Shown here: positions 1 through 64,000 of the stretch, piece after piece
How positions within the stretch are numbered: the stretch's first letter is position 1
Layout of the letters: each line of letters opens with the position of its first letter
Assembly: GCA_039794045.1 (NCBI GenBank)
Contig: JBAMLY010000009.1
Coordinates: 38,609 to 102,608 of the forward strand
DNA length: 64,000 nt
Direction of reading: 5' to 3'
Source: Candidatus Micrarchaeia archaeon
Lineage (GTDB): Archaea > Micrarchaeota > Micrarchaeia > Norongarragalinales > UBA8480
Notes under the pieces: generated by a model
Databases searched by the model: none
What the model was told of the DNA's origin: nothing
Seen by the model: only the letters and a program-made list of their open reading frames with translations
Program-made: the position numbers and the translations under genes

Positions 1-38
1 CAAGAAATGCGAGTAAAACAAAGCGAGAAAGATTTTTC

Positions 39-449
39 GTGAAGAAAGGGTTTTTTTCTTCTGATGCCGCAATCGCGTCCTTGCTAGTGATAGCTATAAT
101 GGGTTTAGCTGTTTTTTCCTTGCGCGCCAACGCTATAAGCCTCGAACAAAAAAGCAGGGAAGCATTCCTGGAGCGCGTGGCCATAGAATCTGCCGACTTC
201 TTGTTGAAAAAGTGCGTTGGCGAGGGAGGGATTGCCGAGTGCAGCGCAACCGTGCACTCTCACGAGCTCGTGCAAGACGCTGAAAGCGCGGCGCGCGAGG
301 AAGCTAGCGAGCTTTCCAGGTTTTTCGGGGCAAGAGTGGAAGCATGGGTGCGCCCTGTTGGCGCGGAAGTAGTTGGCGGCGGCGTTTGCGTGAAGAGGCT
401 TGCCTTGCTTGAAGAAAAGGAAGTAGTGTTGGTGGTGTGCGCGCGGTGA
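39..449 (+). CDS. Pilin-like protein with class III (type IV prepilin) signal peptide, GTG start
   Basis: N-terminus MKKG|FFSSD followed by a ~20-aa hydrophobic helix, with an acidic residue at +5 after the predicted K-G cleavage site. Rest of the protein has no recognisable domain. Confidence 0.45.
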   Translation: MKKGFFSSDAAIASLLVIAIMGLAVFSLRANAISLEQKSREAFLERVAIESADFLLKKCVGEGGIAECSATVHSHELVQDAESAAREEASELSRFFGARVEAWVRPVGAEVVGGGVCVKRLALLEEKEVVLVVCAR

Positions 450-841
450 AGGGACTAGTTTTCTCTGTAGAGGCTTTGTTGAGCTTGCTCGCGGCAACCG
501 GTTTTGCTGCGCTGGTTGTAACCTCCAACGCGCCTGTCGGGCACGAGAGGGTTTACGAGTTCCAATTGGCGCAAGACTTTGCTGAAGTCTTGTGCAAGAG
601 CCACGAAAACAGGAAGGCGGTAGTTGAATTAGCTGGCGGGGGCGAGGCAACCGCGTTGCGCGAAAAAATTTTTGAGGCAGTGCACTCTCTGGGAAACTAT
701 TGCGTTAAAGTAAAGGCTGCAGAAAACGAGATCACAGTAAACTGCGATAGACAGCCAAACAATTTCGCGTCGGCGCAGAGGACTTTCTTTGACGGCAAAA
801 AGTTTTTCGTCGCCAGCGTTTCGGTTGGCTATTTTTCTTGA
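437..841 (+). CDS. Pilin-like protein, class III signal peptide
   Basis: N-terminus MRAVKG|LVFSVEALLSLLAATGFAALVV: basic residue then Gly, a hydrophobic helix and an acidic residue near +5/+6. It overlaps the upstream gene by 13 nt, which suggests an operon. Confidence 0.4.
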   Translation: MRAVKGLVFSVEALLSLLAATGFAALVVTSNAPVGHERVYEFQLAQDFAEVLCKSHENRKAVVELAGGGEATALREKIFEAVHSLGNYCVKVKAAENEITVNCDRQPNNFASAQRTFFDGKKFFVASVSVGYFS

Positions 842-1260
842 GCGAATGACACCCGCACTTCCCCGTTCAAGCAAGAAACAGTTGCCTGAAAGCTTCCACG
901 TGGAAGTCGAGTGGCGTTATAGAGGCTCACTGGGAATGAGAGGGCGCGCGAACTGTTTGAAGCCCTGCCACTTGAAGCAAAACTCATGCGAAGCTCGCCG
1001 GAGTCGGCGTCAAAGAAAAAAGAAGTATTGTCTGCCGGCAGGAAAACAGGGGTTGAAAAAGAGTTGCCGTTGCCGAGCACTGACGCATGCGAAGCCGCTT
1101 CCGCTACCCTGCTTAAAGCGCTTTCTTGAGCGCGCGACACTGCCGCGAAATTCGCGAGCGCGCGCGCAGAATTTATTGCTGGAATAAAGGCGGCAAGAAA
1201 AGCGAACAACGCCGCAAGAAGAATTATTAGTTCAACGCTGGCCTGGCTGTGCTTGCGCAT
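829..1260 (-). CDS. Pilin-like secreted protein, class III signal peptide
   Basis: N-terminus MRKHS|QASVELIILLAALFAFLAAF, i.e. Q at +1 and E at +5 like the pilins at 42-46 kb. Several N-x-S/T sequons (NTS, NSS, NAT). Confidence 0.45.
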   Translation of the reverse strand: MRKHSQASVELIILLAALFAFLAAFIPAINSARALANFAAVSRAQESALSRVAEAASHASVLGNGNSFSTPVFLPADNTSFFFDADSGELRMSFASSGRASNSSRALSFPVSLYNATRLPRGSFQATVSCLNGEVRVSFAQEK

Positions 1261-1810
1261 TATTCCAAGCTCCTACTTGAGAGAGCAGTTCGCTGGCTGA
1301 CTCGAAGTCCACGAGCGTCTTAAAGCATCCGTCGTTCAACAAAGCGACTCCGAGCGCTGGAATCCCGAGTTTTTCGCATGCCGCCAACCCGTCCTCTATT
1401 TCGCGAATGCACCCAAAGCCAATAACTGCGCCGGGCTTCTCGCGCTTTATTATCCTGAATAATATGGTGCTGCCGGGAGTAACGAAAACAGGTATTTTCA
1501 GACGCTCCTGCAAGAGCTTTACTTGGCAGGTGTCGTCGCACTTCTTGCAATGAAACCCGTTCTCGTCAAAGGAAGCGCGGCACTCGCCTTTAACGAGGCG
1601 GACGGGACTGCGAATGCAGTGCGGAAGGAAAGCGATTTTCTTTTTAGCTGCCTTGACTGCGGCGAGGTTTTTGTAGTTCTTTGCGCCTATTATGACGAGT
1701 GAAGCCTCGCGCTCGCTTATGCCGAACAAGTCGGCTACCCTGAGCTTCAAATCCTTTGAACTCAAGTCGAAGGCTATTGCCCTCTGAATAAAGTCTTTGA
1801 GTACGCTCAT
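1232..1810 (-). CDS. Conserved Cys-rich protein of unknown function (possibly DUF116-like)
   Basis: 192-aa ORF with CxxC and CxxxC clusters (HCKKCDDTC, GCIREIEDGLAAC). Family assignment is from memory only. Confidence 0.35.
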   Translation of the reverse strand: MSVLKDFIQRAIAFDLSSKDLKLRVADLFGISEREASLVIIGAKNYKNLAAVKAAKKKIAFLPHCIRSPVRLVKGECRASFDENGFHCKKCDDTCQVKLLQERLKIPVFVTPGSTILFRIIKREKPGAVIGFGCIREIEDGLAACEKLGIPALGVALLNDGCFKTLVDFESASELLSQVGAWNNAQAQPGQR

Positions 1811-1845
1811 TCAAATCAAGCAATAGAGTGGTGGACAAAGCTTTT

Positions 1846-2013
1846 CTACTTTATGTCCGCTATCTCGTCGAACGCTTTTTCGGTTTCGTTGCCGATTACT
1901 TTTTTTCCGGTTTGAGCCGTGCGCTGAAGCTGAGTAATCAAAACGACTGCAACTGCAATGACTGCTGCAATGATTATTATTAGTTCGGCGCTGACTTGAG
2001 CTTTCTCGTCCAT
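1846..2013 (-). CDS. Short Flp-like minipilin, class III signal peptide (start moved to internal ATG)
   Basis: The internal Met gives MDEKA|QVSAELIIIIAAVIAVAVVL (Q+1, E+5), the same MDE[KR]AQ start as the ORFs at 41959 and 44236. A GGAGGA Shine-Dalgarno lies about 8 nt upstream of this ATG. The 34-aa N-terminal extension in the ORF track is unlikely to be real. Confidence 0.55.
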   Translation of the reverse strand: MDEKAQVSAELIIIIAAVIAVAVVLITQLQRTAQTGKKVIGNETEKAFDEIADIK

Positions 2014-2027
2014 TTCTTTGTTCCTCC

Positions 2028-2684
2028 TCAGGCGGGCGTTCCCGCGAAAAACGCCGGGCCGAAAACCAGCAAGAAAAGCACGGCAGTTAACACTACCCAT
2101 ACAACTGCGTTCCACTTAAATATTTTCTCTCCATCGAAAGGAAAGAAGGGAATGGTGTTGAAGAGACCAAGCCAAGCGTTCGCCTTGTAGCCCAACCCTC
2201 CCACGAGCGCAACCATTCCCGCAGCTTCCTTGTTGCCTGAAGCCAGCACGAGGGGGACGACGAAGAACAACACTCCAGCGAAAAACAATGCGACAACCAA
2301 GTTAGTGAGCGGCCCGGCGATAGAAATCACTCCGTTCTGCTTGCGGTTAAGGTGCGGCCCAAAAATATATACCGCGCCAGGCGCCGCGAAAACTATTCCC
2401 ATGAATGAAGTCATTACAGCTACAAGCAGCCCAACCGGCCAGGCGCGAAACGCAGCGAAAGCACCATAGTGCTGCGCAGTGTACTTGTGAGCCAACTCGT
2501 GCAATACGAAGCCTGCGCCCACCGTCAAGAGAACGACTGCAAACGTGACGGCAAAGCTTGCGTCAGAAGGCACTCCCGCGAACGCTACAGAGAAAGCAAA
2601 AGAAATTACGGTAAGGGCAACGAAAATGTTCAGCATTTCTTGGTTATCCATAAAATTCTCCTCTCCTGCCACCAATTGCTTCAA
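2028..2684 (-). CDS. Membrane zinc metalloprotease, site-2-protease (M50) like
   Basis: HELAH (HExxH) sits in a transmembrane segment, with a downstream FDG motif resembling the LDG motif of S2P/M50 proteases. Polytopic membrane protein of 218 aa. Confidence 0.6.
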   Translation of the reverse strand: MKQLVAGEENFMDNQEMLNIFVALTVISFAFSVAFAGVPSDASFAVTFAVVLLTVGAGFVLHELAHKYTAQHYGAFAAFRAWPVGLLVAVMTSFMGIVFAAPGAVYIFGPHLNRKQNGVISIAGPLTNLVVALFFAGVLFFVVPLVLASGNKEAAGMVALVGGLGYKANAWLGLFNTIPFFPFDGEKIFKWNAVVWVVLTAVLFLLVFGPAFFAGTPA

Positions 2685-2702
2685 ACTTCTGCGTTAGCCA
2701 CT

Positions 2703-4868
<2,166 letters not shown>

Positions 4869-5651
4869 TCAAGCAGCGTCTGCGTCGCCGGGAAGCCACG
4901 CAAGCACGCCGTCATTGTTCGTTAAACCAAGAATCTTAATAACCATTTTCGCAAAATCAGTTTTCTTCACGCGCCCAGGCACCACCCGCAAAGCGCCAGC
5001 GGGCTTGGGGCAAACCACTGGAAGCACTGAAAGAATGCCTTCCCTCGCGAAGAACCACAGGCCAAGCGGAACGCCTCGAAACCACTTTCTCTCTCCGTAA
5101 ATCATGAAGCCGCCCTTTGCCACGAACTCGCCGTGAGAATACTTGCTGACTTGGTCGGGCTTCACCGCGTAAACGTCGCAAGAACTAAAGCCACCCTTCC
5201 AAGCGCTGCTGTAACTCGCAGCCCAGCAAGCAGTTTCCAGCAAGTCCTTCTCGCCAGCTTTTTGTCCGTCCTTTAAAATCGTTGCTGGCGCGCCATGAAC
5301 GTCTGCGTGAAAAAACAAGTCCCCTTCACGCAAGTACTTGGCAGCAAGCAACTCATTTTGCTTCGCATCCCTCCCAGCAACGACGAGGAACCCCCCACTC
5401 GTGCGAAACCACCGGAAAGCCTCAAACCACTCACGCTTGCGTGCTTCCTTGACGCGCACGCGCGGCGCTTCGCTCGCAGCACTTTTTTCTTCCTCTAACG
5501 CGATCTGCTTTCTTACTTCCTCCATGGAAGCAAGGGCTGCCTCGCGCTTGCGCTTGGCTTCCTTGGCTGCGTCGAAGTGCTTTGCCGCGTTCTGCCGCGC
5601 ACTCAGATTCAAGTCAATCTCTACCTGCATTAAAATCACTTTCTCCTGCAT
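4869..5651 (-). CDS. DUF814/NFACT-R domain protein (RqcH/FbpA-related)
   Basis: N-terminal coiled-coil region followed by the motif GDLFFHADVHGAP, typical of NFACT-R/DUF814. Length 260 aa. Confidence 0.45.
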   Translation of the reverse strand: MQEKVILMQVEIDLNLSARQNAAKHFDAAKEAKRKREAALASMEEVRKQIALEEEKSAASEAPRVRVKEARKREWFEAFRWFRTSGGFLVVAGRDAKQNELLAAKYLREGDLFFHADVHGAPATILKDGQKAGEKDLLETACWAASYSSAWKGGFSSCDVYAVKPDQVSKYSHGEFVAKGGFMIYGERKWFRGVPLGLWFFAREGILSVLPVVCPKPAGALRVVPGRVKKTDFAKMVIKILGLTNNDGVLAWLPGDADAA

Positions 5652-5926
5652 CTCACGAAAATTATACGCAAGCCCTCTACTATTTCGTTGTCAGGGTTTA
5701 TGCCGAAAAACCTTTCACGACCCCGCCTCTCCTCGGATACGAGACCAAGCCGCTCCAAGTTCTCCATTTCCCTGTGCACCGCGCTGAACGCCAAATCGAG
5801 TTGCTCGGAAAGCTCGCGCAAGTAAAAACTCTCGCCAGATTCTTCCAGCAACTTTGCCAAGATGAGTGCACGCGTCCGCGAACCAAACAAGCGCTCAACA
5901 CGCGAAATATCTAACCTTGAAATCAT
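5636..5926 (-). CDS. Winged-helix transcriptional regulator, ArsR/SmtB-like
   Basis: 96-aa ORF with the RALILAKLLEESGESFYLRELSEQLDLAFSAVHREMENLERLGLV helix-turn-helix region. It overlaps the upstream gene by 16 nt. Confidence 0.65.
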   Translation of the reverse strand: MISRLDISRVERLFGSRTRALILAKLLEESGESFYLRELSEQLDLAFSAVHREMENLERLGLVSEERRGRERFFGINPDNEIVEGLRIIFVRCRRK

Positions 5927-5947
5927 ATTATCTAATATTTAGATAAT
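5927..5947. promoter_or_regulatory. Perfect palindrome ATTATCTAA-TAT-TTAGATAAT abutting the ArsR-like start codon; putative operator
   Basis: A 9-bp inverted repeat with a 3-bp spacer was read directly in the sequence. It lies immediately 5' of the regulator start codon (minus strand) in an AT-rich promoter region. Confidence 0.4.
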
Positions 5948-5987
5948 AGGATTAATAATGTTTTGGGTTACTCACAACAGTGTAAAA

Positions 5988-8039
5988 TCAGTTACTTTCT
6001 TTCTTCTTTCCCCAGTTCTTCTTGGTTTCGCAGGCGGGGTCGAGGCACATCCTGAACGGGCGCTTGCCTTTGCGGACGATGGTCACTATTGGAGTCCCGC
6101 ACTTTTCGCAGGTCTTGCCTGTGGACTTGGGGACCGCGTCTTTGGGAAGCGAGTAAACGTTGCGGCACTCTGGGTAGGCGTTGCACCCCACGAAATAGCC
6201 GTACTTGCTCTTGCGTATGACGAGCATTCCTTTCCCGCATTTGCTGCACTTGCCGAGAGTGTTGGCGGAAGACTGGGTTACACGCAGTCCTTTGAGGAGG
6301 TCGGCGCCTATCTCTTGCTCTTTTTTCCTGAATTTTTCGAGTATGGCTGAAAGTTCTTTGCGGCTGTCCTCCAGCACTTTTTCTCTTGAAAGCCTTGCCT
6401 CCTGAATTTCCTCCATTTCTTTTTCGAGCGAGCGAGTCATTTCCTCGCTTAGAATGTCTGGTGCGTGCTTTTTGAGTGCCTCGAAAACAGTCATTCCCAA
6501 CGGGGTTACCTCTATGTTTTTCTCGCCGCGCAAGTAGCCCCTGTCGAAGAGCGTTTGAATTATGGCGGCGCGCGTTGCCTTCGTGCCCAACTCTTTTTCC
6601 TCGAGTTTTTTCACTAGGGAAGCGAGGGTGTAGCGCTTTGGCGGCTGCGTTTGTTTTTCCACTAACTCTATCTTGCTGGCCTCTATTTGTTGTCCTTCCT
6701 TGAAGGAAGGCAGCATTACTTCGTCCAAGGAAGCATAGGGAGCATAGAAATCTATCCAGCCAGGCTCGAGCGTGTGCGTGCCAGTAACCGAGTAAGGCTC
6801 TCCACCTATTTCCGCGTGAACGCAGTCAGTTTCCCTCCGCGCTTCCTCGGCGAAGCAGGCGAGGAACCTGCGCGTTATCAAGTCATACAATTTTTTTTGT
6901 TGCTCTCCTATTTCCGAGGGCTTCAACCCAGTCGGGTGAATTGCTGGATGCGCTGGATCCTCTTTTTTTCCTTCGCTTGGCTTGAAGCGGTTCGCTGCCT
7001 GAAGCCTGCCTGCAAGCTCAGAGTAAGCAGGGTTTTCAGCAAGCAACGAAATTATTTTCTTGAGGTTGAGTTTGGAGGGCAGTTTCTGCGAGGAAGTGCG
7101 CGGATAGGAAATGAGGGCTGCTTCGTAAAGGTTTTGCGCCAGCTGCAGGGTCTGCGTCGGAGAAAACCCGAACGCGCCGTAGGCTTCCACTTGAAGGCTA
7201 GTTAAGTCAAACGGGTGCGGTGGAAGCTGGCGGAACTCCTTGCGTTCCACGCGAACTATTCTCGCGCCGCGTTTTCCAGCCAAGCTTTTCTCGTAAGCTG
7301 CCACGGCTTTCTCTTTGTCGAAGAAATTGCCTGCCTCGTGGGAAAAGCGGACGCCGTGCTGCTTTTCGTAAGCGAACAACTGCCAGTACGGCTGGGGCTT
7401 GAATGCGCTTATCTCGTTTTCTTTTTTCGCGAGCAAGGCAAGCGCTGGTCCCTGCACTCGCCCAATGCTTAAGACGCGGAAAGCGCCTGCTTTTTTTATT
7501 GCGCTCATGAGAGCGCGGGAGAGGTTAATGCCCCAAACCCAGTCTACTTCGTGGCGGGTGCGACCTGCCTCTACTGCTTTGGAATCTTGGGGGCCGGCGT
7601 GCTCGAAGGCTTCAACTAAATCTTCTGCGACGAGTGTGGAGAAATACATTCTCTTCGGCTTTTTCACTCCGCACGCGAACTCTAAAATGTTGGCTGCGAT
7701 TACCTCGCCTTCAACGTCCCAGTCAGTGGCAGCCACGAAGTCGTCTGCTTTCTTGGCGAGCTTCTTTATGTTGTTCAAGTAGTCTTTCGTGAAAGCGCTT
7801 TCCTTGCTTACCTCGTAGGAAGGAACCCACTCTACTTCAAATGAAGGGTAAGAGTACCCTTTCTCTTTGGAGCGCAGTCCATACAAGTGACCCACGGCTG
7901 GCGCGACTATCACTTGCTTGCCGTTGTGAGTCAACTCGAACCAATAGACTTGCTTTGCACGCTCTTGCTTGGGTTTTGAGTCAGCCAACGCCGCAGCTAT
8001 TTTTGCTGCAGCCTGTGGTTTTTCTGCGAGAACCAGCAC
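5988..8039 (-). CDS. DNA topoisomerase type IA (Topo I/III-like) with C-terminal zinc ribbons
   Basis: Toprim N-terminus, a central topoisomerase IA core, and C-terminal CxxC...CxxC zinc ribbons (CSKCGKG...CNAYPEC; CEKCGTP...CLDPAC). Length 683 aa. Confidence 0.9.
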   Translation of the reverse strand: MLVLAEKPQAAAKIAAALADSKPKQERAKQVYWFELTHNGKQVIVAPAVGHLYGLRSKEKGYSYPSFEVEWVPSYEVSKESAFTKDYLNNIKKLAKKADDFVAATDWDVEGEVIAANILEFACGVKKPKRMYFSTLVAEDLVEAFEHAGPQDSKAVEAGRTRHEVDWVWGINLSRALMSAIKKAGAFRVLSIGRVQGPALALLAKKENEISAFKPQPYWQLFAYEKQHGVRFSHEAGNFFDKEKAVAAYEKSLAGKRGARIVRVERKEFRQLPPHPFDLTSLQVEAYGAFGFSPTQTLQLAQNLYEAALISYPRTSSQKLPSKLNLKKIISLLAENPAYSELAGRLQAANRFKPSEGKKEDPAHPAIHPTGLKPSEIGEQQKKLYDLITRRFLACFAEEARRETDCVHAEIGGEPYSVTGTHTLEPGWIDFYAPYASLDEVMLPSFKEGQQIEASKIELVEKQTQPPKRYTLASLVKKLEEKELGTKATRAAIIQTLFDRGYLRGEKNIEVTPLGMTVFEALKKHAPDILSEEMTRSLEKEMEEIQEARLSREKVLEDSRKELSAILEKFRKKEQEIGADLLKGLRVTQSSANTLGKCSKCGKGMLVIRKSKYGYFVGCNAYPECRNVYSLPKDAVPKSTGKTCEKCGTPIVTIVRKGKRPFRMCLDPACETKKNWGKKKESN

Positions 8040-8063
8040 TACCAGAAAGCATTACCTTGCCTT

Positions 8064-8807
8064 TCAGCCGAGAATAGAGTACTTAGACAAATAAATTTGG
8101 ACTTTGAGGCACTCCAGGAAAGGCAGGATTGCGAGCGCATTGACTACTATTGACAAGTAACGCGAAATCATTGCCTGCTCTCCCAACGCCGTCCCCAAAG
8201 CCAGGAAAAGCGCGTCGTTCGCGAGCAACAACAATACTGCAACGCCGAAAAAGCCTGCAACGTAAAACGGCTTGCGCGTCAGCAAAGAAATGCTCCTGCT
8301 GAAAACGTGTCTCGCCTCCAAGTCCTCTAAAACTATTGCTTGGCCAGCGAAAAGCACTGAAAGCGATAACGCGAAAGAGAAAAGCGCTCCAAGGAAAGTA
8401 TGCAAACCGAAATCGTAGAGCAAGTAGTTGACGCCGAAGCTCACGGCGAAAACCGCGGCGTAAACGAGGAACAACTTGAATGTTTGAACCTCTATTTTTT
8501 CGATGTCGCGCGAATTCAAGCGCAACAGCGTCCTCTGCGACTTTATCACAAGGTTTACTGCCACGACAGAGAAAGCGAATAGTAAGAGTGCGAAAACAAG
8601 GGCAGCGAAAATCAGTAAGGCGTCAAAGATCGTCAAGTCGTGGCGAATGCTTCCAAAACGCAGGAAAATGCTTCCCAGGGAAACAAAGTTGGGGAGTACT
8701 AGCGCAAGGGGAAACGAAACCAGGAAGGGAATGCTGAAAAACGAAATGAGTTTGAAGTTGCGGATGTAAGCAGATAAAGCGTGCCTCAACACGGCATAGA
8801 AAGACAT
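8064..8807 (-). CDS. Polytopic membrane protein, unknown function
   Basis: 247 aa with roughly six hydrophobic helices and no recognisable motif. Confidence 0.45.
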   Translation of the reverse strand: MSFYAVLRHALSAYIRNFKLISFFSIPFLVSFPLALVLPNFVSLGSIFLRFGSIRHDLTIFDALLIFAALVFALLLFAFSVVAVNLVIKSQRTLLRLNSRDIEKIEVQTFKLFLVYAAVFAVSFGVNYLLYDFGLHTFLGALFSFALSLSVLFAGQAIVLEDLEARHVFSRSISLLTRKPFYVAGFFGVAVLLLLANDALFLALGTALGEQAMISRYLSIVVNALAILPFLECLKVQIYLSKYSILG

Positions 8808-8859
8808 TCTATTACACCTGGAGTTGTTTAGTGCTCCACTGATTTTAAATTAAACGGTT

Positions 8860-10527
8860 TCAGGAAACAAAGCAGCTCTTCAAGTCCTCCATGACGTTCT
8901 CGTCGCTCAGCCGCGCATCGCATCCTCTGGCGCCGCGGTTGGCAAGGCAATACCATTCCTTGAGTTTTTCAGCAGAAGGAATCTCGCGCACGAGAACCTG
9001 GTTATTTATGAGTACTGCAGGTGCGCCATTTACTCCTGCTTGCGTGACGAAGTCAGCGTCCCTCTCCAGTAAGAACTTGCCTTGCCTTTCAACGCAATCT
9101 GCAATCTTGGTGGCGTTGTAACCAGCTTGCACCGCGCAATCTTGCCATGCCATGGAAGAATTGATTCCGCAAGCAACGTAGGCAGCGAAAGCGCTTGAAT
9201 TAATCGAGAAAGCGCAAGCCTGGCGAGCGTCTTCGTCGAGTTCTGCGGCAGAAGCAGCGTACAAAGAGTTGTTCGCGTAGCGCTTGACAACGAAGCGAAC
9301 GTCAAAAGAAGAGTTTTCAAGAGCGCTGGCAACGTCTCCCACGATCGCCGCCGCCACAGCAGAGGCGGGACACTTTCCCATCGCGAACAAAGTCAGTGAA
9401 TTGTTCTTCGCTTGCCTTTGCAGGAACTTGGAGGGCGCAGTGGAAGCAATTGCTTTCCCGTTCTTGTCCGCGAAAACCAGTGCGGGACTCAACACATAGT
9501 AGCCTCCCACGCTCAACAAGTCGTCTTTAACTTTTTCGTAGCCCTCGCCTTTCTTTACGCTCTCGTCAAAGACAAAGGCTGGAACTCCAGTCAAGCCAAG
9601 GTAGCGCGCCTTGCCTGCGCCAGCAATTGTTGAAACGTCTTCGAATGACGCGTTCAACCCCTTGAAGTAACCTTTTAAAACGCTTACCACTGGCTGCGCG
9701 TCGCAGGGACCACAAGAAGAGTCGGTGAAGACAGTCAAGTTTACTCGTTCTGCCGCGGAGTAAATGCATTTAGCTGAAAGCTTGCCAGCGTCAACGCACT
9801 TGCCAACCGCGCCTTCTCCTGCCGCGCACTCGAAGTCAGCCGAACAAGCTGGAATGCGCGCGCAAGCCTCGTGCGAGGGAATGACGCCGCAAACTGCTTG
9901 CATTACTGAAGTAACGGTTACTGGCTTCTGCAGCAAAGTCGTGTTTACGTAAAGCACTGGCGCGTTGATGGCGCGTACTCTAAGCGCGCTCGCCACGCGA
10001 AAACTCTCTTCAAGCAACTGCTTGCCTTCTTGGCCCTCCGCGCACGCGCTTACCACGTCGTAGTCAACGCCAGTCTGCTTGCCGCAAGTCCTGCCGTCAA
10101 TGCCGTTGGCGCGGCATGCTACAAAATCAAAAAAAATTTCAGGGTAATGTTTTTGAGCGCAAGCTTGCCTGGCGTCCTCGGCGACTTCTTCTTCCCCACC
10201 CTGCGCACGGAAAGCGTAGCCCTCGAATGCCACCACGAAATACATTTGCAGGGAAACATTGGAACCAAATTCTTCGAGGACGCGCTTGACCGCAAGTTCT
10301 GCCTCCTGCGACTTAGAGTCAAGGCCGTTCACGAACAACTCAAGTTTTACTGGCTTGAATTCGTTGTGCTGCTGCGCAACCGGCTCCTTGAACAGGAAAG
10401 CAGCCGCTATGAATAATATTACTATTACTGCCGCGGCCGCGACCCAAACGAGGGCGCCCGACTTCTCTAGCGTGGGCTGTTCCACGCGCTTTTCTGGCTT
10501 GGTTTTTTCCTTTCCTGTTTTCTTCAA
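8860..10527 (-). CDS. Membrane-anchored extracytoplasmic thioredoxin-fold protein with an internal duplication
   Basis: A Lys-rich N-terminus plus one TM helix, then a CGPC thioredoxin active-site motif (VFTDSSCGPCDAQ). The block ARQACA...FVAC appears twice. More than 20 Cys and many N-x-S/T sequons (NVS, NTT, NLT, NAS, NNS, NSS, NAT). Confidence 0.55.
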   Translation of the reverse strand: MKKTGKEKTKPEKRVEQPTLEKSGALVWVAAAAVIVILFIAAAFLFKEPVAQQHNEFKPVKLELFVNGLDSKSQEAELAVKRVLEEFGSNVSLQMYFVVAFEGYAFRAQGGEEEVAEDARQACAQKHYPEIFFDFVACRANGIDGRTCGKQTGVDYDVVSACAEGQEGKQLLEESFRVASALRVRAINAPVLYVNTTLLQKPVTVTSVMQAVCGVIPSHEACARIPACSADFECAAGEGAVGKCVDAGKLSAKCIYSAAERVNLTVFTDSSCGPCDAQPVVSVLKGYFKGLNASFEDVSTIAGAGKARYLGLTGVPAFVFDESVKKGEGYEKVKDDLLSVGGYYVLSPALVFADKNGKAIASTAPSKFLQRQAKNNSLTLFAMGKCPASAVAAAIVGDVASALENSSFDVRFVVKRYANNSLYAASAAELDEDARQACAFSINSSAFAAYVACGINSSMAWQDCAVQAGYNATKIADCVERQGKFLLERDADFVTQAGVNGAPAVLINNQVLVREIPSAEKLKEWYCLANRGARGCDARLSDENVMEDLKSCFVS

Positions 10528-10701
10528 CGCGTCCCACCCTCAAACAAGTAAAAAAATGCGGCTGCCGGGATTTTCAGACGGAAAAGCCTTTGCGGCCTTT
10601 CTTTTTCCGATGAACCCCTTCTCTTCCAGAAAAGGAGTTCTTTTGAACCCGGGTCTCCAGATTGGCAATCTGACGTCCTACCAGGCTAGACTACAACCGC
10701 T

Positions 10702-12381
10702 TCAAAAATCGGAGTAAGGACGGCTTCGCTTCAGCACTAGTATTACTGCTACCACAATTAAAAGAATTGCGACTGCCAACCCCGCCAGCATTCGAGCGTC
10801 GACGCCTGCAACCACAAGCGATTCAGTGGATGGCGTTGAAGAAGCAACTGGAGACTGCGCGGGAGGAATGCTGGCTTCCTGTCCAGAGAAAGACAAGACA
10901 AACTTTTGCGAGAAGGAACGCTTGCCGAAAACAACCCTGATTTCTCCCTCGTGGTTTCCAGGCGCGGGCAAAGGAAAAGCAAACTCGAACCTCTTCTTTT
11001 CTCCCACCTTCAAAGAAAAAGACTGCCTCTCCTCTGCTCCGTCCAGAAAAGCGTAAACGCTCGCCCCGCTTATGTCCTCGCCGCCCTTGTTACGCAACAC
11101 GCACACTAACTTAAAAGAGTCCCCAGAAGAAAGATAAGAGAGCTCGCTTACTTCCACGCCCTCGGCCAACGAAACAGCGCCGCCCTTGCGAGCCGTAATG
11201 TTGGCTTGCGCTTGCGCGCCCAAGCTCGTCACGGAAACAGGGAAAGTGTAAACATAGTTTTCAGCAAGCGAGGAAGGCACTACCACGGTCCAGTTCACTT
11301 CAGTTTCCTCCCCAGCCCGCAAGAACAAGAGCCTGTCCTTCTCGTCGACCACCTTCATTTCAACTGGTGTGGTGGGAACAGAGAGCGACAAAGGCACAGC
11401 CAAGTCTCGTGCGGCGCGCACGCGCGCGGAAACGACTGCAATCGAGCCCTCGCCAAGCGCCTGGGAAGGCACTGAAACGTTGAGGGAAACCAGGCCAGGA
11501 AAACCTTGCTTGGAAGCAAAAGAAAGCGAAGCGCCGCGCTCTATGCGGGCGAGAGACAAGTCCAAAGACCTTCCCTTGCCAGTGATTTCTTCGCGGACTC
11601 CGTCTTGGTCGACTGCCTGCGCGAACTTCAAGTGAGTAGCGTCGAGAACCACTCCCTCGCCGTAAGTCGCGTCGAATGGAACCCACTTGCCGTCTATTGC
11701 TGCCTCAACCCAAGCGTGCGGACCCCAGTCGTCGCCAGTGAAGACAAAGCCTGCCACGAAGCGCGCGGGAATCCCTTGCGAGCGAAGCATCGCAATCAGC
11801 AAGTGAGAGTATTCGCTGCACTTTCCTTTTCTCTGCTCGAAGGCCTCCTGCGACGTTAAGAGGTTGTCCCTGTAAAAACCGAGCCCCTCGTACTCTAACG
11901 CGTTGTGAACCCATTCAGTCAAGCGCGTTGCTTTCACCCAATCACTTGCGTTCCCTGCCACTTCCGCTGCCTTGGAACGAATTTCCGGGGAAATTAGTAC
12001 GTACTCGCTTTCACCCAAGTAACGCTGCGCCTCGGAAGCGCTAGCTTCTTGAAAGCCGCGCGAGTAGTCCACGGAAATGCGAGCATTCAAGTAAACCTGG
12101 CTTGGCTTCGCGCTGGAATCTAACGCGAAAACAATTACGTGGTTGCCGAAAGCGTCTTCACTCGCAGAAAAAGGAGAAAAAGCAAGAATTTCGCGGGCTT
12201 GGTGCGCGTCACTAAAAAAATCGTAGGACTTCAACTGTAAATCGCTCGCCGCCTGCCCCCCTAAGTCCACTGCCCAAGAAAGGCGGGCGTCTACTACAGC
12301 GCTGCCAATCATTTTCGGCGAGAAATCGATTGCGGCCGCCAACCCCGAAAGCAACACTAAGGCGAACACGAAGCGCTTCAT
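10702..12381 (-). CDS. Secreted transglutaminase-like (papain-fold) enzyme with C-terminal TM anchor; start moved to MKRFVF
   Basis: Signal peptide MKRFVFALVLLSGLAAA and a transglutaminase core with Cys (GKCSEYSHLL), His (GPHAWVEA) and Asp. C-terminal TM helix plus KRSRPYSDF tail. The ORF-track start at 12459 would overlap the adjacent tRNA. Confidence 0.75.
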   Translation of the reverse strand: MKRFVFALVLLSGLAAAIDFSPKMIGSAVVDARLSWAVDLGGQAASDLQLKSYDFFSDAHQAREILAFSPFSASEDAFGNHVIVFALDSSAKPSQVYLNARISVDYSRGFQEASASEAQRYLGESEYVLISPEIRSKAAEVAGNASDWVKATRLTEWVHNALEYEGLGFYRDNLLTSQEAFEQRKGKCSEYSHLLIAMLRSQGIPARFVAGFVFTGDDWGPHAWVEAAIDGKWVPFDATYGEGVVLDATHLKFAQAVDQDGVREEITGKGRSLDLSLARIERGASLSFASKQGFPGLVSLNVSVPSQALGEGSIAVVSARVRAARDLAVPLSLSVPTTPVEMKVVDEKDRLLFLRAGEETEVNWTVVVPSSLAENYVYTFPVSVTSLGAQAQANITARKGGAVSLAEGVEVSELSYLSSGDSFKLVCVLRNKGGEDISGASVYAFLDGAEERQSFSLKVGEKKRFEFAFPLPAPGNHEGEIRVVFGKRSFSQKFVLSFSGQEASIPPAQSPVASSTPSTESLVVAGVDARMLAGLAVAILLIVVAVILVLKRSRPYSDF

Positions 12382-12434
12382 GAAATTAGTTTGGCGCTCT
12401 TCAATTAAAAAGAATGCGAAAAAGAAAAAAAGAG

Positions 12435-12542
12435 TGCCGCTGGTGTGATTTGAACACACGACATACCGGTCTTCAGCTTCGTCACCCCCGGCGCTTGACG
12501 CGCCGCGGATTCGGACGCTCTCCCAGTCTGAGCTACAGCGGC
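12435..12542 (-). tRNA. Intron-containing tRNA, probably tRNA-Phe(GAA), with a ~34-nt intron at a non-canonical position
   Basis: Reverse complement: acceptor stem GCCGCTG/CAGCGGC, D-arm GCTC-AGACTGGGA-GAGC, T-arm GTGTG-TTCAAAT-CACAC, discriminator A. An anticodon-loop candidate CTGAAGA lies next to CCGGT. About 34 extra nt (containing the hairpin GGCGCGTCAAGCGCC) sit 5' of the loop, and I could not place exact exon-intron borders by eye. Confidence 0.55.
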
Positions 12543-12602
12543 ATGCAAGAAGTTATTTGGGCAGCCAACCTTTAAAACAATTCTGCGTCTTATTAATTTC
12601 AA

Positions 12603-12798
12603 GGGCCCGTAGTCGATTGGCTAAGACGCCTGTCTTACACAACCTTTTTTGCTATGCAATCACGCTTGGGCGCTCTTGCTGCGCAAAAAGCGTTGACGAA
12701 AAAGCAAGAAGGGTGTAGAAACAGGAGATGCGGAGTTCGATTCGAGCAATCAAAAGCGCGCGTCTCTTCGCTTGCTCGCGAACATCTCCGCGGGCCCA
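12603..12798 (+). tRNA. tRNA-Val(UAC) with two introns (about 80 nt at 37/38 and 43 nt in the T-loop at 58/59)
   Basis: Exon 1: GGGCCCG-TA-GTCG-ATTGGCTA-AGAC-G-CCTGT-CTTACA. Exon 2 (12720-12740): A-ACAGG-AGATG-CGGAG-TTCGA. Exon 3 (12784-12798): AT-CTCCG-CGGGCCC-A. All stems pair perfectly: 7-bp acceptor, D-stem with a G13-A22 mismatch, 5-bp anticodon stem, 5-bp T-stem. Confidence 0.7.
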
Positions 12799-12876
12799 CT
12801 CACGGCGGCGGGGAACCAAGGTTCTCCGTTAAGTCGAGTGCTCGTTTTCTTGCAAGCAGAGAAAGAGTGGTTTAAG

Positions 12877-12998
12877 CGGACCCACTGGGATTCGAACCCA
12901 GGTCAAGAGCTGTCTGCAATCAGTCTGCCGCGAGCGCGGCAGTCATGAGACCGCGATTTCCGCAAGCTCCCATTCTATCCAGGCTGAACTATGGGTCC
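12877..12998 (-). tRNA. tRNA-Arg(GCG) with a 48-nt canonical intron (37/38)
   Basis: Reverse complement: GGACCCA-TA-GTTC-AGCCTGGATA-GAAT-G-GGAGC-TTGCGG[48-nt intron]A-GCTCT-TGAC-CTGGG-TTCGAAT-CCCAG-TGGGTCC-G. Mature length is 74 nt and all stems pair. Confidence 0.8.
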
Positions 12999-13127
12999 TC
13001 GTTTGTTGCGCCGTGCTGGGGGACGGCAATAGTTTTTTGCAGGACAACCTATAAAAACAACTTGTTGCAGAATATTGTCCGCTGCTTTTCGTCGTTCGCG
13101 TTTGAAGCAGTGTTTTGGTGGTCTGCA

Positions 13128-13277
13128 ATGGCTTTTTGCTCGAGTTGTGGTAGGGAAACGAGTGACTACACTAAGTTTCCTTGCCCGAACGCGTCCTGCA
13201 ACGAGGTCGTGGTTAGGTGCAAGCCTTGCCGCGAGAACGAAGTTTCTTACGAGTGCTGCGGCTTTAAAGGTCCTTGA
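13128..13277 (+). CDS. Small Zn-ribbon protein (COG2888-like, translation-associated)
   Basis: 49 aa: MAFCSSCGRE...CPNASCNEVVVRCKPCRENEVSYECCGF with paired CxxC motifs. It is translationally coupled to the downstream gene by an ATGA-type overlap. Confidence 0.5.
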   Translation: MAFCSSCGRETSDYTKFPCPNASCNEVVVRCKPCRENEVSYECCGFKGP

Positions 13278-13705
13278 TTGCGATGACTGGGCGCGTGATG
13301 GCTTTCGGTACTTTTGACGTGCTTCACTTGGGCCACCTCAAGTTTTTTGAGGCGGCTCGGCGGCTGGGAAGCGAGCTCGTCGTCGTGGTGGCGCGCGACT
13401 GGATAGTCGAGAAAGTAAAAGGGCGAAAGCCTTTTTTTTCTGAGGGCGAGCGGCTTGAACTCGTTTCAGCGCTCAAGCCGGTAGACAAGGCCGTGCTCGG
13501 CTGCGAGGGAAACAAGTACGAAGTGATAAAACGCTTCAAGCCAGATGTAGTGGTGTTGGGCTACGACCAAAAAGATGACGCAAGGGTTTTGCGTGCGAAG
13601 CTTGACGAGATGGGCTTGAAGAAGACGAGGGTTGTTCGCTTGAAGCCTTTCGCGACGGGCAAGCACAAGAGTTCGCGAGTGAAAGAGTTTTTGAGGAAGT
13701 GTTGA
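13274..13705 (+). CDS. ribL: FAD synthase RibL (CTP-dependent archaeal FMN adenylyl/cytidylyltransferase)
   Basis: GTFDVLHLGH nucleotidyltransferase motif, and VVVARDWIVEKVKGRKPFFSEGERLELVSALKPVDKAVLG which closely matches archaeal RibL. Length 143 aa. Confidence 0.8.
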   Translation: MIAMTGRVMAFGTFDVLHLGHLKFFEAARRLGSELVVVVARDWIVEKVKGRKPFFSEGERLELVSALKPVDKAVLGCEGNKYEVIKRFKPDVVVLGYDQKDDARVLRAKLDEMGLKKTRVVRLKPFATGKHKSSRVKEFLRKC

Positions 13706-13718
13706 CGTGGTGGTTTGA

Positions 13719-13967
13719 ATGGGTAAAGTTATGACTGTAATGAAGATTTATCCTTGCGAGGGAGCTGACTTGACCAAGTTGCTTGACGCTGTTTACTCGG
13801 TCAAGGGGTGCAATTCTGCCAAGATAGAGGAATTCGTTTTCGGCGCCAAGATTTTGAAGGCTTCCTTTATTTGCGACGACAAAGAAGGAGTGGACTTCGA
13901 GGAAATAGTCAAGAAGATTGAAGGCGTCAGCGAGGTTCAAGTGGACGAAGTCGGCTTGATTAGTTGA
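13719..13967 (+). CDS. ef1b: Translation elongation factor aEF-1 beta
   Basis: 82-aa protein MGKVMTVMKIYP...GVSEVQVDEV, matching archaeal EF-1 beta in length and pattern. Confidence 0.85.
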   Translation: MGKVMTVMKIYPCEGADLTKLLDAVYSVKGCNSAKIEEFVFGAKILKASFICDDKEGVDFEEIVKKIEGVSEVQVDEVGLIS

Positions 13968-14455
13968 TGGCGTGGTTTCTTGCGCGAGACTAGCCTTTTT
14001 ATTCTAGCAGCAGTCGCTTTTATTTCGCGCCAGTGCGTTCCCTTCCAATAGATTTTGCCGCATGCGGTGCACTGCCAGAATTCGCGGTGGCGCTTGAATA
14101 CTCTTGGGAACACGTGGTTTTTCACTGTCTGCTTTGACACTCTCTTTATTTCTCCGCCGCAGGCGGGGCACAGTGAGCGCTTTGAGAGAGGCTTCAACTC
14201 GAGCGCGAATTCTGCTGCGACTTCAGCGAACTGGTTTTCAAGGTTGTTTGACTTAACTAGGAATGCCTTGCAGTAGTCTCTTGCCTTGCGCGCTAGTTCT
14301 TCGTCGCGCGTTAAAAGAATTCGGTTGCTGTTAATTGCTTTGCGTAAAACTTCCTCGTCTTCCGCGTCCTTTCCTGCGTACTCGCAGTCAAAACCGAGGA
14401 TGCGCAGCCACCTGCATAGTTTTCCAAGCATTGAGTCCGCGAAAAACTTTTTCAA
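13937..14455 (-). CDS. Mut7-C/DUF82 domain protein (predicted RNase) with Zn-ribbon
   Basis: MLGKLCRWLRILGFDCEY motif typical of Mut7-C (PF01927), plus CPACGG...CTACG. Convergent 31-nt overlap with ef1b. Confidence 0.7.
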   Translation of the reverse strand: MKKFFADSMLGKLCRWLRILGFDCEYAGKDAEDEEVLRKAINSNRILLTRDEELARKARDYCKAFLVKSNNLENQFAEVAAEFALELKPLSKRSLCPACGGEIKRVSKQTVKNHVFPRVFKRHREFWQCTACGKIYWKGTHWREIKATAARIKRLVSRKKPRHQLIKPTSST

Positions 14456-14576
14456 GTGATTTCGCCTTGCGCAGATACTTCAAGCATTCCTCGCAAGTAT
14501 TGCGTTGTTTGCTGGTTTTTAATTTTGTGCAGCGCCGAAAAAGGGCTTTAAAGCAACGCGGACTCAATTTATTGCA

Positions 14577-17213
14577 ATGATTTCTTCACTGAAGTTGAGG
14601 CACTGGAAGTCGCACGAGAAAACCGAGCTTTCCTTTGGCGCCGGCACTAACTTGATAGTGGGCGCTATGGGGAGCGGCAAGACGAGCTTGATGGACGCGA
14701 TTTGCTTTGCGTTGTACGGCACTTTTCCCGCTCTGCGCAGTCGCAAGATTACGCTGGATGAAGTGGTGATGCTGCGCCCGAGAAAGTATGATTCCGCGGA
14801 AGTTGAACTGCGCTTTCAGGCGGGGGGAAAGACTTTCACGGTTTCGCGGGTGGTAAGGAAGGGTGCTACTGAGGCGTTCTTGCGCGACTCGGACTCTCGC
14901 TTGATTGAAGGCCCTCAAAGCCAGCGAGTTACTGAAGCGGTAGAGGACTTGCTGAAAGTGGACTACGAGTTGTTCACGCGAAGCATTTACGCAGAACAAA
15001 ACCGCATTGACTACTTCATTGCGCTCGGCAAGGGCGAGCGCAAGAAGCAAATAGACGAGTTGCTGGGAATAGACAAGTTCGAGACCGCGCGCGCCACGGC
15101 AGGCGCGGTGGCCAACAAACTGAAGTCGCTTAAGGCCCAGTCGCAGGGCTTGCTTCAAGGAATGGACTTCGAGGGAATGCGAAAGGAAAAAGAATTGCTT
15201 GAAGGCGAGCTTGGCTCGCTGCAATCCCGCGCTGCTGCCGCAAGCGAGGAGCTCGCGCTAGCACAGGAAAAAGCCGGAAAGCAAAAGAAACTCGTTGCAC
15301 AACTGGAGGAAAGCGAGGCGAGGGCGAGCCAACTCGAGAAACGCAAGGCCGCCGCCGAGGCTTCGTTGTCCGAGCTTTCAGCAGAACTGGAACGCAAAAA
15401 AAGGTTTTTTGGGAGGAAAGTCACGCGCGCGGAGTTGGAAGGAAAGAACGCCTTGGAACGCGAGCTCGAAGGACTGCGCAACGCGCGCGCTGAAGCCGCC
15501 GAGCTAGACAAGAAGCTCGAGCGCTTGCGTGGAGAAAAAGAGGCAGTGGAATCTCAGTTAAAGGAATTCTCTTCGTTGAAGTCTTATTCTCTTGAAGGAG
15601 CAAGAGAGCAAGCGCAGAAGCTTTCGCGCGAGGTTGAAGTCAAGCGTGCTGAGGCGAGAAGGCTCTCGGAAGCAATTGCTTCCTTGAAGGCGGATGGTGC
15701 TTCTGCGGCGAGAGAGGCTGCGGAGGCGCGAGAGAAGGGAGGACAGCTTCGCGTACTCGTTTCAGCTTTCCAGGAAAAGCTTTCTGCTTTGGGTGGCTTG
15801 AATGCCGTGCGAGAAAAGCAAGTCCGTTCAGAGGAGAGGCTGGCTGGCGTTCGCAGGGAGTTAGAGGAAGCCCTTGTTTCAGTTGAAGTTGCTTCAACTG
15901 CTCTCGGCTCGCTTAAGGCGGGAACGGGAGAGTGTCCGGTGTGTGGTTCTCCTTTGTCGGACGAAAAAGTGGTTTCACTTAAGCGCGAGAAGGAGGGCGC
16001 GCGGGCTGCCGCTGTAGAAAAAGCGCGTCGTTTGCAGGAAGAACGCGCTTTGCTTGAAGGAGAGCTCGCCGAATTAAAGCAGGTTTTAGCTGATGCTGCC
16101 GCGTTCGAGGAAAAGAAAGTCGAGCTCGCGGTACTCGAAGAACGCGTGAAAGCCCTTGAAGCTAAGGCAAGGAAGGCAGCCGGCGAGGCGGCGCAGTTGG
16201 CGGAAGCCGCGAATGCTTTAAACGCAGAAATTGCGTCGCTAGAGGAAAGCTTGTCGCGCGCTCGCGCCGAGAAAGACAAGCTAGAATTGAAGGAAAGGCT
16301 TTCCGCCCAGCTTTCTCGTTTGACAGCAGAAGAACAGCGCTTGCAGGCTCTAGCGGCAGCGTGCGCCAAGCGTTTTTCTGAGCAAAAAATTCTTGAAACA
16401 GAGAAAAAGATTGAAGAGCTTCGTGCGGCAGAAGAGTTTTTCCGCGTTGAAGACGCTGTTGCAGAAGCGCGAAAGCGGTTGGAGGATGCAACGCGAGAGC
16501 TTTCCGTTCTCGGTTTTGAAGCGGCGCAGCTTGCTAGCGCGCGCCAGGTGTTGTCCTCGCTTGAAGCGCAGGCAAGCGTTCTTCGCGCTGAGTCGCGTTC
16601 GCTTGCCGAGTTGTTGAAAGAGAAGAGGAAGAGGCTTGACTCGGTTCAGTCGCGTCTTTCACTCCTTGAACAGCGCAGGAATGAAATCGCTTTGCTTTCT
16701 TCGCTTGTAGAAGAACTTTCTTGTTTCCAGGAAGCGCTCGTGCAGACGCAGGCGGAGTTGAGGCAGGAGCTCGTGGCCGCTGTCAACGAGGCAATGTCTT
16801 CTCTGTGGCGCTCGCTTTACCCTTACGGCGACTATTCTTCGTTGATGTTGGAGTGCAGCGAGGACGACTATTCTTTGAAGTTGCAGGCTTCGAGTGGCGA
16901 GTGGGTTGGAATTGAAGAGGCTTCAGGGGGGGAAAAGAGTTGCGCTTCGCTGGCGTTGCGCGTGGCGTTCGCGATGGTGCTGACGCCTAATTTGAGTTGG
17001 CTGGTTTTGGACGAGCCAACACACAACCTTGACTCGCAGGCGGTGAGCTTGCTCGTGAGCGTCTTGCACGACGAGATTCCTAAGATAGTGCAACAGACTT
17101 TCATAATAACGCACGACGAGGCGTTGAAGGAGGGGGCGAGCGCAAAGGTTTACCGCGTCGAGCGCGACAAGGAGCGGGGAGACGCCAGCGTCGTGGAAGA
17201 GCTCTTTGTTTGA
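14577..17213 (+). CDS. rad50: Rad50 DNA double-strand break repair ATPase
   Basis: Walker A GAMGSGKTS, long coiled coils, zinc-hook CPVCGS in the middle, signature SGGEKSCASLA and Walker B LVLDEPTHNLD. Length 878 aa. Confidence 0.85.
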   Translation: MISSLKLRHWKSHEKTELSFGAGTNLIVGAMGSGKTSLMDAICFALYGTFPALRSRKITLDEVVMLRPRKYDSAEVELRFQAGGKTFTVSRVVRKGATEAFLRDSDSRLIEGPQSQRVTEAVEDLLKVDYELFTRSIYAEQNRIDYFIALGKGERKKQIDELLGIDKFETARATAGAVANKLKSLKAQSQGLLQGMDFEGMRKEKELLEGELGSLQSRAAAASEELALAQEKAGKQKKLVAQLEESEARASQLEKRKAAAEASLSELSAELERKKRFFGRKVTRAELEGKNALERELEGLRNARAEAAELDKKLERLRGEKEAVESQLKEFSSLKSYSLEGAREQAQKLSREVEVKRAEARRLSEAIASLKADGASAAREAAEAREKGGQLRVLVSAFQEKLSALGGLNAVREKQVRSEERLAGVRRELEEALVSVEVASTALGSLKAGTGECPVCGSPLSDEKVVSLKREKEGARAAAVEKARRLQEERALLEGELAELKQVLADAAAFEEKKVELAVLEERVKALEAKARKAAGEAAQLAEAANALNAEIASLEESLSRARAEKDKLELKERLSAQLSRLTAEEQRLQALAAACAKRFSEQKILETEKKIEELRAAEEFFRVEDAVAEARKRLEDATRELSVLGFEAAQLASARQVLSSLEAQASVLRAESRSLAELLKEKRKRLDSVQSRLSLLEQRRNEIALLSSLVEELSCFQEALVQTQAELRQELVAAVNEAMSSLWRSLYPYGDYSSLMLECSEDDYSLKLQASSGEWVGIEEASGGEKSCASLALRVAFAMVLTPNLSWLVLDEPTHNLDSQAVSLLVSVLHDEIPKIVQQTFIITHDEALKEGASAKVYRVERDKERGDASVVEELFV

Positions 17214-17215
17214 AG

Positions 17216-18658
17216 TCAGGCTGGTTGTCTGGAAAGCCACCAGTCGCGGCGGAACACGAATTTTTCGAGGAAGGGAAGCGCCTCTTCTTCGAAGGCTTTG
17301 GAGCGAGTTATCTCGTCGCCTTCAAAAATTCTTGCTTTGCTTACTGGTTTGAGGAAGTGGGAGGCAATGCCGTTCGCCTTGGGTTGCGAGACTATCTTTT
17401 TTAGTGCGTCGCGCGCGTTAGTGGTCTCGCGTTTTTTTTCGGCTGCGAGGCTTCCTCCTTCCACGTAGGGGCCGCGCGCCCACTCGCTTGGCTTGTGTGA
17501 GGCCAAGAAGTTTTCGCATGCTTTCTCGTCGGTTACGGGGGGTCCACGTACTCTCTTGAGGGGCGCGAGGCAACTCGTTTCCAGTTCGAAGAGCATGAAG
17601 CAGTTCTTACTGGAGGAAAAAGAGGTGAAGTCGTAGATGTTGAAGTCGACGCGCTCGAGTTGGCGTGCTATGGCGGCGGCGCTCTTGCGCAGTTGGGGCG
17701 TGAGCACGTCGGCTACGATGCCTGTTGGCTTGCTTGTTTGGACGAGGAAGAGCGAGTGTCCTCTTGCTGTAATGGCTTTTGCTATTCTTGTAGCGTCAGG
17801 TTTTTTTGGCTCGTGGAAAAAGAATTCGAGTGAGGGACGGCGCCAGAATGCGCGGCACAGCGTAATGAATTTGGAGAGGTTGGTTGCGTTGACGGCCGCC
17901 GCCGCGTTCCTGTTGTAGTCGATGGCGTCCACGAGAATTAACGGCGAGTCGGAAAATTTTTTGGTGAGGGCTTGCCGTCCCGCTTCTCCTTGGTATGCTC
18001 CCTCTAAGTCTATTATTACTGGGGGCTTCCAGTCTTTGGCTGCTTCAACGAGTCCAGCGAGAGAGCGGTAGTTCAAAATCATTTGCTCGCATACGAGTCC
18101 ACTGAATCCTTCTACTTCTATTTCTGCGCCGTATATTCCGTTGGCTTTCAAGAGTTTTTTTAGGACGCGCACGTCCCTCCGCTGGCGGGGGGAAAGCTTT
18201 TCCTGCAAGTACTTCATGTGGAGGGGCGAGCGGTCTACGGCGCTCTTGATTTTTTGTTGTGGTTTTATTTTAAAGCAAGGGATTACTTCTACTTCGTAGC
18301 CTGAAACGTTGGCGCGAAGGTAAGGGTGTTCAGCGTAATGCATTTCCCATTTCGCTTTCACTGCAGACTTCGTAGCGGAAATGGTTTTTCTTATTATGTA
18401 TTCGCGGTCGCGCGAGACTGGAAAGGCGACGAACAAGTCAATGTCTCTGTCTCCTGCGAGTCCAGTGTCTCTCGCTGCAGAGCCAACGAAGTTTATTTCC
18501 GCTTCTCTTCCGAGTTTTGCGGCTAGCTTTCTTGAAAGCGTTGCAGCAAACTTTTTTTCTGCAGCGGCTTCTGCCGGCGAGGGGGAAACTTTTCGTGAAA
18601 CAATTTCCGCTATTTTTTCTATTGCTTTATGAGTCTCTTCCGTGTCGCTGGATTCCAT
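17216..18658 (-). CDS. cca: CCA-adding tRNA nucleotidyltransferase (archaeal class I)
   Basis: GSAARDTGLAGDRDIDLFVAFP catalytic motif. Length 480 aa. Confidence 0.85.
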   Translation of the reverse strand: MESSDTEETHKAIEKIAEIVSRKVSPSPAEAAAEKKFAATLSRKLAAKLGREAEINFVGSAARDTGLAGDRDIDLFVAFPVSRDREYIIRKTISATKSAVKAKWEMHYAEHPYLRANVSGYEVEVIPCFKIKPQQKIKSAVDRSPLHMKYLQEKLSPRQRRDVRVLKKLLKANGIYGAEIEVEGFSGLVCEQMILNYRSLAGLVEAAKDWKPPVIIDLEGAYQGEAGRQALTKKFSDSPLILVDAIDYNRNAAAAVNATNLSKFITLCRAFWRRPSLEFFFHEPKKPDATRIAKAITARGHSLFLVQTSKPTGIVADVLTPQLRKSAAAIARQLERVDFNIYDFTSFSSSKNCFMLFELETSCLAPLKRVRGPPVTDEKACENFLASHKPSEWARGPYVEGGSLAAEKKRETTNARDALKKIVSQPKANGIASHFLKPVSKARIFEGDEITRSKAFEEEALPFLEKFVFRRDWWLSRQPA

Positions 18659-18754
18659 GCTTTCTTGAACGCTTGCCGTCTTTAAAACTTGTTTCCTTTT
18701 GATTGCGTTGCTAGCCCAGGCAAGGTTTTAATTGAAGTCCTTCCTTTTAAGCGC

Positions 18755-20164
18755 ATGGCAAAAATTCGCGTGGGCTATCCGTTTCCAGAGTACGTGGTTG
18801 ACGAGCCAGTGCTAGGCAGGGAAGCAAAGCGCTTGCTGGAAAAATTTGTTGGCTTGGCGCAACGCAGGGTTTCAGTGAAAGAGTTTTGCGAGGAATTTGG
18901 CTTGGATGAAGGAGAAGCTGAAGAGTTCCTCAAGAGCTTGGATGTTTCTTCTTTCGGGAAGCCGTTGCCGCGCCAAGAAATGGAGGAAGTTGTCGCGAGC
19001 GCACGCAAAGTAGTTGCTGGGCTATCGGAAGCTGAAACGATTGCGAGGGGCGTGGCGCGCTCTCTCTACGGTTTCAAGGTAGTGCAGCCGTTGTTCGAGG
19101 ACGACGACTTGGAAGAAATAATGGTTAATGGTTTTTCTTCGCCTGTAATCGTGGCACATCGAAAGCATGGTTTATGCAAGACTAACTTGCGGTTCAAGAA
19201 CGAGAGAGAGTATGGGGACTTCTTGGTGCAGGTTTGCGGTGGCTCGGCTGGCGCCGCGTGCGATGTCCGCCTCCCGGATGGAAGCCGTGCTAACGTGGTT
19301 TTCCCGCCTGCGGCAAGCGAAGCAGCGGTTACCGTGCGCAAGTTCCGCCGCCAGCGTTTGAGCTTCGTTGAACTCGTAGAGGAAGGCGTTTTTTCTTCTC
19401 ACTTGGCGGCGTTCTTGTGGCTCTGCATTGAGGGAATGAGGGTTAGGCCGTTGAATGTCCTTTTCGCTGGCGGTACTGCCTCGGGCAAGACTTCTTCTCT
19501 TGACGCATTTTCTTGCTTTATTCCCCCGCACGAGCGAATTATAAGCATTGAGGACACGCGAGAGCTTTCCCTGCCAGGCAAGGAGAACTGGGTTGCGTTG
19601 GAGAAGACTGAAGAACTTGACTTGAACGCCTTGCTGCGCAACTCGCTGAGAATGCGTCCCGACAGGATAATCGTGGGCGAGGTGAGGGGCGCGGAAGCTG
19701 AAACGCTTTTCACGGCAATGAACATTGGGCAGAATGGAGTGCTTGGAACTCTTCACGCTAACAGCGACCGCGATGCCATCCAGCGCTTGGAGGCCGCGCC
19801 AATGAACGTCCCCCGTGACTTGATTCCGTTGCTTGACGTGGTAGTAGTTCAGCACAGGGTTTATGATGGAGGCGAGTTGAAGCGGCGCGTTACGCAAGTG
19901 AGCGAGGTTTCCCGCATTGAGGACAAGATTGCTTTGAATGAAGTGTTCAAGTGGGACGCGGGAAAGGAGAGCGTGGTGCGCACGCAGCAGACGAGCGAGT
20001 TAGTTGAAAAGATTGCTTTGCTGTCCGGCAACCCGATAAGTGCCGTTAACGCCGAGTTAGACCGCCGCCGTGAAATAGTTGACTTCTTGGTTGAAAAAAA
20101 GGTAAAATCGCAGGAGGACGTCACCGAGTTCATGAAAAAGTATTACGCTGAAAGCCTGCCTTGA
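18755..20164 (+). CDS. Type II/IV secretion-family ATPase (FlaI/PilB/TadA-like), orphan paralog; start moved to MAKIRVGY
   Basis: Walker A FAGGTASGKTS, motifs RPDRIIVGEVRG and GTLHANS. Paralogous to the ATPase at 38089. No neighbouring pilin or PilC genes. Confidence 0.8.
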   Translation: MAKIRVGYPFPEYVVDEPVLGREAKRLLEKFVGLAQRRVSVKEFCEEFGLDEGEAEEFLKSLDVSSFGKPLPRQEMEEVVASARKVVAGLSEAETIARGVARSLYGFKVVQPLFEDDDLEEIMVNGFSSPVIVAHRKHGLCKTNLRFKNEREYGDFLVQVCGGSAGAACDVRLPDGSRANVVFPPAASEAAVTVRKFRRQRLSFVELVEEGVFSSHLAAFLWLCIEGMRVRPLNVLFAGGTASGKTSSLDAFSCFIPPHERIISIEDTRELSLPGKENWVALEKTEELDLNALLRNSLRMRPDRIIVGEVRGAEAETLFTAMNIGQNGVLGTLHANSDRDAIQRLEAAPMNVPRDLIPLLDVVVVQHRVYDGGELKRRVTQVSEVSRIEDKIALNEVFKWDAGKESVVRTQQTSELVEKIALLSGNPISAVNAELDRRREIVDFLVEKKVKSQEDVTEFMKKYYAESLP

Positions 20165-20203
20165 CTTTTTAGAGTAAGACGTGGAAAGCAGTGTTTAAAG
20201 CGT

Positions 20204-20782
20204 TCAACTCAACTTAAAACAAGCTATTTCTTCGTGTACTGGCCGGTTTGGCGTGAGAGTGCTTTTCTTTAAAGCTACCTTGTCTGCCGTGAACTCAGCG
20301 AGCTCTTTTTCCGCGTATTCTTTTTGGAGGGCGCGCAGTAGCGCAAGGTTTTCTCTTCCCTTCACCCGGCATATTGTGACGTGCGCCGTGAAGTTTTTTT
20401 CTTTGCCTTGCACGCCCACGGCTTTGGCTATGGCTTGCCTTAACTCGTTCAAGCCACTTCCTTGCACGCCAGTCCAGAAGACGTTGATGCGTTGCTCGCT
20501 CGGAAAAAAGCCGGCGCCCTTTAGCTTTAGCGCGAGTGGTTTCATTCCCTGTAGTGCCCCCCTTAGTTTGGCTGCCGTCTCTGCTGCCTTGCTTTCAGTG
20601 ATTTCGCCGAGGAAGGCGAGCGTGACGTGCCATTCTTCCGGTGAAGTGAAGGTAGCGTGCAAGCCTAGTGCCTTCGCCTTGGCGGAAAGCTCGCCGATTT
20701 TTTGTTTTGCCTCGGCTGGAATTTCAAGTGAAACAAAGCAACGCAAGCCAATCACAAGTTTTTTTAATTTCGTTTCATTCAT
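20204..20782 (-). CDS. thpR: RNA 2',3'-cyclic phosphodiesterase / 2'-5' RNA ligase (LigT/ThpR, 2H family)
   Basis: Two HxT/S motifs (HVTLAFLG and HVTICRV). Length 192 aa. Confidence 0.8.
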   Translation of the reverse strand: MNETKLKKLVIGLRCFVSLEIPAEAKQKIGELSAKAKALGLHATFTSPEEWHVTLAFLGEITESKAAETAAKLRGALQGMKPLALKLKGAGFFPSEQRINVFWTGVQGSGLNELRQAIAKAVGVQGKEKNFTAHVTICRVKGRENLALLRALQKEYAEKELAEFTADKVALKKSTLTPNRPVHEEIACFKLS

Positions 20783-20788
20783 TCAAGC

Positions 20789-21631
20789 ATGAAGAAATTG
20801 TTTCCCGTATTTTTACTGGTTGCGGTATTCGCCTCAGTTGCTTCGGCTGCTCACTTGAAAGTCATAGCTCCCACGGCGCACGAGATTCAATCAGGTGATT
20901 ACGCCCAGCCAGTCGAAATAGGCGTGGTTGGGCCAGGACAAAAAGTAGAGATTTCTATAGAGCGCGGCACTGGGCAGATGAGCAACGACAAGACTACTTT
21001 CGGGCAGGAAGCGATTTGGGACCGGCTTGAAGTAATTCGTTCTTCGCTGCCGAGCGGGTGGGACGCGCGCGACAGCCTCGTTTACGAGACTCCTTTGACT
21101 GCCTTCGTAATAGTCTCTCCTGAAGCTTCTGACGGGGAGTACGTCGTCGAAATGCAGTCAGTTGACGAGTACGAGGGAGTCGCGCCCATCAAGTTCAAAG
21201 CGAAAATCAGGGTGGCGCGCGACGCTTTTTCTTTCTCCATGAATCCATCGAGCGTGATAGCGGGAGTGGGACAGCCCGCCGTTTATTCTTTCAAATTGAA
21301 GAGCAACAGCGACGCTTCTGATGCCTACCAGATTTCAGCGGAAGGGCTCCCCTACAACTGGGGTTTCACTAAAAGCGTTTTCTTGCCACGCCGCGGCGAA
21401 GCGATAGTAGCTTACGAAGTGGTTGGCTCTTCGCAGAAGCAAGTAAGCTTCAACTTCAGGATTCGCTCGCTTTCTAGTTCTTTGATTGAGGGAACGCAGG
21501 AGGCGAGGCTCGTCACTGTTTCTTCGTTGTGGCAGGACATGAAGGCGGCAGCGTCAGGCATTCCCTTGTTTCCAAGCGCCGAGCAACCAATTCACTCGTT
21601 GTTGGGCTTCACAGCAAACTTGTTCCCTTGA
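20789..21631 (+). CDS. Secreted protein of unknown function (signal peptide)
   Basis: N-terminus MKKLFPVFLLVAVFASVASA. A beta-rich 280-aa protein with no recognisable motif. Confidence 0.45.
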   Translation: MKKLFPVFLLVAVFASVASAAHLKVIAPTAHEIQSGDYAQPVEIGVVGPGQKVEISIERGTGQMSNDKTTFGQEAIWDRLEVIRSSLPSGWDARDSLVYETPLTAFVIVSPEASDGEYVVEMQSVDEYEGVAPIKFKAKIRVARDAFSFSMNPSSVIAGVGQPAVYSFKLKSNSDASDAYQISAEGLPYNWGFTKSVFLPRRGEAIVAYEVVGSSQKQVSFNFRIRSLSSSLIEGTQEARLVTVSSLWQDMKAAASGIPLFPSAEQPIHSLLGFTANLFP

Positions 21632-21677
21632 ATGCGCCACAGCACGCCTAATATTCTTTTTCGTTCCCAGAAATTAC

Positions 21678-23273
21678 GTGGCTTCCAGTGCAGCGCAGGC
21701 GAGAATTAATGCAGCGAGAGAAGTAGCGCGAGCCATTGCGGGAATGCGTTCAAAGCCTAGTCCACGCAAGCTGATGGCTTTAAAGCGCGCGGCGTGCAAG
21801 AGACACGGCTTGAGCGAAATGCTTTCAAACGCGGAATTGCTTGAAGCCCTCCCGTCAGCGGTATTGCGAGAAAAAAAACAGTTTTTCAGGACGAGGCAAG
21901 TGCGCTCGCTTTCAGGCGTTTGCGTTGTCGCGATAATGGCGAGGCCTGCTGAGTGCCCGCACGGCAGGTGCGCTTACTGTCCTGGAGGCCCGCAAAACAA
22001 TTCGCCTCAAAGCTATACGGGGCGCGAGCCAGCGGCAATGCGTGCTTCTCAGAACGGCTTCGATTCCTTTGCGCAAGTTAGGGCGAGGCTCGACCAACTG
22101 CGCGCCATTGGCCACGAGCCACAGAAATGCGAGTTGATAGTAATGGGCGGCACTTTCAACGCCCAGCCTCTTGAATACCAACGCGTTTTCTTGAAGCGCG
22201 CCTTTGAAGCATTCAATGAAGGCACGTCGCGTTCTCTTGAAGCCGCGATAAAAGCTAACGAGGGCGCGCGGCACAGGGTGGTGGGACTGACTTTCGAGAC
22301 GCGTCCTGACTGGGCGACTCGCGAGAGGATTTCCAGGCTCGTGGACTGGGGGGCGACGAGGATAGAGTTGGGAGTTCAGACTTTAAGCGACGAGGTTTAC
22401 AAGAAAGTGGAGAGGGGGCACTCGGTTGCCGACGTAGTGGAAGCCACGCAGACTTGCAAGGATGCGCTCCTCAAGGTAGGCTATCACTGGATGCCTGGGC
22501 TTCTCTGCGGCCCTCGCGACGACGAGAGGATGTTCAAGCGCTTGTTTTCTGACTCGCGTTTCAGGCCCGACATGCTGAAAATTTATCCTTGCCTGGTAAT
22601 GCCTGGCACGAAAATGTTTGAGTGGTGGGAGAAAGGAGAATTCGTTCCCTACGACGCTGAAACCGCGGCGAGAGTGGTGGCACGCTTGAAGCGTTTAGTT
22701 CCGCCTTACTGTAGGGTGATGCGCGTAGAGCGAGACATTCCAGTGCAGTTGATTGCTGCGGGCGTCAAGAAAAGCAACTTGCGGCAGCTCGTGCGCAAGG
22801 AAATGCTTGAGCGCGGGTGGGAGTGCAAGTGCATTCGGTGCAGGGAAGTTGGCTTCAAGCAAGCGGCTGGCGCGAAAATTGATTGGAGCGCCGTTGAGTT
22901 GAAGCGCTTTGACTACGAGGCGAGCGGCGGCAAAGAAGTTTTTCTTTCTTTCGAAGAGCCGGGAGCGGATGCGCTGGTTGCCTTCCTGCGCCTGCGATTA
23001 CCTGGCAGGCCTTGGCGCAAAGAATTCCGTGAAGGAGACGCTGGCGTGCGCGAGTTGCACGTCTACGGCGAGCAGTTGCTCGTGGGCGAGAGAAAGGAAG
23101 TGGCAGCGCAGCACAAGCGCTTTGGGCGCCTGCTGTTAGGGGAAGCCGAGCGCATAGCTGGCGAGGAGTGGGGTTCGCGGAAGCTCTTCGTTATAAGCGG
23201 CGTTGGAGTGCGTCCTTACTACAAGCGGTTGGGCTACGCTCAAGACGGTGCTTTCGTCTCCAAAAAACTATAA
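21678..23273 (+). CDS. elp3: Elp3-like radical SAM/GNAT tRNA modification enzyme
   Basis: Radical SAM Cys triad (AECPHGRCAYCPGG) and a C-terminal acetyltransferase region. GTG start. Length 531 aa. Confidence 0.9.
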   Translation: MASSAAQARINAAREVARAIAGMRSKPSPRKLMALKRAACKRHGLSEMLSNAELLEALPSAVLREKKQFFRTRQVRSLSGVCVVAIMARPAECPHGRCAYCPGGPQNNSPQSYTGREPAAMRASQNGFDSFAQVRARLDQLRAIGHEPQKCELIVMGGTFNAQPLEYQRVFLKRAFEAFNEGTSRSLEAAIKANEGARHRVVGLTFETRPDWATRERISRLVDWGATRIELGVQTLSDEVYKKVERGHSVADVVEATQTCKDALLKVGYHWMPGLLCGPRDDERMFKRLFSDSRFRPDMLKIYPCLVMPGTKMFEWWEKGEFVPYDAETAARVVARLKRLVPPYCRVMRVERDIPVQLIAAGVKKSNLRQLVRKEMLERGWECKCIRCREVGFKQAAGAKIDWSAVELKRFDYEASGGKEVFLSFEEPGADALVAFLRLRLPGRPWRKEFREGDAGVRELHVYGEQLLVGERKEVAAQHKRFGRLLLGEAERIAGEEWGSRKLFVISGVGVRPYYKRLGYAQDGAFVSKKL

Positions 23274-23325
23274 TAAGCGCGCGCTCTAAACCGTGTTGGT
23301 GTCTCGCTTGTATTCCGAAAAGATA

Positions 23326-24642
23326 ATGCTGGCCTTGAAGGCTGCCGGCGCTTCTTTTGGCGACCGCGTTCGCGTGAAGTCTGGCAGTGCAGTGTTCGAG
23401 GGAGTTCTGTTGCCACGCCACGACTACGGTGACCCGGATTGCCTTGTGCTAAAGCTTTCCAGTGGCTATAACGTCGGGGTGGCGTTTGACTCCAAGACTT
23501 TGGTGGAGCGGGTTGGTGGCGCGGCGAAGGCAGGAAAGGAGGCGTTGCCTCGGTTTCCGCGCAATCCCTTGCTTCCAGACGTCTCGCTTGTCGCGACTGG
23601 CGGAACGATTAGCGCGAGAGTGGACTACAAGACTGGCGGGGTGGACATGTTCTTGTCCCCTGAAGAAATTCTTGCGGTTGCACCTCAAGTTGCTGAAGTA
23701 ATCAATTTAAGGAACTTGATTAGCCCTTTCAGGGTGGCTAGCGAGGACATGACTTTCAGGGAGTGGAAGAAGATTGCCGCCGTGGTGGCGAAAGAGCTTT
23801 CCAGTGGCGCGGCTGGCGTGATAGTCACTCACGGGACTGACACTCTCCACTTTACTGCAGCCGCGCTGTCGTTCATGCTCCGCAACCTCGAACAACCAGT
23901 AGCTCTCGTTGGCGCTCAGCGTTCTCCTGACAGGGGAAGTTTTGACGGCACCATGAACTTGGTTTGCGGTGCTCACTACGCGAAAAGCTCGCTTGCCGAA
24001 GTTGCAGTGGTAATGCATGGCACGAGCAGTGACGACTACTGCCTCGCCATTCGCGGAACTAAAGCGCGAAAAATGCATACTACTCGCCGCGACGCCTTCC
24101 GTCCAATCAATGACTTGCCTCTCGCGAGAATTTGGCCTGACGGCAGGATTGAAGGAGTTCAGGGGGCTCGCGCGCGGGGCAGTGGAGTAGTTGAGTTAGA
24201 CGACTCTTTCGAGCCGCGCACTGCGCTAGTGAAAGTATTTCCCGGCGCTTCCCCGGAAGTAATTGATTTTTACGTTGACAGGAAGTACCGTGGCATTGTT
24301 TTGGAGGGTACGGCTTTGGGGCACGCGCCAGTTGCCACGCTTGACTCGCGCGACAGCTGGCTGCCTTCCATCGAGCGCGCCGTGGAAGAAGGAGTGGTTG
24401 TCGCGATGGCGACGCAGTGCCTTTACGGTTCCACTAATCCCTTCGTTTACGCTAACGGCCGCCGCCTCGCCCGCGCTGGCGTTGTTTACTGTCGCGACAT
24501 GCTTCCAGAAACGGCTTTCGTGAAGCTCGGCTGGCTTTTGGGGCACAAGGGTTTGTCGCTCGAGGGGGTTGCCGCGAGAATGACTGAAAACTTGTGTGGC
24601 GAAATAAATGCGCGCTTGACTGAAGCGCACTTTCTTGCGTGA
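23326..24642 (+). CDS. gatD: Glutamyl-tRNA(Gln) amidotransferase subunit D (GatD, asparaginase-like)
   Basis: N-terminal GDRVRV...EGVLLPR...YNVGV domain and an asparaginase core (TGGTISARVD, IVVTHGTDTL). An alternative GTG start lies at 23293. Confidence 0.9.
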   Translation: MLALKAAGASFGDRVRVKSGSAVFEGVLLPRHDYGDPDCLVLKLSSGYNVGVAFDSKTLVERVGGAAKAGKEALPRFPRNPLLPDVSLVATGGTISARVDYKTGGVDMFLSPEEILAVAPQVAEVINLRNLISPFRVASEDMTFREWKKIAAVVAKELSSGAAGVIVTHGTDTLHFTAAALSFMLRNLEQPVALVGAQRSPDRGSFDGTMNLVCGAHYAKSSLAEVAVVMHGTSSDDYCLAIRGTKARKMHTTRRDAFRPINDLPLARIWPDGRIEGVQGARARGSGVVELDDSFEPRTALVKVFPGASPEVIDFYVDRKYRGIVLEGTALGHAPVATLDSRDSWLPSIERAVEEGVVVAMATQCLYGSTNPFVYANGRRLARAGVVYCRDMLPETAFVKLGWLLGHKGLSLEGVAARMTENLCGEINARLTEAHFLA

Positions 24643-24648
24643 TTTGAA

Positions 24649-26493
24649 TTGATTGACTTCAAGGCAATTGGCTTCAAGTGCGGCGTCGAAGTCCACCAGC
24701 GAGTGGACTCGCACAAGCTGTTCTGCGAGTGCTACTGCAACCCCAACAAGGAAGGGGAGAAAGGACAGGTTTTCGAGTTGAAGCGGAGGCTGGCGGCGGT
24801 GGCGGGCGAGCTTGGCGGCTTGGATCCGGCTGCTGCCTTCGAGGCTGCACGCGGAAAGGAATTCACTTACTTTTCTGACTCGAAGACTTCTTGCTTGGTT
24901 GAGTGCGACGAAGAACCACCACACCAAATAAATGAAGAGGCAGTGAAGGTGGCTTTGCAGATTGCGCTTGCTTTGGGGGCGCGCCCCGTGGACGAAGTTC
25001 AGGTAATGCGAAAGACGGTGGTGGACGGCAGCGCAGTAAGCGGCTTTCAGCGCACTGCGTTGGTTGCTTTGAATGGCTTACTTGAAACCTCGCGGGGCAG
25101 GGTAGGAATTCCCACTATTTGCGTGGAGGAAGAAAGCGCGGGAATCGTTGAGAAGTCGGCTGGCTCGGCGGCTTACAGGCTGGACCGCCTCGGCATTCCG
25201 TTGATTGAAATTGCTTCCGACGCGTCAATAAAAGACGGCGTTCACGCAGCCGAAGTCGCTGAAAAGATTGGGCTCTTGTTGCGCACTACGGGGAGAGTGC
25301 AGAGGGGAATTGGCACGATAAGGCAGGACTTGAACGTAAGCGTCGAGGGAGGCGCGCGCGTAGAGATTAAGGGAGCGCAAGAGCTTGCCGCGATTCCTGC
25401 GATTGTTGAGAACGAGGCGCGACGCCAAGTCGAGTTAATCAAAATCAAAAAAAAGTTGGCTGGAAAGAAAAAAATCGCAGTGCAGCCTGCCGTGAGGGAC
25501 GTCACGCACTTGTTGAAGGAGGACGGTCCTTCTTTCGTGCGCAAAGCGATTTCTGAGGGCGCTTCCGCGATGGCGGTCAAGCTTGAAGGCTTTGCCGGCT
25601 TGCTTGGCAGAGAGTTGATGGAGAACCACAGGCTGGGCACTGAATTGAGTGACTACGCTAGAGCCAGCGCGGGCGTGAAGGGAATTATTCACTCCGACGA
25701 AGACCCGGCAAAGTATTCTTTGGAGGAAAGCGTTTTCTCGGCCGTCGCAAGGCAACTCGGCTGCACTGCTTCCGATGCGTGGGTTTTGTGCGTGGAAAAA
25801 GAGCTCGTTGCCGTAAAGGCTTTGGATGCGGCGTTCCACCGAGCTCGTCTCGCCTTTGACGGCGTGCCGAGCGAGACGCGGCGCGTTGAGGGAGAGAAAA
25901 GCGTTTTCATGCGCCCCATGCCTGGAGCGGATAGAATGTACCCTGAGACTGACGTCGCGCCGCTGCGCTTGAACGCCGTCTTCTTGGCTGGAGTGAAGCC
26001 TTTAGAGGACTTTGAGGCAAGGAAAAAGCGGTTCAAGGCAATGGGTTTGAATGAGGAACTAGCAGAAAAAATACTGCGAGGAAGCGAAGCAAACTCGTTC
26101 GAGGAACTCGTGCGCGACAGTGGCGCAGACGCTTTGTTTGTGGCAGTGACTTTAGAGGATACCTTGAAGGCGCTGCGGCGCGCTGGCTTTTCGGTTGACT
26201 CTCTTGGCATTGAGCGGTTGCGCGAGGTTTTCTCGCTTTACGCGAAGGGAAGAATAGTGAAGGCGGCGGTCCCAGAGTTGTTGAAGGCGTTGTGCGAGTG
26301 GCCAGCCCCAGCTGAAACTGTCTTGCGCGAGAAAAAGCTCGAGAAATTCAGTTCAAGGCGTCTTGCCGCTACAGTCAAGGCATTGCGCGAGGAAGGAGTG
26401 AGCGAGAAACAATTGTTCGCGGAAGTAATGAAGAGGCACAGGTTAAACGTTGACGCTGGCGAGCTTCAAGCTTTGTTGAAGAAGGCATTTTAA
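24649..26493 (+). CDS. gatE: Glutamyl-tRNA(Gln) amidotransferase subunit E (GatE)
   Basis: MIDFKAIGFKCGVEVHQ N-terminus, GatB/E core and a C-terminal GatB_Yqey-like tail. Length 614 aa. Immediately downstream of gatD. Confidence 0.9.
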   Translation: MIDFKAIGFKCGVEVHQRVDSHKLFCECYCNPNKEGEKGQVFELKRRLAAVAGELGGLDPAAAFEAARGKEFTYFSDSKTSCLVECDEEPPHQINEEAVKVALQIALALGARPVDEVQVMRKTVVDGSAVSGFQRTALVALNGLLETSRGRVGIPTICVEEESAGIVEKSAGSAAYRLDRLGIPLIEIASDASIKDGVHAAEVAEKIGLLLRTTGRVQRGIGTIRQDLNVSVEGGARVEIKGAQELAAIPAIVENEARRQVELIKIKKKLAGKKKIAVQPAVRDVTHLLKEDGPSFVRKAISEGASAMAVKLEGFAGLLGRELMENHRLGTELSDYARASAGVKGIIHSDEDPAKYSLEESVFSAVARQLGCTASDAWVLCVEKELVAVKALDAAFHRARLAFDGVPSETRRVEGEKSVFMRPMPGADRMYPETDVAPLRLNAVFLAGVKPLEDFEARKKRFKAMGLNEELAEKILRGSEANSFEELVRDSGADALFVAVTLEDTLKALRRAGFSVDSLGIERLREVFSLYAKGRIVKAAVPELLKALCEWPAPAETVLREKKLEKFSSRRLAATVKALREEGVSEKQLFAEVMKRHRLNVDAGELQALLKKAF

Positions 26494-26539
26494 ACGAGGA
26501 CTGCCTTCTTAGAAAAGGTTTTGTTAAGGGTTTTCGTTT

Positions 26540-27565
26540 ATGGCAGACGATTTCGGCGAGGCTGCTCCTCAGGAAGGCGGTGGCTTCGACAAAGAGAAAA
26601 TTATTGCTTTGCTGAAGAAGTTCGCGCCTTTCTTAGTGGCTGCAGTGGTAGTGGTTGGTGGCGTGCTTTTCTATTTCAGCCTGCCAAAGCCGGCCACGGT
26701 AACAGTTTGCGTTGACGGCTTGGACCAAGCCACGAAAGTGGAGGCTGCGTCAGTTACTTTTTCTCGGGGCGACGAGTCTTGGTCTGTTGACTTGGAGGAC
26801 CGCTGCGGCGAGTTGAGTGGCACACTGCCAGCGGGAGTAGAGTTGAGCGTGGAAGTGGATGCGGGCTCGAAGTATTCTTCTACTCCAGACCCTTCTTCAG
26901 TCATCCTTGAACCCGGCACTAACACTGTTAACTTGAAGCTTCCCTACGACTACAAGCTTTCAGCGAACCAAAAGTCTTTCACGATAGACACTGCGCCGGG
27001 CTGCAACCGCACCATCATCCTCGGCGTGAAAAACAATGGCAAGTCCGCGGCTGAAATTGGTTTAGTGCCTGAAGGCGACGCCCGGCAATACTTGTTTGTT
27101 CCGCCGTTCAAGACCATCGCAGCTGGCGCGGACACGACTATTGCGGTTTCGGTTTTAGTGCCGGCCGCGGGCCAGAAAACGATTACTGGTGCGTTGAGGC
27201 TCGCGCATACTACAACCAAGATTCCGGTGACAATAAACGTGGGAGAGGGAGCCAAGCTAAGTATAACTCCTACTTCGGTGAGGCTCTCAAACGACGACAA
27301 AGTGCTGGTCACGGTGAAGAACGCTGGAAAGACTGACGTTACCGACTTGCGCGTTGAAACTTGTTATTCCGAAGAAAAGATAAGCGTGTCTTACAACGCG
27401 CAGTCAATTACAAAATTCTTAGCTCCTGGAAGCCAGACTACTTTCCCGGTAGACGTTTACTCTGCCGAGCCAGGAAAGTTTTTCGCGAAACTCTGCATTT
27501 CAGACGGCGGCTGCCAAGCGACCGAGGTTCCGATAACGCTGGAGAAGGCCGCGCCGCGCTCGTGA
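26540..27565 (+). CDS. Membrane-anchored extracellular protein, unknown function
   Basis: One N-terminal TM helix then a beta-rich 300-aa ectodomain with sequons NRT, NGK. Confidence 0.45.
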   Translation: MADDFGEAAPQEGGGFDKEKIIALLKKFAPFLVAAVVVVGGVLFYFSLPKPATVTVCVDGLDQATKVEAASVTFSRGDESWSVDLEDRCGELSGTLPAGVELSVEVDAGSKYSSTPDPSSVILEPGTNTVNLKLPYDYKLSANQKSFTIDTAPGCNRTIILGVKNNGKSAAEIGLVPEGDARQYLFVPPFKTIAAGADTTIAVSVLVPAAGQKTITGALRLAHTTTKIPVTINVGEGAKLSITPTSVRLSNDDKVLVTVKNAGKTDVTDLRVETCYSEEKISVSYNAQSITKFLAPGSQTTFPVDVYSAEPGKFFAKLCISDGGCQATEVPITLEKAAPRS

Positions 27566-27631
27566 GCTACGCCGCAGCCTTTGGTTGTCTTGCGAACACA
27601 CATTAAAATAATGCGTCGCCCAAAATAGTTA

Positions 27632-29110
27632 GTGGTGTTGCTATTGGATTGCGCGAGCGCTTGCCTTTCACCCCAGGAATTCGAGTCTACAGCGGAAGTA
27701 AGCATTCCTCGTGACCCATTGCAGCAAGTGATTGGGCAAGAGGAAGCCGTGCGGCTGGCGCGCATTGCCTGCAAGCAAAGACGCAACTTGTTGTTGGTTG
27801 GCCCGCCAGGCACTGGCAAGAGTTTGATAGCGCAAGCAATAGCTTTCCATTTGCCTAAGCCGAGCCAAGAAGTAAGCGTTCTCCACAACCCTGAAGCGCC
27901 GGAGAGGCCAATCGTGGAAGTGCGCACTGCTGCAGACATAGCCAAGGAAAAAAAGCTTTTGCGGGAAATACAAGGGAGGCTTGTTTCCCCAAGCGAAGTG
28001 CCTTCATTCGTCGCCGAGAGGCTGGGCTTCAGGTGCAGGAAGTGCGGGAGGCTCAGCAAGCCAGACGAGCAAGCATGCCCGAACTGCGGCAATGAAAAAT
28101 ATTCCGTGGGCGGCTCTCCCTTCGGCGACTTGCTGGCGCCCTACCTCGAAGAAGGCAAGCGAGTGCAGAGAGTTCACACGACCCGCAGCGTCGGCGACAA
28201 GGAAGAAGTAATCGTTTACGAGGCAGCAGGAGAAAAAATTCACGTGCTAGACCAGCCCGCGCTGGAAAAAATTGATGCTTTAAAGAAGGCGCGTCCTCGC
28301 AAGGTGCTCGTGCCTTTGGAGCGCAAGACTTTCGTGGCTGCGACTGGCTCAAGCGAGACCGAGTTGTTGGGCGACGTGCGACACGACCCGTACGGCGGGC
28401 ACGCGCAAGTGGGAACGCTTCCTTACGCGCGCGTCTTGCCTGGCGCGGTACACGAAGCGCACGAGGGCGTCTTATTCATAGACGAGTTAGGGGCGTTGAA
28501 TGCAGTGCAAAGGTTTCTCTTGACTGCCATGCAGGAGAAAAAGTATCCAATAGTTGGAAAAAACCCTCAAAGTGCTGGGGCGAGCGTGCGGGTGGACGAC
28601 GTCCCTTGCGACTTTATTCTCGTCGCTGCATCCAACATCAACGACTTGCACTTGATTTTGCCTCCCTTGCGCTCGCGCCTCATCGGAAACGGTTACGAGG
28701 TCTTGCTTGACACTTTCTTGCCGGACACGCCTGAAAACCGCGCTAAATTCGTTCAATTCGTTGCCCAGGAAATCCGGAAAGACGCAAAAATACCGCACGC
28801 GCTGCCAGAGGCAGTACAAGCTATCATAAGCGAGGCGAGGAGGAGGGCTTTCGTGGTGGACGGCGCCGCGAATTCCTTGACTCTGCGCTTGCGCGAGTTG
28901 AGTGGCGTGATCAGGCTAGCAGGCGATTTAGCGGTTGCCGAGAAAGCGCAGTTCATTGAAGAACGCCACGTTGCGCGAGCAATAGAAAAAGCTAAAGCTA
29001 TAGAACAACAGTTGGCGGAAAAGTACGGGAGCGTTTGGAAAGCCAGTGCGAGCGAGGCGTCATTCAACGCGAGGACAACTAATGCAAGCGCGGGCAAAGA
29101 AATCAGTTAA
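27632..29110 (+). CDS. LonB-like AAA+ ATPase lacking both the membrane insertion and the protease domain
   Basis: VIGQEEAVRLARIACKQRRNLLLVGPPGTGKSL, LLGDVRHDPYGGHAQVGT...HEGVLFIDELG and CDFILVAASN...RSRL...YEVLLD match archaeal LonB. A Zn-ribbon (CRKCGR...CPNCG) sits where LonB has TM helices. The protein ends at 492 aa without the Ser-Lys protease domain. Confidence 0.75.
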   Translation: MVLLLDCASACLSPQEFESTAEVSIPRDPLQQVIGQEEAVRLARIACKQRRNLLLVGPPGTGKSLIAQAIAFHLPKPSQEVSVLHNPEAPERPIVEVRTAADIAKEKKLLREIQGRLVSPSEVPSFVAERLGFRCRKCGRLSKPDEQACPNCGNEKYSVGGSPFGDLLAPYLEEGKRVQRVHTTRSVGDKEEVIVYEAAGEKIHVLDQPALEKIDALKKARPRKVLVPLERKTFVAATGSSETELLGDVRHDPYGGHAQVGTLPYARVLPGAVHEAHEGVLFIDELGALNAVQRFLLTAMQEKKYPIVGKNPQSAGASVRVDDVPCDFILVAASNINDLHLILPPLRSRLIGNGYEVLLDTFLPDTPENRAKFVQFVAQEIRKDAKIPHALPEAVQAIISEARRRAFVVDGAANSLTLRLRELSGVIRLAGDLAVAEKAQFIEERHVARAIEKAKAIEQQLAEKYGSVWKASASEASFNARTTNASAGKEIS

Positions 29111-29160
29111 TGCTTTTAAACGATTGCATGCTAAAAATTAGAGAGGGAGGCGAGAAGAAA

Positions 29161-29505
29161 ATGCCGGAAAAAAACAGCGTTCTTTTCAATCAGCCAGGCA
29201 TTCATCCTGCGGCTTACCCAAAGAAAACAGCGCAGTTTTCTCTCTCCCGCCGAACACCGCACGCCATTGAATCAATAAAAAAAATTTCTTCGGGTTACTC
29301 TGCCCGCGTTTCTTCTTACTTGGTTGAAGGCAAGAAAGCATTGCACCGCGACTTCTACAACCAAAACCTTGCAGTGCTCCTCAAAAAAAGAATTCCGTTG
29401 GAGGCCGCGCGAAAGCTCGCCGGCGTTCCCGGGGCAGTGAAGTGGAGGAAAGGCAAGCCAGTCTTTAACGCTGCCCAGTTAAAGCGCTTTGCTGGACGCG
29501 CTTAA
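29161..29505 (+). CDS. Hypothetical basic protein (start moved to an ATG behind GAGGGAGG)
   Basis: 114 aa, Lys/Arg-rich, with a GGAGG-like motif upstream of MPEKNS. No domain recognised. Confidence 0.35.
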   Translation: MPEKNSVLFNQPGIHPAAYPKKTAQFSLSRRTPHAIESIKKISSGYSARVSSYLVEGKKALHRDFYNQNLAVLLKKRIPLEAARKLAGVPGAVKWRKGKPVFNAAQLKRFAGRA

Positions 29506-29523
29506 AAAAATAGTGGGCCGCAC

Positions 29524-29958
29524 TCATTTTCGCTTGTGCGCTTTGTGGGCGGCAACCGCTTTCTGAATCAGCGCTCGGTGGTGCTCGCTTATTTTTTGCT
29601 CGTATTCTTCCACTGGCAAGACTACCTTGCCTGCCTGGTAAACCATTATTGCGACCACCATGACGCCAAGCCAGAACAAGAACGCTGCAACTGGACCCAA
29701 CAACACGCCGAGCACGTCCTGTGAAGTAAAGTGGCCGAACCCGCCTGGAGCCGCGCCAATCGCCCAACCAAACAATGCGGGAATAAGAGAGGGATTGAGT
29801 TGCGCGTAAGTCGCTTTCTGTACTGTAACGAAAATCTGGTAAGCAGACTGGGCCACCATTAAAACGGCGGCGACAACGAAGAAGGCGCCGGCAAGCTTTA
29901 TCATGTGAAGCTTCTTTCCGCCAACCCTCAACCAAATTATTCTGTGCATGAAAACCAC
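29524..29958 (-). CDS. Small membrane protein
   Basis: 3-4 TM helices, 144 aa. Confidence 0.4.
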   Translation of the reverse strand: MVFMHRIIWLRVGGKKLHMIKLAGAFFVVAAVLMVAQSAYQIFVTVQKATYAQLNPSLIPALFGWAIGAAPGGFGHFTSQDVLGVLLGPVAAFLFWLGVMVVAIMVYQAGKVVLPVEEYEQKISEHHRALIQKAVAAHKAHKRK

Positions 29959-30388
29959 TCCTCCTTTCCCAGTAAAAACCCACGTGGGAACGCAATTTAA
30001 AGGTTACCTTTCAAGTCGCCGCCAGCGCTTCTCTGGCTGGAATGAAGGTTTTTTTAAGCCCTTTTTCCTTTATTGGTCGATGGCTTACAACGTGGTTCTC
30101 GGCTTGGCGGCTTTCTTGTTGGCGCTAGCCCTGCTTTTCGCGGTTTACTTCTTTTTTCGCGCTTTCAAGGAAAGCAGTCTTGCTCGCGCGCTCTTGATAG
30201 TTGACGCGGGCTTGCTCGCAGTTTGTTTTCACGCGGCGATCGAGCTCTTGAATGGAGTTGGCGTGACTGACTTCGCGGAAGCGCCCTTCATTGAAATACT
30301 GGCTTACGTAATCATATTAATTGGTTTGTTCGTCGCGCGCAAGGACTTTCAGTCGTTCGACTGGCTCAAGGAAATAACTCGTGGTTGA
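29948..30388 (+). CDS. Small membrane protein
   Basis: Hydrophobic helices, 146 aa. Confidence 0.4.
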   Translation: MKTTPPFPVKTHVGTQFKGYLSSRRQRFSGWNEGFFKPFFLYWSMAYNVVLGLAAFLLALALLFAVYFFFRAFKESSLARALLIVDAGLLAVCFHAAIELLNGVGVTDFAEAPFIEILAYVIILIGLFVARKDFQSFDWLKEITRG

Positions 30389-30399
30389 GGTAGAAAGAA

Positions 30400-30771
30400 A
30401 TGGCTTCAAGGAAAAACGTGAAAAAAAAGGGAGACGCTGATGTTTCAAGGATTACTGCCGCGTTCTCTTACTTGCTTTGCTTTGTGTCCGCAGTAATAGT
30501 TTTGTTGTTGAGGTACGACGACGAGCACGCAAAGTTTCATTCCCTGCAATCCATTCTCTTCTGGGCTCTCTGGATAGTCGGGGGCTTTGCCGTGGCAGCG
30601 GTTGCAGGCGTTCTTTTGCTCGTGCCCTTCATTGGCTGGATTTTCGGCGTAATAGTAGTAGTAGCATTCTACGCGGCCTTCCTTGTTTCCTGGATTTACT
30701 TGATGTACAAGGCGTTGAAGGGAGAAAAGTACGAGTATCCCTTGATTGGAAAGTACGCTGCGAGGTGGTAA
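30400..30771 (+). CDS. DUF4870-like membrane protein
   Basis: SYLLCFVSAVIV...DDEHAKFHSLQSILFW pattern typical of DUF4870. Length 123 aa. Confidence 0.45.
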   Translation: MASRKNVKKKGDADVSRITAAFSYLLCFVSAVIVLLLRYDDEHAKFHSLQSILFWALWIVGGFAVAAVAGVLLLVPFIGWIFGVIVVVAFYAAFLVSWIYLMYKALKGEKYEYPLIGKYAARW

Positions 30772-31075
30772 AATGATTTTGAAGTCAGTAAAGCCCTCCA
30801 CTGCCGCCATAATTGGGGGAGGAGTAGGCGGAGTCATTGGATTCATTCTCGGCTTAGTCAGTGCCTTGTGGTGGTTGCTTGCTGGCGTGGCTTCCTCGCT
30901 CGTGGCAGGCCCGCTTGGAAGCGGGTTAGGCGTAGCCGCAGCAATCATTTCAGTTGCAATCATTATGGTTTTAAGCGCGGTCGTGGGCGCAGTGTACTGC
31001 GGTTTTGTCGCGGTAGTCTACAACTTTGCTGCCAGCAAGTTCGGCGGCTTGCAATTAGATTTAAAGAACGAGTGA
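30746..31075 (+). CDS. Gly-rich small membrane protein
   Basis: 109 aa with GGVGGVIGFILG-type glycine-zipper helices. Confidence 0.4.
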   Translation: MESTLRGGKMILKSVKPSTAAIIGGGVGGVIGFILGLVSALWWLLAGVASSLVAGPLGSGLGVAAAIISVAIIMVLSAVVGAVYCGFVAVVYNFAASKFGGLQLDLKNE

Positions 31076-31081
31076 GCCACT

Positions 31082-32380
31082 TCAAGGATAGCTCCTGTTT
31101 ATCACGCGCGGGAAGGGAATGGCGTCGCGAATGTGGTTGAGCTTGCAAATCCAGCGCAGCACGCGCTCCACTCCCATTCCGAACCCACTGTGGGGAACGC
31201 TTCCATAGCGCCTCAAGTCCAAGTACCACTTGAAGTCCTCTGGTTTTTGGCCGTTGGCGCGCAGCCTTGCAGTCAAGGCTTCAACGCTGTCCTCGCGCTG
31301 GCTTCCCCCAATTATTTCGCCGAAGCCCTCGGGCGCCAGGCAGTCGTTGCTTAGCACGAGGCGCTCGTCCTCTGGGTCTTCCTTCATGTAGAACGCCTTG
31401 AACGTCTTTGGGTGGCGGACGACGAAAACAGGTTTCTTCAAGTCTTGAGTTAAAAGCCTTTCCTCTTCAACGCCAAAGTCGTCTCCCCACTCTACTTGCG
31501 CGCCCTTGCCGCGCAGCAACTCGACCGCTTCAGAGTACGAAATTCTTTGGAATGGTGGCTTTACTTCAAGCAATTCTTTGGGGTCACGCCCAAGAAAACG
31601 CAGTTCCTTGCCGCGCTCGCGCGCGACTTTATGGCACGCAAAACTCACGAGCTGTTCCTCGAATTCCAGCAACTGCTCGAAGTTCATGTGCGCTTCCTCT
31701 CCCTCAACGTGCCAGTACTCTGCAAGGTGGCGCACCGTCCTGCTTTTCTCGGCACGGAAGGAAGGAGTAATAGAATAAACTTTTTCTAGGCTGTAAATCA
31801 GTGCCTCCAAGTAGAGTTGCGCGCTCTGCGACAGGAACGCTTTCTTGCCGAAGTAGTCGAATTCGAAGAGAGTGCTTCCGCCCTCGCAAGCGCCGCTCAC
31901 TATTATGGGGGGAGTGGTTTCCCAGTACCCCTTGTTCTTAAAGAACTCGCGGCACGCTTCTAGGAGCGAGTGCTTTACCTTCATTACGGCGGTGAGCTCG
32001 CGCGAGCGAATGGAGAGATGACGGATGTCCAAGAACCATTCCTCGCTGTTGTCCTTCGCTATGGGAAACGGTTCGGCGGCCTGAATTGTTGCAAAGTCAG
32101 TTGCCTGCAACTCGAAGCCGTTCGGAGCGCGAGCGTCCTTCACGACAACGCCTGAAACTATGACGCTTGACTCTACTCGCGCAGACTCGGCCATCTTCCA
32201 AGCGCGCGCGCTCACCTTATCTTTTTTTACGGCGGCCTGGATGACGTCTGTAGAGTCCCTCAACACCAAAAATTTCACGCCGCCGCTTGAACGCTCCCTG
32301 TAAACCCAGGCGCGCACCGAGAACTCTTTTCCTACAGCGTCGTCGTCAAGCAATTCCTCGATCTTGGTGTAAGAAACCAT
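31082..32380 (-). CDS. asnS: Asparagine--tRNA ligase (class IIb aaRS; AspRS is not excluded)
   Basis: OB anticodon-binding N-domain and class II motifs. The C-terminus GEIIGGSQRE...WYLDLRRYGSVPHSGFGMGVERV...RDAIPFPR closely resembles AsnRS. Confidence 0.8.
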   Translation of the reverse strand: MVSYTKIEELLDDDAVGKEFSVRAWVYRERSSGGVKFLVLRDSTDVIQAAVKKDKVSARAWKMAESARVESSVIVSGVVVKDARAPNGFELQATDFATIQAAEPFPIAKDNSEEWFLDIRHLSIRSRELTAVMKVKHSLLEACREFFKNKGYWETTPPIIVSGACEGGSTLFEFDYFGKKAFLSQSAQLYLEALIYSLEKVYSITPSFRAEKSRTVRHLAEYWHVEGEEAHMNFEQLLEFEEQLVSFACHKVARERGKELRFLGRDPKELLEVKPPFQRISYSEAVELLRGKGAQVEWGDDFGVEEERLLTQDLKKPVFVVRHPKTFKAFYMKEDPEDERLVLSNDCLAPEGFGEIIGGSQREDSVEALTARLRANGQKPEDFKWYLDLRRYGSVPHSGFGMGVERVLRWICKLNHIRDAIPFPRVINRSYP

Positions 32381-32785
32381 TCAAAGCAACTCCGCCGACT
32401 TCTTCGGCACCACTACTTCTAAGACTCCGTTCTTGAAGGAAGCCCTGGCCTTGCTCGCGTCAGTGTCGGAGGGAAAGCGCACGTACTCATTGACTTCCTC
32501 CACTTCCTCGCCGCGAGTGAACCACTTTCCGCTGCCTTCGGGCCTGAGGTTGCGGCCTGCCTTGACGCTCATTCCGTCTCCGAAAATCTTGAGGCGAATG
32601 TTTTCGCGAGAGTAGTTAGGCAAGTGCACGATGACGACGACTTCACGCGCGTTCTCGAAAGCATCTATTTCAGGCGAGCCAGCGGAAGCCACGCGTGGAA
32701 GCCGCTTGTACTTCAAGTCTTCTTCTCTTTCAAGAAAGGGACTAGAGACTCCCCACTTGCGTTTTAGTTCGTCAAAAGAAACCAT
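32381..32785 (-). CDS. hsp20: Small heat shock protein (Hsp20/alpha-crystallin)
   Basis: 134-aa protein with an alpha-crystallin domain pattern (VVIVHLP...SFKNGVLEVVVPK). Confidence 0.85.
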   Translation of the reverse strand: MVSFDELKRKWGVSSPFLEREEDLKYKRLPRVASAGSPEIDAFENAREVVVIVHLPNYSRENIRLKIFGDGMSVKAGRNLRPEGSGKWFTRGEEVEEVNEYVRFPSDTDASKARASFKNGVLEVVVPKKSAELL

Positions 32786-32840
32786 ACTGGAAAATTACTG
32801 CGACTCAATTAAAAAAAGCTTGCCGCCCACAAGAAAAGCA

Positions 32841-34727
32841 ATGGCAGAAGTTAGTCTCTTGTTCCGCCACGAAAATTTCAGGGCAGGGCAAAAACAAATA
32901 GTTTCCGACGTCTGGCACGCCTTGAAGGCCGGAAAGCACTTGCTATTGAACGCGCCAACTGGAAGCGGCAAGACTGACGCCGTGCTTTCTCCCGCGCTTA
33001 CTTACGCTCTGCAAAACGACTTAGATGTTTTCTTCGTGACGCCTAAGACGTCGCAGCACGAAATCGCTTTTCAGGCTGCAGCGGGAATAGCGGACAAGTA
33101 TGGCTTGGACTTCGGAATCGTGGACTTCAACGGCAAGAAAAACATGTGCTTGGACGAGAAAACCAAGGAAAGCCCTGACTTTTACCACGCTTGCCGCGCG
33201 CGCTCGAAAGCCCGCAAATGCGTTTACTATGCTAAGTCGCGCGACGAAAGCGCTTGCCGAGAGGCTGTCTTGCGCTTGCAGGGAAAAGCGTCGCGCGAGC
33301 AACTGCTCGCGGAATGCGCGAAGCAAGGCTTGTGCGCTTACGAAGCGGCAGTGCGAATCGCGCGAAGCGCTCGCTTGGTCATCGCGGACTACTACCAGTT
33401 GTTCGCTCCAGGCATCAAGGAAAAGTTTTTGCGGGGCACTGGAAAGAACTTGAGCCAGTCAATAATAATCGTGGACGAAGCACACAACCTGCCCCAGCGC
33501 TTGCGCGACTACTTGAGTTCTTCCGTGAACGAGGCAGTCTTTCAAGGCGCTTGCAGGGAAGCCGCTGCCACGCGCCACCCAGTCAGGAAATCCGCTGAGA
33601 AAGCCGCGCTCGCGTTCGCCGAATTCAAGGCGCGAAGGTTGTGCGCTTGCAGCTTGGATGAGCTGAAGCGGGAAGCCAGTGGCGGCGCTCCCTCGCAGTT
33701 GGCTTTGGCTGAAGAACTCGAGTTGCCAGTAGCCAAGAACGAGTTCTTGGAGTTGCTGGGCGGGGAAGAGGAAGCCGCGGCCTTGTCTGCTGCGCTCGCC
33801 GAGTGCGGCGAAAAGTTTCTAGAAAGAGAAGAGAGGCAGAAGAGCGCGTGCATTAAGTTGTCGGAATTCATTGCGTTGTGGCTCTCTGCTGGAAGCGATT
33901 ACTTGCGGGCACTGAGCGCGCGGGGACTGGAGTGCAAGTGCCTTGACTCTGCTCCGGCTACTAGCGCAGCAAACTCTGCTTACTCTTGTATAGCCATGAG
34001 CGGCACGCTCTTGCCGCTTGAAATGTACCGCGACGTCATCGGCTTGCCGGAAAGCCGAACGCTTTTGAAGGAGTACCCTTCTTCTTTCCCGCCAGAGAAT
34101 AGGTTGAACTTGGTTGTGGACGAGGTTACAACGCGGTTTTCCGAGCGCTCTCCAACCAACTACGAGAGAATCGCAGCAATATTGCAGGAAGTCGGTAACG
34201 CCATGAGTGGAAAGCGCACCGCGTTCTTCTTTGCTTCATACAAGGTAATGCGCGAAATCATTCCGTTGCTGCGCTTTCAGAAAATGTTCGTGCAGAAAGA
34301 ACAGGCGAGCGCCGTGGAAACCAGTGAATTAATTGAAGCATTCAAGAAAGACCCTGGAGTGCTTTGTGGGGTGATGGGCGGCTCGCTTTCCGAAGGAATA
34401 GACTACGATGGAGGAGAACTGAAGTGCATTTGCTTGGTGGGCGTGCCGTTGCAGGAAGTAAGCCTTGAAACGCAGTCGCTTGTTTCGTATTACGACAAAA
34501 AGTTTGGGAGGGGGTGGGAGTACGGCTATGTTTTTCCTGCCATGAACAAAGCGCTTCAAGCAGCTGGACGAGGCGTGAGGAGCACGAAAGACAAGTGCGT
34601 CGTCTTGTTCATGGACTCTCGTTACTTGGAGAAGGCATACAAGCAGTGTTTTCCCCGCGACCTCTACTTCTATCGTGCGAGAAACCCAGCCGCTCAAGTG
34701 GAAGCTTTTTTCTCCAACCAATTTTAA
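32841..34727 (+). CDS. xpd: XPD/Rad3-family 5'-3' DNA helicase with FeS domain; start moved to MAEVS
   Basis: Walker A APTGSGKT, DEAH box (VDEAHNL), four Cys of the FeS domain (C...C..C...C) and a C-terminal helicase domain. The ORF-track start at 32631 overlaps hsp20 on the opposite strand. Confidence 0.85.
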   Translation: MAEVSLLFRHENFRAGQKQIVSDVWHALKAGKHLLLNAPTGSGKTDAVLSPALTYALQNDLDVFFVTPKTSQHEIAFQAAAGIADKYGLDFGIVDFNGKKNMCLDEKTKESPDFYHACRARSKARKCVYYAKSRDESACREAVLRLQGKASREQLLAECAKQGLCAYEAAVRIARSARLVIADYYQLFAPGIKEKFLRGTGKNLSQSIIIVDEAHNLPQRLRDYLSSSVNEAVFQGACREAAATRHPVRKSAEKAALAFAEFKARRLCACSLDELKREASGGAPSQLALAEELELPVAKNEFLELLGGEEEAAALSAALAECGEKFLEREERQKSACIKLSEFIALWLSAGSDYLRALSARGLECKCLDSAPATSAANSAYSCIAMSGTLLPLEMYRDVIGLPESRTLLKEYPSSFPPENRLNLVVDEVTTRFSERSPTNYERIAAILQEVGNAMSGKRTAFFFASYKVMREIIPLLRFQKMFVQKEQASAVETSELIEAFKKDPGVLCGVMGGSLSEGIDYDGGELKCICLVGVPLQEVSLETQSLVSYYDKKFGRGWEYGYVFPAMNKALQAAGRGVRSTKDKCVVLFMDSRYLEKAYKQCFPRDLYFYRARNPAAQVEAFFSNQF

Positions 34728-34736
34728 TAAGCTGGA

Positions 34737-34991
34737 ATGCATTCACTTGGTTGGGGTGGTTTCGTGGCTGAACTAAACGAATTCATTGAAGAAATAGAGA
34801 AAGAGCAAAAAGCGTTAGAGGAAGCGCCAAAACAAAAACCGGAAATGCATATTTACCAGCCTGACGTGGACCAGCAAGGAAAAAAGAAGTTCGTGGAAGT
34901 TGGTGCAATTTGGAGGAACACGAGCAAGGCAGGGCGAACTTTTTACTCCATCAAGATAGGCAACCTTCGCTTGATAGCTTTTCCAGCTTGA
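34737..34991 (+). CDS. Small hypothetical protein (weak DUF736-like segment)
   Basis: 84 aa. VGAIWRNTSKAGRTFYSIKIG resembles the G-A-W-x-x-TS-x-x-G-x-x-Y-x-S-x-K signature of DUF736. Whether it is a real gene is uncertain. Confidence 0.3.
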   Translation: MHSLGWGGFVAELNEFIEEIEKEQKALEEAPKQKPEMHIYQPDVDQQGKKKFVEVGAIWRNTSKAGRTFYSIKIGNLRLIAFPA

Positions 34992-35004
34992 ATGCGCGAA
35001 AAAC

Positions 35005-36525
35005 TCAAATGAATGCTTTCTCGTCGCCATCGAGTTTGGCGGAAGCGCTTTCCTCGAATTCCAGCGCCTGCTCTTCAACCGACTTGCTTTTCCCGGCCTT
35101 CGCGCTCTTCCTCTGGCGCACGCGCAAGAACAATGGGAAATTAACTGCCTCGCCCAAAAGAATTCCTTCGCCGGTGCGAAGGGAAGTAATTTGGTTTTGC
35201 GCGGAACGGTCTATTCCCTCGCAAGACTTTGCAATGTGTTCTACGTCGTAAGGGTTGGTGACGCGCATGACGAGGAACGAATTGCATTGAGACAAGGCGG
35301 TCGTACTCAACTGCACGGGGCGCTGAGAGACGAGGCACAAGCAAGCCCCAAACTTTCTTCCCTCCCTCGCAACGGTTTCAATTATGTTTTTAGATAAAGC
35401 ATTCTCTCGCGAGGCTTTCTCTGGCGCGAAATTGTGGGCTTCCTCTACTAACATCAAGTACGGAGGAATTTCTTGCTGGCGCCTCAAGGCAAACAACATC
35501 TTAGCGACAAAAGAAACGAGCAACTGCTTCTTCTTCAAAGAGTTGACGCCGCTCAAGTCAAAGACTGCGAGCTTGCCTGGGCGAATGACTTCCCGCAAGT
35601 CAGGATTGTCCGCGCGCCCGAAAACACTTATTTCGCTTAACTCCTCGAGCCACCCAAGCAAGGGAAGGCGCACGTTTTCTTTCAGCGACTCGTCGCCCTC
35701 CACCGCGTCCACTATCTCGGAAACTTCCAAGCCAGCGTTTCCCCTCTCTTTAGAGAGGCGCTGCAAAGTCCTTGAGAACTCTCTCGCGCCAGTCGCCGTA
35801 ATCTCTGGAAGTATCTCGCGCAGGAAAGACGCGGTCAAGTGCTTCGTGGAAATCCTCAAGTCACCGCAGTCAACTACTTTAGTGTGCGCGCCGAAAGCCG
35901 TGCTCGCGTCAGCAAAGCCGAGGTAGTCTCCGTGCGCGTCGAAAACCACTGCCGCCAGCCGCCCCTCGCCTGCCTTGCGCGACAAAACCTCTTCCAAAAC
36001 CACTGCTGCCGCATGAGACTTGCCGCTGCCGCTCATACCGAGGATGGCAAGGTGCTTTTGAAGCAGCCTCGAAAGATTAACTCTCACAGGAATGCCGTGG
36101 TTCAACAACTCGCCTAACTCCACGCCGCCGTCAAAGCCAGCCACCGTCGAAACAACTTGCTGGTCGGCGGCTAGCACTCTCGCGCCAGGAGCCGGCGGGA
36201 AGCCACACCTCTTCAACGCACCAGAGTCAAGCACACCAAGCACGCCGCAATTCGCGAGAACGTATTCCCACTCGCCAGCAGGAAACTGTTCCGTGAAAGC
36301 CCCGCTCTTCTCGTACTCGCTCACGCTGTCAGCGCGCTCGAAGTACTTGTTAACGCGGAAAATCTCGCGCACCCACCCCACCACCAAGCCTTCCTCTGAA
36401 TAGACTTGAACGAAGGCGTTCTTGCGCACGGACTTGCCAGCGCTCACCACGAAAGAAAAACTCGAAGTGTTCGGGCCCTCCAAAGTCGAAACAACTGTAC
36501 CAAGTTCAGTCACGCAAACCACCAA
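35005..36525 (-). CDS. herA: HerA-like FtsK/HerA-family hexameric ATPase/helicase
   Basis: Walker A GMSGSGKSH and Walker B LMLVEEAHNF. Length 506 aa. Adjacent to nurA. Confidence 0.8.
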   Translation of the reverse strand: MVVCVTELGTVVSTLEGPNTSSFSFVVSAGKSVRKNAFVQVYSEEGLVVGWVREIFRVNKYFERADSVSEYEKSGAFTEQFPAGEWEYVLANCGVLGVLDSGALKRCGFPPAPGARVLAADQQVVSTVAGFDGGVELGELLNHGIPVRVNLSRLLQKHLAILGMSGSGKSHAAAVVLEEVLSRKAGEGRLAAVVFDAHGDYLGFADASTAFGAHTKVVDCGDLRISTKHLTASFLREILPEITATGAREFSRTLQRLSKERGNAGLEVSEIVDAVEGDESLKENVRLPLLGWLEELSEISVFGRADNPDLREVIRPGKLAVFDLSGVNSLKKKQLLVSFVAKMLFALRRQQEIPPYLMLVEEAHNFAPEKASRENALSKNIIETVAREGRKFGACLCLVSQRPVQLSTTALSQCNSFLVMRVTNPYDVEHIAKSCEGIDRSAQNQITSLRTGEGILLGEAVNFPLFLRVRQRKSAKAGKSKSVEEQALEFEESASAKLDGDEKAFI

Positions 36526-36545
36526 CCACGCAAACCAAATTTTCT

Positions 36546-37652
36546 TTAACGAAAAGGACGCTCGTTGCGCCTCAAGCCAAACAAGGAAGCGCTGAAGCCA
36601 AGCTTGGAGCGAAAGCGCGCTACCTCGTTCTCCAACTCCCGGCCTTCAATCGCGGCACGCAAGTCTGCTTCAATTAATGCAGCGGGATAGCCGTAAGCCC
36701 TGTTGATCGCACTCAAAGAAAAAACAATTGAAGCAACTTTTTCCGCGCCCTCGCGCCCCCCAACTGTTTTCCCTCGCAAGAAGTCCACTCTCAGCGGCCG
36801 GTCAAAAGCAACCGGCTTAACGTAAAACGAGCAAACGCGCTCCGCCCACTTACCCAAGTCGCGCAAGACGCCGTGCTCGGACGGAATTGAAGAGTAAGAA
36901 AAGCAGGCGCTGCGCTCTCCCTCGCCAAGCAAGAAATAAAGAAAAAGCGAGTCCGTCGTGCGCCCAGCCTCTCCAAGCAAGCCCCGCGCTTCAGGAAAAC
37001 AAGAAGCAACTATTGCGGCAAAGTGCTTTGCGCGAGAGTCCTTAACCACTCCAGCCAACAACGCGCCCCTCTCCTCAACCTCGCCGTAAAGCCGCAAATA
37101 CTTTTCAATAACTCGCTCGTATTCACTGAAAACCCTGCTCTCGCGGGGAGGCTTGTCTGCAGTCTGTGGAACAATGCTACCGTCAAGCAACAACACTTGC
37201 GGAGAAAACTTTTTCAGCACTCCCAAAGCGCAGTCCAGTTCCACGCCAAGCCGCTTCAAAGACTTCATCCAAGCCACTTCAAACGGCTCCCACGAGTAAT
37301 TCGCCAGAAACTGCAAAGCAACAAATTTAGAGGGAAAATAGTGGTGCCCGCGAAGGCGTCCTTCGCTGTAGTCGAAGACTGCGGCGGCAGCGCGATAGAA
37401 AAGCAAGTCCAAGCCGTGAAGCTCCACCAACGCAATCCCTCCGTCCACGGCCGCGACTCGCCCGCTGAATTGCTGGCGCTTGACTGGCAAGAACAAGCGC
37501 TCGTCGAAAACCTCGCGCGCCTCAAGCTCCGGGGACTCGCGCAGCCTAGCGCAAAGCCTCGCCTGGCGTTCTTCTAGGTCGCGCAACTTCTTTACTGCTT
37601 CCTCCCAAGAATCCATTCCGCACTCACGAGAAACAAGCTTAAAGAATACCAC
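36546..37652 (-). CDS. nurA: NurA 5'-3' nuclease
   Basis: VAAVDGG and LLLDGSIVPQ motifs, as in the NurA catalytic Asp motifs. Length 368 aa. Immediately downstream of herA. Confidence 0.7.
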   Translation of the reverse strand: MVFFKLVSRECGMDSWEEAVKKLRDLEERQARLCARLRESPELEAREVFDERLFLPVKRQQFSGRVAAVDGGIALVELHGLDLLFYRAAAAVFDYSEGRLRGHHYFPSKFVALQFLANYSWEPFEVAWMKSLKRLGVELDCALGVLKKFSPQVLLLDGSIVPQTADKPPRESRVFSEYERVIEKYLRLYGEVEERGALLAGVVKDSRAKHFAAIVASCFPEARGLLGEAGRTTDSLFLYFLLGEGERSACFSYSSIPSEHGVLRDLGKWAERVCSFYVKPVAFDRPLRVDFLRGKTVGGREGAEKVASIVFSLSAINRAYGYPAALIEADLRAAIEGRELENEVARFRSKLGFSASLFGLRRNERPFR

Positions 37653-37670
37653 GCAAACAAACTATTTTAA

Positions 37671-38036
37671 GTGGTTGGAGTGAGCGAGTTCAAGCAAGCA
37701 ATAATAATTCGCTGCGACCTCGGAATGGGGAAAGGAAAAATGGTGGCGCAAGGAAGCCATGCGTCGCTCCTCGCCTTTGAGGAAGCCCTAAAGAAAAACG
37801 AGGAAGCCGCGCGCGCTTGGCAAGCGAGCGGAAGCAAGAAAATAGTTCTGAGGGCTGCAAGCGAAAAAGAACTCGTCGAACTATACGCTAAAGCAAGGAA
37901 GGCAAGACTGCCTGCAGCGCTCGTAGTTGACGCGGGGCACACGCAAATAGAGGCGGGCACGAAGACCGCAGCTGGCATCGGACCAGCAGAAGAAAGCGCG
38001 CTTGACAAGATCACTGGAAAACTCAGGTTGTTATAG
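37671..38036 (+). CDS. pth2: Peptidyl-tRNA hydrolase Pth2 (archaeal type)
   Basis: 121 aa: KQAIIIRCDLGMGKGKMVAQGSHASL...GIGP, characteristic of Pth2. Confidence 0.85.
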   Translation: MVGVSEFKQAIIIRCDLGMGKGKMVAQGSHASLLAFEEALKKNEEAARAWQASGSKKIVLRAASEKELVELYAKARKARLPAALVVDAGHTQIEAGTKTAAGIGPAEESALDKITGKLRLL

Positions 38037-38088
38037 CGCTGCCACAAAGCTTTTTGAACACTCGCCGCATTCTATTTTTGAGCGCAAA

Positions 38089-39645
38089 ATGGCTTACTTG
38101 GACGAATTGATAGGGAAAGCGAAAGCGCAAAAAAAGGGAGTGGCTGGGCTCACGCCTGGCACGAAAGAACCAGAAAAGCCAGGCGGGCCAGAAAAAGAAA
38201 AAGTGTTGATTGACACTTACGACTCAGTCCACATCTACCGCGTGCCAGGAGAAGCCCTCTACTTCTACGAAGTCCCAACCCCGCGCTACCGCGGCGAAGA
38301 AAAAGCCTTGATTCAAGCCCTCATGGACATCGCAAGCAAAGTAATAGAAAGCGAGCACGAAGTCCCCCGCACTCTAGAGCAAAAGCGTTTCGCTTACAAG
38401 CAAAAAATCCTTGACATAATAGAGTCAACGCCGGAACTCAAAGTGCCGCCTGCCGCTAAAGAATTTTATGCTGACGCGGTAGTGCGCGAGATGGTAGGCT
38501 GGGGCTTGATAGACCCGCTCCTGGAAGACGAGTGGCTTGAAGATGTTATGGTGAACGGCCCAAACCAGCCAGTCTACGTCTTCCACAGGAAATACGACAT
38601 GATGAAGACGAACATAGTCTTCTACGACGACAAAGACATTCGCGACTTGATAGACCGCATCGCGCGCACCATAGGACGCCACATAGACATTCAAACCCCT
38701 TTGCTGGACGCGAGGCTCCCCGACGGAACGCGCGTGAACGCAACAGTGCCGCCAGCGAGCTTGAACGGCTCCACTTTGTCAATAAGAAAGTTCCGCACCG
38801 ACCCAATAACCATAATAGACTTAGTAAACTACGGCACGCTCAACTACGAAGTGGCCGCGTTTCTTTGGCTGGCAGCCGACGGCTTCGGAGCAAAGCCAGC
38901 CAACATGATAATAAGCGGCGGCACGGCAAGCGGGAAGACGACGCTATTGAACGTCATCTCGTCACTGGTGCCGAACAGCGAGCGCGTCATCACAATAGAA
39001 GACACTGCTGAACTCAACTTGCCGCTGGAGCAATGGGTTCGCTTTGAAACAAGGCCTCCTGGCGTGGAGGGCGGCGGCGAACTCACGATGGACATGCTGT
39101 TAAAGAACTCGCTGCGCATGAGGCCAGACCGCATCATTGTCGGCGAAATCCGGGGAGAGGAAGGACACACTCTTTTCTCGGCGATGAACACAGGACACGA
39201 CGGCTGCCTTGGAACGCTTCACGCAAACAGCGCGCGTGAAACCCTCATTCGCCTCAGCAACCCGCCAATCAACGTTCCCCTCATAATGCTTTCTTCCCTC
39301 AACTTCATCATAATGGAGCAGAGAATCAATGACCGCCGCAAGGGACTCATTCGCCGCATCACGGAAATAGCGGAAGTGATTTCAGTAGAGGAAAACAAGA
39401 TGCCCGAACTCCAAGTAATCTATCAATGGGACCCCGCAAAAGACGTCCTGCAAAGCACTGGAATGAATCCCTTGTACTTCCAAGTACTGCAGCGCTACAC
39501 GGCCTACACCAAGGACGTCATAGAAGAAGAACTCAAAAACCGCGCCAACATATTGAGGGAACTAAACTCGCGTGGCGTGCGCAGCCTCTCTGACGTGTGC
39601 GCCGTAACCCACAACTACATCTTGCGCACTCAAGGAAAACTGTGA
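38089..39645 (+). CDS. Type IV pilus assembly ATPase (FlaI/PilB/TadA-like); start moved to MAYLDEL
   Basis: Walker A ISGGTASGKTT, Asp/His boxes (RPDRIIVGEIRG, GTLHANS). It heads a locus with PilC-like genes and many prepilins. Confidence 0.85.
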   Translation: MAYLDELIGKAKAQKKGVAGLTPGTKEPEKPGGPEKEKVLIDTYDSVHIYRVPGEALYFYEVPTPRYRGEEKALIQALMDIASKVIESEHEVPRTLEQKRFAYKQKILDIIESTPELKVPPAAKEFYADAVVREMVGWGLIDPLLEDEWLEDVMVNGPNQPVYVFHRKYDMMKTNIVFYDDKDIRDLIDRIARTIGRHIDIQTPLLDARLPDGTRVNATVPPASLNGSTLSIRKFRTDPITIIDLVNYGTLNYEVAAFLWLAADGFGAKPANMIISGGTASGKTTLLNVISSLVPNSERVITIEDTAELNLPLEQWVRFETRPPGVEGGGELTMDMLLKNSLRMRPDRIIVGEIRGEEGHTLFSAMNTGHDGCLGTLHANSARETLIRLSNPPINVPLIMLSSLNFIIMEQRINDRRKGLIRRITEIAEVISVEENKMPELQVIYQWDPAKDVLQSTGMNPLYFQVLQRYTAYTKDVIEEELKNRANILRELNSRGVRSLSDVCAVTHNYILRTQGKL

Positions 39646-39657
39646 GGCCTTCAGTGA

Positions 39658-40797
39658 ATGCCTGAAAGCAAGCTGGAAAAAATAAAGCGCGCCGTGGAAA
39701 AAACAGAGCTTGAAACCCGCGCCGAAGTCTTGAAGGAAGAAGAGCTGGCGCGCCGCCGCGAACTCGACGAAATAATCGCAAAACTCAAGGAAAAACAAAA
39801 AAAAGGTTTTGTGGCAGAAAAGCGGCTGGAAAAAATAAAGGAGCACGTAGAAGAAAAACCAGAAATAAGCGAGGAAGAAACCAAGGCAGCAATCCGCTTG
39901 CAAGTAAGCAAGACGAAGGGAGTAGGCTGGTTTTACTCTTCCCTGCAAAAACCCATAACTTCAGTGTCAAAAGTTTTCTCTGTTATTCCAGTCGCAAAAA
40001 ACTTGAAGAAAGAACTCGCAAGCGCAGACATGCACATCACGCCAGAAGCCTACCTCGCCCTAACTACCACGGTCTCCGTCATAGCCGCAATAACTACTTG
40101 GATTGCCGCAGGCATTCTAGCGACTAGCTTGAGTAACTTGAGTGTAATAGAAATAGCTTCATCTATCTCGCTTGCCTTCGTTGGAGCAGTGCTGGCGTTC
40201 TTCGGGGTTTCTGCAGTCGCGCTCGCTTACCCTTCAATTCGCGCGTCCGAGCGAGCAAACAAAATAGACAAGGAACTGCCGTTCGCGTTGCGCCACCTCG
40301 CCACTCAACTCAAGGCCGGCGTGAGCCTCAACCGCGCAATGCGGTCAGTCGCGGACGCCAACTACGGCGCACTCACGCAAGAGTTCAGAAAAACGCTCGC
40401 TGACTTGGAGAGCGGCTTGAGCACGGAAGACGCGTTATTGAAGCTTGCAGACCGCAACCGCTCTCGAGGCCTAAAGCGCGCGGTAGTGCAAATAACGCGC
40501 GCGATCAGGACGGGCGGAAACCTCGCCGAAATAATTTCATCCATAGCAGACGACATCTCGTTTGAGTCCCGCATGAAAATACGCGACTTCACGGAAATGC
40601 TGAACATAATAAGCATAGTCTACATAATGGTAGGAGTAGTCGCGCCAGTAATGATAACCATTCTGTCCGCCGTAGCCCAGCTGCCAGTGTTCGGTGGCGG
40701 GATAGCATTCGGATTAGTGCTCGCAGTGTTCGCGGGAATAGTGGGCGCTACTGGCGCCCTCATCTTCCTAATCAAGAGACTAGAACCAGTAGCGTGA
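39658..40797 (+). CDS. Type IV pilus platform membrane protein (TadC/FlaJ/PilC-like)
   Basis: 379 aa with a coiled-coil N-terminus, then TM helices and a GspF/TadC-like cytoplasmic segment (LPFALRHLATQLKAGVSLNRAMRSVAD). Follows the ATPase. Confidence 0.65.
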   Translation: MPESKLEKIKRAVEKTELETRAEVLKEEELARRRELDEIIAKLKEKQKKGFVAEKRLEKIKEHVEEKPEISEEETKAAIRLQVSKTKGVGWFYSSLQKPITSVSKVFSVIPVAKNLKKELASADMHITPEAYLALTTTVSVIAAITTWIAAGILATSLSNLSVIEIASSISLAFVGAVLAFFGVSAVALAYPSIRASERANKIDKELPFALRHLATQLKAGVSLNRAMRSVADANYGALTQEFRKTLADLESGLSTEDALLKLADRNRSRGLKRAVVQITRAIRTGGNLAEIISSIADDISFESRMKIRDFTEMLNIISIVYIMVGVVAPVMITILSAVAQLPVFGGGIAFGLVLAVFAGIVGATGALIFLIKRLEPVA

Positions 40798-40801
40798 AAA
40801 A

Positions 40802-41845
40802 ATGACTTCGCTTTCGCAGCAGTGGGAAAACTTGAAGCGCTACTATGCGGCAACCGGCTTCCGAATAAGCCTGCCTGCCTTCATGGCGGTGATGCTGGCT
40901 TTCGCGGCAATAGCTGCCATGGCAAGCCTTGCGTTAATTCAACTCTTGCCGCCGGACTTGAAGCAGAACGCCCCCATAGTCGCGGCAGCATGCTTTGCAG
41001 CAATAATTTCGTTAATCATAGGCATTCCCGTTACGATCAGAAACAACCGCATTTCAGCAATAGAAAATAACTTGCCTGACGCGCTCAAGCACATGGCTTT
41101 AGTATTAAAGGCAGGCGGAACCACTGAAGCCGCGCTAGAAGAAGTGGCGAACGCAGACTACGGCCCACTCAGCGCAGACCTCAAAATTGGCTTGAAGGGC
41201 TTGAAGGAAGGAAAGCCGTTCGACGACGTGCTCCGCGAAACCGCAATAAACACTGGCTCGGTGTTGTTCAACAGGACTAGCGCAATAATGGTTGACGCGC
41301 GCCGCGCTGGCGCTGGCTTGGCAGATGTCATGAACGCGGTGGGAGACGACGCGCGAGACATTCTCCGCATCGGGCGCGAGCGAAAGAGTAGGACGATGAT
41401 GCACGTAATGTTCCTAATAATTTCAGGGTTGTTTCTCTCGCCATTCATTTTCGGCTTCACGATGAGCATTGTTTCCTTCATGTCTTCCGGAATTGCAGTG
41501 AGCGGCACAGGGCTCGGCGAAAGCGGGAGCACCGTCAACATGACAATCGCAGACTGCAGGGTTCCCTGCCTCATTCAAACCGACCCAGTAATGGCTGGCT
41601 TTCTCGCGGCCGGCCTTGCTCCCTTGAACACCGTAAAGCCATTGTACGAGTGGAGGCTCAACGCAATGGACCAGCTTTTAATGGTTTTCCTCGCAATAGT
41701 TTCAATAGTCACGCTCGTAGCAATAGGAGTTATAAGGGAAGGAAAACTGTTCAAGTACGTGCTTTACTTCCCCTTCGCCATACTCGCAGTAATAGTAATA
41801 TATTTGGCTGGAAAAATATTCAGTGGATTCATTATTGGGTCGTGA
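40802..41845 (+). CDS. Second TadC/FlaJ/PilC-like platform membrane protein
   Basis: 347 aa, paralogous in layout (LPDALKHMALVLKAGGTTEAALEEVANADYG). Tandem with the 39658 gene, as split PilC halves would be. Confidence 0.65.
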   Translation: MTSLSQQWENLKRYYAATGFRISLPAFMAVMLAFAAIAAMASLALIQLLPPDLKQNAPIVAAACFAAIISLIIGIPVTIRNNRISAIENNLPDALKHMALVLKAGGTTEAALEEVANADYGPLSADLKIGLKGLKEGKPFDDVLRETAINTGSVLFNRTSAIMVDARRAGAGLADVMNAVGDDARDILRIGRERKSRTMMHVMFLIISGLFLSPFIFGFTMSIVSFMSSGIAVSGTGLGESGSTVNMTIADCRVPCLIQTDPVMAGFLAAGLAPLNTVKPLYEWRLNAMDQLLMVFLAIVSIVTLVAIGVIREGKLFKYVLYFPFAILAVIVIYLAGKIFSGFIIGS

Positions 41846-41849
41846 AAAA

Positions 41850-41951
41850 ATGAGGGCGCAAACAGCAATAGAATACCTTCTCTTGATAGCGATGGCGGTT
41901 GTCGCGGTAACCGCCATAACTTACTTCGTGAAAACGGTTTTGTCGCGGTGA
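41850..41951 (+). CDS. Minipilin (33 aa) with class III signal peptide; absent from the ORF track
   Basis: MRA|QTAIEYLLLIAMAVVAVTAITYFVKTVLSR, with Q+1 and E+5. I found it by reading the sequence, and it is below the ORF-track size cutoff. Confidence 0.45.
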   Translation: MRAQTAIEYLLLIAMAVVAVTAITYFVKTVLSR

Positions 41952-41958
41952 AAGAAAA

Positions 41959-42165
41959 ATGGATGAAAAAGCACAGGGAGCATTCGAGTACATTTTAATG
42001 CTGGCAGGCATTCTCTTGATCGTGGTCGTAATAATAATGGTGGTGAAGTCCAACATTCTCTCGCCGGCCACAGGGACAGTAGAACAAACAACTGGTCAAT
42101 ACCAGCAAACCACTAACTGTAGTGACTTGAACGCTTCAACGCTGCAGGAATGCTTGAACAAATAA
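41959..42165 (+). CDS. Short pilin (68 aa), class III signal peptide MDEKA|QGAFEY
   Basis: The signal peptide and helix are nearly identical to the four major pilin paralogs, but the C-terminal part is short (2 Cys, sequons NCS, NAS). Confidence 0.6.
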   Translation: MDEKAQGAFEYILMLAGILLIVVVIIMVVKSNILSPATGTVEQTTGQYQQTTNCSDLNASTLQECLNK

Positions 42166-42179
42166 GGAAGGTGAAAAAA

Positions 42180-42602
42180 ATGGGTTTTGCGCCGCGAAAG
42201 GGACAGGGAGCCTTCGAGTACATATTATTGCTCGCTGGCATTCTCTTAATAGTAGTAATCGTAATAATAGTCCTCAAAAGCGGTTTGACGCAGCAGTCGA
42301 GCACGAACATTGGAGAGTCAAGCGAGAAAATCCGCGTGAACGCGGCAGTGCGGTGCCTAGACTTCTGCGGCGACGGCGCGTGGGCTTGGGTAAAGTCAGC
42401 TAACTCGTCGATAACGCTTCAATACAACTCTTCTTGCCCGATTGCCGCAGGACTCAATGGAACTCCTAATTGCTTCTGGACTGGAAGCGACAACGCCGTC
42501 GGCTGCAACGCCACGTGGTCTACTGGAAGCAGCGTCTACGCCAACACTCCGCCCAACAACGCGAAATTCTGTCAGTTGGCGCAGCAGAGCTCGAGCAGCT
42601 GA
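42180..42602 (+). CDS. Major pilin paralog 1 (class III signal peptide, 6-Cys framework)
   Basis: MGFAPRKG|QGAFEYILLLAGILLIVV, then CLDFCGDGAW and C..NC..GCNAT..FC. Sequons NSS, NSS, NGT, NAT. RBS AGGAAGGTG upstream. Confidence 0.75.
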   Translation: MGFAPRKGQGAFEYILLLAGILLIVVIVIIVLKSGLTQQSSTNIGESSEKIRVNAAVRCLDFCGDGAWAWVKSANSSITLQYNSSCPIAAGLNGTPNCFWTGSDNAVGCNATWSTGSSVYANTPPNNAKFCQLAQQSSSS

Positions 42603-42610
42603 GCGCCACC

Positions 42611-42643
42611 CCTCTTTTTATTTTTATTCAAACTATTTTTTTC
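42611..42643 (+). promoter_or_regulatory. AT/T-rich intergenic element (TTTTTATTTTTATT): putative TATA/BRE promoter for pilin paralog 2 and T-rich terminator for paralog 1
   Basis: This is the only AT-rich stretch between the two pilin ORFs and lies about 20-30 nt upstream of the ATG at 42644. Confidence 0.35.
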
Positions 42644-43081
42644 ATGCCACGAAAACGCGGGCAAGGAGCTTTTGAATACATCTTGTTAGTCGCAGGCATT
42701 CTGTTAATCGTGGTCGTCGTCGTCTTGCTCTTGAAGTCAGGCGTAGTGCAAGGCGCGCAGAAAAACGTTGGCGAAAGCAGTGGAAGGCTTTCCGTGAACA
42801 GCAAGATAAGCTGCCTAGATTTCTGCGGCGAAGGGGCTTGGAGTTACGTGGCGAACGCCGAGCCAAGCGCGCGCGTGACGCCTTACGTTGACGCGTGCAC
42901 TCTCGCGGAAGGAGTGAACGGCAACGCTTCCTGTTTTTACGGTGAAAGCGACGCGGCTGCGCGCGACGGCGCCTACCATTACTGGTGCAACGCATCCAAC
43001 GTGACTGGAATGCAGAAGTACGCAAACACGCGTCCCAACAACCAGTTGTTCTGCGGCTACGTGCGCGAAAACGCTCCCTGA
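42644..43081 (+). CDS. Major pilin paralog 2; start moved to MPRKRG|QGAFEY
   Basis: Same signal peptide; CLDFCGEGAW, AC..SC..WCNAS..FCGYV. Sequons NAS, NAS, NVT. Confidence 0.75.
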   Translation: MPRKRGQGAFEYILLVAGILLIVVVVVLLLKSGVVQGAQKNVGESSGRLSVNSKISCLDFCGEGAWSYVANAEPSARVTPYVDACTLAEGVNGNASCFYGESDAAARDGAYHYWCNASNVTGMQKYANTRPNNQLFCGYVRENAP

Positions 43082-43099
43082 AAAGAATTTATATCGCGG

Positions 43100-43588
43100 T
43101 TGATTATTGGCTTAAACGGTTTGAGAGAGATTAAATTGAGAATTCCAGAGTTTGGGAAAAGAGGCCAGGGAGCCTTTGAATACATTTTGCTCGTCGCAGG
43201 CATTCTGCTCATCGTCGTGCTCGTCATACTACTCCTAAAGGGCGGGCTGGTGTCGCAAAGCGGTGCCAACGTGGCCGAGTCAGGCGAGAAAGCACGCATA
43301 AACAGCGAAATAAATTGCCTGCAATTCTGTGGCGCTGGCGCGTGGAAGTACATAACGCCAAATGCGAAGGGTAATTACACTAATTGCACTGTAAGAGAAG
43401 GAATAACCGGCAATCCGGCGTGCTTCTGGAACGCCAGCACTGGCGACACGGCAACCTGCAACGTCACTGCAGTTCTCATCGAGGCAGGCTATACTCCATC
43501 CGAGGCAGCAAAATACTACAATGTAACGCCCGCCAACACTGACTTCTGCGGCTACGTAAGGCAGACCGCCAAGGAAAGCACGAGGTAA
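43100..43588 (+). CDS. Major pilin paralog 3 (start uncertain: TTG at 43100, 43121 or 43136)
   Basis: ...EFGKRG|QGAFEYILLVAGILLIVV; CLQFCGAGAW, NC..AC..TCNVT..FCGYV. Sequons NYT, NCT, NAS, NVT, NVT. A TTTATAT box sits at about 43088. Confidence 0.7.
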   Translation: MIIGLNGLREIKLRIPEFGKRGQGAFEYILLVAGILLIVVLVILLLKGGLVSQSGANVAESGEKARINSEINCLQFCGAGAWKYITPNAKGNYTNCTVREGITGNPACFWNASTGDTATCNVTAVLIEAGYTPSEAAKYYNVTPANTDFCGYVRQTAKESTR

Positions 43589-43686
43589 GCAACGCGACCC
43601 ACCCGTGACTTTAAAAAAGCCACGAAATTTATTTTTAAAGAAGTGAACGCCTTCGAGGCGTTAAAAAGAATGGAGGGAAAAAGAAA

Positions 43687-44157
43687 ATGGTGCCCACCTT
43701 GAATTTAAAAAAGAAGAAAGGGCAGGGAGCCTTCGAGTACATCTTGCTCGTCGCAGGCATTCTGCTCATCGTAGTAATCGTGGTCTTCCTGTTGAAGGGA
43801 GGACTGCAAGCGCAAGCCGGAAGCGGCGGTGTAGTAAGCACGAGCACGGAAAAAATCAACATCAACGTGGAAAGCCAGTGCTTGGACTTCTGCGGCCCGG
43901 GCGCTTGGGCAGCGTACGGAGTGCAAAACAGTGACTTCGCAAACACTAATTGCACTCTCGCCGAAGGAGTAAACGGCAACAGCAGCTGCTACTACTCTGC
44001 AACCACTATAGGCAATAACGGCTTATGTAACGCGACTTACGTCTTAAAGCCCGGCGTTGCGCAAAGCAAGGGCTTACTGAACTCAAGTGGCGCCACGGTA
44101 GTACACCCGCAGAACACGCAGTTCTGCACTTACGTGCGCCAAGCAAGAGCAGGCTAG
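43687..44157 (+). CDS. Major pilin paralog 4
   Basis: MVPTLNLKKKKG|QGAFEYILLVAGILLIVV; CLDFCGPGAW, NC..SC..LCNAT..FCTYV. Sequons NCT, NSS, NAT, NSS. GGAGGG RBS upstream. Confidence 0.75.
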   Translation: MVPTLNLKKKKGQGAFEYILLVAGILLIVVIVVFLLKGGLQAQAGSGGVVSTSTEKININVESQCLDFCGPGAWAAYGVQNSDFANTNCTLAEGVNGNSSCYYSATTIGNNGLCNATYVLKPGVAQSKGLLNSSGATVVHPQNTQFCTYVRQARAG

Positions 44158-44235
44158 AACTTCCCGCTTTTCCCCCTTTTTTTATTTCTTCTTTTCCCTA
44201 AACCTTTTTATTGAAGGCGGGCCTGCAATAAAGTC

Positions 44236-44406
44236 ATGGACGAGCGAGCGCAGACCGCCACTGAGTACTTGCTTATTCTAGCGCTTGGCCTCGTCTTGCT
44301 CGGCGTCGTGCTCGCCATGGCTTTGCGCCTCCGCGACTTCAGCAACGTCTTGACCGGCCGCGTGGCAGAAGAAAGAAACAATACCTTGTCGATGCTAGTC
44401 AGCTGA
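44236..44406 (+). CDS. Minipilin (56 aa) with class III signal peptide; absent from the ORF track
   Basis: MDERA|QTATEYLLILALGLVLLGVVLAMAL.... The start mirrors the ORFs at 1846 and 41959. Confidence 0.5.
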   Translation: MDERAQTATEYLLILALGLVLLGVVLAMALRLRDFSNVLTGRVAEERNNTLSMLVS

Positions 44407-44439
44407 ACTAATTTTATACCAGCGGCGCTACTTGATTGC

Positions 44440-45492
44440 ATGCAGTACGCCTTGCCGGCATTAGTGGCAGCAGCTTTTGCTTGCACTGCAACAGTGTGGG
44501 ACTTGAGGAAGCGCTTGATTCCCAACGCGTTAAACTATTCATTTCTCGCCGCGGGGGCGGCGCTGGCGCTAGCGCAAGGAATTTTTTCTGTGGGTTACGT
44601 CGGACTAGTTGCGTTGTCTTTTGCTTTCGCTTATGCTTTGTACAAGGCAGGCGTTTGGGCTGGGGGAGACGCAAAGTTTTTCACGGCGCTCTCGTCTTTC
44701 CTGCCTTTCTTTTGGCAAGTACCGTTGACTGGCTGGAACGTTTTCTCTTTCCTAGCAATATTTTTTTACTCGGTGGCAGCAGGAGTGCCTGTCACTCTCC
44801 TCGCTTGCGCGCCAAAGCTGTGGTTGTTGCGTGGCGAGCTCGCTTCGCTCTTGCGCGCAGCAGCGCCGCGCGCTTTCTCGGCAGCGCTTGCTTCAGCGGC
44901 GGTTGCCTTTGCGTTGCAAAAGTTTTTCGCGCTCGTTCCACAAGCTGGTTGGGTTGCCTCGGCAGCCGCAGTCGTGTTTTTGTTGGCGGCGCGCGTGCCG
45001 CTAGCGGTTTCTGCGGCCGTCTTCGTTGCCGCTCTCGCGCTAGACCCGTTGAACTCGCTTGAGTTGTTTGCTGGCGCGCTCGCGGTCTCGTGGCTTGCGT
45101 TGTTCGCGTGGCAGGCGCTCGCGCTTGCCAGGAACAAGGTTTTGCGCCGCCACGTGAGAGTAGACGAGTTAGAAGAGGGAATGATTCCGGCTTACTCTGT
45201 GGTCGTTGACGAGAGCGGAAGAGCGCGGGAGTTGAGAACGCCTGGCTTAAAGGAGTTGCTTGCCGCCGCGGGAAAGGCTGATGCTGCCGCGCTGGCGCGG
45301 TTGCTCAAGCCACGGGAAAGAATAGTCGCGGACTCCAGGCTAGCTCGTGGTTTGAGTGAGACAGAGATAAAGGAATTAAAGGCGCTTGGAGTAAAGAGTT
45401 TGGTTGTCCGCGAGTCCATCGCGTTCGCGCCAGTAATGGTTGCTGGGTTCGCGTTGGCGGCTTTGCTGGGAGTGAAGTGGCTTGGCTTTTAA
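44440..45492 (+). CDS. Prepilin/preflagellin peptidase (A24 family, FlaK/PibD/EppA-like)
   Basis: First catalytic Asp in DLRKRLIPN, second in GGDAKFF, and a polytopic membrane topology. At 350 aa it has a long hydrophobic C-terminal extension. Confidence 0.8.
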   Translation: MQYALPALVAAAFACTATVWDLRKRLIPNALNYSFLAAGAALALAQGIFSVGYVGLVALSFAFAYALYKAGVWAGGDAKFFTALSSFLPFFWQVPLTGWNVFSFLAIFFYSVAAGVPVTLLACAPKLWLLRGELASLLRAAAPRAFSAALASAAVAFALQKFFALVPQAGWVASAAAVVFLLAARVPLAVSAAVFVAALALDPLNSLELFAGALAVSWLALFAWQALALARNKVLRRHVRVDELEEGMIPAYSVVVDESGRARELRTPGLKELLAAAGKADAAALARLLKPRERIVADSRLARGLSETEIKELKALGVKSLVVRESIAFAPVMVAGFALAALLGVKWLGF

Positions 45493-45916
45493 GAGAGGAC
45501 AGTTGGGAATAGAGTTTTTCTTGGTGGTGGCGTTCGTGCTTGTTCTCGGCAGCGTCTTGAGTGCTTCCGTGGACGAGCAAGTCATTGCCGCGAGGGCCTT
45601 AGACAGGGCTGCGCTAGCGAAAAGCGCGGTGGATGCAGTGTCTCACGCAATAAACCTCGTCACGCTGGAAGGCAACGGGGCTCTTGCCAGCAGAGAAGTT
45701 TTCTTTCCAGCTGAAACGCAGTGCATCCAGTACAGCAGCGCACGCAAGGCGCTTTACTGCGATGTCGCGGGAGCAGGCAAGGTTTACGGCGTAGCGCTTT
45801 ACCGCGAGCCGACAGTGTTACTGAATTGTTTTTCTTCAGGCACTCAAGGCTGGTTCCTTGTGACCGTGAATGGAACCAGCAATGGAGCGCAAGTTAATTG
45901 TACTAAACTGGGTTGA
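45482..45916 (+). CDS. Pilin-like protein (class III signal peptide MAFKRG|QLGIEFF), TTG start
   Basis: Q+1 and E+5, a hydrophobic helix and 3 Cys. It overlaps the peptidase stop by 11 nt. Confidence 0.6.
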   Translation: MAFKRGQLGIEFFLVVAFVLVLGSVLSASVDEQVIAARALDRAALAKSAVDAVSHAINLVTLEGNGALASREVFFPAETQCIQYSSARKALYCDVAGAGKVYGVALYREPTVLLNCFSSGTQGWFLVTVNGTSNGAQVNCTKLG

Positions 45917-45922
45917 AGTTGT

Positions 45923-46312
45923 TTGCGGGGGCAAGCTTTTTCAGAGTATTTGCTCGTCGTCGCCTTCATCGTGGCGCTGGCGGCGTTCTTCGTGCTTCCA
46001 GGCGCCCACCAAACAGAGGTGACGATGGGCTTGGCTGGCGCGCGCCTGGGTTGCGCGGAATACTCTGCAATTGAAAACTCTTCAGTTTACTGCACAGAGT
46101 TTTCTTACGCGGCAAGCGGACCGAACTTGACTATTTATCCCAAGGTGTTCGACTTGCAAGGCAAAAGAGTCACGGACTTGCCTGGAAGTTTTTACGCGCG
46201 AGTAATTTCAGGCATCGCAGGAAACATTTTAAACAACCGGAGTTTTTCTTGCGTTAACTGTATTTCGTGTTGGGTGGGGCACTACAATTACTGTGTTAAC
46301 GCGACGAGTTGA
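45923..46312 (+). CDS. Pilin-like protein (class III signal peptide MRG|QAFSEYLL), TTG start
   Basis: Q+1 and E+5, 6 Cys, sequons NSS, NLT, NRS, NAT. Confidence 0.6.
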   Translation: MRGQAFSEYLLVVAFIVALAAFFVLPGAHQTEVTMGLAGARLGCAEYSAIENSSVYCTEFSYAASGPNLTIYPKVFDLQGKRVTDLPGSFYARVISGIAGNILNNRSFSCVNCISCWVGHYNYCVNATS

Positions 46313-46836
46313 TGCGAGTGGACAACGCTTCAAAGTTTTACTTGCTGCTTGTTTGCGGGCTCGCGTTCGCCAGCGTTTCGGCTTTCGCGGAACCTTTGTT
46401 AGCGTTCGCTGGCTTTGCAGCGTTCTTGGTTGCAGCCATTGCTTTATCTAAGCGGTTCAAGGAAGCCGAGTTAAATGACGCGTGGAAGCTGCTCGCGCTC
46501 ACTGCCGTGATGGCTGCGCTCATGTTCAACGCGCGGTTGTTGTCTCGCGCTGGCGCTTTCGCCGTCGCAGTTGCGCTTGCTGTAGTCGTAGCGGCGTTCA
46601 CTGCGTTCAAGTTGCTTGCAAGCCGCAACGCGGTTGGCAGGGTGGTGGGGAGAAGGCGCGGCTTCATTTTAGTTGAAACAACTCGTTCGCTCTTGTCTCC
46701 TCTTCCTCCAGGAGTTTACGCCGTGAAAAGCACTGCAAGGCACCGAGAAGGAGAAAAAGTTGAGTTGCGCGTGAGCAAGGGCTTGTTTGGCCCGCCAAAG
46801 CCCGTGGAAGTGCTTTCTTGCAAGAAAAAGGAATAA
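46312..46836 (+). CDS. Membrane protein with C-terminal beta-rich (possibly NfeD-like OB) domain
   Basis: Three TM helices then GFILVETTRSLLSPLPPGVYAVKS...GEKVELRVSKG. Its ATG overlaps the upstream stop (TGATG). Confidence 0.4.
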   Translation: MRVDNASKFYLLLVCGLAFASVSAFAEPLLAFAGFAAFLVAAIALSKRFKEAELNDAWKLLALTAVMAALMFNARLLSRAGAFAVAVALAVVVAAFTAFKLLASRNAVGRVVGRRRGFILVETTRSLLSPLPPGVYAVKSTARHREGEKVELRVSKGLFGPPKPVEVLSCKKKE

Positions 46837-47201
46837 TTTTTTTCTGCGTCATCGTCTCGCTTGCAGGGGTGGCGGCGCTGTTTTTCTTGTCTTGGTCTCT
46901 CGAGCCACGCAAGGCAGCAATAAACGAGTTGGGTTTGGAGGACGTCGGCAAGAAAGTGCTTGTTTCTGGGTTTGTGGCGTCCGCGCGCAAGTCTGGCGGA
47001 AACTATTTCTTGAAGGTCTGCGATTCAAGCGCCTGCATTCAAGTCCCCGTTTTTTCCTCTGTTGCGGCGAGAATGAAGGAAAGGGGTTTTGACGCGGGCA
47101 GCGTGGGAAAGGGAGACTTCATTGAAGTAGTAGGCGCGGTAAGCGAGTACGGCGGCGAGCTCGAAGTCGTGGCAGCCGAGTTAGACGTGCTTAGAAAATG
47201 A
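46818..47201 (+). CDS. Membrane-anchored OB-fold protein
   Basis: N-terminal TM helix then KKVLVSGFVASARKSGGNYFLKVCDSSACIQV...GDFIEVVGAVSEYGGELEVV, a typical OB-fold (tRNA_anti-like) pattern. Confidence 0.45.
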   Translation: MQEKGIIFFCVIVSLAGVAALFFLSWSLEPRKAAINELGLEDVGKKVLVSGFVASARKSGGNYFLKVCDSSACIQVPVFSSVAARMKERGFDAGSVGKGDFIEVVGAVSEYGGELEVVAAELDVLRK

Positions 47202-48343
47202 GTGAGTTAGTCGCTTTTCTTGCTGGAACCGCGGTCGGCGCGCTCGGATTGATTCCGTTTCTTCACACTAACACTTTAGTGGAGTTGCTTCCGCGTTTTC
47301 TTGAAAGCGGGCCTGCAGCCGTTTTCGTGGTCTCCCTCGCCTTCAGCCACGCCGTGTTCGAAGTGCTTCCCGCGACTTTCTTTGCGGTGCCGTCCGCCTC
47401 GCAGAACATAAGCGTCGTGCCTGCGCACAGGCTAGCTCGCGAGGGGAAAGGCTTTCAAGCAATGAAGTTGATGGCTTACTCTCTCGCCGCCGGCGTTTTC
47501 TTTGGCGTGCTCGCGTCTCCTGCAGCCACGTTCTTGCTTCCATTGGCTTACTCGCTCGTCAAGCCAGTTACGGCCTTGCTTTTGTGCGGCGTGGTCGCAG
47601 TAATGCTCGCAGGAGAAAAAAACTTTTTCGCGGGATTGATTGTAGCGTGCTTGTCTGGATTGCTGGGCTTAGCTTCTTTTGGCTTGCCTCTCCCAGAACC
47701 AGTTTTTCCTTTGCTGGCGGGCTTGTTCGCAGTTCCTGCAGCGCTTGCTGGCGCTCGCGCGAGCGAGTTGGTGGAGCAGAGTGCGGGCGAACCACGCGTG
47801 CCGTGGGCGATGGTGCTGCTCGGCGCTTTTCTTGGCGCGTGCTCTGGGTTGCTGCCTGCCTTGAGTCCCGCCCTCTTGGCGGGAATCGCTTTCGTCTTCG
47901 TCAAGTCTGGTTCGGAGAAATTCATTGCTTTGACTTCCTCGATTGCCGGCGCAAAACTGGTTTCCGACTTGATAGTGCTTGGAGAGCTCGGCAAGGCCAG
48001 GTCTGGCGCGGCCGCAGCAGTGCAAAGCTTTCTTGGAGTGCCTTCTGCAACTGAAACCACTTTATTGGTGGTAGCGGGCGCGGCTGCGCTCGCGGCAGCG
48101 CTGGCTGCGCTGTTGCTGGTTTACAGGCGGGCCGCGCTAGCGCTTTGCGGCAAAAACTATGCTTTTTCAAGCAAGGTTTTCTTGTCGTTCTTGGCAGTCA
48201 TGTTGTTCTTTTTCGGTGGTTGGCTGGCTTTATTTGTTTGCGCTGTCGCCGCGTGCGTGGGAGTGCTTGCGCTCTTGCTGAATTGCAAGCGCAGCCTATG
48301 CTGTGCGGCGCTCTTGGTTCCAGCAATAGCTGCCTTGATTTAA
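47198..48343 (+). CDS. Polytopic Ala/Gly-rich membrane protein (possibly DUF112/TctA-like)
   Basis: 381 aa with roughly 10 TM helices. ATGA overlap with the upstream gene. The family call is from memory. Confidence 0.45.
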   Translation: MSELVAFLAGTAVGALGLIPFLHTNTLVELLPRFLESGPAAVFVVSLAFSHAVFEVLPATFFAVPSASQNISVVPAHRLAREGKGFQAMKLMAYSLAAGVFFGVLASPAATFLLPLAYSLVKPVTALLLCGVVAVMLAGEKNFFAGLIVACLSGLLGLASFGLPLPEPVFPLLAGLFAVPAALAGARASELVEQSAGEPRVPWAMVLLGAFLGACSGLLPALSPALLAGIAFVFVKSGSEKFIALTSSIAGAKLVSDLIVLGELGKARSGAAAAVQSFLGVPSATETTLLVVAGAAALAAALAALLLVYRRAALALCGKNYAFSSKVFLSFLAVMLFFFGGWLALFVCAVAACVGVLALLLNCKRSLCCAALLVPAIAALI

Positions 48344-48373
48344 CTCTTTTAAACCGAGGCGAGTAATGTTTTC

Positions 48374-48790
48374 ATGGTGCGCGCCCAACTGTCAATTGAA
48401 TTGTTTTTTGCTTTAGCATTGTTTTTCCTGGTGCTTTCGTGGGTGTCAAACTATGCTTCCACTGTCTATGACTCGCCAGCCCTCGTTTACACGCAGGAAA
48501 AAGCGGTAGCCAACTCACTGGTTGCCGCCGCGAACGCAGCCTGCGCTTCAAACACTTCGTCTTCTTTTTATTTGCCCTGCATTTCCAAGCGCGGCACAAA
48601 CTACGACTACGAGGCATTCAACGCGACCTCTAACTCGCCCGAGTTGCGAGTGCGCGTTCCAGCCCTGAACTCGTTCGCGCAAGCCAGGGCCTTGTGCCCA
48701 ATTTCAGGTTACGCCTCGGCTGAATGCGGGACTCTCGTGTGCATGAAAAGTAATTCTTCGTCAGTGTTGCTGAAAAACGGTGCTTGTTGA
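48374..48790 (+). CDS. Pilin-like secreted protein (class III signal peptide MVRA|QLSIELFF)
   Basis: Q+1 and E+5, 7 Cys, sequons NTS, NAT, NSS. Confidence 0.55.
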   Translation: MVRAQLSIELFFALALFFLVLSWVSNYASTVYDSPALVYTQEKAVANSLVAAANAACASNTSSSFYLPCISKRGTNYDYEAFNATSNSPELRVRVPALNSFAQARALCPISGYASAECGTLVCMKSNSSSVLLKNGAC

Positions 48791-49162
48791 GTGAAGGGAC
48801 AATTTTTCACAATGGATTTCCTCGCCGCAATAATAGTGGTCACTGCAGTGGTAGGTGGAATGCTTCACTTCCACGAACTCAACCAAAAAGCCTTCCTGCG
48901 CGCGACTGAATACAACTCTAACTCTGCTGAAGCGCTGGCGGAATACTTCGTGAACAACAACGCCACGCCTCCCTTCCAGCCGGCTTGCTGGTGCGCAGTG
49001 ATGCGGAACGCGACAAGCGTTTTCTACGACGACTGCAGAGAAAAAGAGTGCATGCGTTCTTGCAGTACGGTGTTCGCAGCAACGCGTCTTTCCCGCTACT
49101 GCTTGAACGCTACTTGCCCATGCGAAGGAGTTTCGTGTGCTTTAGAGGTGAGAACGTGCTGA
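48791..49162 (+). CDS. Cys-rich pilin-like secreted protein (MKG|QFFTMDF), GTG start
   Basis: K-G-Q motif plus a hydrophobic helix, 11 Cys, and three NAT sequons. The start codon abuts the upstream stop. Confidence 0.5.
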   Translation: MKGQFFTMDFLAAIIVVTAVVGGMLHFHELNQKAFLRATEYNSNSAEALAEYFVNNNATPPFQPACWCAVMRNATSVFYDDCREKECMRSCSTVFAATRLSRYCLNATCPCEGVSCALEVRTC

Positions 49163-49542
49163 AGGCCGCCATACTGTCTTTCGACGCGCTGCTGGCGCTT
49201 GCCGTCGCCGCTATAGCGTTCGGCTCAGTTGTTTCGTTCAGCAGCCTTGGCGCCGACAACTCCAAGAACGCACAGTTGAACGCGTTGGCGTGGGACTTCC
49301 TACACGACAAATACGGATTGAATTTGACTGTTTCAGCTGACGACTTCCACAACTTGACTGGACGCCACGTATTCGAAAGCCCTCCTTCAACAGCGCCCGC
49401 CGGGCACGCTCTTTACTACAAGTACAACAACTTGTGCGGTTGCGGGCAGTCATGCTACCTTGAAAACGAAATTAACACGTCGTGCTTGGAAGCGCAGGAC
49501 AATAACTCGAAGTACGAGTTCGAGGCTTGGGTGACTCCTTGA
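49156..49542 (+). CDS. Secreted or membrane-anchored protein with N-terminal hydrophobic helix (GTG start overlapping the upstream stop)
   Basis: GTGCTGA start-stop overlap. MLKAAILSFDALLALAVAAIAF, then CGCGQSC and sequons NLT, NLT, NTS. Confidence 0.4.
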   Translation: MLKAAILSFDALLALAVAAIAFGSVVSFSSLGADNSKNAQLNALAWDFLHDKYGLNLTVSADDFHNLTGRHVFESPPSTAPAGHALYYKYNNLCGCGQSCYLENEINTSCLEAQDNNSKYEFEAWVTP

Positions 49543-50192
49543 AAGCGTTTTTTTCGGCTTTGAGCGCGGCCCTCGTCATCGCAGCGATAACTGCTTCCGC
49601 GATCGCCGTACTCCACCTCTCCTCTCAAGAGGAAGTACAGCTCGCGCAAGTTTCAGCGAAAATAGCTTCCGATCGCCACGCATCAGTAAAACAGTTTTTC
49701 GCTGACGCTGTGAACGACGCCTTAGCTGACGCGGCTTACTCTGTTTACGGGTGCGCGCCATCCAAGCCAAATTTTTGCGAGCAAGTGAATCGCTCCACGT
49801 CTACAGACAAGGTCGTGGCTTACCTGAATTGGTCGCTTTCAGCCACTAACAACTCGCTAGTGGCAGTGTCTTACTCTCTCGCCAACCCTTACGCAACCCT
49901 CCCTTACGAGTGCTACGAGTTCGCCGCAGAACCCGGCTACAACCACTCATTCAATTACTCGACGCTATTGAACTTGCGAGTGGACTCGCCGAACGCCTTC
50001 AAACAAGACCAAACGCTTTTGTCCCGCAACGTTTCAGTGCGCGACTACGCACCAAAAATAATTAATGCAAGTCAAACTTGCTCGGAAGCCCAGTTGCTGC
50101 GCATCACGATTACCGGCAACTACGGTGCCGCCAAAGACTTCCTAGTAGACTGCAACCAAACCATCGACTTAGGCAACAACCCCTGCCCCTAA
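49539..50192 (+). CDS. Secreted or membrane-anchored protein with N-terminal hydrophobic helix (TTG start overlapping the upstream stop)
   Basis: cTTGAa overlap. MKAFFSALSAALVIAAITASAIAVL, and many sequons (NRS, NWS, NNS, NHS, NYS, NVS, NAS, NQT). An alternative TTG start lies at 49527. Confidence 0.4.
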   Translation: MKAFFSALSAALVIAAITASAIAVLHLSSQEEVQLAQVSAKIASDRHASVKQFFADAVNDALADAAYSVYGCAPSKPNFCEQVNRSTSTDKVVAYLNWSLSATNNSLVAVSYSLANPYATLPYECYEFAAEPGYNHSFNYSTLLNLRVDSPNAFKQDQTLLSRNVSVRDYAPKIINASQTCSEAQLLRITITGNYGAAKDFLVDCNQTIDLGNNPCP

Positions 50193-50238
50193 GTTTTTCG
50201 CAAGGATTTAAAGAGGAAACAACTCTTACTAGTAAGGG

Positions 50239-50856
50239 ATGCAAATGACTAAAAAACTCGTATTATGGGCTTTGTTCTTCCTCGTGCTCGCAATAGTCGT
50301 GCCTCCCTTCCTAAGCTTAGTGGACTATTCATTGAACGCCAAAAACTCGCAGCAAATAGACGCGGCACTCGCCGCGAAGCTAATCAAGGACGACGCGCGC
50401 GCGGCGTTCGGCGAGAGCGCGGCAGTCACGCTTAAGTCGCTCAACCAGAAAAACGGCAAATGGGAAGCAGAAGTGGAAATAGAGCAAGAACCGCACTCTG
50501 CCTGCCCAAAGCTCTACCGCCGGTATTACTCCCTTATGCCTATTTACTCGGTGACCGAAAACGTTTTGACTTCCTGTCAAGCCCTGCCCCCCGTAAGCAA
50601 CCGCGTCGAAGCAATAATTTTTTCTTCAAAGCTAGCCTCAATAGCGCAGCACGCTAATGCTAACGCCTACGCTTGCGCGTTCAAGGCCGGCGAAGAAATA
50701 GACTCTTCTTACTGCCCGAAAGCCAGTCCCGCCGAAATAAAGGCGTTCGCTGACTCTACGCCACGAGCTCGCTGGATAACCGCCTGGTTTTACGGCGACG
50801 GTTCAACTGCACTAATAGCCTTGGACGAGAAAGGAAGCGTGGTAGCGCAGCGCTAG
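50239..50856 (+). CDS. Secreted protein with signal anchor
   Basis: MQMTKKLVLWALFFLVLAIVVPPFLSL. Length 205 aa. Last gene of the pilus locus. Confidence 0.45.
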   Translation: MQMTKKLVLWALFFLVLAIVVPPFLSLVDYSLNAKNSQQIDAALAAKLIKDDARAAFGESAAVTLKSLNQKNGKWEAEVEIEQEPHSACPKLYRRYYSLMPIYSVTENVLTSCQALPPVSNRVEAIIFSSKLASIAQHANANAYACAFKAGEEIDSSYCPKASPAEIKAFADSTPRARWITAWFYGDGSTALIALDEKGSVVAQR

Positions 50857-52634
50857 CCGCGCGCTTCATAGTAATAGTATTCTCCTGCCTCGCGTTGCTC
50901 CCTATCCAGAGCAGACCCTGGCTTGTTGGCTCTCGGCCTACCAGTCAAAGCATCGCGCCTGAAAGTCACGTTCATTTGCTTGAGCAACGCAGTCATTCCC
51001 TCCTTCAAGCCAACCGGCGCCAGCGCCTTGCCGCGAACCCCGGGACTGCCTTCAAACACTATAACCCGGTTAGCAGTCTTGTCAACGAACAAAACGTCGT
51101 GCTCGACTACAAAGCATGGAACGCCAGTAGCCTCGGCAACTTTCTTGATGAGCGAAGCAGCGCGAAGCCTTTGCTCCACGTCCAAAAACGCTGACGGCTC
51201 GTCAATCAAGCGCACTCCAGCGTCCTTGCACAAGCACAAAGCAATTGAAACGCGTTGCAGTTCTCCGCCGCTCAAGCTCTTCACTGGTTTGTCAAAGAGC
51301 TCAGAAATCTCGAGTCCCTCGCGCACTTCCGCGTCGAAGAGTTCCTTGTTCAAGTCTTTTTGCGCAGCGAAAAGCTCTCGCACAGAGCCGCCGAACTCAG
51401 AGTAAGGATGCTGGGGCTTGAAGGCAATGCTTACCTTCTCCGAAAAACCGCTTCCCTCGTCGGCTTCCTCAACGCCGGCGAGAAGCTTCACGAAAGTGCT
51501 TTTGCCGATAGCGTTAGGGCCCACCACCGCAATTACTTCGCCTTTGCCTACGCCGCCTCCTTCGACTTCAAGGGAAAAAGATTGATTTCCGTGAAAGCTC
51601 TTGCGCAAGCTCGAGTAAGAGTAAATTACGCTGGGCTTCTGAGACTGAGGCTTTACTGCCTCGAACTTTATCGAGTTGACTCGAAAGCGCACGTTCTCGT
51701 CGCGCAGGAAGCCATCCAAGTACTCGTTCACGCCGTTCTTCGCGCTCTTCAGCGAGGAAACCACTCCGTAAACTCCTTTAGAGCCGTATAAGACGTGAAC
51801 GTAGTCACTTAAGTAGTCCAGCACAGCCAAATCGTGTTCCACTACGACCACTGCAGCCTTCGCTGAAAGCTCGCGAATGCGGGCGGCAACTTTCAACCTC
51901 TGCCGTATGTCCAAGTAGCTTGAAGGCTCGTCAAACACGTACGCGTTCGCATTGCGAAGCATCGTGCAAGCTATCGCCAGCCTCTGCAGTTCTCCGCCAC
52001 TCAAACTCGACAAGCTCCTGTCCAGGAAAGAGGAAAGCTCGAAGGACTCGATTGCTTGAGGCGCCTCGTTTTTCTCATCGCAGGCTTCCAGCAACTGCCG
52101 AGCAGTTCCCCTCCCTTTTGCCAGCTCGTCAACATACTGCATTTTGTAGGCCACGCGCACTTGCTTTGAAGCCAGTTTTTCCAGGAACGCCTGAATTTCT
52201 TGCCCGCGGAATTCCTTGCGGATTTCCTCCCACGACGGCTCGCGGTTGAAGTGACCAAAATTTGGCTTCAGCGCGCCTGCAAGCATTTTCAACGCAGTAG
52301 TCTTGCCTATGCCGTTTACGCCCACTATGCCCACCACCGCTCCTTGCTTGGGCAAAATCATTCCGTAAACGCGGAAAGTGTTTGCGCCGTACTGGAAGGT
52401 AGGGCGCCCGCTTTCCCCCGGCAAGTTAATTACTCGAATAGCATCCCGCGGGCACCGCTTTACGCACAAACCGCAGCCCGTGCAAAGCTCTTCGTTTATT
52501 ACTGGAAAAGAAGAGCTTGGCTCTACAACTATAACTTCCTCGCGCATTTTAACGCCGGGACAAATTTTAATGCATTGAAAGCCACAGGCGACGCTGGTAC
52601 ACTTGTCTCGGTCAATGACTGCAATCCTAGGCAT
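50853..52634 (-). CDS. abce1: ABCE1 (RNase L inhibitor-like) ribosome-recycling ATPase
   Basis: N-terminal FeS domain (CxxCxxxC pairs: CTSVACGFQCIKICP, CTGCGLCVKRCP) followed by two ABC cassettes. Length 593 aa. Confidence 0.95.
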   Translation of the reverse strand: MPRIAVIDRDKCTSVACGFQCIKICPGVKMREEVIVVEPSSSFPVINEELCTGCGLCVKRCPRDAIRVINLPGESGRPTFQYGANTFRVYGMILPKQGAVVGIVGVNGIGKTTALKMLAGALKPNFGHFNREPSWEEIRKEFRGQEIQAFLEKLASKQVRVAYKMQYVDELAKGRGTARQLLEACDEKNEAPQAIESFELSSFLDRSLSSLSGGELQRLAIACTMLRNANAYVFDEPSSYLDIRQRLKVAARIRELSAKAAVVVVEHDLAVLDYLSDYVHVLYGSKGVYGVVSSLKSAKNGVNEYLDGFLRDENVRFRVNSIKFEAVKPQSQKPSVIYSYSSLRKSFHGNQSFSLEVEGGGVGKGEVIAVVGPNAIGKSTFVKLLAGVEEADEGSGFSEKVSIAFKPQHPYSEFGGSVRELFAAQKDLNKELFDAEVREGLEISELFDKPVKSLSGGELQRVSIALCLCKDAGVRLIDEPSAFLDVEQRLRAASLIKKVAEATGVPCFVVEHDVLFVDKTANRVIVFEGSPGVRGKALAPVGLKEGMTALLKQMNVTFRRDALTGRPRANKPGSALDREQREAGEYYYYEARG

Positions 52635-52705
52635 TCAAAACTTCCTCGAGCGGCAACCGCCTAAAACAAGGGAGAAAGAAAAATAAAAAAGGTTGAGAAA
52701 AGCGT

Positions 52706-52906
52706 TTAAAGAACAAGGATGAACAAACCAATCAAGAACAAGAACAACCCTGCCCAGAAAACGCCTGCCACGAGCACGGAAACGATCAAGGAAACAATGC
52801 TGGCAACCACGCCCGCACTCGACTGAAAGAAGGCAAAATACCACACCGCCACCATTAACACTAGGCCGCCAAGAAAAGAAACTATTCCTGCTTTGCTTAC
52901 GGTCAT
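52706..52906 (-). CDS. Putative small membrane protein (66 aa)
   Basis: Two hydrophobic helices, located in the abce1-pelota intergenic region. Low confidence that it is real. Confidence 0.25.
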   Translation of the reverse strand: MTVSKAGIVSFLGGLVLMVAVWYFAFFQSSAGVVASIVSLIVSVLVAGVFWAGLFLFLIGLFILVL

Positions 52907-52990
52907 GCATTCTCACCTGCAATAAAACATTTAATTGATTAAGACAAAGAGTTTAAGCGAAAAACTATTAATAAAGCTTTAGTGAACTGC

Positions 52991-54040
52991 ATGAAAATAA
53001 TTCGCTTTGACAGGAAAGAAGGCGTCATTAAAGTCGAGCCGCAGTCGGTAGAAGACTTGTGGTACCTCGCAAAAATAATTGGGGAAGGAGACTTCGTGGA
53101 AGGGCGTTCCTTCAGGCGCTTCAAGCCAGAGGGAGCAACGCAGGCAAGCTCTGGAGAAAAAAAGCCCGTGCGCGTCGAAGTACGCGTCGAAAAAACAGAG
53201 TTCGCCGAGCAAGCAAACAAGTTGAGGGTGACTGGCAAAATCGTTGCAGGCGAGCCAGAAGAATACTGTCCTCACGGAGACTACCACACCCTCGAAGTAG
53301 AGCCACGCCAAACCATAACCGTGAAAAAAAAGTTCGGCGCTTACGAGGAAGCCTTGCTCGACGAAGCCATGAAGCAGTCGCAGCACGTCAAAGCACTAAT
53401 AATAGCTATGGACGAAGAAAAAGCGGTTTCCGCGCAACTGAGAACTACTGGAATAAAGTTTGGCGCGGAATACTACTGCCACGCGAACAAGAGAGACCCT
53501 TCAAGCTTCGAAGAAAAACAAAAACACTTTTTCTCTGAAATCGCGGCGGCCTTAAAAGAAGCTGGGCAAGACAGTCACTTAGTGGTCGCCGGCCCAGGCT
53601 TCACGAAAGACGCCTTCAAGAAATACTTGACGGAAAAAAACCCTGCCCTCGCAAAGAAAATCTTGTGGGAGCACGCAGACAGCGCTGAACGCACAGCGGT
53701 TTACTCTTTGCTCAAGCAAGGCACCCTCGAAAAACTCTTGGGAGAACAAAAGCTTCAAACAGAGTTCGCTGCCCTCGAAAAACTCAAGGCAAGCATTGGG
53801 CGCGGCGACGGCTTGAGCGTTTACGGCTTGAGCGAAACCAGAGAGGCAGCCGCGAGCGGCGCCGTAGCAGAACTACTTGTTTTAGACGAGCTCGTGAGAA
53901 AAAACGAGGAAGCAAGAGAAGTAATGGAATTGGCGAGAAAAAACGGCGCAAAAATACTAGTGTTCAACTCAGAAGACGACGCCGGCGCTGAATTCAAGGC
54001 GTTCAAGATAGCGGCTCTCTTGCGCTACAAAACTTATTGA
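52991..54040 (+). CDS. pelA: Pelota/Dom34 ribosome rescue factor; start moved to MKIIRFD
   Basis: MKIIRFDRKEGVIKVEPQSVEDLWYLAKII N-terminus typical of aPelota, and an eRF1-like C-domain. Divergent from abce1. Confidence 0.9.
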   Translation: MKIIRFDRKEGVIKVEPQSVEDLWYLAKIIGEGDFVEGRSFRRFKPEGATQASSGEKKPVRVEVRVEKTEFAEQANKLRVTGKIVAGEPEEYCPHGDYHTLEVEPRQTITVKKKFGAYEEALLDEAMKQSQHVKALIIAMDEEKAVSAQLRTTGIKFGAEYYCHANKRDPSSFEEKQKHFFSEIAAALKEAGQDSHLVVAGPGFTKDAFKKYLTEKNPALAKKILWEHADSAERTAVYSLLKQGTLEKLLGEQKLQTEFAALEKLKASIGRGDGLSVYGLSETREAAASGAVAELLVLDELVRKNEEAREVMELARKNGAKILVFNSEDDAGAEFKAFKIAALLRYKTY

Positions 54041-54049
54041 GCGAGCGCG

Positions 54050-55063
54050 TCAAACGCCGCCGTTCCTTCCTCCAACCAAAACCATTTGAGCAAGCAGCGC
54101 CTCCAACTGAATTCGCTCGTCAGCTCCCTCGCTCATACGGAAGTCGTACTCCCCTATCTTGTCCACGAGAACAACCTTGTCTTTCTCAGGCAAGGAAAGC
54201 CCTCCAACTTCAGAGAAAACCTGTTTTATGACGTCCTCGCCAGACATCCCGTACTTGACGAGCAAGTCATCCAAAAACTTTCGCGCTTCCAAGAACTTGC
54301 CGTTCAACGCAAGCGAAACCATTTCCTTTATTTCCTTGGGGCGCGCACGAGAAGAAACCTTGTAGACGTCTTCCTCAGTTATCTTCTTGCCGGAAAGCGC
54401 TGCGGCTTGAAGGCAGTTCGTCGCCTTCCTCGCGTCCCCTGCGGCAACGTAGACTACCGCGTCCTCGGCTCCACCATCTAGTTTTAGCCCCTCGCTCTCG
54501 CAAATCCGCTTTATTATTTGGCGCACTTCCGCTTCCGAGAGGGGACTGAAGCGAAAGACGGCGCACCTGCTTTGAATTGGCTCTATTATCCTGCTGCTGT
54601 AATTGCAACTCAAAACAAAGCGCGTGTTAGATGAAAAGCGTTCCATCGTCCGCCTAAGCGCCTGCTGAGCGTCCGCGGTCATGGAGTCAGCTTCGTCAAG
54701 CAAAATCATCTTGAATGGAACGCTATTCAAAGGCAGCGTGCGCGCGAAGTCCTTTATTTTTCCCCTGACTACTTCAATGCCTCTCTCGTCTGAAGCGTTT
54801 AGTTCCAGAAAGCTTTGCTGGAAAGCGTCTCCGAACAACTGGCGCGCCAATGCCAAGGCGACCGTGGTCTTGCCCGTTCCCGCAGGACCAGAAAAAAGCA
54901 GGTGAGGCATGTTGCGTGCCTTCGCGTAAGCCTCCATTCGCTTTACTGCGGCAGCGTGCCCCACTACCTCTGAAAGTTTTTTGGGGCGGTATTTCTCTAC
55001 CCATGGCACGAAGTCTTGCTCGGTTTTAGGGTCAGTACTTTCAGTCAAACTAAAACACCGCAA
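54050..55063 (-). CDS. rfcS: Replication factor C small subunit
   Basis: PWVEKYRP, Walker A LLFSGPAGTGKTT, DEADSMT, SCNY and SRC motifs. Length 337 aa. Confidence 0.9.
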   Translation of the reverse strand: MRCFSLTESTDPKTEQDFVPWVEKYRPKKLSEVVGHAAAVKRMEAYAKARNMPHLLFSGPAGTGKTTVALALARQLFGDAFQQSFLELNASDERGIEVVRGKIKDFARTLPLNSVPFKMILLDEADSMTADAQQALRRTMERFSSNTRFVLSCNYSSRIIEPIQSRCAVFRFSPLSEAEVRQIIKRICESEGLKLDGGAEDAVVYVAAGDARKATNCLQAAALSGKKITEEDVYKVSSRARPKEIKEMVSLALNGKFLEARKFLDDLLVKYGMSGEDVIKQVFSEVGGLSLPEKDKVVLVDKIGEYDFRMSEGADERIQLEALLAQMVLVGGRNGGV

Positions 55064-55150
55064 AAAGCCACGCTAGAATAATGCGCGGAACGATTTTAAA
55101 TACGTGGAGGAGTCGCCGAATATTTATAATTTGAGTTACACGATTAAGGC

Positions 55151-56407
55151 ATGCGAGTATTCATTGAAACTTATGGCTGCACCTTCAACCAAGCGGACTC
55201 GGACGCTCTCGCGAACGCGCTCAAGAAAGCAGGGCACTGCGAGACTGAAAGCGAGAAAAACGCGGACTTGATTGTTGTAAACTCTTGCGGAGTTAAAAAC
55301 GCTACTGAACAGCGAATCCTGTTGCGCTTGCGGAACCTGCGCGGAAAACGCGTTCTCGTCACCGGCTGCCTGGCGCAAGCCGACCCTGCAAAGCTATTGA
55401 AAGCAAACCCCGAAATTTCATTGCTTGGAACCTTCTCTCAAAAAGAATTCGTGAAAGCAGCCGAGGCAACGCTTCAAGGAAGGCAAGTGAAAATCCTTTC
55501 AAGAAAAGGCTTCGCTGAACCAGTAGTGCGAGTAGAGAACGCGAAAGCAAGAATCCAGGTGGCGAGAGGGTGCCTGGGAGAATGCTCGTTCTGCCAAACC
55601 AAGCTCGCACGCGGCACCTTAGAAAGCATTCCGGCCAAGAAAGTGGTTCGATTGTGCGAGCAAGCCGTCAAGGCCGGAGCAAAAGAAATCCAGTTAACCG
55701 CCCAAGATACTGGCTGCTACGGTTTCGACCGCAGAGACAGCGTTCTCTTGCCCGACCTCGTAAAAAGAGTTTGCGCGATTACAGGAAGGTTCAGGACCAG
55801 AATAGGAATGATGAACCCCCAGCACGCCAAGAAAATACTTTCTCGGTTGCTGGAAGCATACGAGGACGAGAAAGTATTCAAGTTCCTTCACTTGCCCCTT
55901 CAAAGCGGCAGCGACGCCGTCTTGCGTGAAATGAAGCGCCACCACTCGGCGCGAGACTTCCTCGAAGCCGCCGCAGCATTCCGCAAAAAATTTCCTTTGG
56001 GTACGCTTGCCACTGACGTAATAATTGGTTTTCCAGGAGAAAGCGAGCAAGACTTCTGCGAGACCCTGTCAGTGCTCAGAAAAGCAATGCCAGACTGCGT
56101 CAACATCTCGCGTTACAGCGCGCGGCCCAAGACACCGGCCGCTGGAATGAAGCAGTTAAGCAACGAAACAATAAACCGCCGCACTCGCGAGTGCAGCGAG
56201 TTGTGCAGGGCTATTGCACGGCAACGCAACCAACAAAGAATCGGGGAAAGTGGAGTAGTGCTCGTCACAGAAAAGCAAGAAAAAGCTTGGCTGTCGCGCG
56301 ACGAAAACTACGCGCCCATCTTGTTGAGGAAGGGAAGAGAAGGCGAGTTCGTGAGAGCGCGAATAATTGGTTCTGCAGAAAGAGTGTTGAAAGGGGAAAG
56401 GATTTGA
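55151..56407 (+). CDS. MiaB-like tRNA methylthiotransferase (archaeal MtaB/CDKAL1 type)
   Basis: N-terminal MTTase Cys (ETYGCTFN), radical SAM CLGECSFCQT, and a C-terminal TRAM-like domain. Length 418 aa. Confidence 0.85.
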   Translation: MRVFIETYGCTFNQADSDALANALKKAGHCETESEKNADLIVVNSCGVKNATEQRILLRLRNLRGKRVLVTGCLAQADPAKLLKANPEISLLGTFSQKEFVKAAEATLQGRQVKILSRKGFAEPVVRVENAKARIQVARGCLGECSFCQTKLARGTLESIPAKKVVRLCEQAVKAGAKEIQLTAQDTGCYGFDRRDSVLLPDLVKRVCAITGRFRTRIGMMNPQHAKKILSRLLEAYEDEKVFKFLHLPLQSGSDAVLREMKRHHSARDFLEAAAAFRKKFPLGTLATDVIIGFPGESEQDFCETLSVLRKAMPDCVNISRYSARPKTPAAGMKQLSNETINRRTRECSELCRAIARQRNQQRIGESGVVLVTEKQEKAWLSRDENYAPILLRKGREGEFVRARIIGSAERVLKGERI

Positions 56408-57180
56408 TTGAAGCGAAAGCCAAAAAAGTGCTCGTCGAGTCAAGGCTCGCGGACTACTGCGTAAACCCCTATTCTGGATGCGAGCACGCCTGCAAGTACT
56501 GCTACGTTCCAAGAATGCCTTGGAACAAAAAAAGAGCAGAGGCTAGGACAGGCAAGGAATTGCCAGAGACCTGGGCTTCCGACAGTGTTTCAGTTAAAAT
56601 CAACGCCTCAGAAGTCCTAGAAAAAGAATTGAGGAAAGCACGTCCCGGCACGGTAATGGTGAGCACTTCATGCGATGCTTGGCAGCCAGCAGAAGAAAAA
56701 TACGGCGTGACTAGAAAGTGCTTGGTCGTCCTCGCCGAAAAAGATTTTCCGTTGGTGGTGCTCACGAAGTCGCCTCTGGTGTTGCGCGACGCTAGCTTGC
56801 TGAAAAAATTTTCGCGTGCTTCAATCGGCTTCACTGTTTCAACTGACGACGACGCGGTAGCGGCAGCCCTTGAACCGAAAGCCGCGCCGCCAAGCGCTAG
56901 GATTGAAGCGCTCGACGCACTCAAGAAAGAAGGCCTCGAAACTTATGCCTTCATAGGGCCTTTGCTGCCCTTGAATGCCGCGAGGCTAGCAGAAAAACTG
57001 GCTGGAAAAATAGATTATGCCTTCATAGACCGATTGAATTACGTGGATGAAAGCCTAACAAGAGAGCTCGAGCGCCTTGGCTTAAGTGATTGCGCGAAAG
57101 TTGAGTGGAGCAAAGCAAGAAAACAAGAGCTGGAAAAAGAGCTGGCTAGGCAAGGAATTGAAGCGAAGGCGTTGTTCTAG
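56404..57180 (+). CDS. Radical SAM protein, SplB/DNA-repair-photolyase-like (COG1533); TTG start overlapping the upstream stop
   Basis: [14 protein letters not shown] (CxxxCxxC). The ORF-track N-terminal extension (56191-56403) overlaps the MiaB-like gene in another frame and was discarded. Confidence 0.65.
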
Positions 57181-57524
57181 CCCACTCTCGTGCCTTCTGG
57201 AACATCTTTTTCTGGGGAGAGCAACACTACTTTTGACTCTCCTTCAGTCACCGCCGCCAAAAGCATTCCTTTAGACTCAACGCCCCTAATCACGCGTGGG
57301 GCGAGGTTCGCCACCACAACTATCTTTTTTCCGACGAGTTCCTCGGGAGAGTAGTGAAGACCAATGCCTGCAGCGATGGTGCGTTCCTCGCCGCCAAGCG
57401 ATACAGTAAGCTTCAATAGCTTGTCAGCGCCAGCAATTTTTTCAGCGGAAATTATTTTAGCGACCCTCAAGTCAAGCTTCGCGAAATCCTGGAAAACTAT
57501 TTGCTCCAACAAAACCACTCCCAA
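57177..57524 (-). CDS. tRNA-binding protein (Trbp111/CsaA-like EMAP/Myf domain)
   Basis: [41 protein letters not shown] is typical of the MetRS C-terminal-like tRNA-binding OB domain. Confidence 0.8.
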
Positions 57525-57552
57525 ACAAAAATTTAGCGCTTTGCTTTATAAA

Positions 57553-58461
57553 TCACTCTAGGAACTCGACCGCGTCTACTACCCCGTCGCCGTCCTCGTC
57601 GAATCCTTCCACGACGCGCGCGAAAACACTGGAACTACGCGAGTTTCCTTTCTCGACTTCGCTCAAGTGCTTTGCGATGGCGAGGACTGCAGCACGCGTT
57701 CCAGAGTGATTCAAGCCACCCACGAGCAACAGCTTGCGCATGCGGTTGAAGGGACTTTCAACTAATTCTATCACGCCCACGTTCTCCGAATACCTTTTGC
57801 CGCTCAAGTCACTTTCCACTCCAGAAAAACTCTTGTTGAACCGCACTGGCAGGAAAGGGTTTGCTTCAGCAACCAATAAGTTGACTTTCGGTCCGCCCAC
57901 GAGCAACAAGTTCTGCTTCCTGTGAGACTCCCTCACTTCAGTGTCCAACAAGTAAAGCGGAAAAGAAAAAGACGCGAAAGCACCCAAAACCATTGCTATT
58001 TCCGCCGCGCACAAGTCGCTGCCCCTCATGCGGAACGGGCCGTGCGGGTCAGGAGAGCCTACCACCATCTTGCCGTCGAACACTCCTCCGCTCACGAACG
58101 GCTTGAAAAAAGAAGGAGGTTTTTGGGTGCGGGCAAGAAAAGGCTTCCACGCCGAATCATTCAAAACAAGAGCCAAACCGTCGGCAGCCACAGCGTACTT
58201 TTTTGCGAGCGCGCCACCTTTCTCCTCGTATTCCACTAACTTAACCAAGCCAGCGCGCTGAAGCAAGCGAACATGGTAGTAAAGCGTTTGCACTTGCTCC
58301 CCCATTTCTTTGGCGAGTTGAGCAGGATACTTTGGCTCGCACGCGAGGGCACGCAAGATACGCAGCCTGTCAGCAGACAAGTTGTGCAGCGCCGCTTCCT
58401 CTACCAACTTCACTGAAACGCTTTTATCTTCCACTACGAGCTTACCTTCCACCAACAACAC
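57553..58461 (-). CDS. Winged-HTH (ArsR-like) regulator fused to a 200-aa C-terminal domain of unknown function
   Basis: N-terminus LSADRLRILRALACEPKYPAQLAKEMGEQVQTLYYHVRLLQRAGLV. The C-terminal half is unassigned. Confidence 0.5.
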   Translation of the reverse strand: MLLVEGKLVVEDKSVSVKLVEEAALHNLSADRLRILRALACEPKYPAQLAKEMGEQVQTLYYHVRLLQRAGLVKLVEYEEKGGALAKKYAVAADGLALVLNDSAWKPFLARTQKPPSFFKPFVSGGVFDGKMVVGSPDPHGPFRMRGSDLCAAEIAMVLGAFASFSFPLYLLDTEVRESHRKQNLLLVGGPKVNLLVAEANPFLPVRFNKSFSGVESDLSGKRYSENVGVIELVESPFNRMRKLLLVGGLNHSGTRAAVLAIAKHLSEVEKGNSRSSSVFARVVEGFDEDGDGVVDAVEFLE

Positions 58462-58671
58462 CTTTTTTTAAAAACTTAATAATAATGCAAAAACTTTTTT
58501 AAAAAAATGCGTTTTTTACTCAAAAAATTTTAAAGTATTTCAAATCAAGAAAAAAATGAATTTATTGGGGTATAAAAACAATGCCATTGAACTGTTTCAG
58601 GCAATGCGTTAAACGCGAAGCAAAAAAGGGAAGGCGTTGTAAAGCGCCTCCCCTTATCCCCCCTGATTTTC

Positions 58672-59877
58672 ATGGCATGCAAGTTCGTTGTCCTCGCAGC
58701 AGGAAGCGGCACCCGCCTTTGGCCAATCACTGAAGAATACCCCAAACCGTTAGCGCGAGTGCTCGGCAAGCCATTGCTTGGCTGGATTCTTGACGCCATA
58801 GCGCCCGCAGCAAAAGAAATAGTGGTCGTAGTCGGCGCGAAACAAGAAAAAATAAGAGAGTACGTGGCGGGAACGCCTCACGCGCGAAAGACTTCCTTTG
58901 CCGTGCAAGAAAAACAGTTGGGCACAGGGCACGCCATCCTTCAAGCCGCTTCCTTGTTCGACGACGACTTCGTAGTATTGAATGGCGACTTCTTCGCATC
59001 CCAAAAATTTTATTCGTTGTTGCGCGAGAACGCTGGAAAGAACTTTTTCGTGGCAGCAAAACGCGTTGCAGATGGAAGCCGCTACGGCGTGATAAGCGAG
59101 GAAAACGGTTTTTTCAAGAAAATACGCGAAAAGCCGGCCAACGCGCGCAACTGCCTTGCAAACACTGGCGCGTTCTTTGTGCCAGCCGAGTTCAAGAAGT
59201 TCTTGAAAGCGTTAAAGCCTTCGCCGCGCGGGGAACTCGAGGCAACCGACGCCTTGAATGCGTTCGCGGAAAAAAACGACTTAAAAGTGCTCGAGTTCGA
59301 CGGCTACTGGGACGACATAGGAAGCTACTGGAATCTTGTTGACGCCAACTTGTTCGCAGTAACAGAGTGTGGCCGCCCTTGCGTGGGCAAAGCCAGCGAC
59401 AAAGCCGTTTTGAAAGGCAAAGTCATCTTAGAAGAGGGCGCGAGAATCTTGGACGGCGCAGTAGTAGAAGGGCCTTCCTGGATTGCAGCGAACTCCGTCG
59501 TTAAAGGCAGCGCAAAAATAACGCGCGCAGTCATAGAAGAAAACTGTTTCGTGAGCGACTCACAAATAACTGGCTCTCTCTTAATGCGGGAAAGCAAGTG
59601 CACTAAAAGCAATGTATTCAATTCCGTGTTATGCGAGAACTCACTCGTTGAAGGAGCACTGCTTTCAGCGCGAGAGAATGGCTCTCCACCAATACTCGAA
59701 GTAAACAACAAAAAAATTGAGTGCGGCGACAGAGCAGTTGGAAGCGTGGTGGGAGCGCGAGCTAAAGTGCTGGCCGGCGCGAGAGTGAAGGGCGGTTCGC
59801 TCGTTGGCGTTGACTGCGTGGTGGGCAAGCAAGCAACAGTGCAAGGAAGCGTTCCCTCGCGCACCACAATTACTTGA
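58672..59877 (+). CDS. Bifunctional sugar-1-phosphate nucleotidyltransferase with left-handed beta-helix domain (GlmU-like)
   Basis: VLAAGSGTRLWPITEEYPKPL NTP-transferase motif, plus C-terminal hexapeptide repeats. Confidence 0.8.
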   Translation: MACKFVVLAAGSGTRLWPITEEYPKPLARVLGKPLLGWILDAIAPAAKEIVVVVGAKQEKIREYVAGTPHARKTSFAVQEKQLGTGHAILQAASLFDDDFVVLNGDFFASQKFYSLLRENAGKNFFVAAKRVADGSRYGVISEENGFFKKIREKPANARNCLANTGAFFVPAEFKKFLKALKPSPRGELEATDALNAFAEKNDLKVLEFDGYWDDIGSYWNLVDANLFAVTECGRPCVGKASDKAVLKGKVILEEGARILDGAVVEGPSWIAANSVVKGSAKITRAVIEENCFVSDSQITGSLLMRESKCTKSNVFNSVLCENSLVEGALLSARENGSPPILEVNNKKIECGDRAVGSVVGARAKVLAGARVKGGSLVGVDCVVGKQATVQGSVPSRTTIT

Positions 59878-61816
59878 ATAAAGGCCTCCTAGACAAGTGG
59901 TCTGGCAGCGTGCACCGCTCGAAGGGCTTGCCCGAAGTTTCTCCTTTTACCAAGTCGCTTAACTGCTGGGGGGAAAGCCTTTCATTCTTGCCGCTCGACC
60001 GAACTCTGACGCTCAAAGTGTTCGAGGCCGCTTCTTTCTCGCCAACTACTGCAATAAAAGGAATCCACTCGTGTTCCGCGTCACGAATTTTTTTCTGGAG
60101 CGTCTCGCTGCGGTCATCGACGTCAGCGCGAATGCGGCAGGGCGGCGCGTTCAAGAGCTTGAGCACTTCTTCAGCGTACTGCTTCTGCTTGTCAGTGATT
60201 GGAATTATGCGCACTTGAATTGGGGCAAGCCACAACGGAAACGAGGGCGTCTTGCCAGCCGCTATCTTCATTGCCTCGCGCTCCAGTATCGCGTAAAGCA
60301 CGCGGTCTATCGCTCCGCTTATCGAGGCGTGAAGGATGACGGGGCGCTTTTTCTTGCCGTCTGAGTCAATGAAAGCCAAGTCATAAGTTTCAGCGTTTTC
60401 AACGTCTATTTGCACGGTGCTGAGGCCTGAAGCCTTGCCGGCCGCGTCCACGAAATTCATCTCGAATTTTGTGATGAAGTAAGCGTAGCGCACGTCAAAG
60501 ACTTCAAGCAAGATTGGCTTGTTTATTTTTTGAACCATGCGCAAATACCAGTCCTTGTTTTCTTCAAAGAAGTCTTTCTGCGCCCTGAAAGCAACTTCTA
60601 CTGGAATCCCTAAGTCCATGTTCCACTCGGCGCACTTGTAGTACTGCTTCTCGAACTCTTTCTTCGCCATCTCCAAGTCCGCGGCGACCGTGTGCATGTC
60701 GGGCATCGTGAAACAACGCAAGCGCTTCAAGCCGGCTAGCTCGCCTGACTGCTCGCGGCGGAATGAATAGTGCGTTAGCTCGTACATTTTAAGTGGAAGG
60801 TCTTTGTATGAGATGTTCATGTCGTGCTTTATGAGGAACTGGCCAAAGCACGCCGCAAAGCGCAGGAAGAACTCTTTATCGTCAGAGCGCACTACATACT
60901 GTCGTGCGGGAAAGCGATTCAAGTACTTCTTGAGCGCAGGGTGGTCGTAGTCGTACATTATCGGCGTCTCCACCTGCATTGCGCCGTAATCAACCACTAA
61001 GTCGGTTATCGCGCGCTCCAACAACTTTTTAATGACTAATCCTTTTGGAAGCCAGCGCAAGTTCCCCGAGTCACTGGCTGGCTCGTAATTCACTAAATCG
61101 TGTTCCTTCATCAACTTAATGTGAGGCGGTTCTTGGGCGTAAACACGGGCTTTGTGAATCTCGTAGTCAGCGAACTTCTTCAAGTTTTCGTGCCCAGAGA
61201 AATCAAACTTACTTGCCTCAACTAGTTCTCCTTTCGGCGTTAAAACGTAGAAGCGGCTATTCATTTTCTCTTCTTGCTTGAGGGACTCGCTGACTACTGA
61301 TTCTACCTCTGTTTTTTTCTGTGGCTCCACTGAAACCTCGCGCGCTTCCACGACTCCCTTGCCTGCAGCCTTCAAAACAACTTTTTTCCCTGCCTCGGCT
61401 GAAATGTGTTTGCTCAACTCGCTTAACGGGTGCCCCTTGCACTTTATCTCAAACGACTTGTACCAGCCAAATGGGCTCTTGTGCGCTTTCGGCGCGAACT
61501 TCTGGCACGCCGCGTAAAACTTGTTCAAGAGCTTTACCGCCTCAGGGGGCTTGGCGAGGTCGCTTGACAAGTGCGCGTAAGGATAAACTAACAAGTTCTC
61601 GGCTTTCACTTCCCTGTAGTTTTTCTTGACTTCCTCCGCCGCCTCCCTCACTACTTCTTCGTTGTCTTCAGACTCAATGGAAGTGAACACCACCAAAACG
61701 TTTTCAAGCCTCACTCCACGCCGCTGCTCTTCAGTAGCTTCCTCTGCACCCTTCTTTATTGCTTTCTCGCGGGCAGCGTATTGCGCGTAGTCGCAGTGCA
61801 GTTCCAATAACTTCAT
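59870..61816 (-). CDS. thrS: Threonine--tRNA ligase (archaeal type with N-terminal editing domain); start moved to MKLLELHCDY
   Basis: N-terminus resembles the archaeal ThrRS editing domain. Class II core with motif 2 (RCFTMPDMH), then an anticodon-binding domain. Confidence 0.8.
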   Translation of the reverse strand: MKLLELHCDYAQYAAREKAIKKGAEEATEEQRRGVRLENVLVVFTSIESEDNEEVVREAAEEVKKNYREVKAENLLVYPYAHLSSDLAKPPEAVKLLNKFYAACQKFAPKAHKSPFGWYKSFEIKCKGHPLSELSKHISAEAGKKVVLKAAGKGVVEAREVSVEPQKKTEVESVVSESLKQEEKMNSRFYVLTPKGELVEASKFDFSGHENLKKFADYEIHKARVYAQEPPHIKLMKEHDLVNYEPASDSGNLRWLPKGLVIKKLLERAITDLVVDYGAMQVETPIMYDYDHPALKKYLNRFPARQYVVRSDDKEFFLRFAACFGQFLIKHDMNISYKDLPLKMYELTHYSFRREQSGELAGLKRLRCFTMPDMHTVAADLEMAKKEFEKQYYKCAEWNMDLGIPVEVAFRAQKDFFEENKDWYLRMVQKINKPILLEVFDVRYAYFITKFEMNFVDAAGKASGLSTVQIDVENAETYDLAFIDSDGKKKRPVILHASISGAIDRVLYAILEREAMKIAAGKTPSFPLWLAPIQVRIIPITDKQKQYAEEVLKLLNAPPCRIRADVDDRSETLQKKIRDAEHEWIPFIAVVGEKEAASNTLSVRVRSSGKNERLSPQQLSDLVKGETSGKPFERCTLPDHLSRRPLFK

Positions 61817-61865
61817 TAAACCACCAATATCCCTCAATCAAATAAGCGGCTTCTTTTTTATTTCG

Positions 61866-63008
61866 TTACGCGGCAAGGATTTTTGCGACTATTTCCTTGG
61901 AGTCGAACTCCACTAAGTCGCCGTAATCTTGCCCCATTCCAACAAACAAAACAGGCAGCTTAGTCTCAAAAGCAATCGAAATAGAATTGCCTCCCTTCGC
62001 GTCGCAGTCGAGCTTCGTCAACACAAGGGCATCCACTCCAACCGCTTTCGAAAACTCTTTCACTTGCTCTACCAAGGCATTGCCAGCAATTGCTTCACCA
62101 ACGAAAACCTTCAAGTCAGGCTTTATCACTCGGCTTATCTTCTCCATTTCCTTCAACAAGTTCGCATTCGTTTCCTGCCTTCCAGCCGTGTCCACCAACA
62201 CCACGTCAACCTTGCTGGCTTTCGCGTGAGAAACAGCGTCGAAAGCCACTGCGGCTGGGTCGGCGCCATAACCCTGCCTGATTACTTTAACGCCAAGCTT
62301 TTCCCCGTGGTGAATTGCTTGCTCTAACGCGGCAGCGCGGAAAGTGTCGCTAGCGCTTATGACGCACGAAAAGCCTTTTTGCTTCAAGCGCCAAGCTATC
62401 TTCGCAATCGTGGTGGTCTTGCCCGCCCCATTTGGGCCCATGAACAAAACGACGAACGGCCTTCCCTGCGCCCGCGCCGCCTCAACGCGTTCCACTAAAT
62501 CGATTTTTGGAGTAGAGGAGAGAATGGATTCAAGCGCCAACGCGATTTCAGCCTTTATTGCCTCGCTCAAGCGCTCCCTGAAAAACTTTTTGCCGATTAT
62601 TCGCTTCTTCAAGTCGGCGACCAGAAACTGCGCAGCGTCAAAAGAAACATCGCTTTCAAGCAAAGCCACTTCAAGTTCGTCGAACAACTGCCGAGTTTCA
62701 GCCTCGCTTACTGACACTTCCCCCGAAAAAACGCTTTTTATTTTAGTGAAGGCGCTGAGCTTCGGCGTCAAGTCGCGTTGTTCTTGTGACTCGATGAAAG
62801 CAGGCGACTGGCTTGGTTCAGTCACTGTTTTGCGTTCGTTTTCTTGGGGGGGCTCGCTCGCCTGCTGGACAGGCTGCCTGGCTTCCTGCACGGAATCCAG
62901 CGCTTGCACTTTATCTGTAGGCGATTCCTCTTTCTTGCCCGCAATAGTTGAAACGAATGAAGACAATTTTTTCTTCAGCAAGTCAAACAATTCAGTTACC
63001 CCGACCAC
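61866..63008 (-). CDS. ftsY: Signal recognition particle receptor FtsY
   Basis: Acidic N-domain, then SRP-GTPase motifs GPNGAGKTTT, DTAGR and TKLD. Length 380 aa. Confidence 0.9.
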   Translation of the reverse strand: MVGVTELFDLLKKKLSSFVSTIAGKKEESPTDKVQALDSVQEARQPVQQASEPPQENERKTVTEPSQSPAFIESQEQRDLTPKLSAFTKIKSVFSGEVSVSEAETRQLFDELEVALLESDVSFDAAQFLVADLKKRIIGKKFFRERLSEAIKAEIALALESILSSTPKIDLVERVEAARAQGRPFVVLFMGPNGAGKTTTIAKIAWRLKQKGFSCVISASDTFRAAALEQAIHHGEKLGVKVIRQGYGADPAAVAFDAVSHAKASKVDVVLVDTAGRQETNANLLKEMEKISRVIKPDLKVFVGEAIAGNALVEQVKEFSKAVGVDALVLTKLDCDAKGGNSISIAFETKLPVLFVGMGQDYGDLVEFDSKEIVAKILAA

Positions 63009-63174
63009 GCCTCGCCTTCCTTAGTTTAGAGGCAAACAACTCGTAATCGTCTTTCTTTCCCGTCTCTTGCACGACGCCGTTGAAGCCGCACTCGCGGCAC
63101 TTGCAAGTAACGGCAGAGAGCCCGGAAGTAAAAATTATTTCAACTTCCCTTGAACCACACTTGGGACACAACAT
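62992..63174 (-). CDS. Small Zn-ribbon protein (60 aa)
   Basis: MLCPKCGS...CKCRECG: two CxxC pairs. Sits between pfdA and ftsY. Confidence 0.4.
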   Translation of the reverse strand: MLCPKCGSREVEIIFTSGLSAVTCKCRECGFNGVVQETGKKDDYELFASKLRKARRGRGN

Positions 63175-63180
63175 GCTTCA

Positions 63181-63645
63181 TCAGCGTTGGCGCGCCGCCT
63201 CCAACTCGGCGGCGGCACTCTGTATTTCGGTTGCCCTTTCGGCTACCGCAGCAAGGTTTTGCTGTAGTTCATTCAAGACCTTCTCTAACTCTGACTTTTT
63301 TTGTTCCAAGAACTTAGTGGCTTCGGGAATGCTCTTCTCGGAAAGCACACGCGCGCCAACTTCCACTAAAACTTTTTCAGAGCTCGCAACCCGTATCTTA
63401 GCGAACACGCCCGAACCAATTGGCATGAGGGAATCACTCATTTCCTTGAGCGCGGAAAGAGCCTTTATCGCCGCGTCGTTTTCTGCGTTGAGCTGGCTGG
63501 CGAGTTGCAGTTGCCTTTGCAGCTCGCTCGCCTGCTGCTGCAGGACTTCGTACTCGTAACCAAGCCGCTCAAGTTTTTCGTCGCTAGCGCCAAGCACGGC
63601 GCCGCCAACTGATTTCCTAGCTTTTCCAGCAGCCACTAAAACCAC
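63181..63645 (-). CDS. pfdA: Prefoldin alpha subunit
   Basis: Coiled coil, beta-hairpin region (PIGSGVFAKIRV...VLVEVGARV), coiled coil. Length about 150 aa. Confidence 0.8.
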   Translation of the reverse strand: MVLVAAGKARKSVGGAVLGASDEKLERLGYEYEVLQQQASELQRQLQLASQLNAENDAAIKALSALKEMSDSLMPIGSGVFAKIRVASSEKVLVEVGARVLSEKSIPEATKFLEQKKSELEKVLNELQQNLAAVAERATEIQSAAAELEAARQR

Positions 63646-63652
63646 CCTTTAA

Positions 63653-64000
63653 TCAAGACAATGCCTCGTAAACTCTTTGAACCTCGAAACCAGAAGTGAG
63701 TTGCCCCACCAGCGCCCCATTAGTGTTTGCGACTACCCCGAACGCGTTACACACAGAACCCATGTTGGAAGTCCCCCGCGCCCCGTGAACGCCAAAGATT
63801 TGAATCAAGCGCTTGAACTCTACATCGGTTACTTCGTTGAATGCAAGCAAGCCCTTGTTAGTCACAACGTTGAGCGACCCAACCACTCCCCTACTCGTAA
63901 TCGGTTGCTGGAAAACTTCTACGCCCAAGCAGTCGCCTATCCTCCGCGCGTCAGATGGGTGAATCGCTGGATTCAAGAGCGCCGCCTTGTCGTTGCACAA
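63653..64000 (-). CDS. eif6: Translation initiation factor 6 (aIF6), C-terminal part only; N-terminus lies beyond the window edge
   Basis: Pentein-repeat pattern (TNKGLLA, GTSNMGSVC, VANTNGALVG). Confidence 0.85.
   Translation of the reverse strand: MCNDKAALLNPAIHPSDARRIGDCLGVEVFQQPITSRGVVGSLNVVTNKGLLAFNEVTDVEFKRLIQIFGVHGARGTSNMGSVCNAFGVVANTNGALVGQLTSGFEVQRVYEALS

What the first reader, a model, noticed from the sequence alone, without database searches (positions are those of the whole stretch)
42180..44157. Tandem array of four paralogous pilins: invariant signal peptide, conserved six-cysteine framework and hypervariable sequon-rich core
Four consecutive genes (140-162 aa) begin ...[KR]G|QGAFEYILL[LV]AGILLIVV, and about 60 bp of DNA is repeated at roughly 80% identity in each copy and in the short pilin upstream. 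All four contain C-L-[DQ]-F-C-G-x-G-A-W, then four further Cys at conserved spacing. The fourth Cys is always followed by an N-[AV]-[ST] sequon, and the tail ends F-C-[GTQ]-[YL]-[VA]. The sequence between the cysteines differs almost completely between copies. This points to a disulfide-stabilised, probably N-glycosylated pilin scaffold whose exposed loops have diversified by duplication, consistent with variable adhesins or antigenic and phage-receptor variation. Each copy has its own RBS and AT-rich upstream element, so they may be individually expressed.
Basis: seen in the sequence. Interest (0 to 1): 0.8.

Follow-up and report, generated by a model that had tools for sequence, protein, structure and literature searches.

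The report
Four cysteine-rich pilins of a Micrarchaeon
Four neighbouring genes in a tiny symbiotic archaeon (Micrarchaeota) encode related pilus subunits with the same assembly helix and a new six-cysteine head domain; this is an ordinary kind of system, but the heads are the fastest-changing part of the pilus locus between close strains.

Summary
Window 42180-44157 holds four tandem class III signal-peptide pilins (PF04021). They lie inside a complete, syntenically conserved Epd/Tad-like ("system 1") archaeal type IV pilus operon of a Ca. Micrarchaeia (Norongarragalinales) MAG: ATPase, two platform proteins, short pilins, and an A24 peptidase with an Arc_PepC domain.

All six Cys and the C-x3-C-G-x-G-A-W motif are invariant in about 20 distinct homologues, all from Micrarchaeota. 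The head has no Pfam, PDB or fold match.

Corrections:
- The conserved sequon follows the fifth Cys, not the fourth.
- The C3-C4 and pre-C6 segments are conserved, so the core is not uniformly hypervariable.
- The duplications are old. Synonymous sites are saturated, and P1-P3 orthologues occur in the same order in another species.

Relatives carry one or two copies. Three other assemblies carry the same four, so this is not an artefact.

New result: among four strains over 99.7% identical, P4 has 16 nucleotide substitutions, all amino-acid-changing, plus a codon deletion. The rest of the 7.5 kb has 2 nonsynonymous and 8 synonymous changes (Fisher P = 3e-5). The changes lie in inter-cysteine loops and remove three of four sequons. 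Two other lineages show similar divergence at these genes.

Disulfides, glycosylation and expression remain untested. This is a new member of a known kind, of moderate interest.

The parts
38002..39645 (+). Pilus assembly ATPase (T2SSE / FlaI-TadA-like). The likely start is 38089, as called in the sister MAGs (518 aa).
   Evidence: Pfam PF00437 E=3.6e-48. NCBIfam gives FlaI and TadA family matches below the equivalog cut-offs. Synteny is shown.
39658..40797 (+). Platform membrane protein 1 (T2SSF, TadB/C-like)
   Evidence: PF00482 E=1.1e-25
40802..41845 (+). Platform membrane protein 2 (T2SSF)
   Evidence: PF00482 E=5.1e-17
41850..41951 (+). 33-aa minimal Flp-like pilin (MRA|QTAIEYLLL...), with no head domain
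   Evidence: PF04021 E=7e-6. A 33-41 aa gene sits at this position in every syntenic locus that covers it.
41959..42165 (+). 68-aa short pilin with the same N-terminal helix as P1-P4 (QGAFEYILMLAGILLIVV), two Cys and two sequons. It is the candidate major subunit (inference).
   Evidence: PF04021 E=1.6e-6. It is 85% identical to its orthologue in L016. Its size matches the 74-aa major pilin of M. maripaludis (PMC3875500).
42180..42602 (+). P1, a cysteine-rich pilin (140 aa). It is orthologous to P0004 and to the L004 gene. One amino-acid polymorphism (V71A) is seen among strains.
42644..43081 (+). P2, a cysteine-rich pilin (145 aa). It has no SD site. The TATA-like run at 42615-42628 is placed so that transcription would start close to the ATG, suggesting a leaderless mRNA. 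The mature protein is invariant among strains.
43136..43588 (+). P3, a cysteine-rich pilin (150 aa from TTG 43136; alternative TTG starts at 43121 and 43100). The mature protein is invariant among strains.
43687..44157 (+). P4, a cysteine-rich pilin (156 aa). Its head (43940-44143) is a hotspot of amino-acid replacement between strains.
44236..44406 (+). 56-aa Flp-like pilin candidate (MDERA|QTATEYLLIL...), conserved in all syntenic loci
   Evidence: Sequence. It is 100% identical between L002 and L015. There is no Pfam match.
44440..45492 (+). Prepilin peptidase, A24 family, with the archaeal C-terminal domain (EppA-like)
   Evidence: PF01478 E=3.4e-11 and PF06819 Arc_PepC E=1.7e-6
45482..46312 (+). 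Two further pilin-like genes (144 aa, RG|QLGIEFFLVV; 129 aa, RG|QAFSEYLLVV)
   Evidence: Sequence motifs. Conserved in synteny. No Pfam match.

Best explanation
P1-P4 are four paralogous subunits of one Epd/Tad-like archaeal type IV pilus.

Proposed pathway:
1. Each is made as a preprotein. Its short basic leader is cut after Gly by the adjacent A24/Arc_PepC peptidase, leaving Gln+1, Glu+5 and Tyr+6 (inferred from motifs and neighbourhood).
2. The near-identical hydrophobic helix is shared with the 68-aa short pilin. It lets all of them enter the same filament core, built by the ATPase and the two platform proteins encoded upstream (inferred).
3. The Micrarchaeota-specific head of about 105-120 aa is held by six invariant cysteines. 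These probably form three disulfides, and the head probably carries N-glycans (both inferred).
4. The head is the exposed part. It most likely acts as an adhesive or recognition surface for the host cell or substrate of this episymbiont.

By size and position they resemble the minor pilins EpdA-C of Methanococcus maripaludis, with the 68-aa gene as the likely major subunit (inferred).

Evolution (shown): the array arose by old tandem duplication in one sub-lineage, and relatives have one or two copies. P1-P3 are maintained as distinct conserved paralogues. The loops of P4, and of the homologous genes in other lineages, are replaced rapidly between close strains. This includes loss of glycosylation sequons.

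This is the pattern expected for a surface determinant under diversifying selection from viruses that use pili, from partner specificity or from grazers. The selecting agent is unknown.
For: Pilin identity and operon:
- PF04021 matches all four proteins. The locus also has PF00437, two PF00482 genes, and PF01478 with PF06819.
- The gene order PTH2-ATPase-platform-platform-33 aa-about 70 aa-[Cys pilin]n-56 aa-peptidase is conserved wherever the contig reaches: in L001 and L002, partly in L003-L005, and in the near-identical strains L006, L007 and L017.

Framework:
- Six Cys, G-x-G-[AS]-W and P-x-N are invariant or nearly so in all homologues.
- The confident blocks of the AF2 model (pLDDT 77-85) coincide with the conserved Cys segments. 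The low-confidence blocks (52-54) coincide with the variable loops.

Old, stable paralogues:
- pS is 0.54-0.78 in every segment, including the N-terminal helix.
- L016 keeps the P1-P2-P3 order, with nominal dN/dS of 0.09-0.15.

Copy number is 1-2 elsewhere and 4 here.

Diversification:
- Across four strains, P4 has 16 N and 0 S changes plus one codon deletion. The other genes in 36700-44157 have 2 N and 8 S. Fisher P = 2.9e-5; clustering P = 2e-12.
- N88D, T117K and N132D remove sequons.
- L001 vs L014: the pilin has 4.5 N / 0.5 S against 6 N / 16 S in the other genes, P = 0.014.
- L002 vs L015: machinery proteins are 96-100% identical, but the two Cys pilins are 69% and 53% identical.

Precedents:
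- In M. maripaludis the major pilin is 74 aa, the minor pilins EpdA-C are 130-156 aa, and EppA substrates have Gln at +1 (PMC3875500).
- System 1 loci with two platform genes occur in DPANN (bioRxiv 10.64898/2026.04.22.720090).
- A locus of this group was reported in the Micrarchaeon Mia14 (PMC5498576).
Against: - No expression, proteomic or imaging data exist, so assembly into a filament, cleavage, disulfides and glycans are all inferred.
- The minor-versus-major assignment rests only on size analogy and on the presence of the 68-aa pilin.
- P2, P3 and P4 have their own TATA-like elements. This fits separate expression as alternative major subunits at least as well.
- The structure models are of low confidence (pLDDT 67-69), and Cys pairing could not be read out.
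- No AglB gene lies in the window.
- The counts behind the selection tests are small. Part of the L002/L015 divergence could be allele replacement by recombination rather than point mutation.
Confidence: 0.6

Rival explanations
1. Alternative major pilins. Each of P1-P4 can by itself form the filament shaft, and the cell switches or mixes them through separate promoters. This would give pili with different surface and adhesion properties. It is the first reader's view and matches Haloferax volcanii PilA1-6.
For: - The N-terminal helix is identical in all four.
- TATA-like elements precede P2, P3 and P4, and T-rich tracts follow P1 and P4.
- In H. volcanii, six pilins with an almost identical H-domain each form functional pili with different adhesion (PMC4371748).
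Against: - A short 68-aa pilin with the same helix sits directly upstream and is conserved in every locus that covers this position. Its size is that of the known Epd major pilin (PMC3875500).
- Relatives manage with one copy.
- No invertible or slippage-prone switch was found within the genes.
Confidence: 0.25
2. Surface-anchored class III proteins that are not filament subunits. The helix would serve only as a membrane anchor for a secreted cysteine-rich binding domain, as in the Sulfolobus bindosome substrate-binding proteins.
For: - P0021 carries the same six-Cys domain on an unrelated N-terminal transmembrane anchor with no class III motif.
Against: - The genes have a fixed position between the short pilins and the prepilin peptidase in every locus.
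- The helix is conserved to the residue with the short pilin (87% aa identity against 40% in the head). This is expected for co-assembly, not for a mere anchor.
Confidence: 0.08
3. Programmed hypermutation of P4 by a diversity-generating retroelement or similar system, rather than selection on ordinary mutations.
For: The changes are confined to about 200 bp at the 3' end of one gene and are all nonsynonymous. From my own knowledge, DGRs are frequent in DPANN archaea.
Against: - No template-like repeat of 43900-44160 exists anywhere in the 64 kb window.
- No reverse transcriptase was found among the 20 largest other ORFs.
- The varying sites show no adenine-specific pattern.
- The variant residues do not match the paralogues either, so gene conversion is also unlikely.
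Confidence: 0.03
4. The four copies are an assembly artefact of one gene.
For: None found, apart from a contig (L017) that ends exactly at the end of P4.
Against: - The copies are only 43-54% identical in protein and 52-56% in DNA.
- The same array is present in three other assemblies at over 99.7% identity.
- The P1-P2-P3 order recurs in a different species.
Confidence: 0.01

Closest known systems
Methanococcus maripaludis Epd pili (major pilin EpdE/MMP1685; minor pilins EpdA, EpdB, EpdC; peptidase EppA)
   Same: - Class III signal peptide ending in Gly, with Gln at +1 and Glu at +5.
- A dedicated A24 peptidase with the archaeal C-terminal domain, encoded in the pilin cluster.
- Two platform-protein genes.
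- A short pilin of about 70 aa alongside pilins of 130-156 aa.
- N-glycosylated pilins in the model organism (PMC3875500, PMC4371748).
   Different: - Here the ATPase, platform genes, pilins and peptidase are in one operon.
- The pilins also carry Tyr at +6 (the Flp 'EY' motif), which M. maripaludis pilins lack.
- The six-Cys head is found only in Micrarchaeota by every sequence search run. No direct comparison with EpdA-C was run.
- The paralogues are clearly derived from one another by tandem duplication.
Haloferax volcanii adhesion pilins PilA1-PilA6
   Same: Several paralogous pilins share an almost identical hydrophobic N-terminal domain but have different exposed parts and different adhesion properties (PMC4371748).
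   Different: The PilA genes are scattered and are not co-regulated with the assembly genes. They belong to a different pilus subsystem. Neither a cysteine framework nor Gln at +1 is mentioned for them in the passages of PMC4371748 that were read.
Bacterial Tad/Flp pili (Flp, TadE, TadF, TadV)
   Same: Two platform proteins (TadB/TadC), a TadA-like ATPase, a G|xxxxEY processing motif, and very short head-less pilins (the 33-, 56- and 68-aa genes here). [quoted passage not shown]
   Different: P1-P4 have a large head that Flp pilins lack. The peptidase here is of the archaeal type with Arc_PepC.
Pilins as virus receptors in Sulfolobus islandicus (pilA1/pilA2) and the Pyrobaculum arsenaticum pilus
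   Same: Archaeal pilins govern susceptibility to viruses. According to its abstract, deletion of the S. islandicus pilins pilA1 and pilA2 confers resistance to SSV9 (PMC7217056; abstract only read). This gives a plausible selective agent for the loop and sequon changes seen in P4. The preprint 10.64898/2026.04.22.720090 describes the P. arsenaticum pilin as having cysteines that form bonds, and its filaments as serving as attachment sites for archaeal viruses.
   Different: These are different pilus subsystems and unrelated pilin heads. No virus of Micrarchaeota is linked to this locus.

Membership tests
Archaeal type IV pilin (class III signal peptide, Pfam PF04021/DUF361) | Short charged leader ending in G/A/S, immediately followed by a hydrophobic stretch of about 20 residues | tested here: met
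   PF04021 scores 30.6-33.1 bits against a cut-off of 23.7 for all four proteins. The motif [KR]G|QGAFEYILL[LV]AGILLIVV is seen.
Archaeal type IV pilin (class III signal peptide, Pfam PF04021/DUF361) | Encoded with, or dependent on, an A24 prepilin peptidase, an assembly ATPase and a platform protein | tested here: met
   PF01478+PF06819, PF00437 and two PF00482 genes lie in the same operon. This arrangement is conserved in every related locus whose contig reaches those genes.
Archaeal type IV pilin (class III signal peptide, Pfam PF04021/DUF361) | Actual cleavage and incorporation into a filament | not testable with these tools
   This needs N-terminal sequencing or mass spectrometry of pili.
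Epd-like pilus, 'system 1' (Makarova classification as used in bioRxiv 10.64898/2026.04.22.720090) | One ATPase plus two platform-protein genes, a dedicated EppA-type peptidase and many pilins, with Gln at +1 | tested here: met
   Searches give the domains, and searches show 9-10 class III-like ORFs. Gln +1 is present in all. arCOG assignment was not run.
Flp/Tad-type pilin | G|xxxxEY motif and a very short mature protein (about 40-60 aa) without a head | tested here: not met
   The E5-Y6 motif is present, but mature P1-P4 are 132-144 aa with a head domain. The 33-, 56- and 68-aa neighbours do fit.
Disulfide-stabilised, N-glycosylated pilin head | Cysteines paired in space; sequons occupied | not testable with these tools
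   The Cys are invariant. The models have pLDDT 67-69 and no coordinates are returned. A membrane-anchored thioredoxin-like protein with a CGPC motif lies in the window. No AglB was found in the window.
Neisseria-type pilE/pilS antigenic variation | One expressed gene plus promoter-less, 5'-truncated silent cassettes that donate tracts by gene conversion | tested here: not met
   All four copies are full-length, with start codon and signal peptide. The paralogues are about 50% identical with saturated pS. The P4 variants do not match the paralogue residues.
Diversity-generating retroelement target | Template repeat near the variable region, reverse transcriptase, adenine-specific changes | tested here: not met
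   There is no repeat of 43900-44160 in the window, no RT among the 20 largest ORFs, and mixed base changes. The rest of the genome was not seen.

The most novel reading that the evidence does not exclude
The cysteine-rich pilin head is the partner- or virus-recognition determinant of these episymbiotic Micrarchaeota. Strains would stay almost clonal elsewhere but differ at this one small surface domain, including gain and loss of glycan sites. The four-copy array would be a repertoire in which three copies are fixed tools and the last is the currently contested one. This would give a sequence-level handle on host or virus specificity in an uncultured DPANN lineage, carried by a fold with no known relative.
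Probability: 0.3. Interest if true: 0.6.

Novelty: new member of a known kind. Interest (0 to 1): 0.42.

Why it matters
Micrarchaeota and other DPANN archaea live attached to other cells, and how they recognise and hold a partner is largely unknown. This locus points to a small, lineage-specific pilin head as the most rapidly changing part of an otherwise conserved pilus machine. That makes it a concrete candidate for a specificity or virus-receptor determinant. The idea can be tested by metagenome read mapping, metaproteomics and cryo-EM. The locus also shows archaeal pilins that carry the full Flp 'EY' motif next to head-less pilins of 33-68 aa. This is relevant to the proposed archaeal origin of bacterial Tad pili. 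The general design is already known: several pilins with a shared assembly helix and different heads.

Tried and rejected
Synonymous sites are saturated in every segment (pS 0.54-0.78), so this is uninformative. I replaced it with comparisons between near-identical strains.
- **Recent gene conversion as the cause of the conserved 5' DNA.** Rejected: pS in the helix-coding part is 0.65, the same as elsewhere.
- **Gene conversion from P1-P3 into P4.** Rejected.
- **DGR.** No template repeat or RT in the window.
- **Disulfide pairing.** It could not be read because no coordinates are returned.
- **Wider family search.** A profile of the heads against 1.84 billion representatives gave 9 hits, two of them spurious repeat proteins. 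A second profile search added nothing. Motif scans found 3 species among GTDB representatives and 5 JGI contigs.
- **Exact-match search for a P4-specific 33-mer in JGI metagenomes.** It found nothing.
- **Lookup of P0029.** No record was found.
- **NCBIfam.** No match for the pilins.
Full report
**1. What is in the sequence**

Between 42180 and 44157 the + strand carries four consecutive ORFs:
- P1, 42180-42602, 140 aa.
- P2, 42644-43081, 145 aa.
- P3, 43136-43588, 150 aa. The frame is open from 43100, and there are TTG candidates at 43100, 43121 and 43136.
- P4, 43687-44157, 156 aa.

Each begins with a short basic leader ending in [KR]G, followed by QGAFEYILL[LV]AGILLIVV. Each matches Pfam PF04021 (Class III signal peptide) above the curated cut-off. 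The 68-aa gene just upstream (41959-42165) has the same helix.

Every protein has exactly six cysteines: C-L-[DQ]-F-C-G-x-G-A-W, then four more. The tail is F-C-[GTQ]-[YL]-[VA].

Four points need correction:
- The conserved N-[AV]-[ST] sequon follows the fifth cysteine, not the fourth.
- Only the C1-C2 and C3-C4 spacings are fixed.
- The core is not uniformly variable. Mean pairwise identity is 16% (W..C3), 55% (C3..C4), 24% (C4..C5) and 44% (C5..C6), against 87% in the helix and 85% in the CLDFCGxGAW block.
- Shine-Dalgarno-like sites precede only P1 and P4. TATA-like AT-rich elements precede P2, P3 and P4 (read by eye).

**2. Context**

The four genes sit in one operon-like block of a type IV pilus system. 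In order it contains:
- a PTH2 gene;
- a T2SSE ATPase (38002-39645);
- two T2SSF platform genes (39658-40797 and 40802-41845);
- a 33-aa and a 68-aa pilin;
- P1-P4;
- a 56-aa pilin-like gene;
- an A24 prepilin peptidase with the archaeal Arc_PepC domain (44440-45492);
- two more pilin-like genes.

The nearest database proteins are named 'class III signal peptide-containing protein' from Candidatus Micrarchaeia or Norongarragalinales MAGs.

One ATPase, two platform genes, a dedicated peptidase and many pilins with Gln at +1 are the hallmarks of the Epd-like 'system 1'. That system is described for methanogens and some DPANN (bioRxiv 10.64898/2026.04.22.720090). A locus of that group was already noted in the Micrarchaeon Mia14 (PMC5498576).

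**3. The family**

The head domain is rare:
- A profile of the four heads against 1.84 billion representative proteins gave nine hits at E <= 1e-3. Two of them are unrelated repeat proteins.
- The word-indexed searches of 5.8 billion clusters gave about 15 full-length relatives. A profile search added none.
- Motif scans found three species among 185,579 GTDB representatives and five JGI metagenome contigs.
- All named sources are Micrarchaeota.

Across about 20 distinct sequences at 25-45% identity, the six Cys, G-x-G-[AS]-W and P-x-N are invariant or nearly so. A sequon lies within two residues of the fifth Cys in 18 of the 20.

There is no Pfam family for the head and no NCBIfam match. No PDB sequence relative was found.

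One homologue (P0021) has the same domain on a different, non-pilin membrane anchor.

**4. Origin of the array**

The syntenic locus is found in other Micrarchaeota with one copy (L001, L004) or two copies (L002, L003, L005, L015) of the cysteine-rich pilin. Four copies occur only in this lineage.

The four-copy array is present, at over 99.7% DNA identity, in three other assemblies: L006 = GCA_049972335.1, L007 = GCA_049969435.1 and L017 = GCA_049699115.1. An assembly artefact is therefore excluded.

Between the paralogues, synonymous differences are saturated in every segment, including the helix (pS 0.54-0.78). Two conclusions follow:
- The duplications are old.
- The conserved 5' DNA reflects protein-level constraint, not recent gene conversion.

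A more distant relative (L016) keeps the order 68-aa pilin, P1, P2, P3 up to the contig end. Its orthologues are 71%, 77% and 86% (N-terminal part only) identical. The platform protein and the short pilin are 85-86% identical. In a neighbour-joining tree P1 pairs with its orthologue P0004 (98% bootstrap). P2-P4 have no partner outside this group.

The paralogues are thus stable, individually conserved genes. They are not a shuffling cassette set.

**5. Variation between close strains (the new result)**

Four strains were aligned over 36700-44157 (7.5 kb, over 99.7% identical). P4 carries 16 nucleotide substitutions. All change the amino acid, affecting 14 codons, and there is also a one-codon deletion. 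All the other genes in the stretch together carry 2 nonsynonymous and 8 synonymous changes. The N/S contrast gives Fisher P = 2.9e-5. The clustering gives binomial P = 2e-12.

In the longer window-versus-L007 comparison (19 genes, 11 kb), P4 has 10.5 N and 0.5 S differences. The rest has 3 N and 2 S.

Twelve of the fourteen replaced codons lie in the W..C3, C4..C5 and C5..C6 loops or the tail. The other two are K9E in the leader and V49A in the linker before C1. None touches a cysteine or a conserved block.

N88D, T117K and N132D destroy three of the four sequons of P4, including the 'conserved' one after the fifth Cys.

The mature P2 and P3 proteins are identical in all strains, carrying only synonymous changes. 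P1 has one replacement.

The variant residues do not copy the paralogues. No template-like repeat or reverse transcriptase exists in the window.

Two independent lineages behave alike:
- L001 vs L014 (99.5% identical): the single pilin has 4.5 N and 0.5 S against 6 N and 16 S elsewhere (P = 0.014). One change removes a sequon.
- L002 vs L015: machinery proteins are 96-100% identical, but the two cysteine-rich pilins are 69% and 53% identical, with sharp boundaries at the heads.

**6. Interpretation**

Shown:
- These are class III signal-peptide proteins in a complete pilus operon.
- The head is a conserved cysteine framework with variable loops.
- The array is old and real.
- The heads are hotspots of amino-acid change between close relatives.

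Inferred:
- Cleavage by the adjacent peptidase at G|Q.
- Co-assembly with the 68-aa pilin through the shared helix.
- Three disulfides.
- N-glycosylation.
- An adhesive or recognition role.

By analogy with M. maripaludis, I favour a role as head-bearing minor or decorating subunits on a shaft made of the short pilin. There the major pilin is 74 aa and the minor pilins EpdA-C are 130-156 aa, all with Gln at +1 and cut by EppA (PMC3875500).

The main rival is that each copy is an alternative major pilin under its own promoter. This is the case for H. volcanii PilA1-6, which share an almost identical H-domain and differ in adhesion (PMC4371748). The data here cannot separate the two readings.

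The agent selecting for change is unknown. Viruses that use pili are documented in Sulfolobus islandicus, where deletion of pilA1 and pilA2 confers resistance to SSV9 (PMC7217056, abstract only read). Partner specificity is the other obvious candidate.

**7. Novelty and score**

Already known:
- The system type.
- The principle of several pilins with one assembly helix and different heads.
- Variable surface-exposed pilin parts.

New:
- The Micrarchaeota-restricted six-cysteine head family.
- Its lineage-specific expansion to four.
- The strain-level evidence that it is the fastest-evolving element of the locus, with sequon turnover.

I rate it a new member of a known kind, with interest about 0.4.

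Noticed in passing
window 41850-41951 (+): A 33-aa pilin (MRA|QTAIEYLLLIAMAVVAVTAITYFVKTVLSR). The mature protein would be about 30 aa, essentially only the assembly helix, with the Flp-type E5-Y6 motif. A gene of 33-41 aa sits at this position in every syntenic locus that covers it. As far as I know, it would be shorter than any characterised pilin.
   Followed up: partly
L001 2570-7354; L003 1-2806: In two related Micrarchaeota the pilus ATPase gene carries inteins with LAGLIDADG endonuclease domains: two in L001 (product 1594 aa) and at least one in L003. The window's ATPase (518-547 aa) has none.
   Followed up: no
window 8860-10527 (-): A 555-aa protein with an N-terminal membrane anchor and extracytoplasmic thioredoxin-like domains, including a CGPC motif. 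It is itself rich in Cys and sequons. It is a possible extracellular disulfide oxidoreductase or isomerase, which could be relevant to the six-Cys pilins.
   Followed up: partly
protein P0021 (Logan contig of 1215 bp): The same six-cysteine domain is attached to a different N-terminal transmembrane segment without a class III motif. The head is therefore not strictly tied to pilins.
   Followed up: no
window 44158-44235 (around 44175); L001 10451-10475: The C/T-rich tract between the last cysteine-rich pilin and the 56-aa gene is length-polymorphic between near-identical strains in two lineages (3 bp here, 12 bp in L001 vs L014). It may be a slippage-prone terminator or promoter region.
   Followed up: no
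window 43646-43662: A perfect 7-bp inverted repeat (AACGCCT tcg AGGCGTT) lies between the TATA-like element (43626-43640) and the Shine-Dalgarno site (43672-43676) of P4. It could be an operator or a 5'-UTR hairpin.
   Followed up: no
window 18689-20164 (+): A second T2SSE-family ATPase (PF00437, E=2.6e-35) lies 18 kb upstream. It suggests a second type IV filament system, as reported for the Micrarchaeon Mia14.
   Followed up: no
window 48374-48790 (+) and 2115-1846 (-): Two further ORFs have class III-like N-termini (MVRA|QLSIELFF..., MDEKA|QVSAELIIII...). They lie outside the core operon.
   Followed up: no
L017 (GCA_049699115.1 contig JBNAXX010000003.1), end at 7853: This contig stops three bases before the end of P4, leaving out only the stop codon. 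That would fit an assembly break caused by strain heterogeneity at this gene.
   Followed up: no
window 43117 and 43128: The window differs from the three other strains at two sites in the stretch upstream of the 43136 start of P3. One of them would be E>G if translation began at 43100 or 43121. This favours 43136 as the start, or a non-coding leader.
   Followed up: no

What the first reader, a model, noticed from the sequence alone, without database searches (positions are those of the whole stretch)
46312..48343. Three translationally coupled membrane proteins of unknown role inside the pilus operon, including a membrane-anchored OB-fold protein
Between the pilin genes and the distal secreted-protein operon lie three genes joined by TGATG, a 19-nt overlap and an ATGA junction. 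They are a 3-TM protein with a beta-rich C-terminal domain, a single-pass protein with a classic OB-fold (KKVLVSGFV...GDFIEVVGAV), and a ~10-TM Ala/Gly-rich protein. None corresponds to a known archaeal pilus component (ATPase, platform, pilin, peptidase). They are candidates for novel assembly, anchoring or export factors. The polytopic one could be a transporter-like conduit.
Basis: inference. Interest (0 to 1): 0.5.

Follow-up and report, generated by a model that had tools for sequence, protein, structure and literature searches.

The report
Archaeal DNA-uptake genes inside pilus operon
Two of the three "unknown" membrane genes are the same kind of gene pair that Methanococcus needs to take up foreign DNA, and in this small symbiotic archaeon (Micrarchaeota) the pair sits inside the type IV pilus operon, which suggests the whole operon encodes a DNA-uptake machine.

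Summary
Their role is not wholly unknown.

**Identities**
- Gene 2 has one transmembrane helix plus a PF01336 OB fold.
- Gene 3 is a full-length archaeal-type TctA/DUF112 protein of 381 aa with about 11 hydrophobic segments. It has no TctB or TctC partner.
- Gene 1 is a divergent member of DUF2101, an uncharacterised family.

**Link to known biology**
An adjacent OB-fold/TctA-like pair with the same architecture and gene order (MMJJ_13020/13030) is essential for natural transformation in Methanococcus maripaludis (PMC10133366).

**Conserved context**
- In 26 non-redundant Micrarchaeota-type loci, an OB gene precedes TctA in 20 of 22 loci with enough upstream sequence.
- Pilin-like genes flank TctA in 24 of 24.
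- The fifth of five conserved downstream genes (D1-D5) follows in 15 of 16.
- In 72 more distant TctA-like loci the pilus linkage is absent. The one exception is a Hadarchaeales locus next to a pilin-like gene cluster.

**Best reading**
This is a pilus-coupled nucleic-acid uptake module. The OB fold would act as the outer receptor and the TctA-like protein as the membrane passage. Gene function, and direct orthology to the Methanococcus genes, could not be tested here.

I rate it a new variant of a known kind, of moderate to good interest.

The parts
38002..39645 (+). Type IV pilus assembly ATPase (T2SSE/FlaI-TadA family). First gene of the cluster.
   Evidence: PF00437. NCBIfam FlaI-like 312 bits and TadA-like 248 bits, both below their equivalog cut-offs.
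39658..41845 (+). Two consecutive TadC/T2SSF-type platform genes (39658-40797 and 40802-41845).
   Evidence: PF00482 on both. Weak ArlJ/UpsF/GspF matches. Makarova et al. describe 'two TadC components' for the clade 1 pilus systems of Methanococci and relatives.
41959..44406 (+). Six pilin genes with class III signal peptides. Their N-termini are nearly identical (..GQGAFEYILLVAGILLIVV..).
   Evidence: Translations. PF04021 Class_IIIsignal hits.
44440..45492 (+). Prepilin peptidase (A24 family with the archaeal C-terminal domain).
   Evidence: PF01478 E=3.4e-11 and PF06819 E=1.7e-6.
45482..46312 (+). Two pilin-like genes, X1 (45482-45916) and X2 (45923-46312). Leaders are MAFKRGQLGIEFF.. and MRGQAFSEY...
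   Evidence: Translations. One N-terminal hydrophobic segment each, with 4 and 6 Cys. Conserved directly upstream of the OB/TctA genes in related loci.
46312..46836 (+). P1: small basic membrane protein with about 4 helices and a roughly 60-aa C-terminal beta domain. It is a divergent DUF2101 relative, present in only about half of the related loci.
   Evidence: Its own Pfam match is weak (DUF2101 E=0.2). An exhaustive search of 1.84 billion representatives gave 11 relatives of 166-192 aa. Two of them pass the DUF2101 cut-off: P0129 at 39.1 bits and P0126 at 26.1 bits, against 22. AF2 single-sequence model pLDDT 58.5, four helices plus five strands. Present in 9 of 19 Micrarchaeota-type loci, and wherever the gene order was printed it sits between X2 and the OB gene.
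46818..47201 (+). P2: single-pass membrane-anchored OB-fold protein, a candidate nucleic-acid receptor. Same architecture as M. maripaludis MMJJ_13020.
   Evidence: PF01336 E=2.5e-10, 40.6 bits against a cut-off of 27. 9 of 16 orthologues hit PF01336, best E=7.5e-17. One TM, an acidic linker, and two Cys beyond the TM helix in all but one Micrarchaeota-type orthologue (four in L013) and in L033; none in Hadarchaeales L025. Literature.
47198..48343 (+). P3: archaeal-type TctA/DUF112 polytopic membrane protein, a candidate translocator. Same family and position as M. maripaludis MMJJ_13030.
48374..50856 (+). Five conserved downstream genes: D1 48374-48790, D2 48791-49162, D3 49135-49542, D4 49539-50192, D5 50239-50856. 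D1-D4 have pilin-like N-termini and D5 has an N-terminal anchor. None has a Pfam family.
   Evidence: Translations. 4-10 Cys each. No Pfam hits for D1, D2, D4 and D5 when scanned, and no precomputed Pfam hit for any of the five gene calls. D5 follows TctA in 15 of 16 Micrarchaeota-type loci with enough downstream sequence. The block stays with TctA even where the pilus core (L006) or the OB gene (L047, L054) is missing.

Best explanation
The three genes belong to a pilus-coupled nucleic-acid uptake module, the archaeal counterpart of a competence system. The window comes from a Micrarchaeota (DPANN) genome.

Its roughly 12.8-kb cluster encodes, in order:
- a pilus ATPase
- two platform proteins
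- six pilins
- the prepilin peptidase
- two pilin-like proteins
- P1, P2 and P3
- five more genes, D1-D5, of which D1-D4 are pilin-like

Proposed mechanism:
1. The type IV pilus captures extracellular DNA from the environment or the host and brings it to the cell surface.
2. P2 is anchored by one helix, with its OB fold on the outer face. It receives the nucleic acid.
3. P3, an 11-segment TctA-like protein, provides or energises the passage across the membrane.
4. P1 is a lineage-specific accessory. Its very basic C-terminal beta domain is predicted to lie on the cytoplasmic side.

Shown here: the family identities, the architectures, the gene overlaps and the conserved synteny with pilus genes.

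Taken from the literature: an OB-fold/TctA-like pair of the same architecture and order is essential for natural transformation in Methanococcus.

Inferred: DNA binding by the OB fold, its outside orientation, translocation through or by the TctA-like protein, and any role for P1 and D1-D5.
For: - Family identities: PF01336 OB fold and full-length PF01970 TctA, both above the curated cut-offs.
- Architecture matches the published pair. P2 has one TM plus an OB fold. P3 is a 381-aa, roughly 11-segment TctA-like protein. The OB gene is directly upstream and no TctB or TctC gene lies nearby.
- In M. maripaludis, in-frame deletions of MMJJ_13020 (OB fold, one TM) or MMJJ_13030 (TctA-like, 11 TM) abolish transformation and are complemented in trans. 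Deleting the TctA homologue in M. thermophilus also abolishes transformation. Type IV-like pili are required in both organisms (PMC10133366).
- Overlapping start and stop codons link the three genes.
- Conserved synteny at 34-47% TctA identity in 26 non-redundant loci. OB is adjacent in 20 of 22, pilin-like genes lie within 6 kb in 24 of 24, and the A24 peptidase lies within 4 kb in 10 of 12. The ATPase lies within 10 kb in 5 of 10, and D5 is downstream in 15 of 16.
- An independent lineage shows a similar link. In Hadarchaeales L025 an OB-TctA pair lies next to a run of seven pilin-like genes.
- The OB-TctA pair also occurs in several other archaeal contigs (L033, L057, L063, L084, L088, L115).
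- Most Micrarchaeota-type OB orthologues keep two Cys beyond the TM helix, and the linker after the TM is acidic. This is compatible with an extracellular domain.
Against: - No direct sequence comparison with MMJJ_13020/13030 was possible, so orthology rests on Pfam family, architecture and gene order.
- The Methanococcus study did not test whether the mutants still make pili. A pilus-biogenesis role would explain the same phenotype.
- The TctA-like model most resembles secondary transporters of small solutes, a fold with no precedent as a DNA conduit.
- The few columns invariant or nearly invariant across all 16 aligned OB proteins are glycines, so no nucleic-acid-binding motif could be pointed to.
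- Outside this clade most TctA-like genes have no OB or pilus neighbour: OB in 6 of 60, pilin-like genes in 1 of 62, ATPase in 0 of 19. In haloarchaea the gene stands among housekeeping genes. The family as a whole is therefore not tied to pili.
- The HMMs used for neighbours were trained on the Micrarchaeota clade and undercount divergent OB and pilin genes. Three further OB-like neighbours were seen only by eye.
Confidence: 0.55

Rival explanations
1. Pilus-biogenesis or anchoring accessory. The OB-fold protein, the TctA-like protein, P1 and D1-D5 would form a membrane sub-complex that assembles, anchors or primes the pilus, for example a minor-pilin initiation complex. The OB fold would bind protein or glycan rather than DNA. 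The transformation defect in Methanococcus would then be an indirect result of pilus loss.
For: - The tightest linkage of TctA is to pilin-like genes (X1, X2, D1-D4) rather than to the ATPase.
- The TctA + D1-D5 block persists without an adjacent OB gene in L047 and L054.
- Piliation of the Methanococcus mutants is not reported.
- Makarova et al. note unassigned membrane proteins in clade 1 pilus loci.
Against: - In M. maripaludis the pair lies far from the epd pilus genes (MMJJ_13020/30 against MMJJ_08280-90 and MMJJ_10560-80).
- The OB domain matches the nucleic-acid-binding OB family PF01336.
- No described type IV pilus system uses a TctA-type protein. This last point rests on my own knowledge and on the absence of TctA from the archaeal census and its supplements.
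Confidence: 0.25
2. Small-molecule transporter co-expressed with the pilus. The TctA-like protein would import an organic acid or another host-derived metabolite, as bacterial TctA does. The OB-fold protein would serve as its extracytoplasmic binding subunit in place of TctC. The operon would couple host attachment with nutrient uptake in an obligate symbiont.
For: - Full-length match to the TctA transporter family.
- Closest folds are solute carriers: YS1, DASS, Pho90 and ArsB.
- Most family members, including the haloarchaeal ones, stand alone among metabolic or housekeeping genes.
Against: - No TctB or TctC partner.
- The protein is 381 aa, the archaeal type that the Methanococcus authors contrast with the 12-TM bacterial TctA.
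- The only genetic phenotype known for the archaeal pair is loss of transformation.
- The PF01336 OB fold is not a known solute-binding subunit. This is my own knowledge.
Confidence: 0.12
3. Chance adjacency, or a stomatin/NfeD-type housekeeping system that happens to lie inside the pilus cluster.
For: - P1's layout (TM helices plus a small C-terminal beta domain) looks superficially like short NfeD proteins. This resemblance is from memory and was not demonstrated.
- The window is otherwise full of housekeeping genes.
Against: - No NfeD (PF01957) or SPFH hit for P1 or its relatives at permissive thresholds, and no stomatin gene within 10 kb on either side.
- Gene order is conserved down to 34% TctA identity across 26 non-redundant loci, and start and stop codons overlap.
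Confidence: 0.03

Closest known systems
M. maripaludis MMJJ_13020 (OB-fold, one TM) and MMJJ_13030 (TctA-like, 11 TM), both essential for natural transformation (Fonseca et al. 2023, PMC10133366)
   Same: -
- Same architectures: a single-pass OB-fold protein and a roughly 11-TM TctA-like protein.
- Same adjacency and order, with OB upstream.
- No TctB or TctC.
- The organism also carries a type IV pilus system with two platform genes.
   Different: - In Methanococcus the pair lies well away from the epd pilus genes. Here it is embedded in the pilus operon.
- Here it is flanked by pilin-like genes, and a DUF2101-like gene comes first.
- Function is untested here.
- Direct sequence similarity to the Methanococcus proteins could not be measured.
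Bacterial competence machinery: ComG/type IV competence pilus, ComEA and ComEC
   Same: - Functional analogy: a pilus operon with several minor pilins, a membrane-anchored DNA receptor and a polytopic membrane protein.
- ComEC also carries an extracytoplasmic OB fold (PMC5031224, listed).
   Different: - No homology was detected. There is no PF03772 competence domain, no DUF4131 and no helix-hairpin-helix ComEA domain.
- The membrane protein belongs to the TctA family instead.
Bacterial tripartite tricarboxylate transporter TctABC
   Same: P3 is a full-length homologue of the large subunit TctA (PF01970).
   Different: - No TctB (4-TM small subunit) and no TctC (periplasmic binding protein) nearby.
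- About 381 aa with about 11 segments. The Methanococcus paper cites 12 TM helices for bacterial TctA; the larger size of the bacterial proteins, about 500 aa, is my own knowledge.
- Pilus context instead of a carboxylate-utilisation context.
Clade 1 archaeal type IV pili (Methanococci, Methanobacteria, Thermococci; Makarova, Koonin and Albers 2016, PMC4858521)
   Same: An ATPase, two TadC-like genes, several small major pilins, at least five minor pilin-like proteins, a dedicated prepilin peptidase and extra unassigned membrane proteins.
   Different: - The census does not mention TctA, DUF112, DUF2101 or a membrane OB-fold partner in its text or its held supplements.
- Clade membership of the window's ATPase was not tested by phylogeny.
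Crenarchaeal Ced DNA-import system with Ups pili
   Same: Pilus-assisted DNA import in archaea using dedicated polytopic membrane proteins. This comparison is from my own knowledge.
   Different: - There is no relation to TctA or to an OB fold.
- Ced uses the CedB ATPase.
- The HerA-NurA pair next to this operon is a repair module whose adjacency is not conserved.

Membership tests
Archaeal OB-fold/TctA-like transformation pair (MMJJ_13020/13030 type) | Polytopic protein of the TctA family (PF01970), archaeal type with about 11 TM | tested here: met
   90.1 bits against a cut-off of 28.9, profile positions 1-419 of 423. About 11 hydrophobic segments. All-helical model with pLDDT 90.6.
Archaeal OB-fold/TctA-like transformation pair (MMJJ_13020/13030 type) | Adjacent upstream gene encoding a single-TM protein with a nucleic-acid-type OB fold | tested here: met
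   PF01336 at 40.6 bits against 27, one N-terminal TM, ATGA overlap with the TctA gene.
Archaeal OB-fold/TctA-like transformation pair (MMJJ_13020/13030 type) | Direct sequence orthology to the Methanococcus proteins | not testable with these tools
   No tool gave access to the Methanococcus sequences. The profile search listed only its top 120 hits, dominated by named haloarchaeal genomes and unnamed metagenome proteins, and the genome scan reached only DPANN, Hadarchaeales and Thermoplasmata-type contigs.
Archaeal OB-fold/TctA-like transformation pair (MMJJ_13020/13030 type) | Required for uptake of transforming DNA | not testable with these tools
   Needs genetics. Micrarchaeota are uncultured or grow only in co-culture.
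Bacterial TctABC tripartite tricarboxylate transporter | TctB small subunit and TctC periplasmic binding protein encoded alongside TctA | tested here: not met
   No TctB or TctC Pfam hit for P1 or P2 at E<=1, nor among the genes within 10 kb on either side.
ComEA/ComEC bacterial DNA-uptake proteins | Competence domain PF03772, DUF4131 OB region, ComEA helix-hairpin-helix | tested here: not met
   None of these families appears in the Pfam scans of P1-P3 at E<=1.
Stomatin/NfeD system | NfeD domain (PF01957) in P1 and a neighbouring SPFH/stomatin gene | tested here: not met
   No NfeD hit in P1, its 7 orthologues or its 13 relatives at E<=1 to 5. No SPFH gene within 10 kb on either side. The fold of P1's C-terminal domain is unresolved (pLDDT 58.5).
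DUF2101 (PF09874), for P1 | Score above the Pfam gathering threshold of 22 bits | tested here: inconclusive
   P1 itself scores 11.8 bits, E=0.2. Its relatives P0129 (39.1 bits) and P0126 (26.1 bits) pass over nearly the whole profile. They match P1 at E=1.6e-5 and 3.8e-6 in a search of 1.84 billion proteins. 7 of 13 family members hit DUF2101. The link is transitive: P1 is a divergent relative.
Canonical archaeal type IV pilus components (ATPase, TadC platform, pilin, A24 peptidase) | P1, P2 or P3 belongs to one of these families | tested here: not met
   No T2SSE, T2SSF, Class_IIIsignal or Peptidase_A24 hits for P1-P3. Those families are found in the neighbouring genes.

The most novel reading that the evidence does not exclude
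The TctA-like protein would be the long-sought archaeal DNA translocator, the functional analogue of ComEC, and the membrane-anchored OB-fold protein would be its external DNA receptor.

Micrarchaeota would then encode the entire uptake machine in one operon: pilus core, pilins, peptidase, pilin-like set, a DUF2101-like protein with a basic cytoplasmic domain, OB, TctA and D1-D5. That would give a near-complete parts list, including three component classes not yet implicated anywhere: DUF2101, D5 and the X/D pilin-like set.

In these genome-reduced symbionts the machine would serve to scavenge host or environmental DNA, both as a nucleotide source and as a route of gene transfer.
Probability: 0.3. 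Interest if true: 0.8.

Novelty: new variant of a known kind. Interest (0 to 1): 0.6.

Why it matters
How archaea move DNA across the membrane during natural transformation is still open. They lack ComEC, and the only candidates are the OB-fold/TctA-like pair found by transposon screening in Methanococcus.

In a whole archaeal clade this pair is physically wired into a type IV pilus operon through overlapping genes. That is independent comparative evidence that the pair works with the pilus rather than in general metabolism.

The finding also does three other things:
- It extends a candidate competence machine to DPANN symbionts.
- It nominates further conserved components to test: five downstream genes and a DUF2101-like protein.
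- It gives a compact gene set that could be tried in heterologous reconstitution.

I found no paper in the held library that links TctA or OB-fold genes to archaeal pilus loci or to DPANN.

Tried and rejected
1. A word-indexed homologue search with the OB protein found only the protein itself.
2. A TctA profile that included distant hits drifted to haloarchaeal proteins. Their genes have no OB or pilus neighbours, so that route did not reach Methanococcus.
A scan with the bona fide DUF2101 protein P0129 found no metagenome contigs, so the genomic context of canonical DUF2101 genes remains unknown.
4. A profile-profile comparison of P1 with the OB family showed no relation (probability 0.8%).
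5. A PDB sequence search with the P1 profile gave only noise.
6. The single-sequence AF2 model of P1 is low confidence, so I did not search its fold.
7. Searches with the TctA profile and model found no solved relative by sequence or by Foldseek. The AFDB library that might have given a direct comparison with a Methanococcus model was unavailable.
8. The NfeD/stomatin idea was rejected for lack of any signature.
9. I rejected TctB as the identity of P1, since there was no hit.
10. I considered whether the neighbouring HerA-NurA pair belongs to the system. I rejected this because the adjacency is not conserved in L003 or L005.
11. Counting K and R on either side of the OB protein's TM helix did not settle its orientation.
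Full report
**Source and setting**

The window matches a Candidatus Micrarchaeia MAG (GCA_049969435.1, contig JBMFOV010000002.1). The match is near-identical: P3 is encoded there exactly, and there is one 3-nt difference in a pilin leader.

The region 38.0-50.9 kb is a single-strand gene cluster. In order it holds:
- a T2SSE-family ATPase
- two T2SSF/TadC-type platform genes
- six class III signal-peptide pilins
- an A24 prepilin peptidase
- two pilin-like genes (X1, X2)
- the three genes of the finding
- five further genes (D1-D5)

Everything around the cluster is housekeeping: PTH2, HerA-NurA, XPD, ABCE1, Pelota and RFC.

**Observation**

The three ORFs and their junctions are exactly as described.
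- TGATG lies at 46310-46314.
- P1 and P2 overlap by 19 nt.
- ATGA lies at 47198-47201.
- The TTG start of P2 is supported by the aligned N-termini of its orthologues.

Two independent assemblies call all three as genes.

**What the proteins are**

*P3 (381 aa)*
- It is a full-length member of the TctA family: PF01970, 90.1 bits against a cut-off of 28.9, profile positions 1-419 of 423.
- It has about 11 hydrophobic segments.
- Its AlphaFold2 model is confident and all-helical (pLDDT 90.6).
- No solved structure is related by sequence or by Foldseek.

*P2 (127 aa)*
- It has one N-terminal transmembrane segment and an acidic linker.
- Its OB fold belongs to the nucleic-acid-binding family PF01336 (40.6 bits against 27).
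- 9 of 16 orthologues hit the same family, with best E=7.5e-17.

*P1 (174 aa)*
- On its own it has no significant family (DUF2101 E=0.2).
- An exhaustive HMMER search of 1.84 billion representatives found 11 relatives, all 166-192 aa.
- Two of them are bona fide DUF2101 members over almost the whole profile, at 39.1 and 26.1 bits against a cut-off of 22.
- 7 of the 13 sequences in the P1 family alignment hit DUF2101. P1 is therefore a divergent DUF2101 relative.
- DUF2101 does not appear in any paper of the held library.
- The low-confidence AF2 model gives four helices and five strands.
- P1 is strongly basic (K+R 25, D+E 11). By the positive-inside rule its C-terminal domain should be cytoplasmic. 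This is an inference.
- No NfeD, SPFH or TctB signature was found.

**The key link to known biology**

A transposon screen in Methanococcus maripaludis identified MMJJ_13020 and the adjacent MMJJ_13030. [quoted passage not shown] The second is a 'TctA family protein' with 11 TM helices.
- In-frame deletions of either gene abolish natural transformation and are complemented in trans.
- Deleting the TctA homologue in Methanoculleus thermophilus also abolishes transformation.
- The authors propose that the TctA-like protein is the archaeal DNA transporter. Archaea lack ComEC, and they also lack TctB and TctC (PMC10133366).

P2 and P3 reproduce that pair in family, architecture, order and adjacency. 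I could not obtain the Methanococcus sequences, so orthology is inferred and was not measured. The paper does not report whether the mutants still make pili.

**Comparative genomics**

I combined a scan of GTDB species representatives (26 loci), a metagenome scan (80 loci) and earlier look-ups. This gave 98 non-redundant TctA-like loci. I annotated them with HMMs built from the window's proteins.

Among the 26 loci whose TctA is at least 33% identical to P3 (those that carry an organism name are labelled Micrarchaeota, apart from one Woesearchaeota-labelled contig, L014):

| Feature | Loci with the feature / loci with enough flanking sequence |
|---|---|
| OB gene directly upstream of TctA | 20 / 22 |
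| Pilin-like genes within 6 kb | 24 / 24 |
| A24 peptidase within 4 kb | 10 / 12 |
| ATPase within 10 kb | 5 / 10 |
| D5 downstream | 15 / 16 |
| P1 present | 9 / 19 |

- Wherever the gene order was printed, P1 sits between X2 and the OB gene.
- The TctA + D1-D5 block persists where the pilus core is absent from the contig (L006).
- It also persists where the OB gene is missing (L047, L054).

Among the 72 more distant loci:
- An adjacent OB gene was detected in 6 of 60. At least three more single-TM upstream neighbours (L084, L088, L115), read by eye as OB-like, were missed by the HMM.
- Pilin-like genes were detected in 1 of 62.
- A pilus ATPase was detected in 0 of 19.
- The single exception for pilin-like genes is informative. 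In Hadarchaeales L025, a gene for a membrane-anchored protein with tandem OB folds, followed by TctA, lies beside a run of seven genes with [R]G-Q/F pilin-type leaders.
- Haloarchaeal TctA-like genes stand alone.

The OB-TctA pair is therefore widespread but patchy among archaea. Its fusion into a pilus operon is a feature of the Micrarchaeota clade.

**Mechanism**

The best-supported reading is a pilus-coupled nucleic-acid uptake module.
- The pilus captures DNA.
- The OB fold acts as a surface receptor. An outside orientation is suggested by the acidic linker and by the two cysteines that most Micrarchaeota-type orthologues keep beyond the TM helix. The surrounding pilin-like proteins are similarly Cys-rich.
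- The TctA-like protein provides the membrane passage or the energy coupling.
- P1 is an optional cytoplasmic-face accessory.

Only identities, architecture and linkage are shown here. DNA binding, topology and translocation are inferences.

The main rival (probability about 0.25) is that these proteins form a pilus-assembly or anchoring sub-complex, and that the Methanococcus phenotype is indirect. A small-solute transporter role (about 0.12) fits the fold but not the genetics or the missing TctB/C. Chance adjacency or an NfeD system is effectively excluded.

**Comparison with the known**
- It works like the bacterial ComG/ComEA/ComEC arrangement but shares none of their defining domains.
- It is a TctA-family member but not a TctABC transporter.
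- The pilus part resembles the clade 1 archaeal systems, which have two TadC genes, several small pilins, at least five minor pilin-like proteins, EppA and unassigned membrane proteins.
- That census does not mention TctA, DUF112, DUF2101 or a membrane OB-fold partner in its text or held supplements.
- No paper in the library links TctA to DPANN or to pilus loci.

**Verdict**

Two of them, however, belong to a gene pair already implicated in archaeal natural transformation, and the third is a divergent DUF2101 protein.

The new elements are the operonic fusion with the pilus genes in Micrarchaeota and the additional conserved partners D1-D5 and P1.

- Novelty: new variant of a known kind.
- Interest: 0.6.
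- Confidence in the uptake-module explanation: 0.55.

Noticed in passing
window 18689-20164 (+): A second T2SSE-family secretion/pilus ATPase (469-491 aa) stands alone between a CCA-adding enzyme gene and a LigT-like gene. No platform or pilin genes lie next to it.
   Followed up: no
window 35005-37652 (-), and 14577-17213 (+): A HerA (DUF87) and NurA DNA-end-resection pair lies immediately upstream of PTH2 and the pilus operon, and a Rad50-like SMC_N gene lies further up. The adjacency to the pilus operon is not conserved in L003 or L005, so it is probably coincidental.
   Followed up: partly
window about 1849-2016 (-) and 2028-2684 (-): A stand-alone 55-aa gene with a class III signal peptide sits beside a weak Peptidase_M50-like gene. 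A Peptidase M50 gene was also among the Methanococcus transformation hits. This may be coincidence.
   Followed up: no
window 43687-44157 (+): This pilin gene differs from the GCA_049969435.1 contig by one codon in the poly-lysine leader (156 against 155 aa). This indicates strain-level variation or an assembly difference in a homopolymer-like run.
   Followed up: no
window 48374-50856 (+), D1-D5: Five genes with no Pfam family are the most faithfully co-inherited partners of the TctA-like gene. D5 is present in 15 of 16 loci, and in L047 and L054 the block follows TctA even though no OB gene precedes it. D5 (205 aa, N-terminal anchor) scores highest against its family HMM of the five.
   Followed up: partly
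L010:5212-9185: In one Micrarchaeota MAG about 4 kb is inserted between X1 and X2. The insert carries three signal-peptide proteins of 172, 220 and 853 aa, possibly adhesin-like cargo of the pilus locus.
   Followed up: no
L025:4260-11230 (Hadarchaeales MAG JAVZGN010000005.1): A 226-aa membrane-anchored protein with two tandem OB folds is followed directly by a TctA-like gene. Beside them, on the opposite strand, is a run of seven genes with pilin-type RGQ/RGF leaders. This is an independent link between the pair and pilin-like genes outside DPANN.
   Followed up: partly
L043:5794-8625: A 943-aa protein with a pilin-like N-terminus lies downstream of the D1-D5 block in a metagenomic Micrarchaeota-type locus. 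It is possibly a pilus-tip adhesin.
   Followed up: no

What the first reader, a model, noticed from the sequence alone, without database searches (positions are those of the whole stretch)
48374..50856. Distal operon of five overlapping genes for Cys-rich, sequon-rich secreted proteins with pilin-type or signal-anchor N-termini
Genes at 48374, 48791, 49156, 49539 and 50239 follow each other with 0-nt, 7-nt (GTGCTGA) and 4-nt (cTTGAa) junctions. The first two carry class III motifs (RA|QLSIE and KG|QFF). All have one N-terminal hydrophobic helix and unusually many Cys (up to 11 in 123 aa) and N-x-S/T sites. They resemble the minor-pilin sets (GspH-K-like) that prime fibre assembly or form a tip adhesin, but the sequences themselves are unrecognisable. 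They are plausible ligand-binding tip components.
Basis: partly seen in the sequence, partly recalled or inferred. Interest (0 to 1): 0.6.

Follow-up and report, generated by a model that had tools for sequence, protein, structure and literature searches.

The report
Minor-pilin set beside archaeal DNA-uptake genes
Four of the five genes encode pilin-like proteins and the fifth a membrane-anchored helper; in Micrarchaeota they always sit right after two genes whose Methanococcus counterparts are needed for natural DNA uptake, so they are candidate parts of that still poorly understood archaeal machinery.

Summary
The five genes are real and conserved. The window comes from a Candidatus Micrarchaeota (DPANN archaeon) genome assembled from a metagenome.

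- **g5 (50239-50856):** this is different. It follows a 46-nt spacer, has a plain signal anchor and no sequons, and its model (pLDDT 93) shows cystatin/NTF2/VirB8-like alpha+beta domains.
the block lies in a 13-kb type IV pilus operon, directly after a membrane-anchored OB-fold protein and a TctA-like permease. Published genetics show that this pair is essential for natural transformation in Methanococcus maripaludis.
- **Conservation:** OB-TctA-g1-g2-g3-g4-g5 is conserved in more than 15 Micrarchaeota genomes, down to about 25% identity. It sometimes occurs without the pilus ATPase nearby.

Best reading: a dedicated minor-pilin initiation/tip set plus one accessory protein, coupled to the OB/TctA pair. 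A role in DNA uptake is plausible but untested. No known family matches any of the five proteins.

The parts
48374..48790 (+). g1: 138-aa pilin-like protein, MVRA|QLSIE (Q+1, E+5), 6 conserved Cys, C-terminal G-A-C
   Evidence: alignment A4. Q+1, E+5, W23, P68-C69 and C118 are invariant in 15 orthologues. The N-terminal segment resembles u1 (hhalign probability 92%).
48791..49162 (+). g2: 123-aa pilin-like protein, MKG|QFFTMD (Q+1, D+6), 10 Cys, C-terminal C-x-LEVR-x-C
   Evidence: A5. Q+1, D+6, G22, R99, E119 and C123 are invariant in 13 orthologues. GGTG lies 8 nt upstream of the GTG start.
49156..49542 (+). g3: 128-aa pilin-like protein (135 aa if GTG 49135 is the start), LKA|AILSFDAL (D+6), C-terminal E-x-W-V-x-P
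   Evidence: A6. D10, L12, D47, Y90 and V126 are invariant. GAGGTGA at 49145-49151 lies 4 nt before the GTG start. In locus L007 the orthologue carries an insert of about 200 aa.
49539..50192 (+). g4: 217-aa pilin-like protein, MKA|FFSAL, with no acidic residue after the cleavage site; the largest and most sequon-rich of the set (8 sites)
50239..50856 (+). g5: 205-aa bitopic protein (203 aa from ATG 50245) with an N-terminal signal anchor, conserved PHSxCP..RRYY motif, 4 conserved Cys and 0 sequons
50193..50238 (+). g4-g5 spacer: T5 run directly after the g4 stop, and TATA-like TTTAAAG at 50207-50213 about 29 nt before the g5 ATG
   Evidence: Orthologous loci also have a 45-105-nt spacer here. 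Promoter or terminator function is inferred only.
47198..48343 (+). TctA-family polytopic membrane protein (381 aa) with the conserved IGKARSGAA motif
   Evidence: PF01970, E 1.5e-25; relatives. A TctA-like protein is essential for transformation in M. maripaludis and M. thermophilus (PMC10133366).
46818..47201 (+). Single-pass membrane protein with an OB-fold domain (127 aa); overlaps the TctA-like gene by 4 nt
   Evidence: PF01336, E 2.5e-10. Same architecture as MMJJ_13020, which is essential for transformation. The OB-TctA pair is kept in Micrarchaeota, Hadarchaeota and another archaeon.
46309..46836 (+). u3: multi-pass membrane protein with a small C-terminal soluble domain (175 aa)
   Evidence: Conserved upstream of the OB gene in 7 or more loci. 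Only a weak DUF2101 hit.
45923..46312 (+). u2: pilin-like protein, MRG|QAFSEY (Q+1, E+5), 129 aa
   Evidence: 11 orthologues, always just upstream of (u3-)OB-TctA.
45482..45916 (+). u1: pilin-like protein, KRG|QLGIEF (Q+1, E+5), 144 aa
   Evidence: 9 orthologues.
44440..45492 (+). Prepilin peptidase (Peptidase_A24 plus Arc_PepC)
41959..44406 (+). Five Class_IIIsignal pilin paralogues (KG|QGAFEYILL; four have 6-Cys heads) and a 56-aa mini-pilin (44236-44406)
   Evidence: PF04021 hits; sequon density 2.1-3.2 per 100 aa.
38002..41845 (+). Pilus assembly ATPase (T2SSE) and two TadC/T2SSF platform proteins
   Evidence: The same composition (one ATPase, two platform proteins) as EpdL/EpdJ/EpdK of M. 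maripaludis.

Best explanation
g1-g4 are four type IV pilin-like (class III signal peptide) proteins, and g5 is a bitopic membrane accessory protein. Together with the membrane-anchored OB-fold protein and the TctA-like permease just upstream, they form a conserved seven-gene unit specific to Micrarchaeota.

**Proposed mechanism**
1. The A24 peptidase encoded in the operon cleaves g1-g4 after the G/A at position -1.
2. The mature subunits assemble through their N-terminal helices into an initiation/tip complex. g4, the largest subunit and the one without an acidic residue, caps it, as GspK or PilX does in bacteria.
3. This complex primes a short filament or the pilus, which the ATPase and the two TadC-like platform proteins extend from the KG|QGAFEY major pilins (u1 and u2 are further pilin-like subunits).
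4. The filament works next to the OB/TctA pair. By analogy with the ComG pseudopilus plus ComEA/ComEC in bacteria, it would bring DNA through the surface layer to the OB-fold receptor and the TctA-like channel. For a genome-reduced symbiont this would supply nucleotides as well as genes.
5. g5 would be a membrane-anchored scaffold at the base.

**Shown:** the genes, motifs, synteny and operon context; the modelled pilin fold of g4 and non-pilin fold of g5; and the published Methanococcus genetics for an OB/TctA pair.

**Inferred:** cleavage, complex formation, the cap role of g4, physical coupling to OB/TctA, and DNA as the cargo.
For: **Prepilin-type N-termini.** They are conserved in 12-15 orthologues per family.

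**Similarity pattern.** The families resemble each other, and u1/u2, only in the first 30-60 residues (hhalign 44-93%), not in the heads. This is the usual pattern for pilins.

**Operon content.** The A24 peptidase, T2SSE ATPase, two T2SSF proteins and PF04021 pilins are in the same operon.

**Glycosylation signal.** g1-g4 share the 4.5-7.5-fold sequon enrichment of the major pilins.

**Synteny.**
- OB-TctA-g1-g4(-g5) is present in every Micrarchaeota locus with enough downstream sequence.
- This includes L036, where g5 is only 26% identical.
- In L007 and L010 the unit stands without the ATPase and TadC genes within the available flank.

[quoted passage not shown] Epd pilins have Q+1 and E+5, a dedicated peptidase and two platform proteins (PMC3875500), as here.
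Against: - There is no experimental evidence for expression, cleavage or assembly.
- g1-g4 do not reach any Pfam or NCBIfam threshold, including PF04021; the best hits are E 0.02-0.06 in a few orthologues.
- The g4 model rests on a shallow alignment of 16 rows from 9 clusters.
- g2 and g3 carry D at +6 rather than E at +5.
- The heads of g1-g5 and the OB domain are mostly acidic (median pI 4.5-5.2), which does not favour direct DNA binding.
- Orthology of this OB/TctA pair to MMJJ_13020/13030 could not be tested.
- The Methanococcus study did not check whether its OB/TctA mutants still make pili. That pair may therefore serve pilus biogenesis rather than DNA transport.
- Outside Micrarchaeota, pilin-like genes are not regularly next to the OB-TctA pair. 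One Hadarchaeales locus (L025) has them, and three relatives do not.
Confidence: 0.55

Rival explanations
1. g1-g4 are minor pilins or tip adhesins of an attachment pilus that the episymbiont uses to hold on to its host or to surfaces. Their position next to OB/TctA reflects co-regulation or a shared envelope location, not DNA uptake.
For: - The pilin evidence is the same as for the best explanation.
- The heads are heavily glycosylation-prone and variable, as expected for surface-exposed parts.
- Related loci carry large beta-helix proteins, one with a class III signal peptide, inside or beside the module. These look like adhesins (L049 and L010).
- One g3 orthologue has an insert of about 200 aa (L007).
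- The acidic heads argue against DNA binding.
Against: - The block stays with OB-TctA even where the ATPase, TadC and major pilin genes are not nearby (L007 and L010).
- Synteny with OB-TctA is kept down to about 25% identity.
- This window has no adhesin domain in g1-g5.
Confidence: 0.25
2. The N-termini are uncleaved signal anchors. g1-g5 are single-pass accessory subunits of the TctA-like transporter, functional stand-ins for the missing TctB/TctC, and have nothing to do with filaments.
For: - Genetic linkage to TctA is tight and constant.
- Archaea lack TctB and TctC (PMC10133366).
- g5 clearly has a plain anchor and a non-pilin fold.
- g1-g4 fail the PF04021 threshold.
Against: - The conserved [KR][GA]| junction, Q+1 and the acidic residue at +5/+6 are not needed for a simple anchor, yet they are invariant.
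- A prepilin peptidase and bona fide pilins are in the same operon.
- The g4 model has a pilin-type long helix plus sheet.
- Nothing resembles TctB or TctC.
Confidence: 0.12
3. The ORFs are chance reading frames, or the remains of decayed genes.
For: No database family matches them. The word-indexed search with g4 found only g4 itself.
Against: - Five collinear orthologue families occur in more than 15 genomes, with invariant residues and conserved lengths.
- g5 has 56 relatives in the representative library and folds with pLDDT 93.
- SD-like motifs lie at correct spacing.
Confidence: 0.01

Closest known systems
Bacterial core minor (pseudo)pilins GspH-I-J-K of the type II secretion system, and FimU-PilV-PilW-PilX of type IVa pili
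   Same: - Four consecutive small genes for prepilin-type proteins.
- The last is the largest and lacks the acidic residue near the N-terminus.
- The sets are thought to prime filament assembly and sit at the tip.
   Different: - No sequence homology is detectable.
- The system is archaeal and has no outer membrane.
- The acidic residue is D at +6 in g2 and g3.
- The heads are unrelated, Cys-rich and sequon-rich.
- The structural similarity is weak.
Epd (EppA-dependent) type IV-like pilus of Methanococcus maripaludis, with its minor pilins EpdA-D and extra essential genes
   Same: - One ATPase, two TadC-like platform proteins and a dedicated A24 peptidase.
- Pilins with Q+1 and E+5.
- Several minor pilins plus non-pilin accessory genes.
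- The pilus is required for natural transformation.
   Different: - All parts here lie in one operon, whereas in Methanococcus they lie in at least four separate places on the chromosome.
- Within this operon, no DUF2341 adhesin or MinD-like ATPase was seen.
- Homology of g1-g5 to Epd proteins could not be tested.
- g3 and g4 lack Q+1.
MMJJ_13020 (OB-fold, single transmembrane helix) and MMJJ_13030 (TctA-like) of M. maripaludis, essential for natural transformation
   Same: The two-gene architecture is the same: a single-pass OB-fold protein (PF01336) followed directly by a TctA-family permease (PF01970).
   Different: - In M. maripaludis the genes upstream of the pair are a YedE operon, and the papers read do not describe pilin genes beside it. 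Here the pair is embedded among pilin-like genes and is always followed by g1-g5.
- Orthology was not verified.
ComG pseudopilus (ComGC plus minor pilins ComGD-GG) with ComEA/ComEC in Gram-positive competence
   Same: The logic is the same: ATPase, platform, major pilin, four minor pilins, a membrane-anchored nucleic-acid-binding-fold protein and a polytopic channel candidate.
   Different: - This is an analogy only (own knowledge of the Bacillus system).
- ComEA uses helix-hairpin-helix motifs, not an OB fold.
- TctA is unrelated to ComEC.
- No nuclease domain was found.
VirB8/TraE-type bitopic assembly factors and PepSY/cystatin-like domains (for g5)
   Different: - Only about 70 of 205 residues align, at 6-12% identity.
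- This fold type is very common.
- Foldseek finds nothing at E of 1e-3 or better.
- No Pfam hit.

Membership tests
Archaeal type IV pilin-like proteins (class III signal peptide) | Short basic leader ending in G/A/S at -1, followed by about 20 hydrophobic residues | tested here: met
   g1 MVRA|Q, g2 MKG|Q, g3 (M)LKA|A and g4 MKA|F, conserved in 12-15 orthologues each. g5 does not have it.
Archaeal type IV pilin-like proteins (class III signal peptide) | Acidic residue at +5 of the mature protein | tested here: inconclusive
   g1 has an invariant E+5. g2 and g3 have an invariant D at +6. g4 has none in any orthologue.
Archaeal type IV pilin-like proteins (class III signal peptide) | Match to the Pfam Class_IIIsignal model (PF04021) above threshold | tested here: not met
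   The window proteins give no hit at E of 1 or better. Two g1 orthologues reach E 0.05. The major pilins of the same operon do pass.
Archaeal type IV pilin-like proteins (class III signal peptide) | Cognate prepilin peptidase and assembly ATPase/platform encoded with them | tested here: met
   Peptidase_A24 at 44440-45492, T2SSE at 38002-39645, and two T2SSF genes at 39658-41845.
Archaeal type IV pilin-like proteins (class III signal peptide) | Pilin fold: a long N-terminal helix whose C-terminal half packs on an antiparallel sheet | tested here: met
Archaeal type IV pilin-like proteins (class III signal peptide) | Cleavage by the prepilin peptidase and incorporation into a filament | not testable with these tools
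   This needs N-terminal proteomics or analysis of sheared filaments.
GspH-K / FimU-PilVWX core minor pilins | Sequence homology to the T2SS/T4P minor pilin families | tested here: not met
   There are no Pfam or NCBIfam hits. The PDB profile search with g4 finds no pilin.
GspH-K / FimU-PilVWX core minor pilins | Four adjacent genes, one of them (the K-type) larger and lacking E5 | tested here: met
   g1-g4 abut or overlap. g4 is 217 aa and has no acidic residue in any of 13 orthologues.
GspH-K / FimU-PilVWX core minor pilins | Formation of a staggered I-J-K-type tip complex | not testable with these tools
Epd-type pilus system (Methanococcus) | One ATPase plus two TadC-like platform proteins, a dedicated peptidase, and pilins with Q+1/E+5 | tested here: met
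   compared with the descriptions in PMC3875500 and PMC10133366.
Epd-type pilus system (Methanococcus) | Homology of g1-g5 to EpdA-I | not tested
Searching all 1.84 billion representatives with g5 (phmmer) gave only 56 relatives, and every one that carries a name is from Micrarchaeota.
Archaeal transformation pair OB-fold / TctA-like (MMJJ_13020/13030) | Single-pass OB-fold protein directly followed by a TctA-family polytopic protein | tested here: met
   PF01336 E 2.5e-10 and PF01970 E 1.5e-25, with a 4-nt overlap between the genes.
Archaeal transformation pair OB-fold / TctA-like (MMJJ_13020/13030) | About 11 transmembrane helices in the TctA-like protein | tested here: inconclusive
   A crude hydropathy scan gives 14 partly overlapping peaks, consistent with roughly 11-13 helices.
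Archaeal transformation pair OB-fold / TctA-like (MMJJ_13020/13030) | Orthology to the Methanococcus proteins and a requirement for DNA uptake | not testable with these tools
   No Methanococcus sequence was available, and the function needs genetics.
Tripartite tricarboxylate transporter accessory subunits TctB/TctC | A four-helix TctB, or a periplasmic binding protein TctC | tested here: not met
   g1-g5 each have one N-terminal helix and give no TctB or TctC hits.

The most novel reading that the evidence does not exclude
The operon at 38002-50856 would be the first physically consolidated archaeal competence machine. It combines an Epd-like pilus, a dedicated four-member pseudopilin tip/initiation set (g1-g4, an archaeal functional counterpart of GspH-K or ComGD-GG), a bitopic scaffold (g5), an OB-fold DNA receptor and a TctA-like DNA channel. 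On this reading the g1-g5 families are the missing envelope-crossing components of archaeal natural transformation, which DPANN symbionts use to scavenge DNA.
Probability: 0.3. Interest if true: 0.85.

Novelty: new variant of a known kind. Interest (0 to 1): 0.6.

Why it matters
How archaea take up DNA is largely unknown, because they have no ComEC or ComEA.
- **What genetics gave.** The one genetic screen, in Methanococcus, pointed to a pilus plus an OB-fold/TctA-like pair. Those parts are encoded at separate places on the chromosome, and how they connect is unclear.
- **What this locus adds.** In Micrarchaeota the same kinds of parts sit in a single operon, and five further conserved but unannotated proteins are locked to the OB/TctA pair. 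That yields concrete candidates for the missing components.
- **A testable prediction.** The locus suggests a four-subunit initiation/tip complex with a subunit lacking the acidic residue as cap, which would be an archaeal parallel to the bacterial core minor pilins.
- **An alternative for the Methanococcus result.** OB/TctA may be part of pilus biogenesis itself rather than a DNA channel.
- **Relevance to symbionts.** For genome-reduced DPANN symbionts, a DNA-uptake pilus would also be a plausible route for acquiring nucleotides.

Tried and rejected
1. **Family searches.** Pfam and NCBIfam scans of g1-g5, both the window proteins and all orthologues, gave nothing above threshold. The only hints were sub-threshold: Class_IIIsignal and DUF7287 for g1, DUF7288 and DUF7263 for g2.
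2. **Solved structures.** Profile searches of PDB sequences with g4 and g5 found nothing.
3. **Word-indexed homology search.** The search with g4 returned only g4 itself.
4. **Concatenated profile.** I put g1-g5 into one profile to recover all five families in the last permitted search. That search was wasted.
   - For g5, the way round was to use the hits of the representative search.
   - For g4, the way round was to register orthologues through exact cluster look-up.
   - No models could be made for g1-g3.
6. **Fold library.** The afdb50 library was unavailable.
7. **dN/dS.** Comparison with the near-identical assemblies gave 0 differences in g1-g5, so it was uninformative.
8. **Wider link between OB-TctA and pilin sets.** One Hadarchaeales locus (L025) has seven pilin-like genes next to the pair, with g2-, g3- and g4-like N-termini in the same order. 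Three related contigs do not, so I do not claim a general association outside Micrarchaeota.
9. **Search for a basic, DNA-binding pilin head.** None was found; the heads are acidic.
10. **Methanococcus gene context.** The surroundings of MMJJ_13020/13030 could not be retrieved. The literature only shows a YedE operon upstream.
Full report
**Source and setting.** Exact look-up of g4 and g5 places the window on contig JBMFOV010000002.1 of assembly GCA_049969435.1; a near-identical second assembly is GCA_049972335.1. NCBI names the neighbouring TctA-like protein as coming from 'Candidatus Micrarchaeia archaeon'. The five genes end a long run of genes on the + strand, 38002-50856:
- a T2SSE-type ATPase and two T2SSF/TadC-like platform proteins;
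- five PF04021 pilin paralogues with nearly identical KG|QGAFEYILL N-termini, plus a 56-aa mini-pilin;
- an A24 prepilin peptidase;
- two more pilin-like genes: u1 (KRG|QLGIEF) and u2 (RG|QAFSEY);
- a multi-pass membrane protein (u3);
- a single-pass protein with an OB-fold (PF01336, E 2.5e-10);
- a TctA-family permease (PF01970, E 1.5e-25);
- then g1-g5.

ABCE1 follows, convergently transcribed.

**Checking the observation.**
- Shine-Dalgarno-like motifs sit 4-8 nt upstream of the g2, g3 and g4 starts (GGTG, GAGGTGA, GGGTGA). The alternative g3 start at 49135, which the public gene call uses, also has an AAGGAG motif, so that start stays ambiguous.
- g5 is set apart by 46 nt. The spacer begins with a T5 run and holds a TATA-like TTTAAAG about 29 nt before the ATG. 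A similar TTTTAAA lies 24 nt before the g1 ATG. Internal promoters are therefore possible, but this is inference only.
- g2 has 10 Cys, not 11.
- Against 60 non-overlapping ORFs of the window (1.73% Cys, 0.49 sequons per 100 aa), g1-g4 have 2.8-8.1% Cys and 2.2-3.7 sequons per 100 aa. The major pilins are similar. g5 has 2.0% Cys and no sequon.

**Are they genes?** Yes.
- The word-indexed search with g4 found only g4 itself. Anchoring on the TctA-like neighbour worked better.
- Three metagenome or genome contigs, with TctA-like proteins 38-46% identical, show the same five small genes with near-identical lengths directly downstream. The lengths are 133/122/130/209/197, 159/151/148/217/201 and 149/113/330/207/193 aa. 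A further contig without DNA shows the same pattern.
- A scan of one genome per species returned 26 loci. Every Micrarchaeota locus with enough downstream sequence has g1-g4 after TctA, and all but one also have g5.
- A metagenome scan added five more loci.
- phmmer with g5 against 1.84 billion representative proteins found only 56 clusters, all about 180-215 aa apart from a few outliers. Those that carry names are from Micrarchaeota.
- One of the most distant g5 relatives (26% identity, L036) sits in an operon with the same gene content and order as the window, from the ATPase through to g5.

**What g1-g4 are.** All four orthologue families have a prepilin-type N-terminus.

| Protein | N-terminal site | Acidic residue | Other conserved features |
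|---|---|---|---|
| g1 | [KRH][AG]\|Q...E | E at +5 | Q+1, W23, P68-C69 and C118 invariant |
| g2 | [KR][AG]\|Q.[FL][ST].D | D at +6 | C-terminal C-x-LEVR-x-C |
| g3 | [KR][AG]\|x[ILVFM][FL][ST]xDAL | D at +6 | C-terminal E-x-W-V-x-P |
| g4 | [KR][AG]\|F | none in any orthologue | largest of the set |

- Profile-profile comparison shows similarity among g1-g4, u1 and u2 only in the first 30-60 residues: g1-u1 92%, u1-u2 93%, g2-g3 85%, g3-g4 44%. Nothing remains once the N-terminal helix is removed. This is how pilins of one system usually compare.
- An AlphaFold2 model of g4 was built on an alignment of nine orthologue clusters (pLDDT 75, pTM 0.66). It has a 70-residue N-terminal helix, two shorter helices and an antiparallel sheet.
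- None of g1-g4 reaches a Pfam or NCBIfam threshold. The only traces are sub-threshold hits of a few orthologues to Class_IIIsignal, DUF7287, DUF7288 and DUF7263.

**What g5 is.** g5 is not a pilin.
- It has a plain N-terminal anchor preceded by lysines.
- It has a conserved PHSxCP..RRYY segment and four conserved Cys.
- Its model is confident (pLDDT 93, pTM 0.79). After the anchor it shows a helix on a four-stranded curved sheet, followed by a second alpha+beta unit.
- This fold type is too common to assign a function. A role as a membrane-anchored scaffold or assembly factor is my inference.

- A full-text search for the combination of pili, TctA and OB-fold led to Fonseca et al. 2023 (PMC10133366). 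In a transposon screen in Methanococcus maripaludis JJ, most genes needed for natural transformation were components of the Epd type IV-like pilus.
[quoted passage not shown] Clean deletions of either abolished transformation and were complemented.
- A TctA-like homologue is also essential for transformation in Methanoculleus thermophilus. The authors propose the TctA-like protein as the DNA transporter that archaea, lacking ComEC, must have.
- The window carries the same two-gene architecture, inside the pilus operon and immediately before g1.
- Across Micrarchaeota the invariant core is (u2-u3-)OB-TctA-g1-g2-g3-g4-g5.
  - In L007 this unit begins right after a divergently transcribed gene, in the 3 kb of contig available upstream, with no u1-u3 and no pilus assembly genes before it.
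  - In L010 there is no ATPase or TadC gene within the 10 kb upstream.
- So g1-g5 travel with OB/TctA rather than with the pilus motor.
- The system otherwise resembles the Epd pilus: one ATPase, two platform proteins, a dedicated peptidase and pilins with Q+1/E+5 (PMC3875500). A census of archaeal type IV pili noted at least five putative minor pilins in such loci, but does not mention OB-fold or TctA proteins (PMC4858521).
- I found no paper linking Micrarchaeota and TctA.

**Mechanism proposed.**
1. The operon's A24 peptidase removes the short leaders of g1-g4. This is inferred from the motifs.
2. The four mature subunits form an initiation/tip complex through their N-terminal helices. g4, the largest and without the acidic residue, sits at the top. 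This is inferred by analogy with GspH-I-J-K and FimU-PilVWX, from my own knowledge of those systems.
3. The complex primes a filament built by the ATPase and the two platform proteins.
4. The filament operates beside the OB-fold protein and the TctA-like permease. If the Methanococcus interpretation is right, those two receive and translocate DNA.
5. g5 acts as a bitopic scaffold.

The overall logic mirrors ComG plus ComEA/ComEC of Gram-positive bacteria without any homology.

**Cautions.**
- Nothing here shows expression, cleavage or assembly.
- The heads of g1-g5 and the OB domain are mostly acidic (median pI 4.5-5.2), so no obvious DNA-binding pilin emerges.
- Orthology to the Methanococcus pair could not be checked.
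- The Methanococcus study did not report whether its OB/TctA mutants still make pili. Embedding of the pair among pilin genes can therefore equally mean that OB/TctA are needed for pilus biogenesis.
- Outside Micrarchaeota the association is not general.
  - Other DPANN lineages have the TctA-like gene alone.
  - One uncultured archaeon and several Hadarchaeota keep only the OB-TctA pair.
  - A single Hadarchaeales locus (L025) has seven divergently transcribed pilin-like genes beside the pair. They come in a suggestive order: E5, E5, FFSID, QTAPE, QVFTLD, FVFSLDA, and FALSGF without an acidic residue.

**Rivals.**
- An attachment pilus with tip adhesins, unconnected to DNA uptake, fits the pilin evidence. 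It also fits the beta-helix proteins found in related loci. It does not explain the constant linkage to OB/TctA.
- Uncleaved single-pass subunits of a TctA transporter would explain the linkage. That reading does not explain the invariant junction, Q+1 and acidic residues, or the pilin-like g4 model.
- Chance ORFs are excluded by the conservation.

**Verdict.**
- The minor-pilin interpretation is supported for g1-g4.
- The main added value is the conserved coupling to the OB/TctA pair, and five protein families with no match in Pfam or NCBIfam.
- I rate it a new variant of a known kind: an archaeal type IV pilus minor-pilin set in a new, fixed association.
- Interest is moderate to high, because it gives testable candidates for the archaeal DNA-uptake route.

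Noticed in passing
window 39-2115: A second cluster of pilin-like genes lies at the window start:
- 39-449 (+): MKKG|FFSSDAAIASLL
- 437-841 (+): VKG|LVFSVEALLSLL, a g3-like N-terminus
- 829-1260 (-): KHS|QASVELIILL, 3 sequons
- 1846-2115 (-): DEKA|QVSAELIII, a small pilin

None has a Pfam hit.
   Followed up: partly
window 35005-37652 (- strand) and 32631-34727 (+): HerA (DUF87, 35005-36525) and NurA (36546-37652), a DNA-end resection pair, are transcribed divergently from the pilus operon. An XPD-type helicase lies just beyond them. L004 also has an XPD-like helicase next to its pilus operon. A functional link to DNA uptake is pure speculation.
   Followed up: partly
window 44236-44406: A 56-aa mini-pilin (MDERA|QTATEYLL) lies between the major pilins and the peptidase. 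It is conserved at the same position in L004, L006, L016, L018, L019, L021 and L022.
   Followed up: no
window 41959-44157: There are five tandem pilin paralogues. Their N-termini are almost identical (KG|QGAFEYILL[LV]AGILLIVV). Four of them have divergent 6-Cys, sequon-rich heads, and the first is only 68 aa with 2 Cys.
   Followed up: no
L049 5794-8625; L010 5979-9302: Related Micrarchaeota loci carry large right-handed beta-helix proteins beside or inside the module. L049 has a 943-aa protein with a PF04021 class III signal peptide, just downstream of g5. L010 has an 853-aa beta-helix protein and a 220-aa protein between u1 and u2. These are candidate adhesins. The window has no equivalent.
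   Followed up: partly
L007 5456-6448: This g3 orthologue is 330 aa long. It has an insert of about 200 residues with 13 sequons between the conserved N- and C-terminal parts, which may be a grafted binding module. It has no Pfam match.
   Followed up: partly
L025 3580-8022 (- strand): In a Hadarchaeales genome, seven pilin-like genes lie next to OB-TctA and are transcribed divergently from it. Their N-termini run in an order that echoes u1, u2..., g2, g3, g4. The OB protein there is longer (226 aa). Three related contigs lack the pilin genes.
   Followed up: partly
window 52706-52906 (- strand): A 66-aa two-helix membrane protein lies between ABCE1 and Pelota. It is conserved at the same place in L004, L006 and L036. 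It has no Pfam hit.
   Followed up: no
window 46309-46836: u3 is a membrane protein whose C-terminal roughly 60 residues look like a small beta-barrel domain; a resemblance to NfeD is my impression only. It is conserved upstream of the OB gene in many loci. Its only family hit is a weak one to DUF2101.
   Followed up: no
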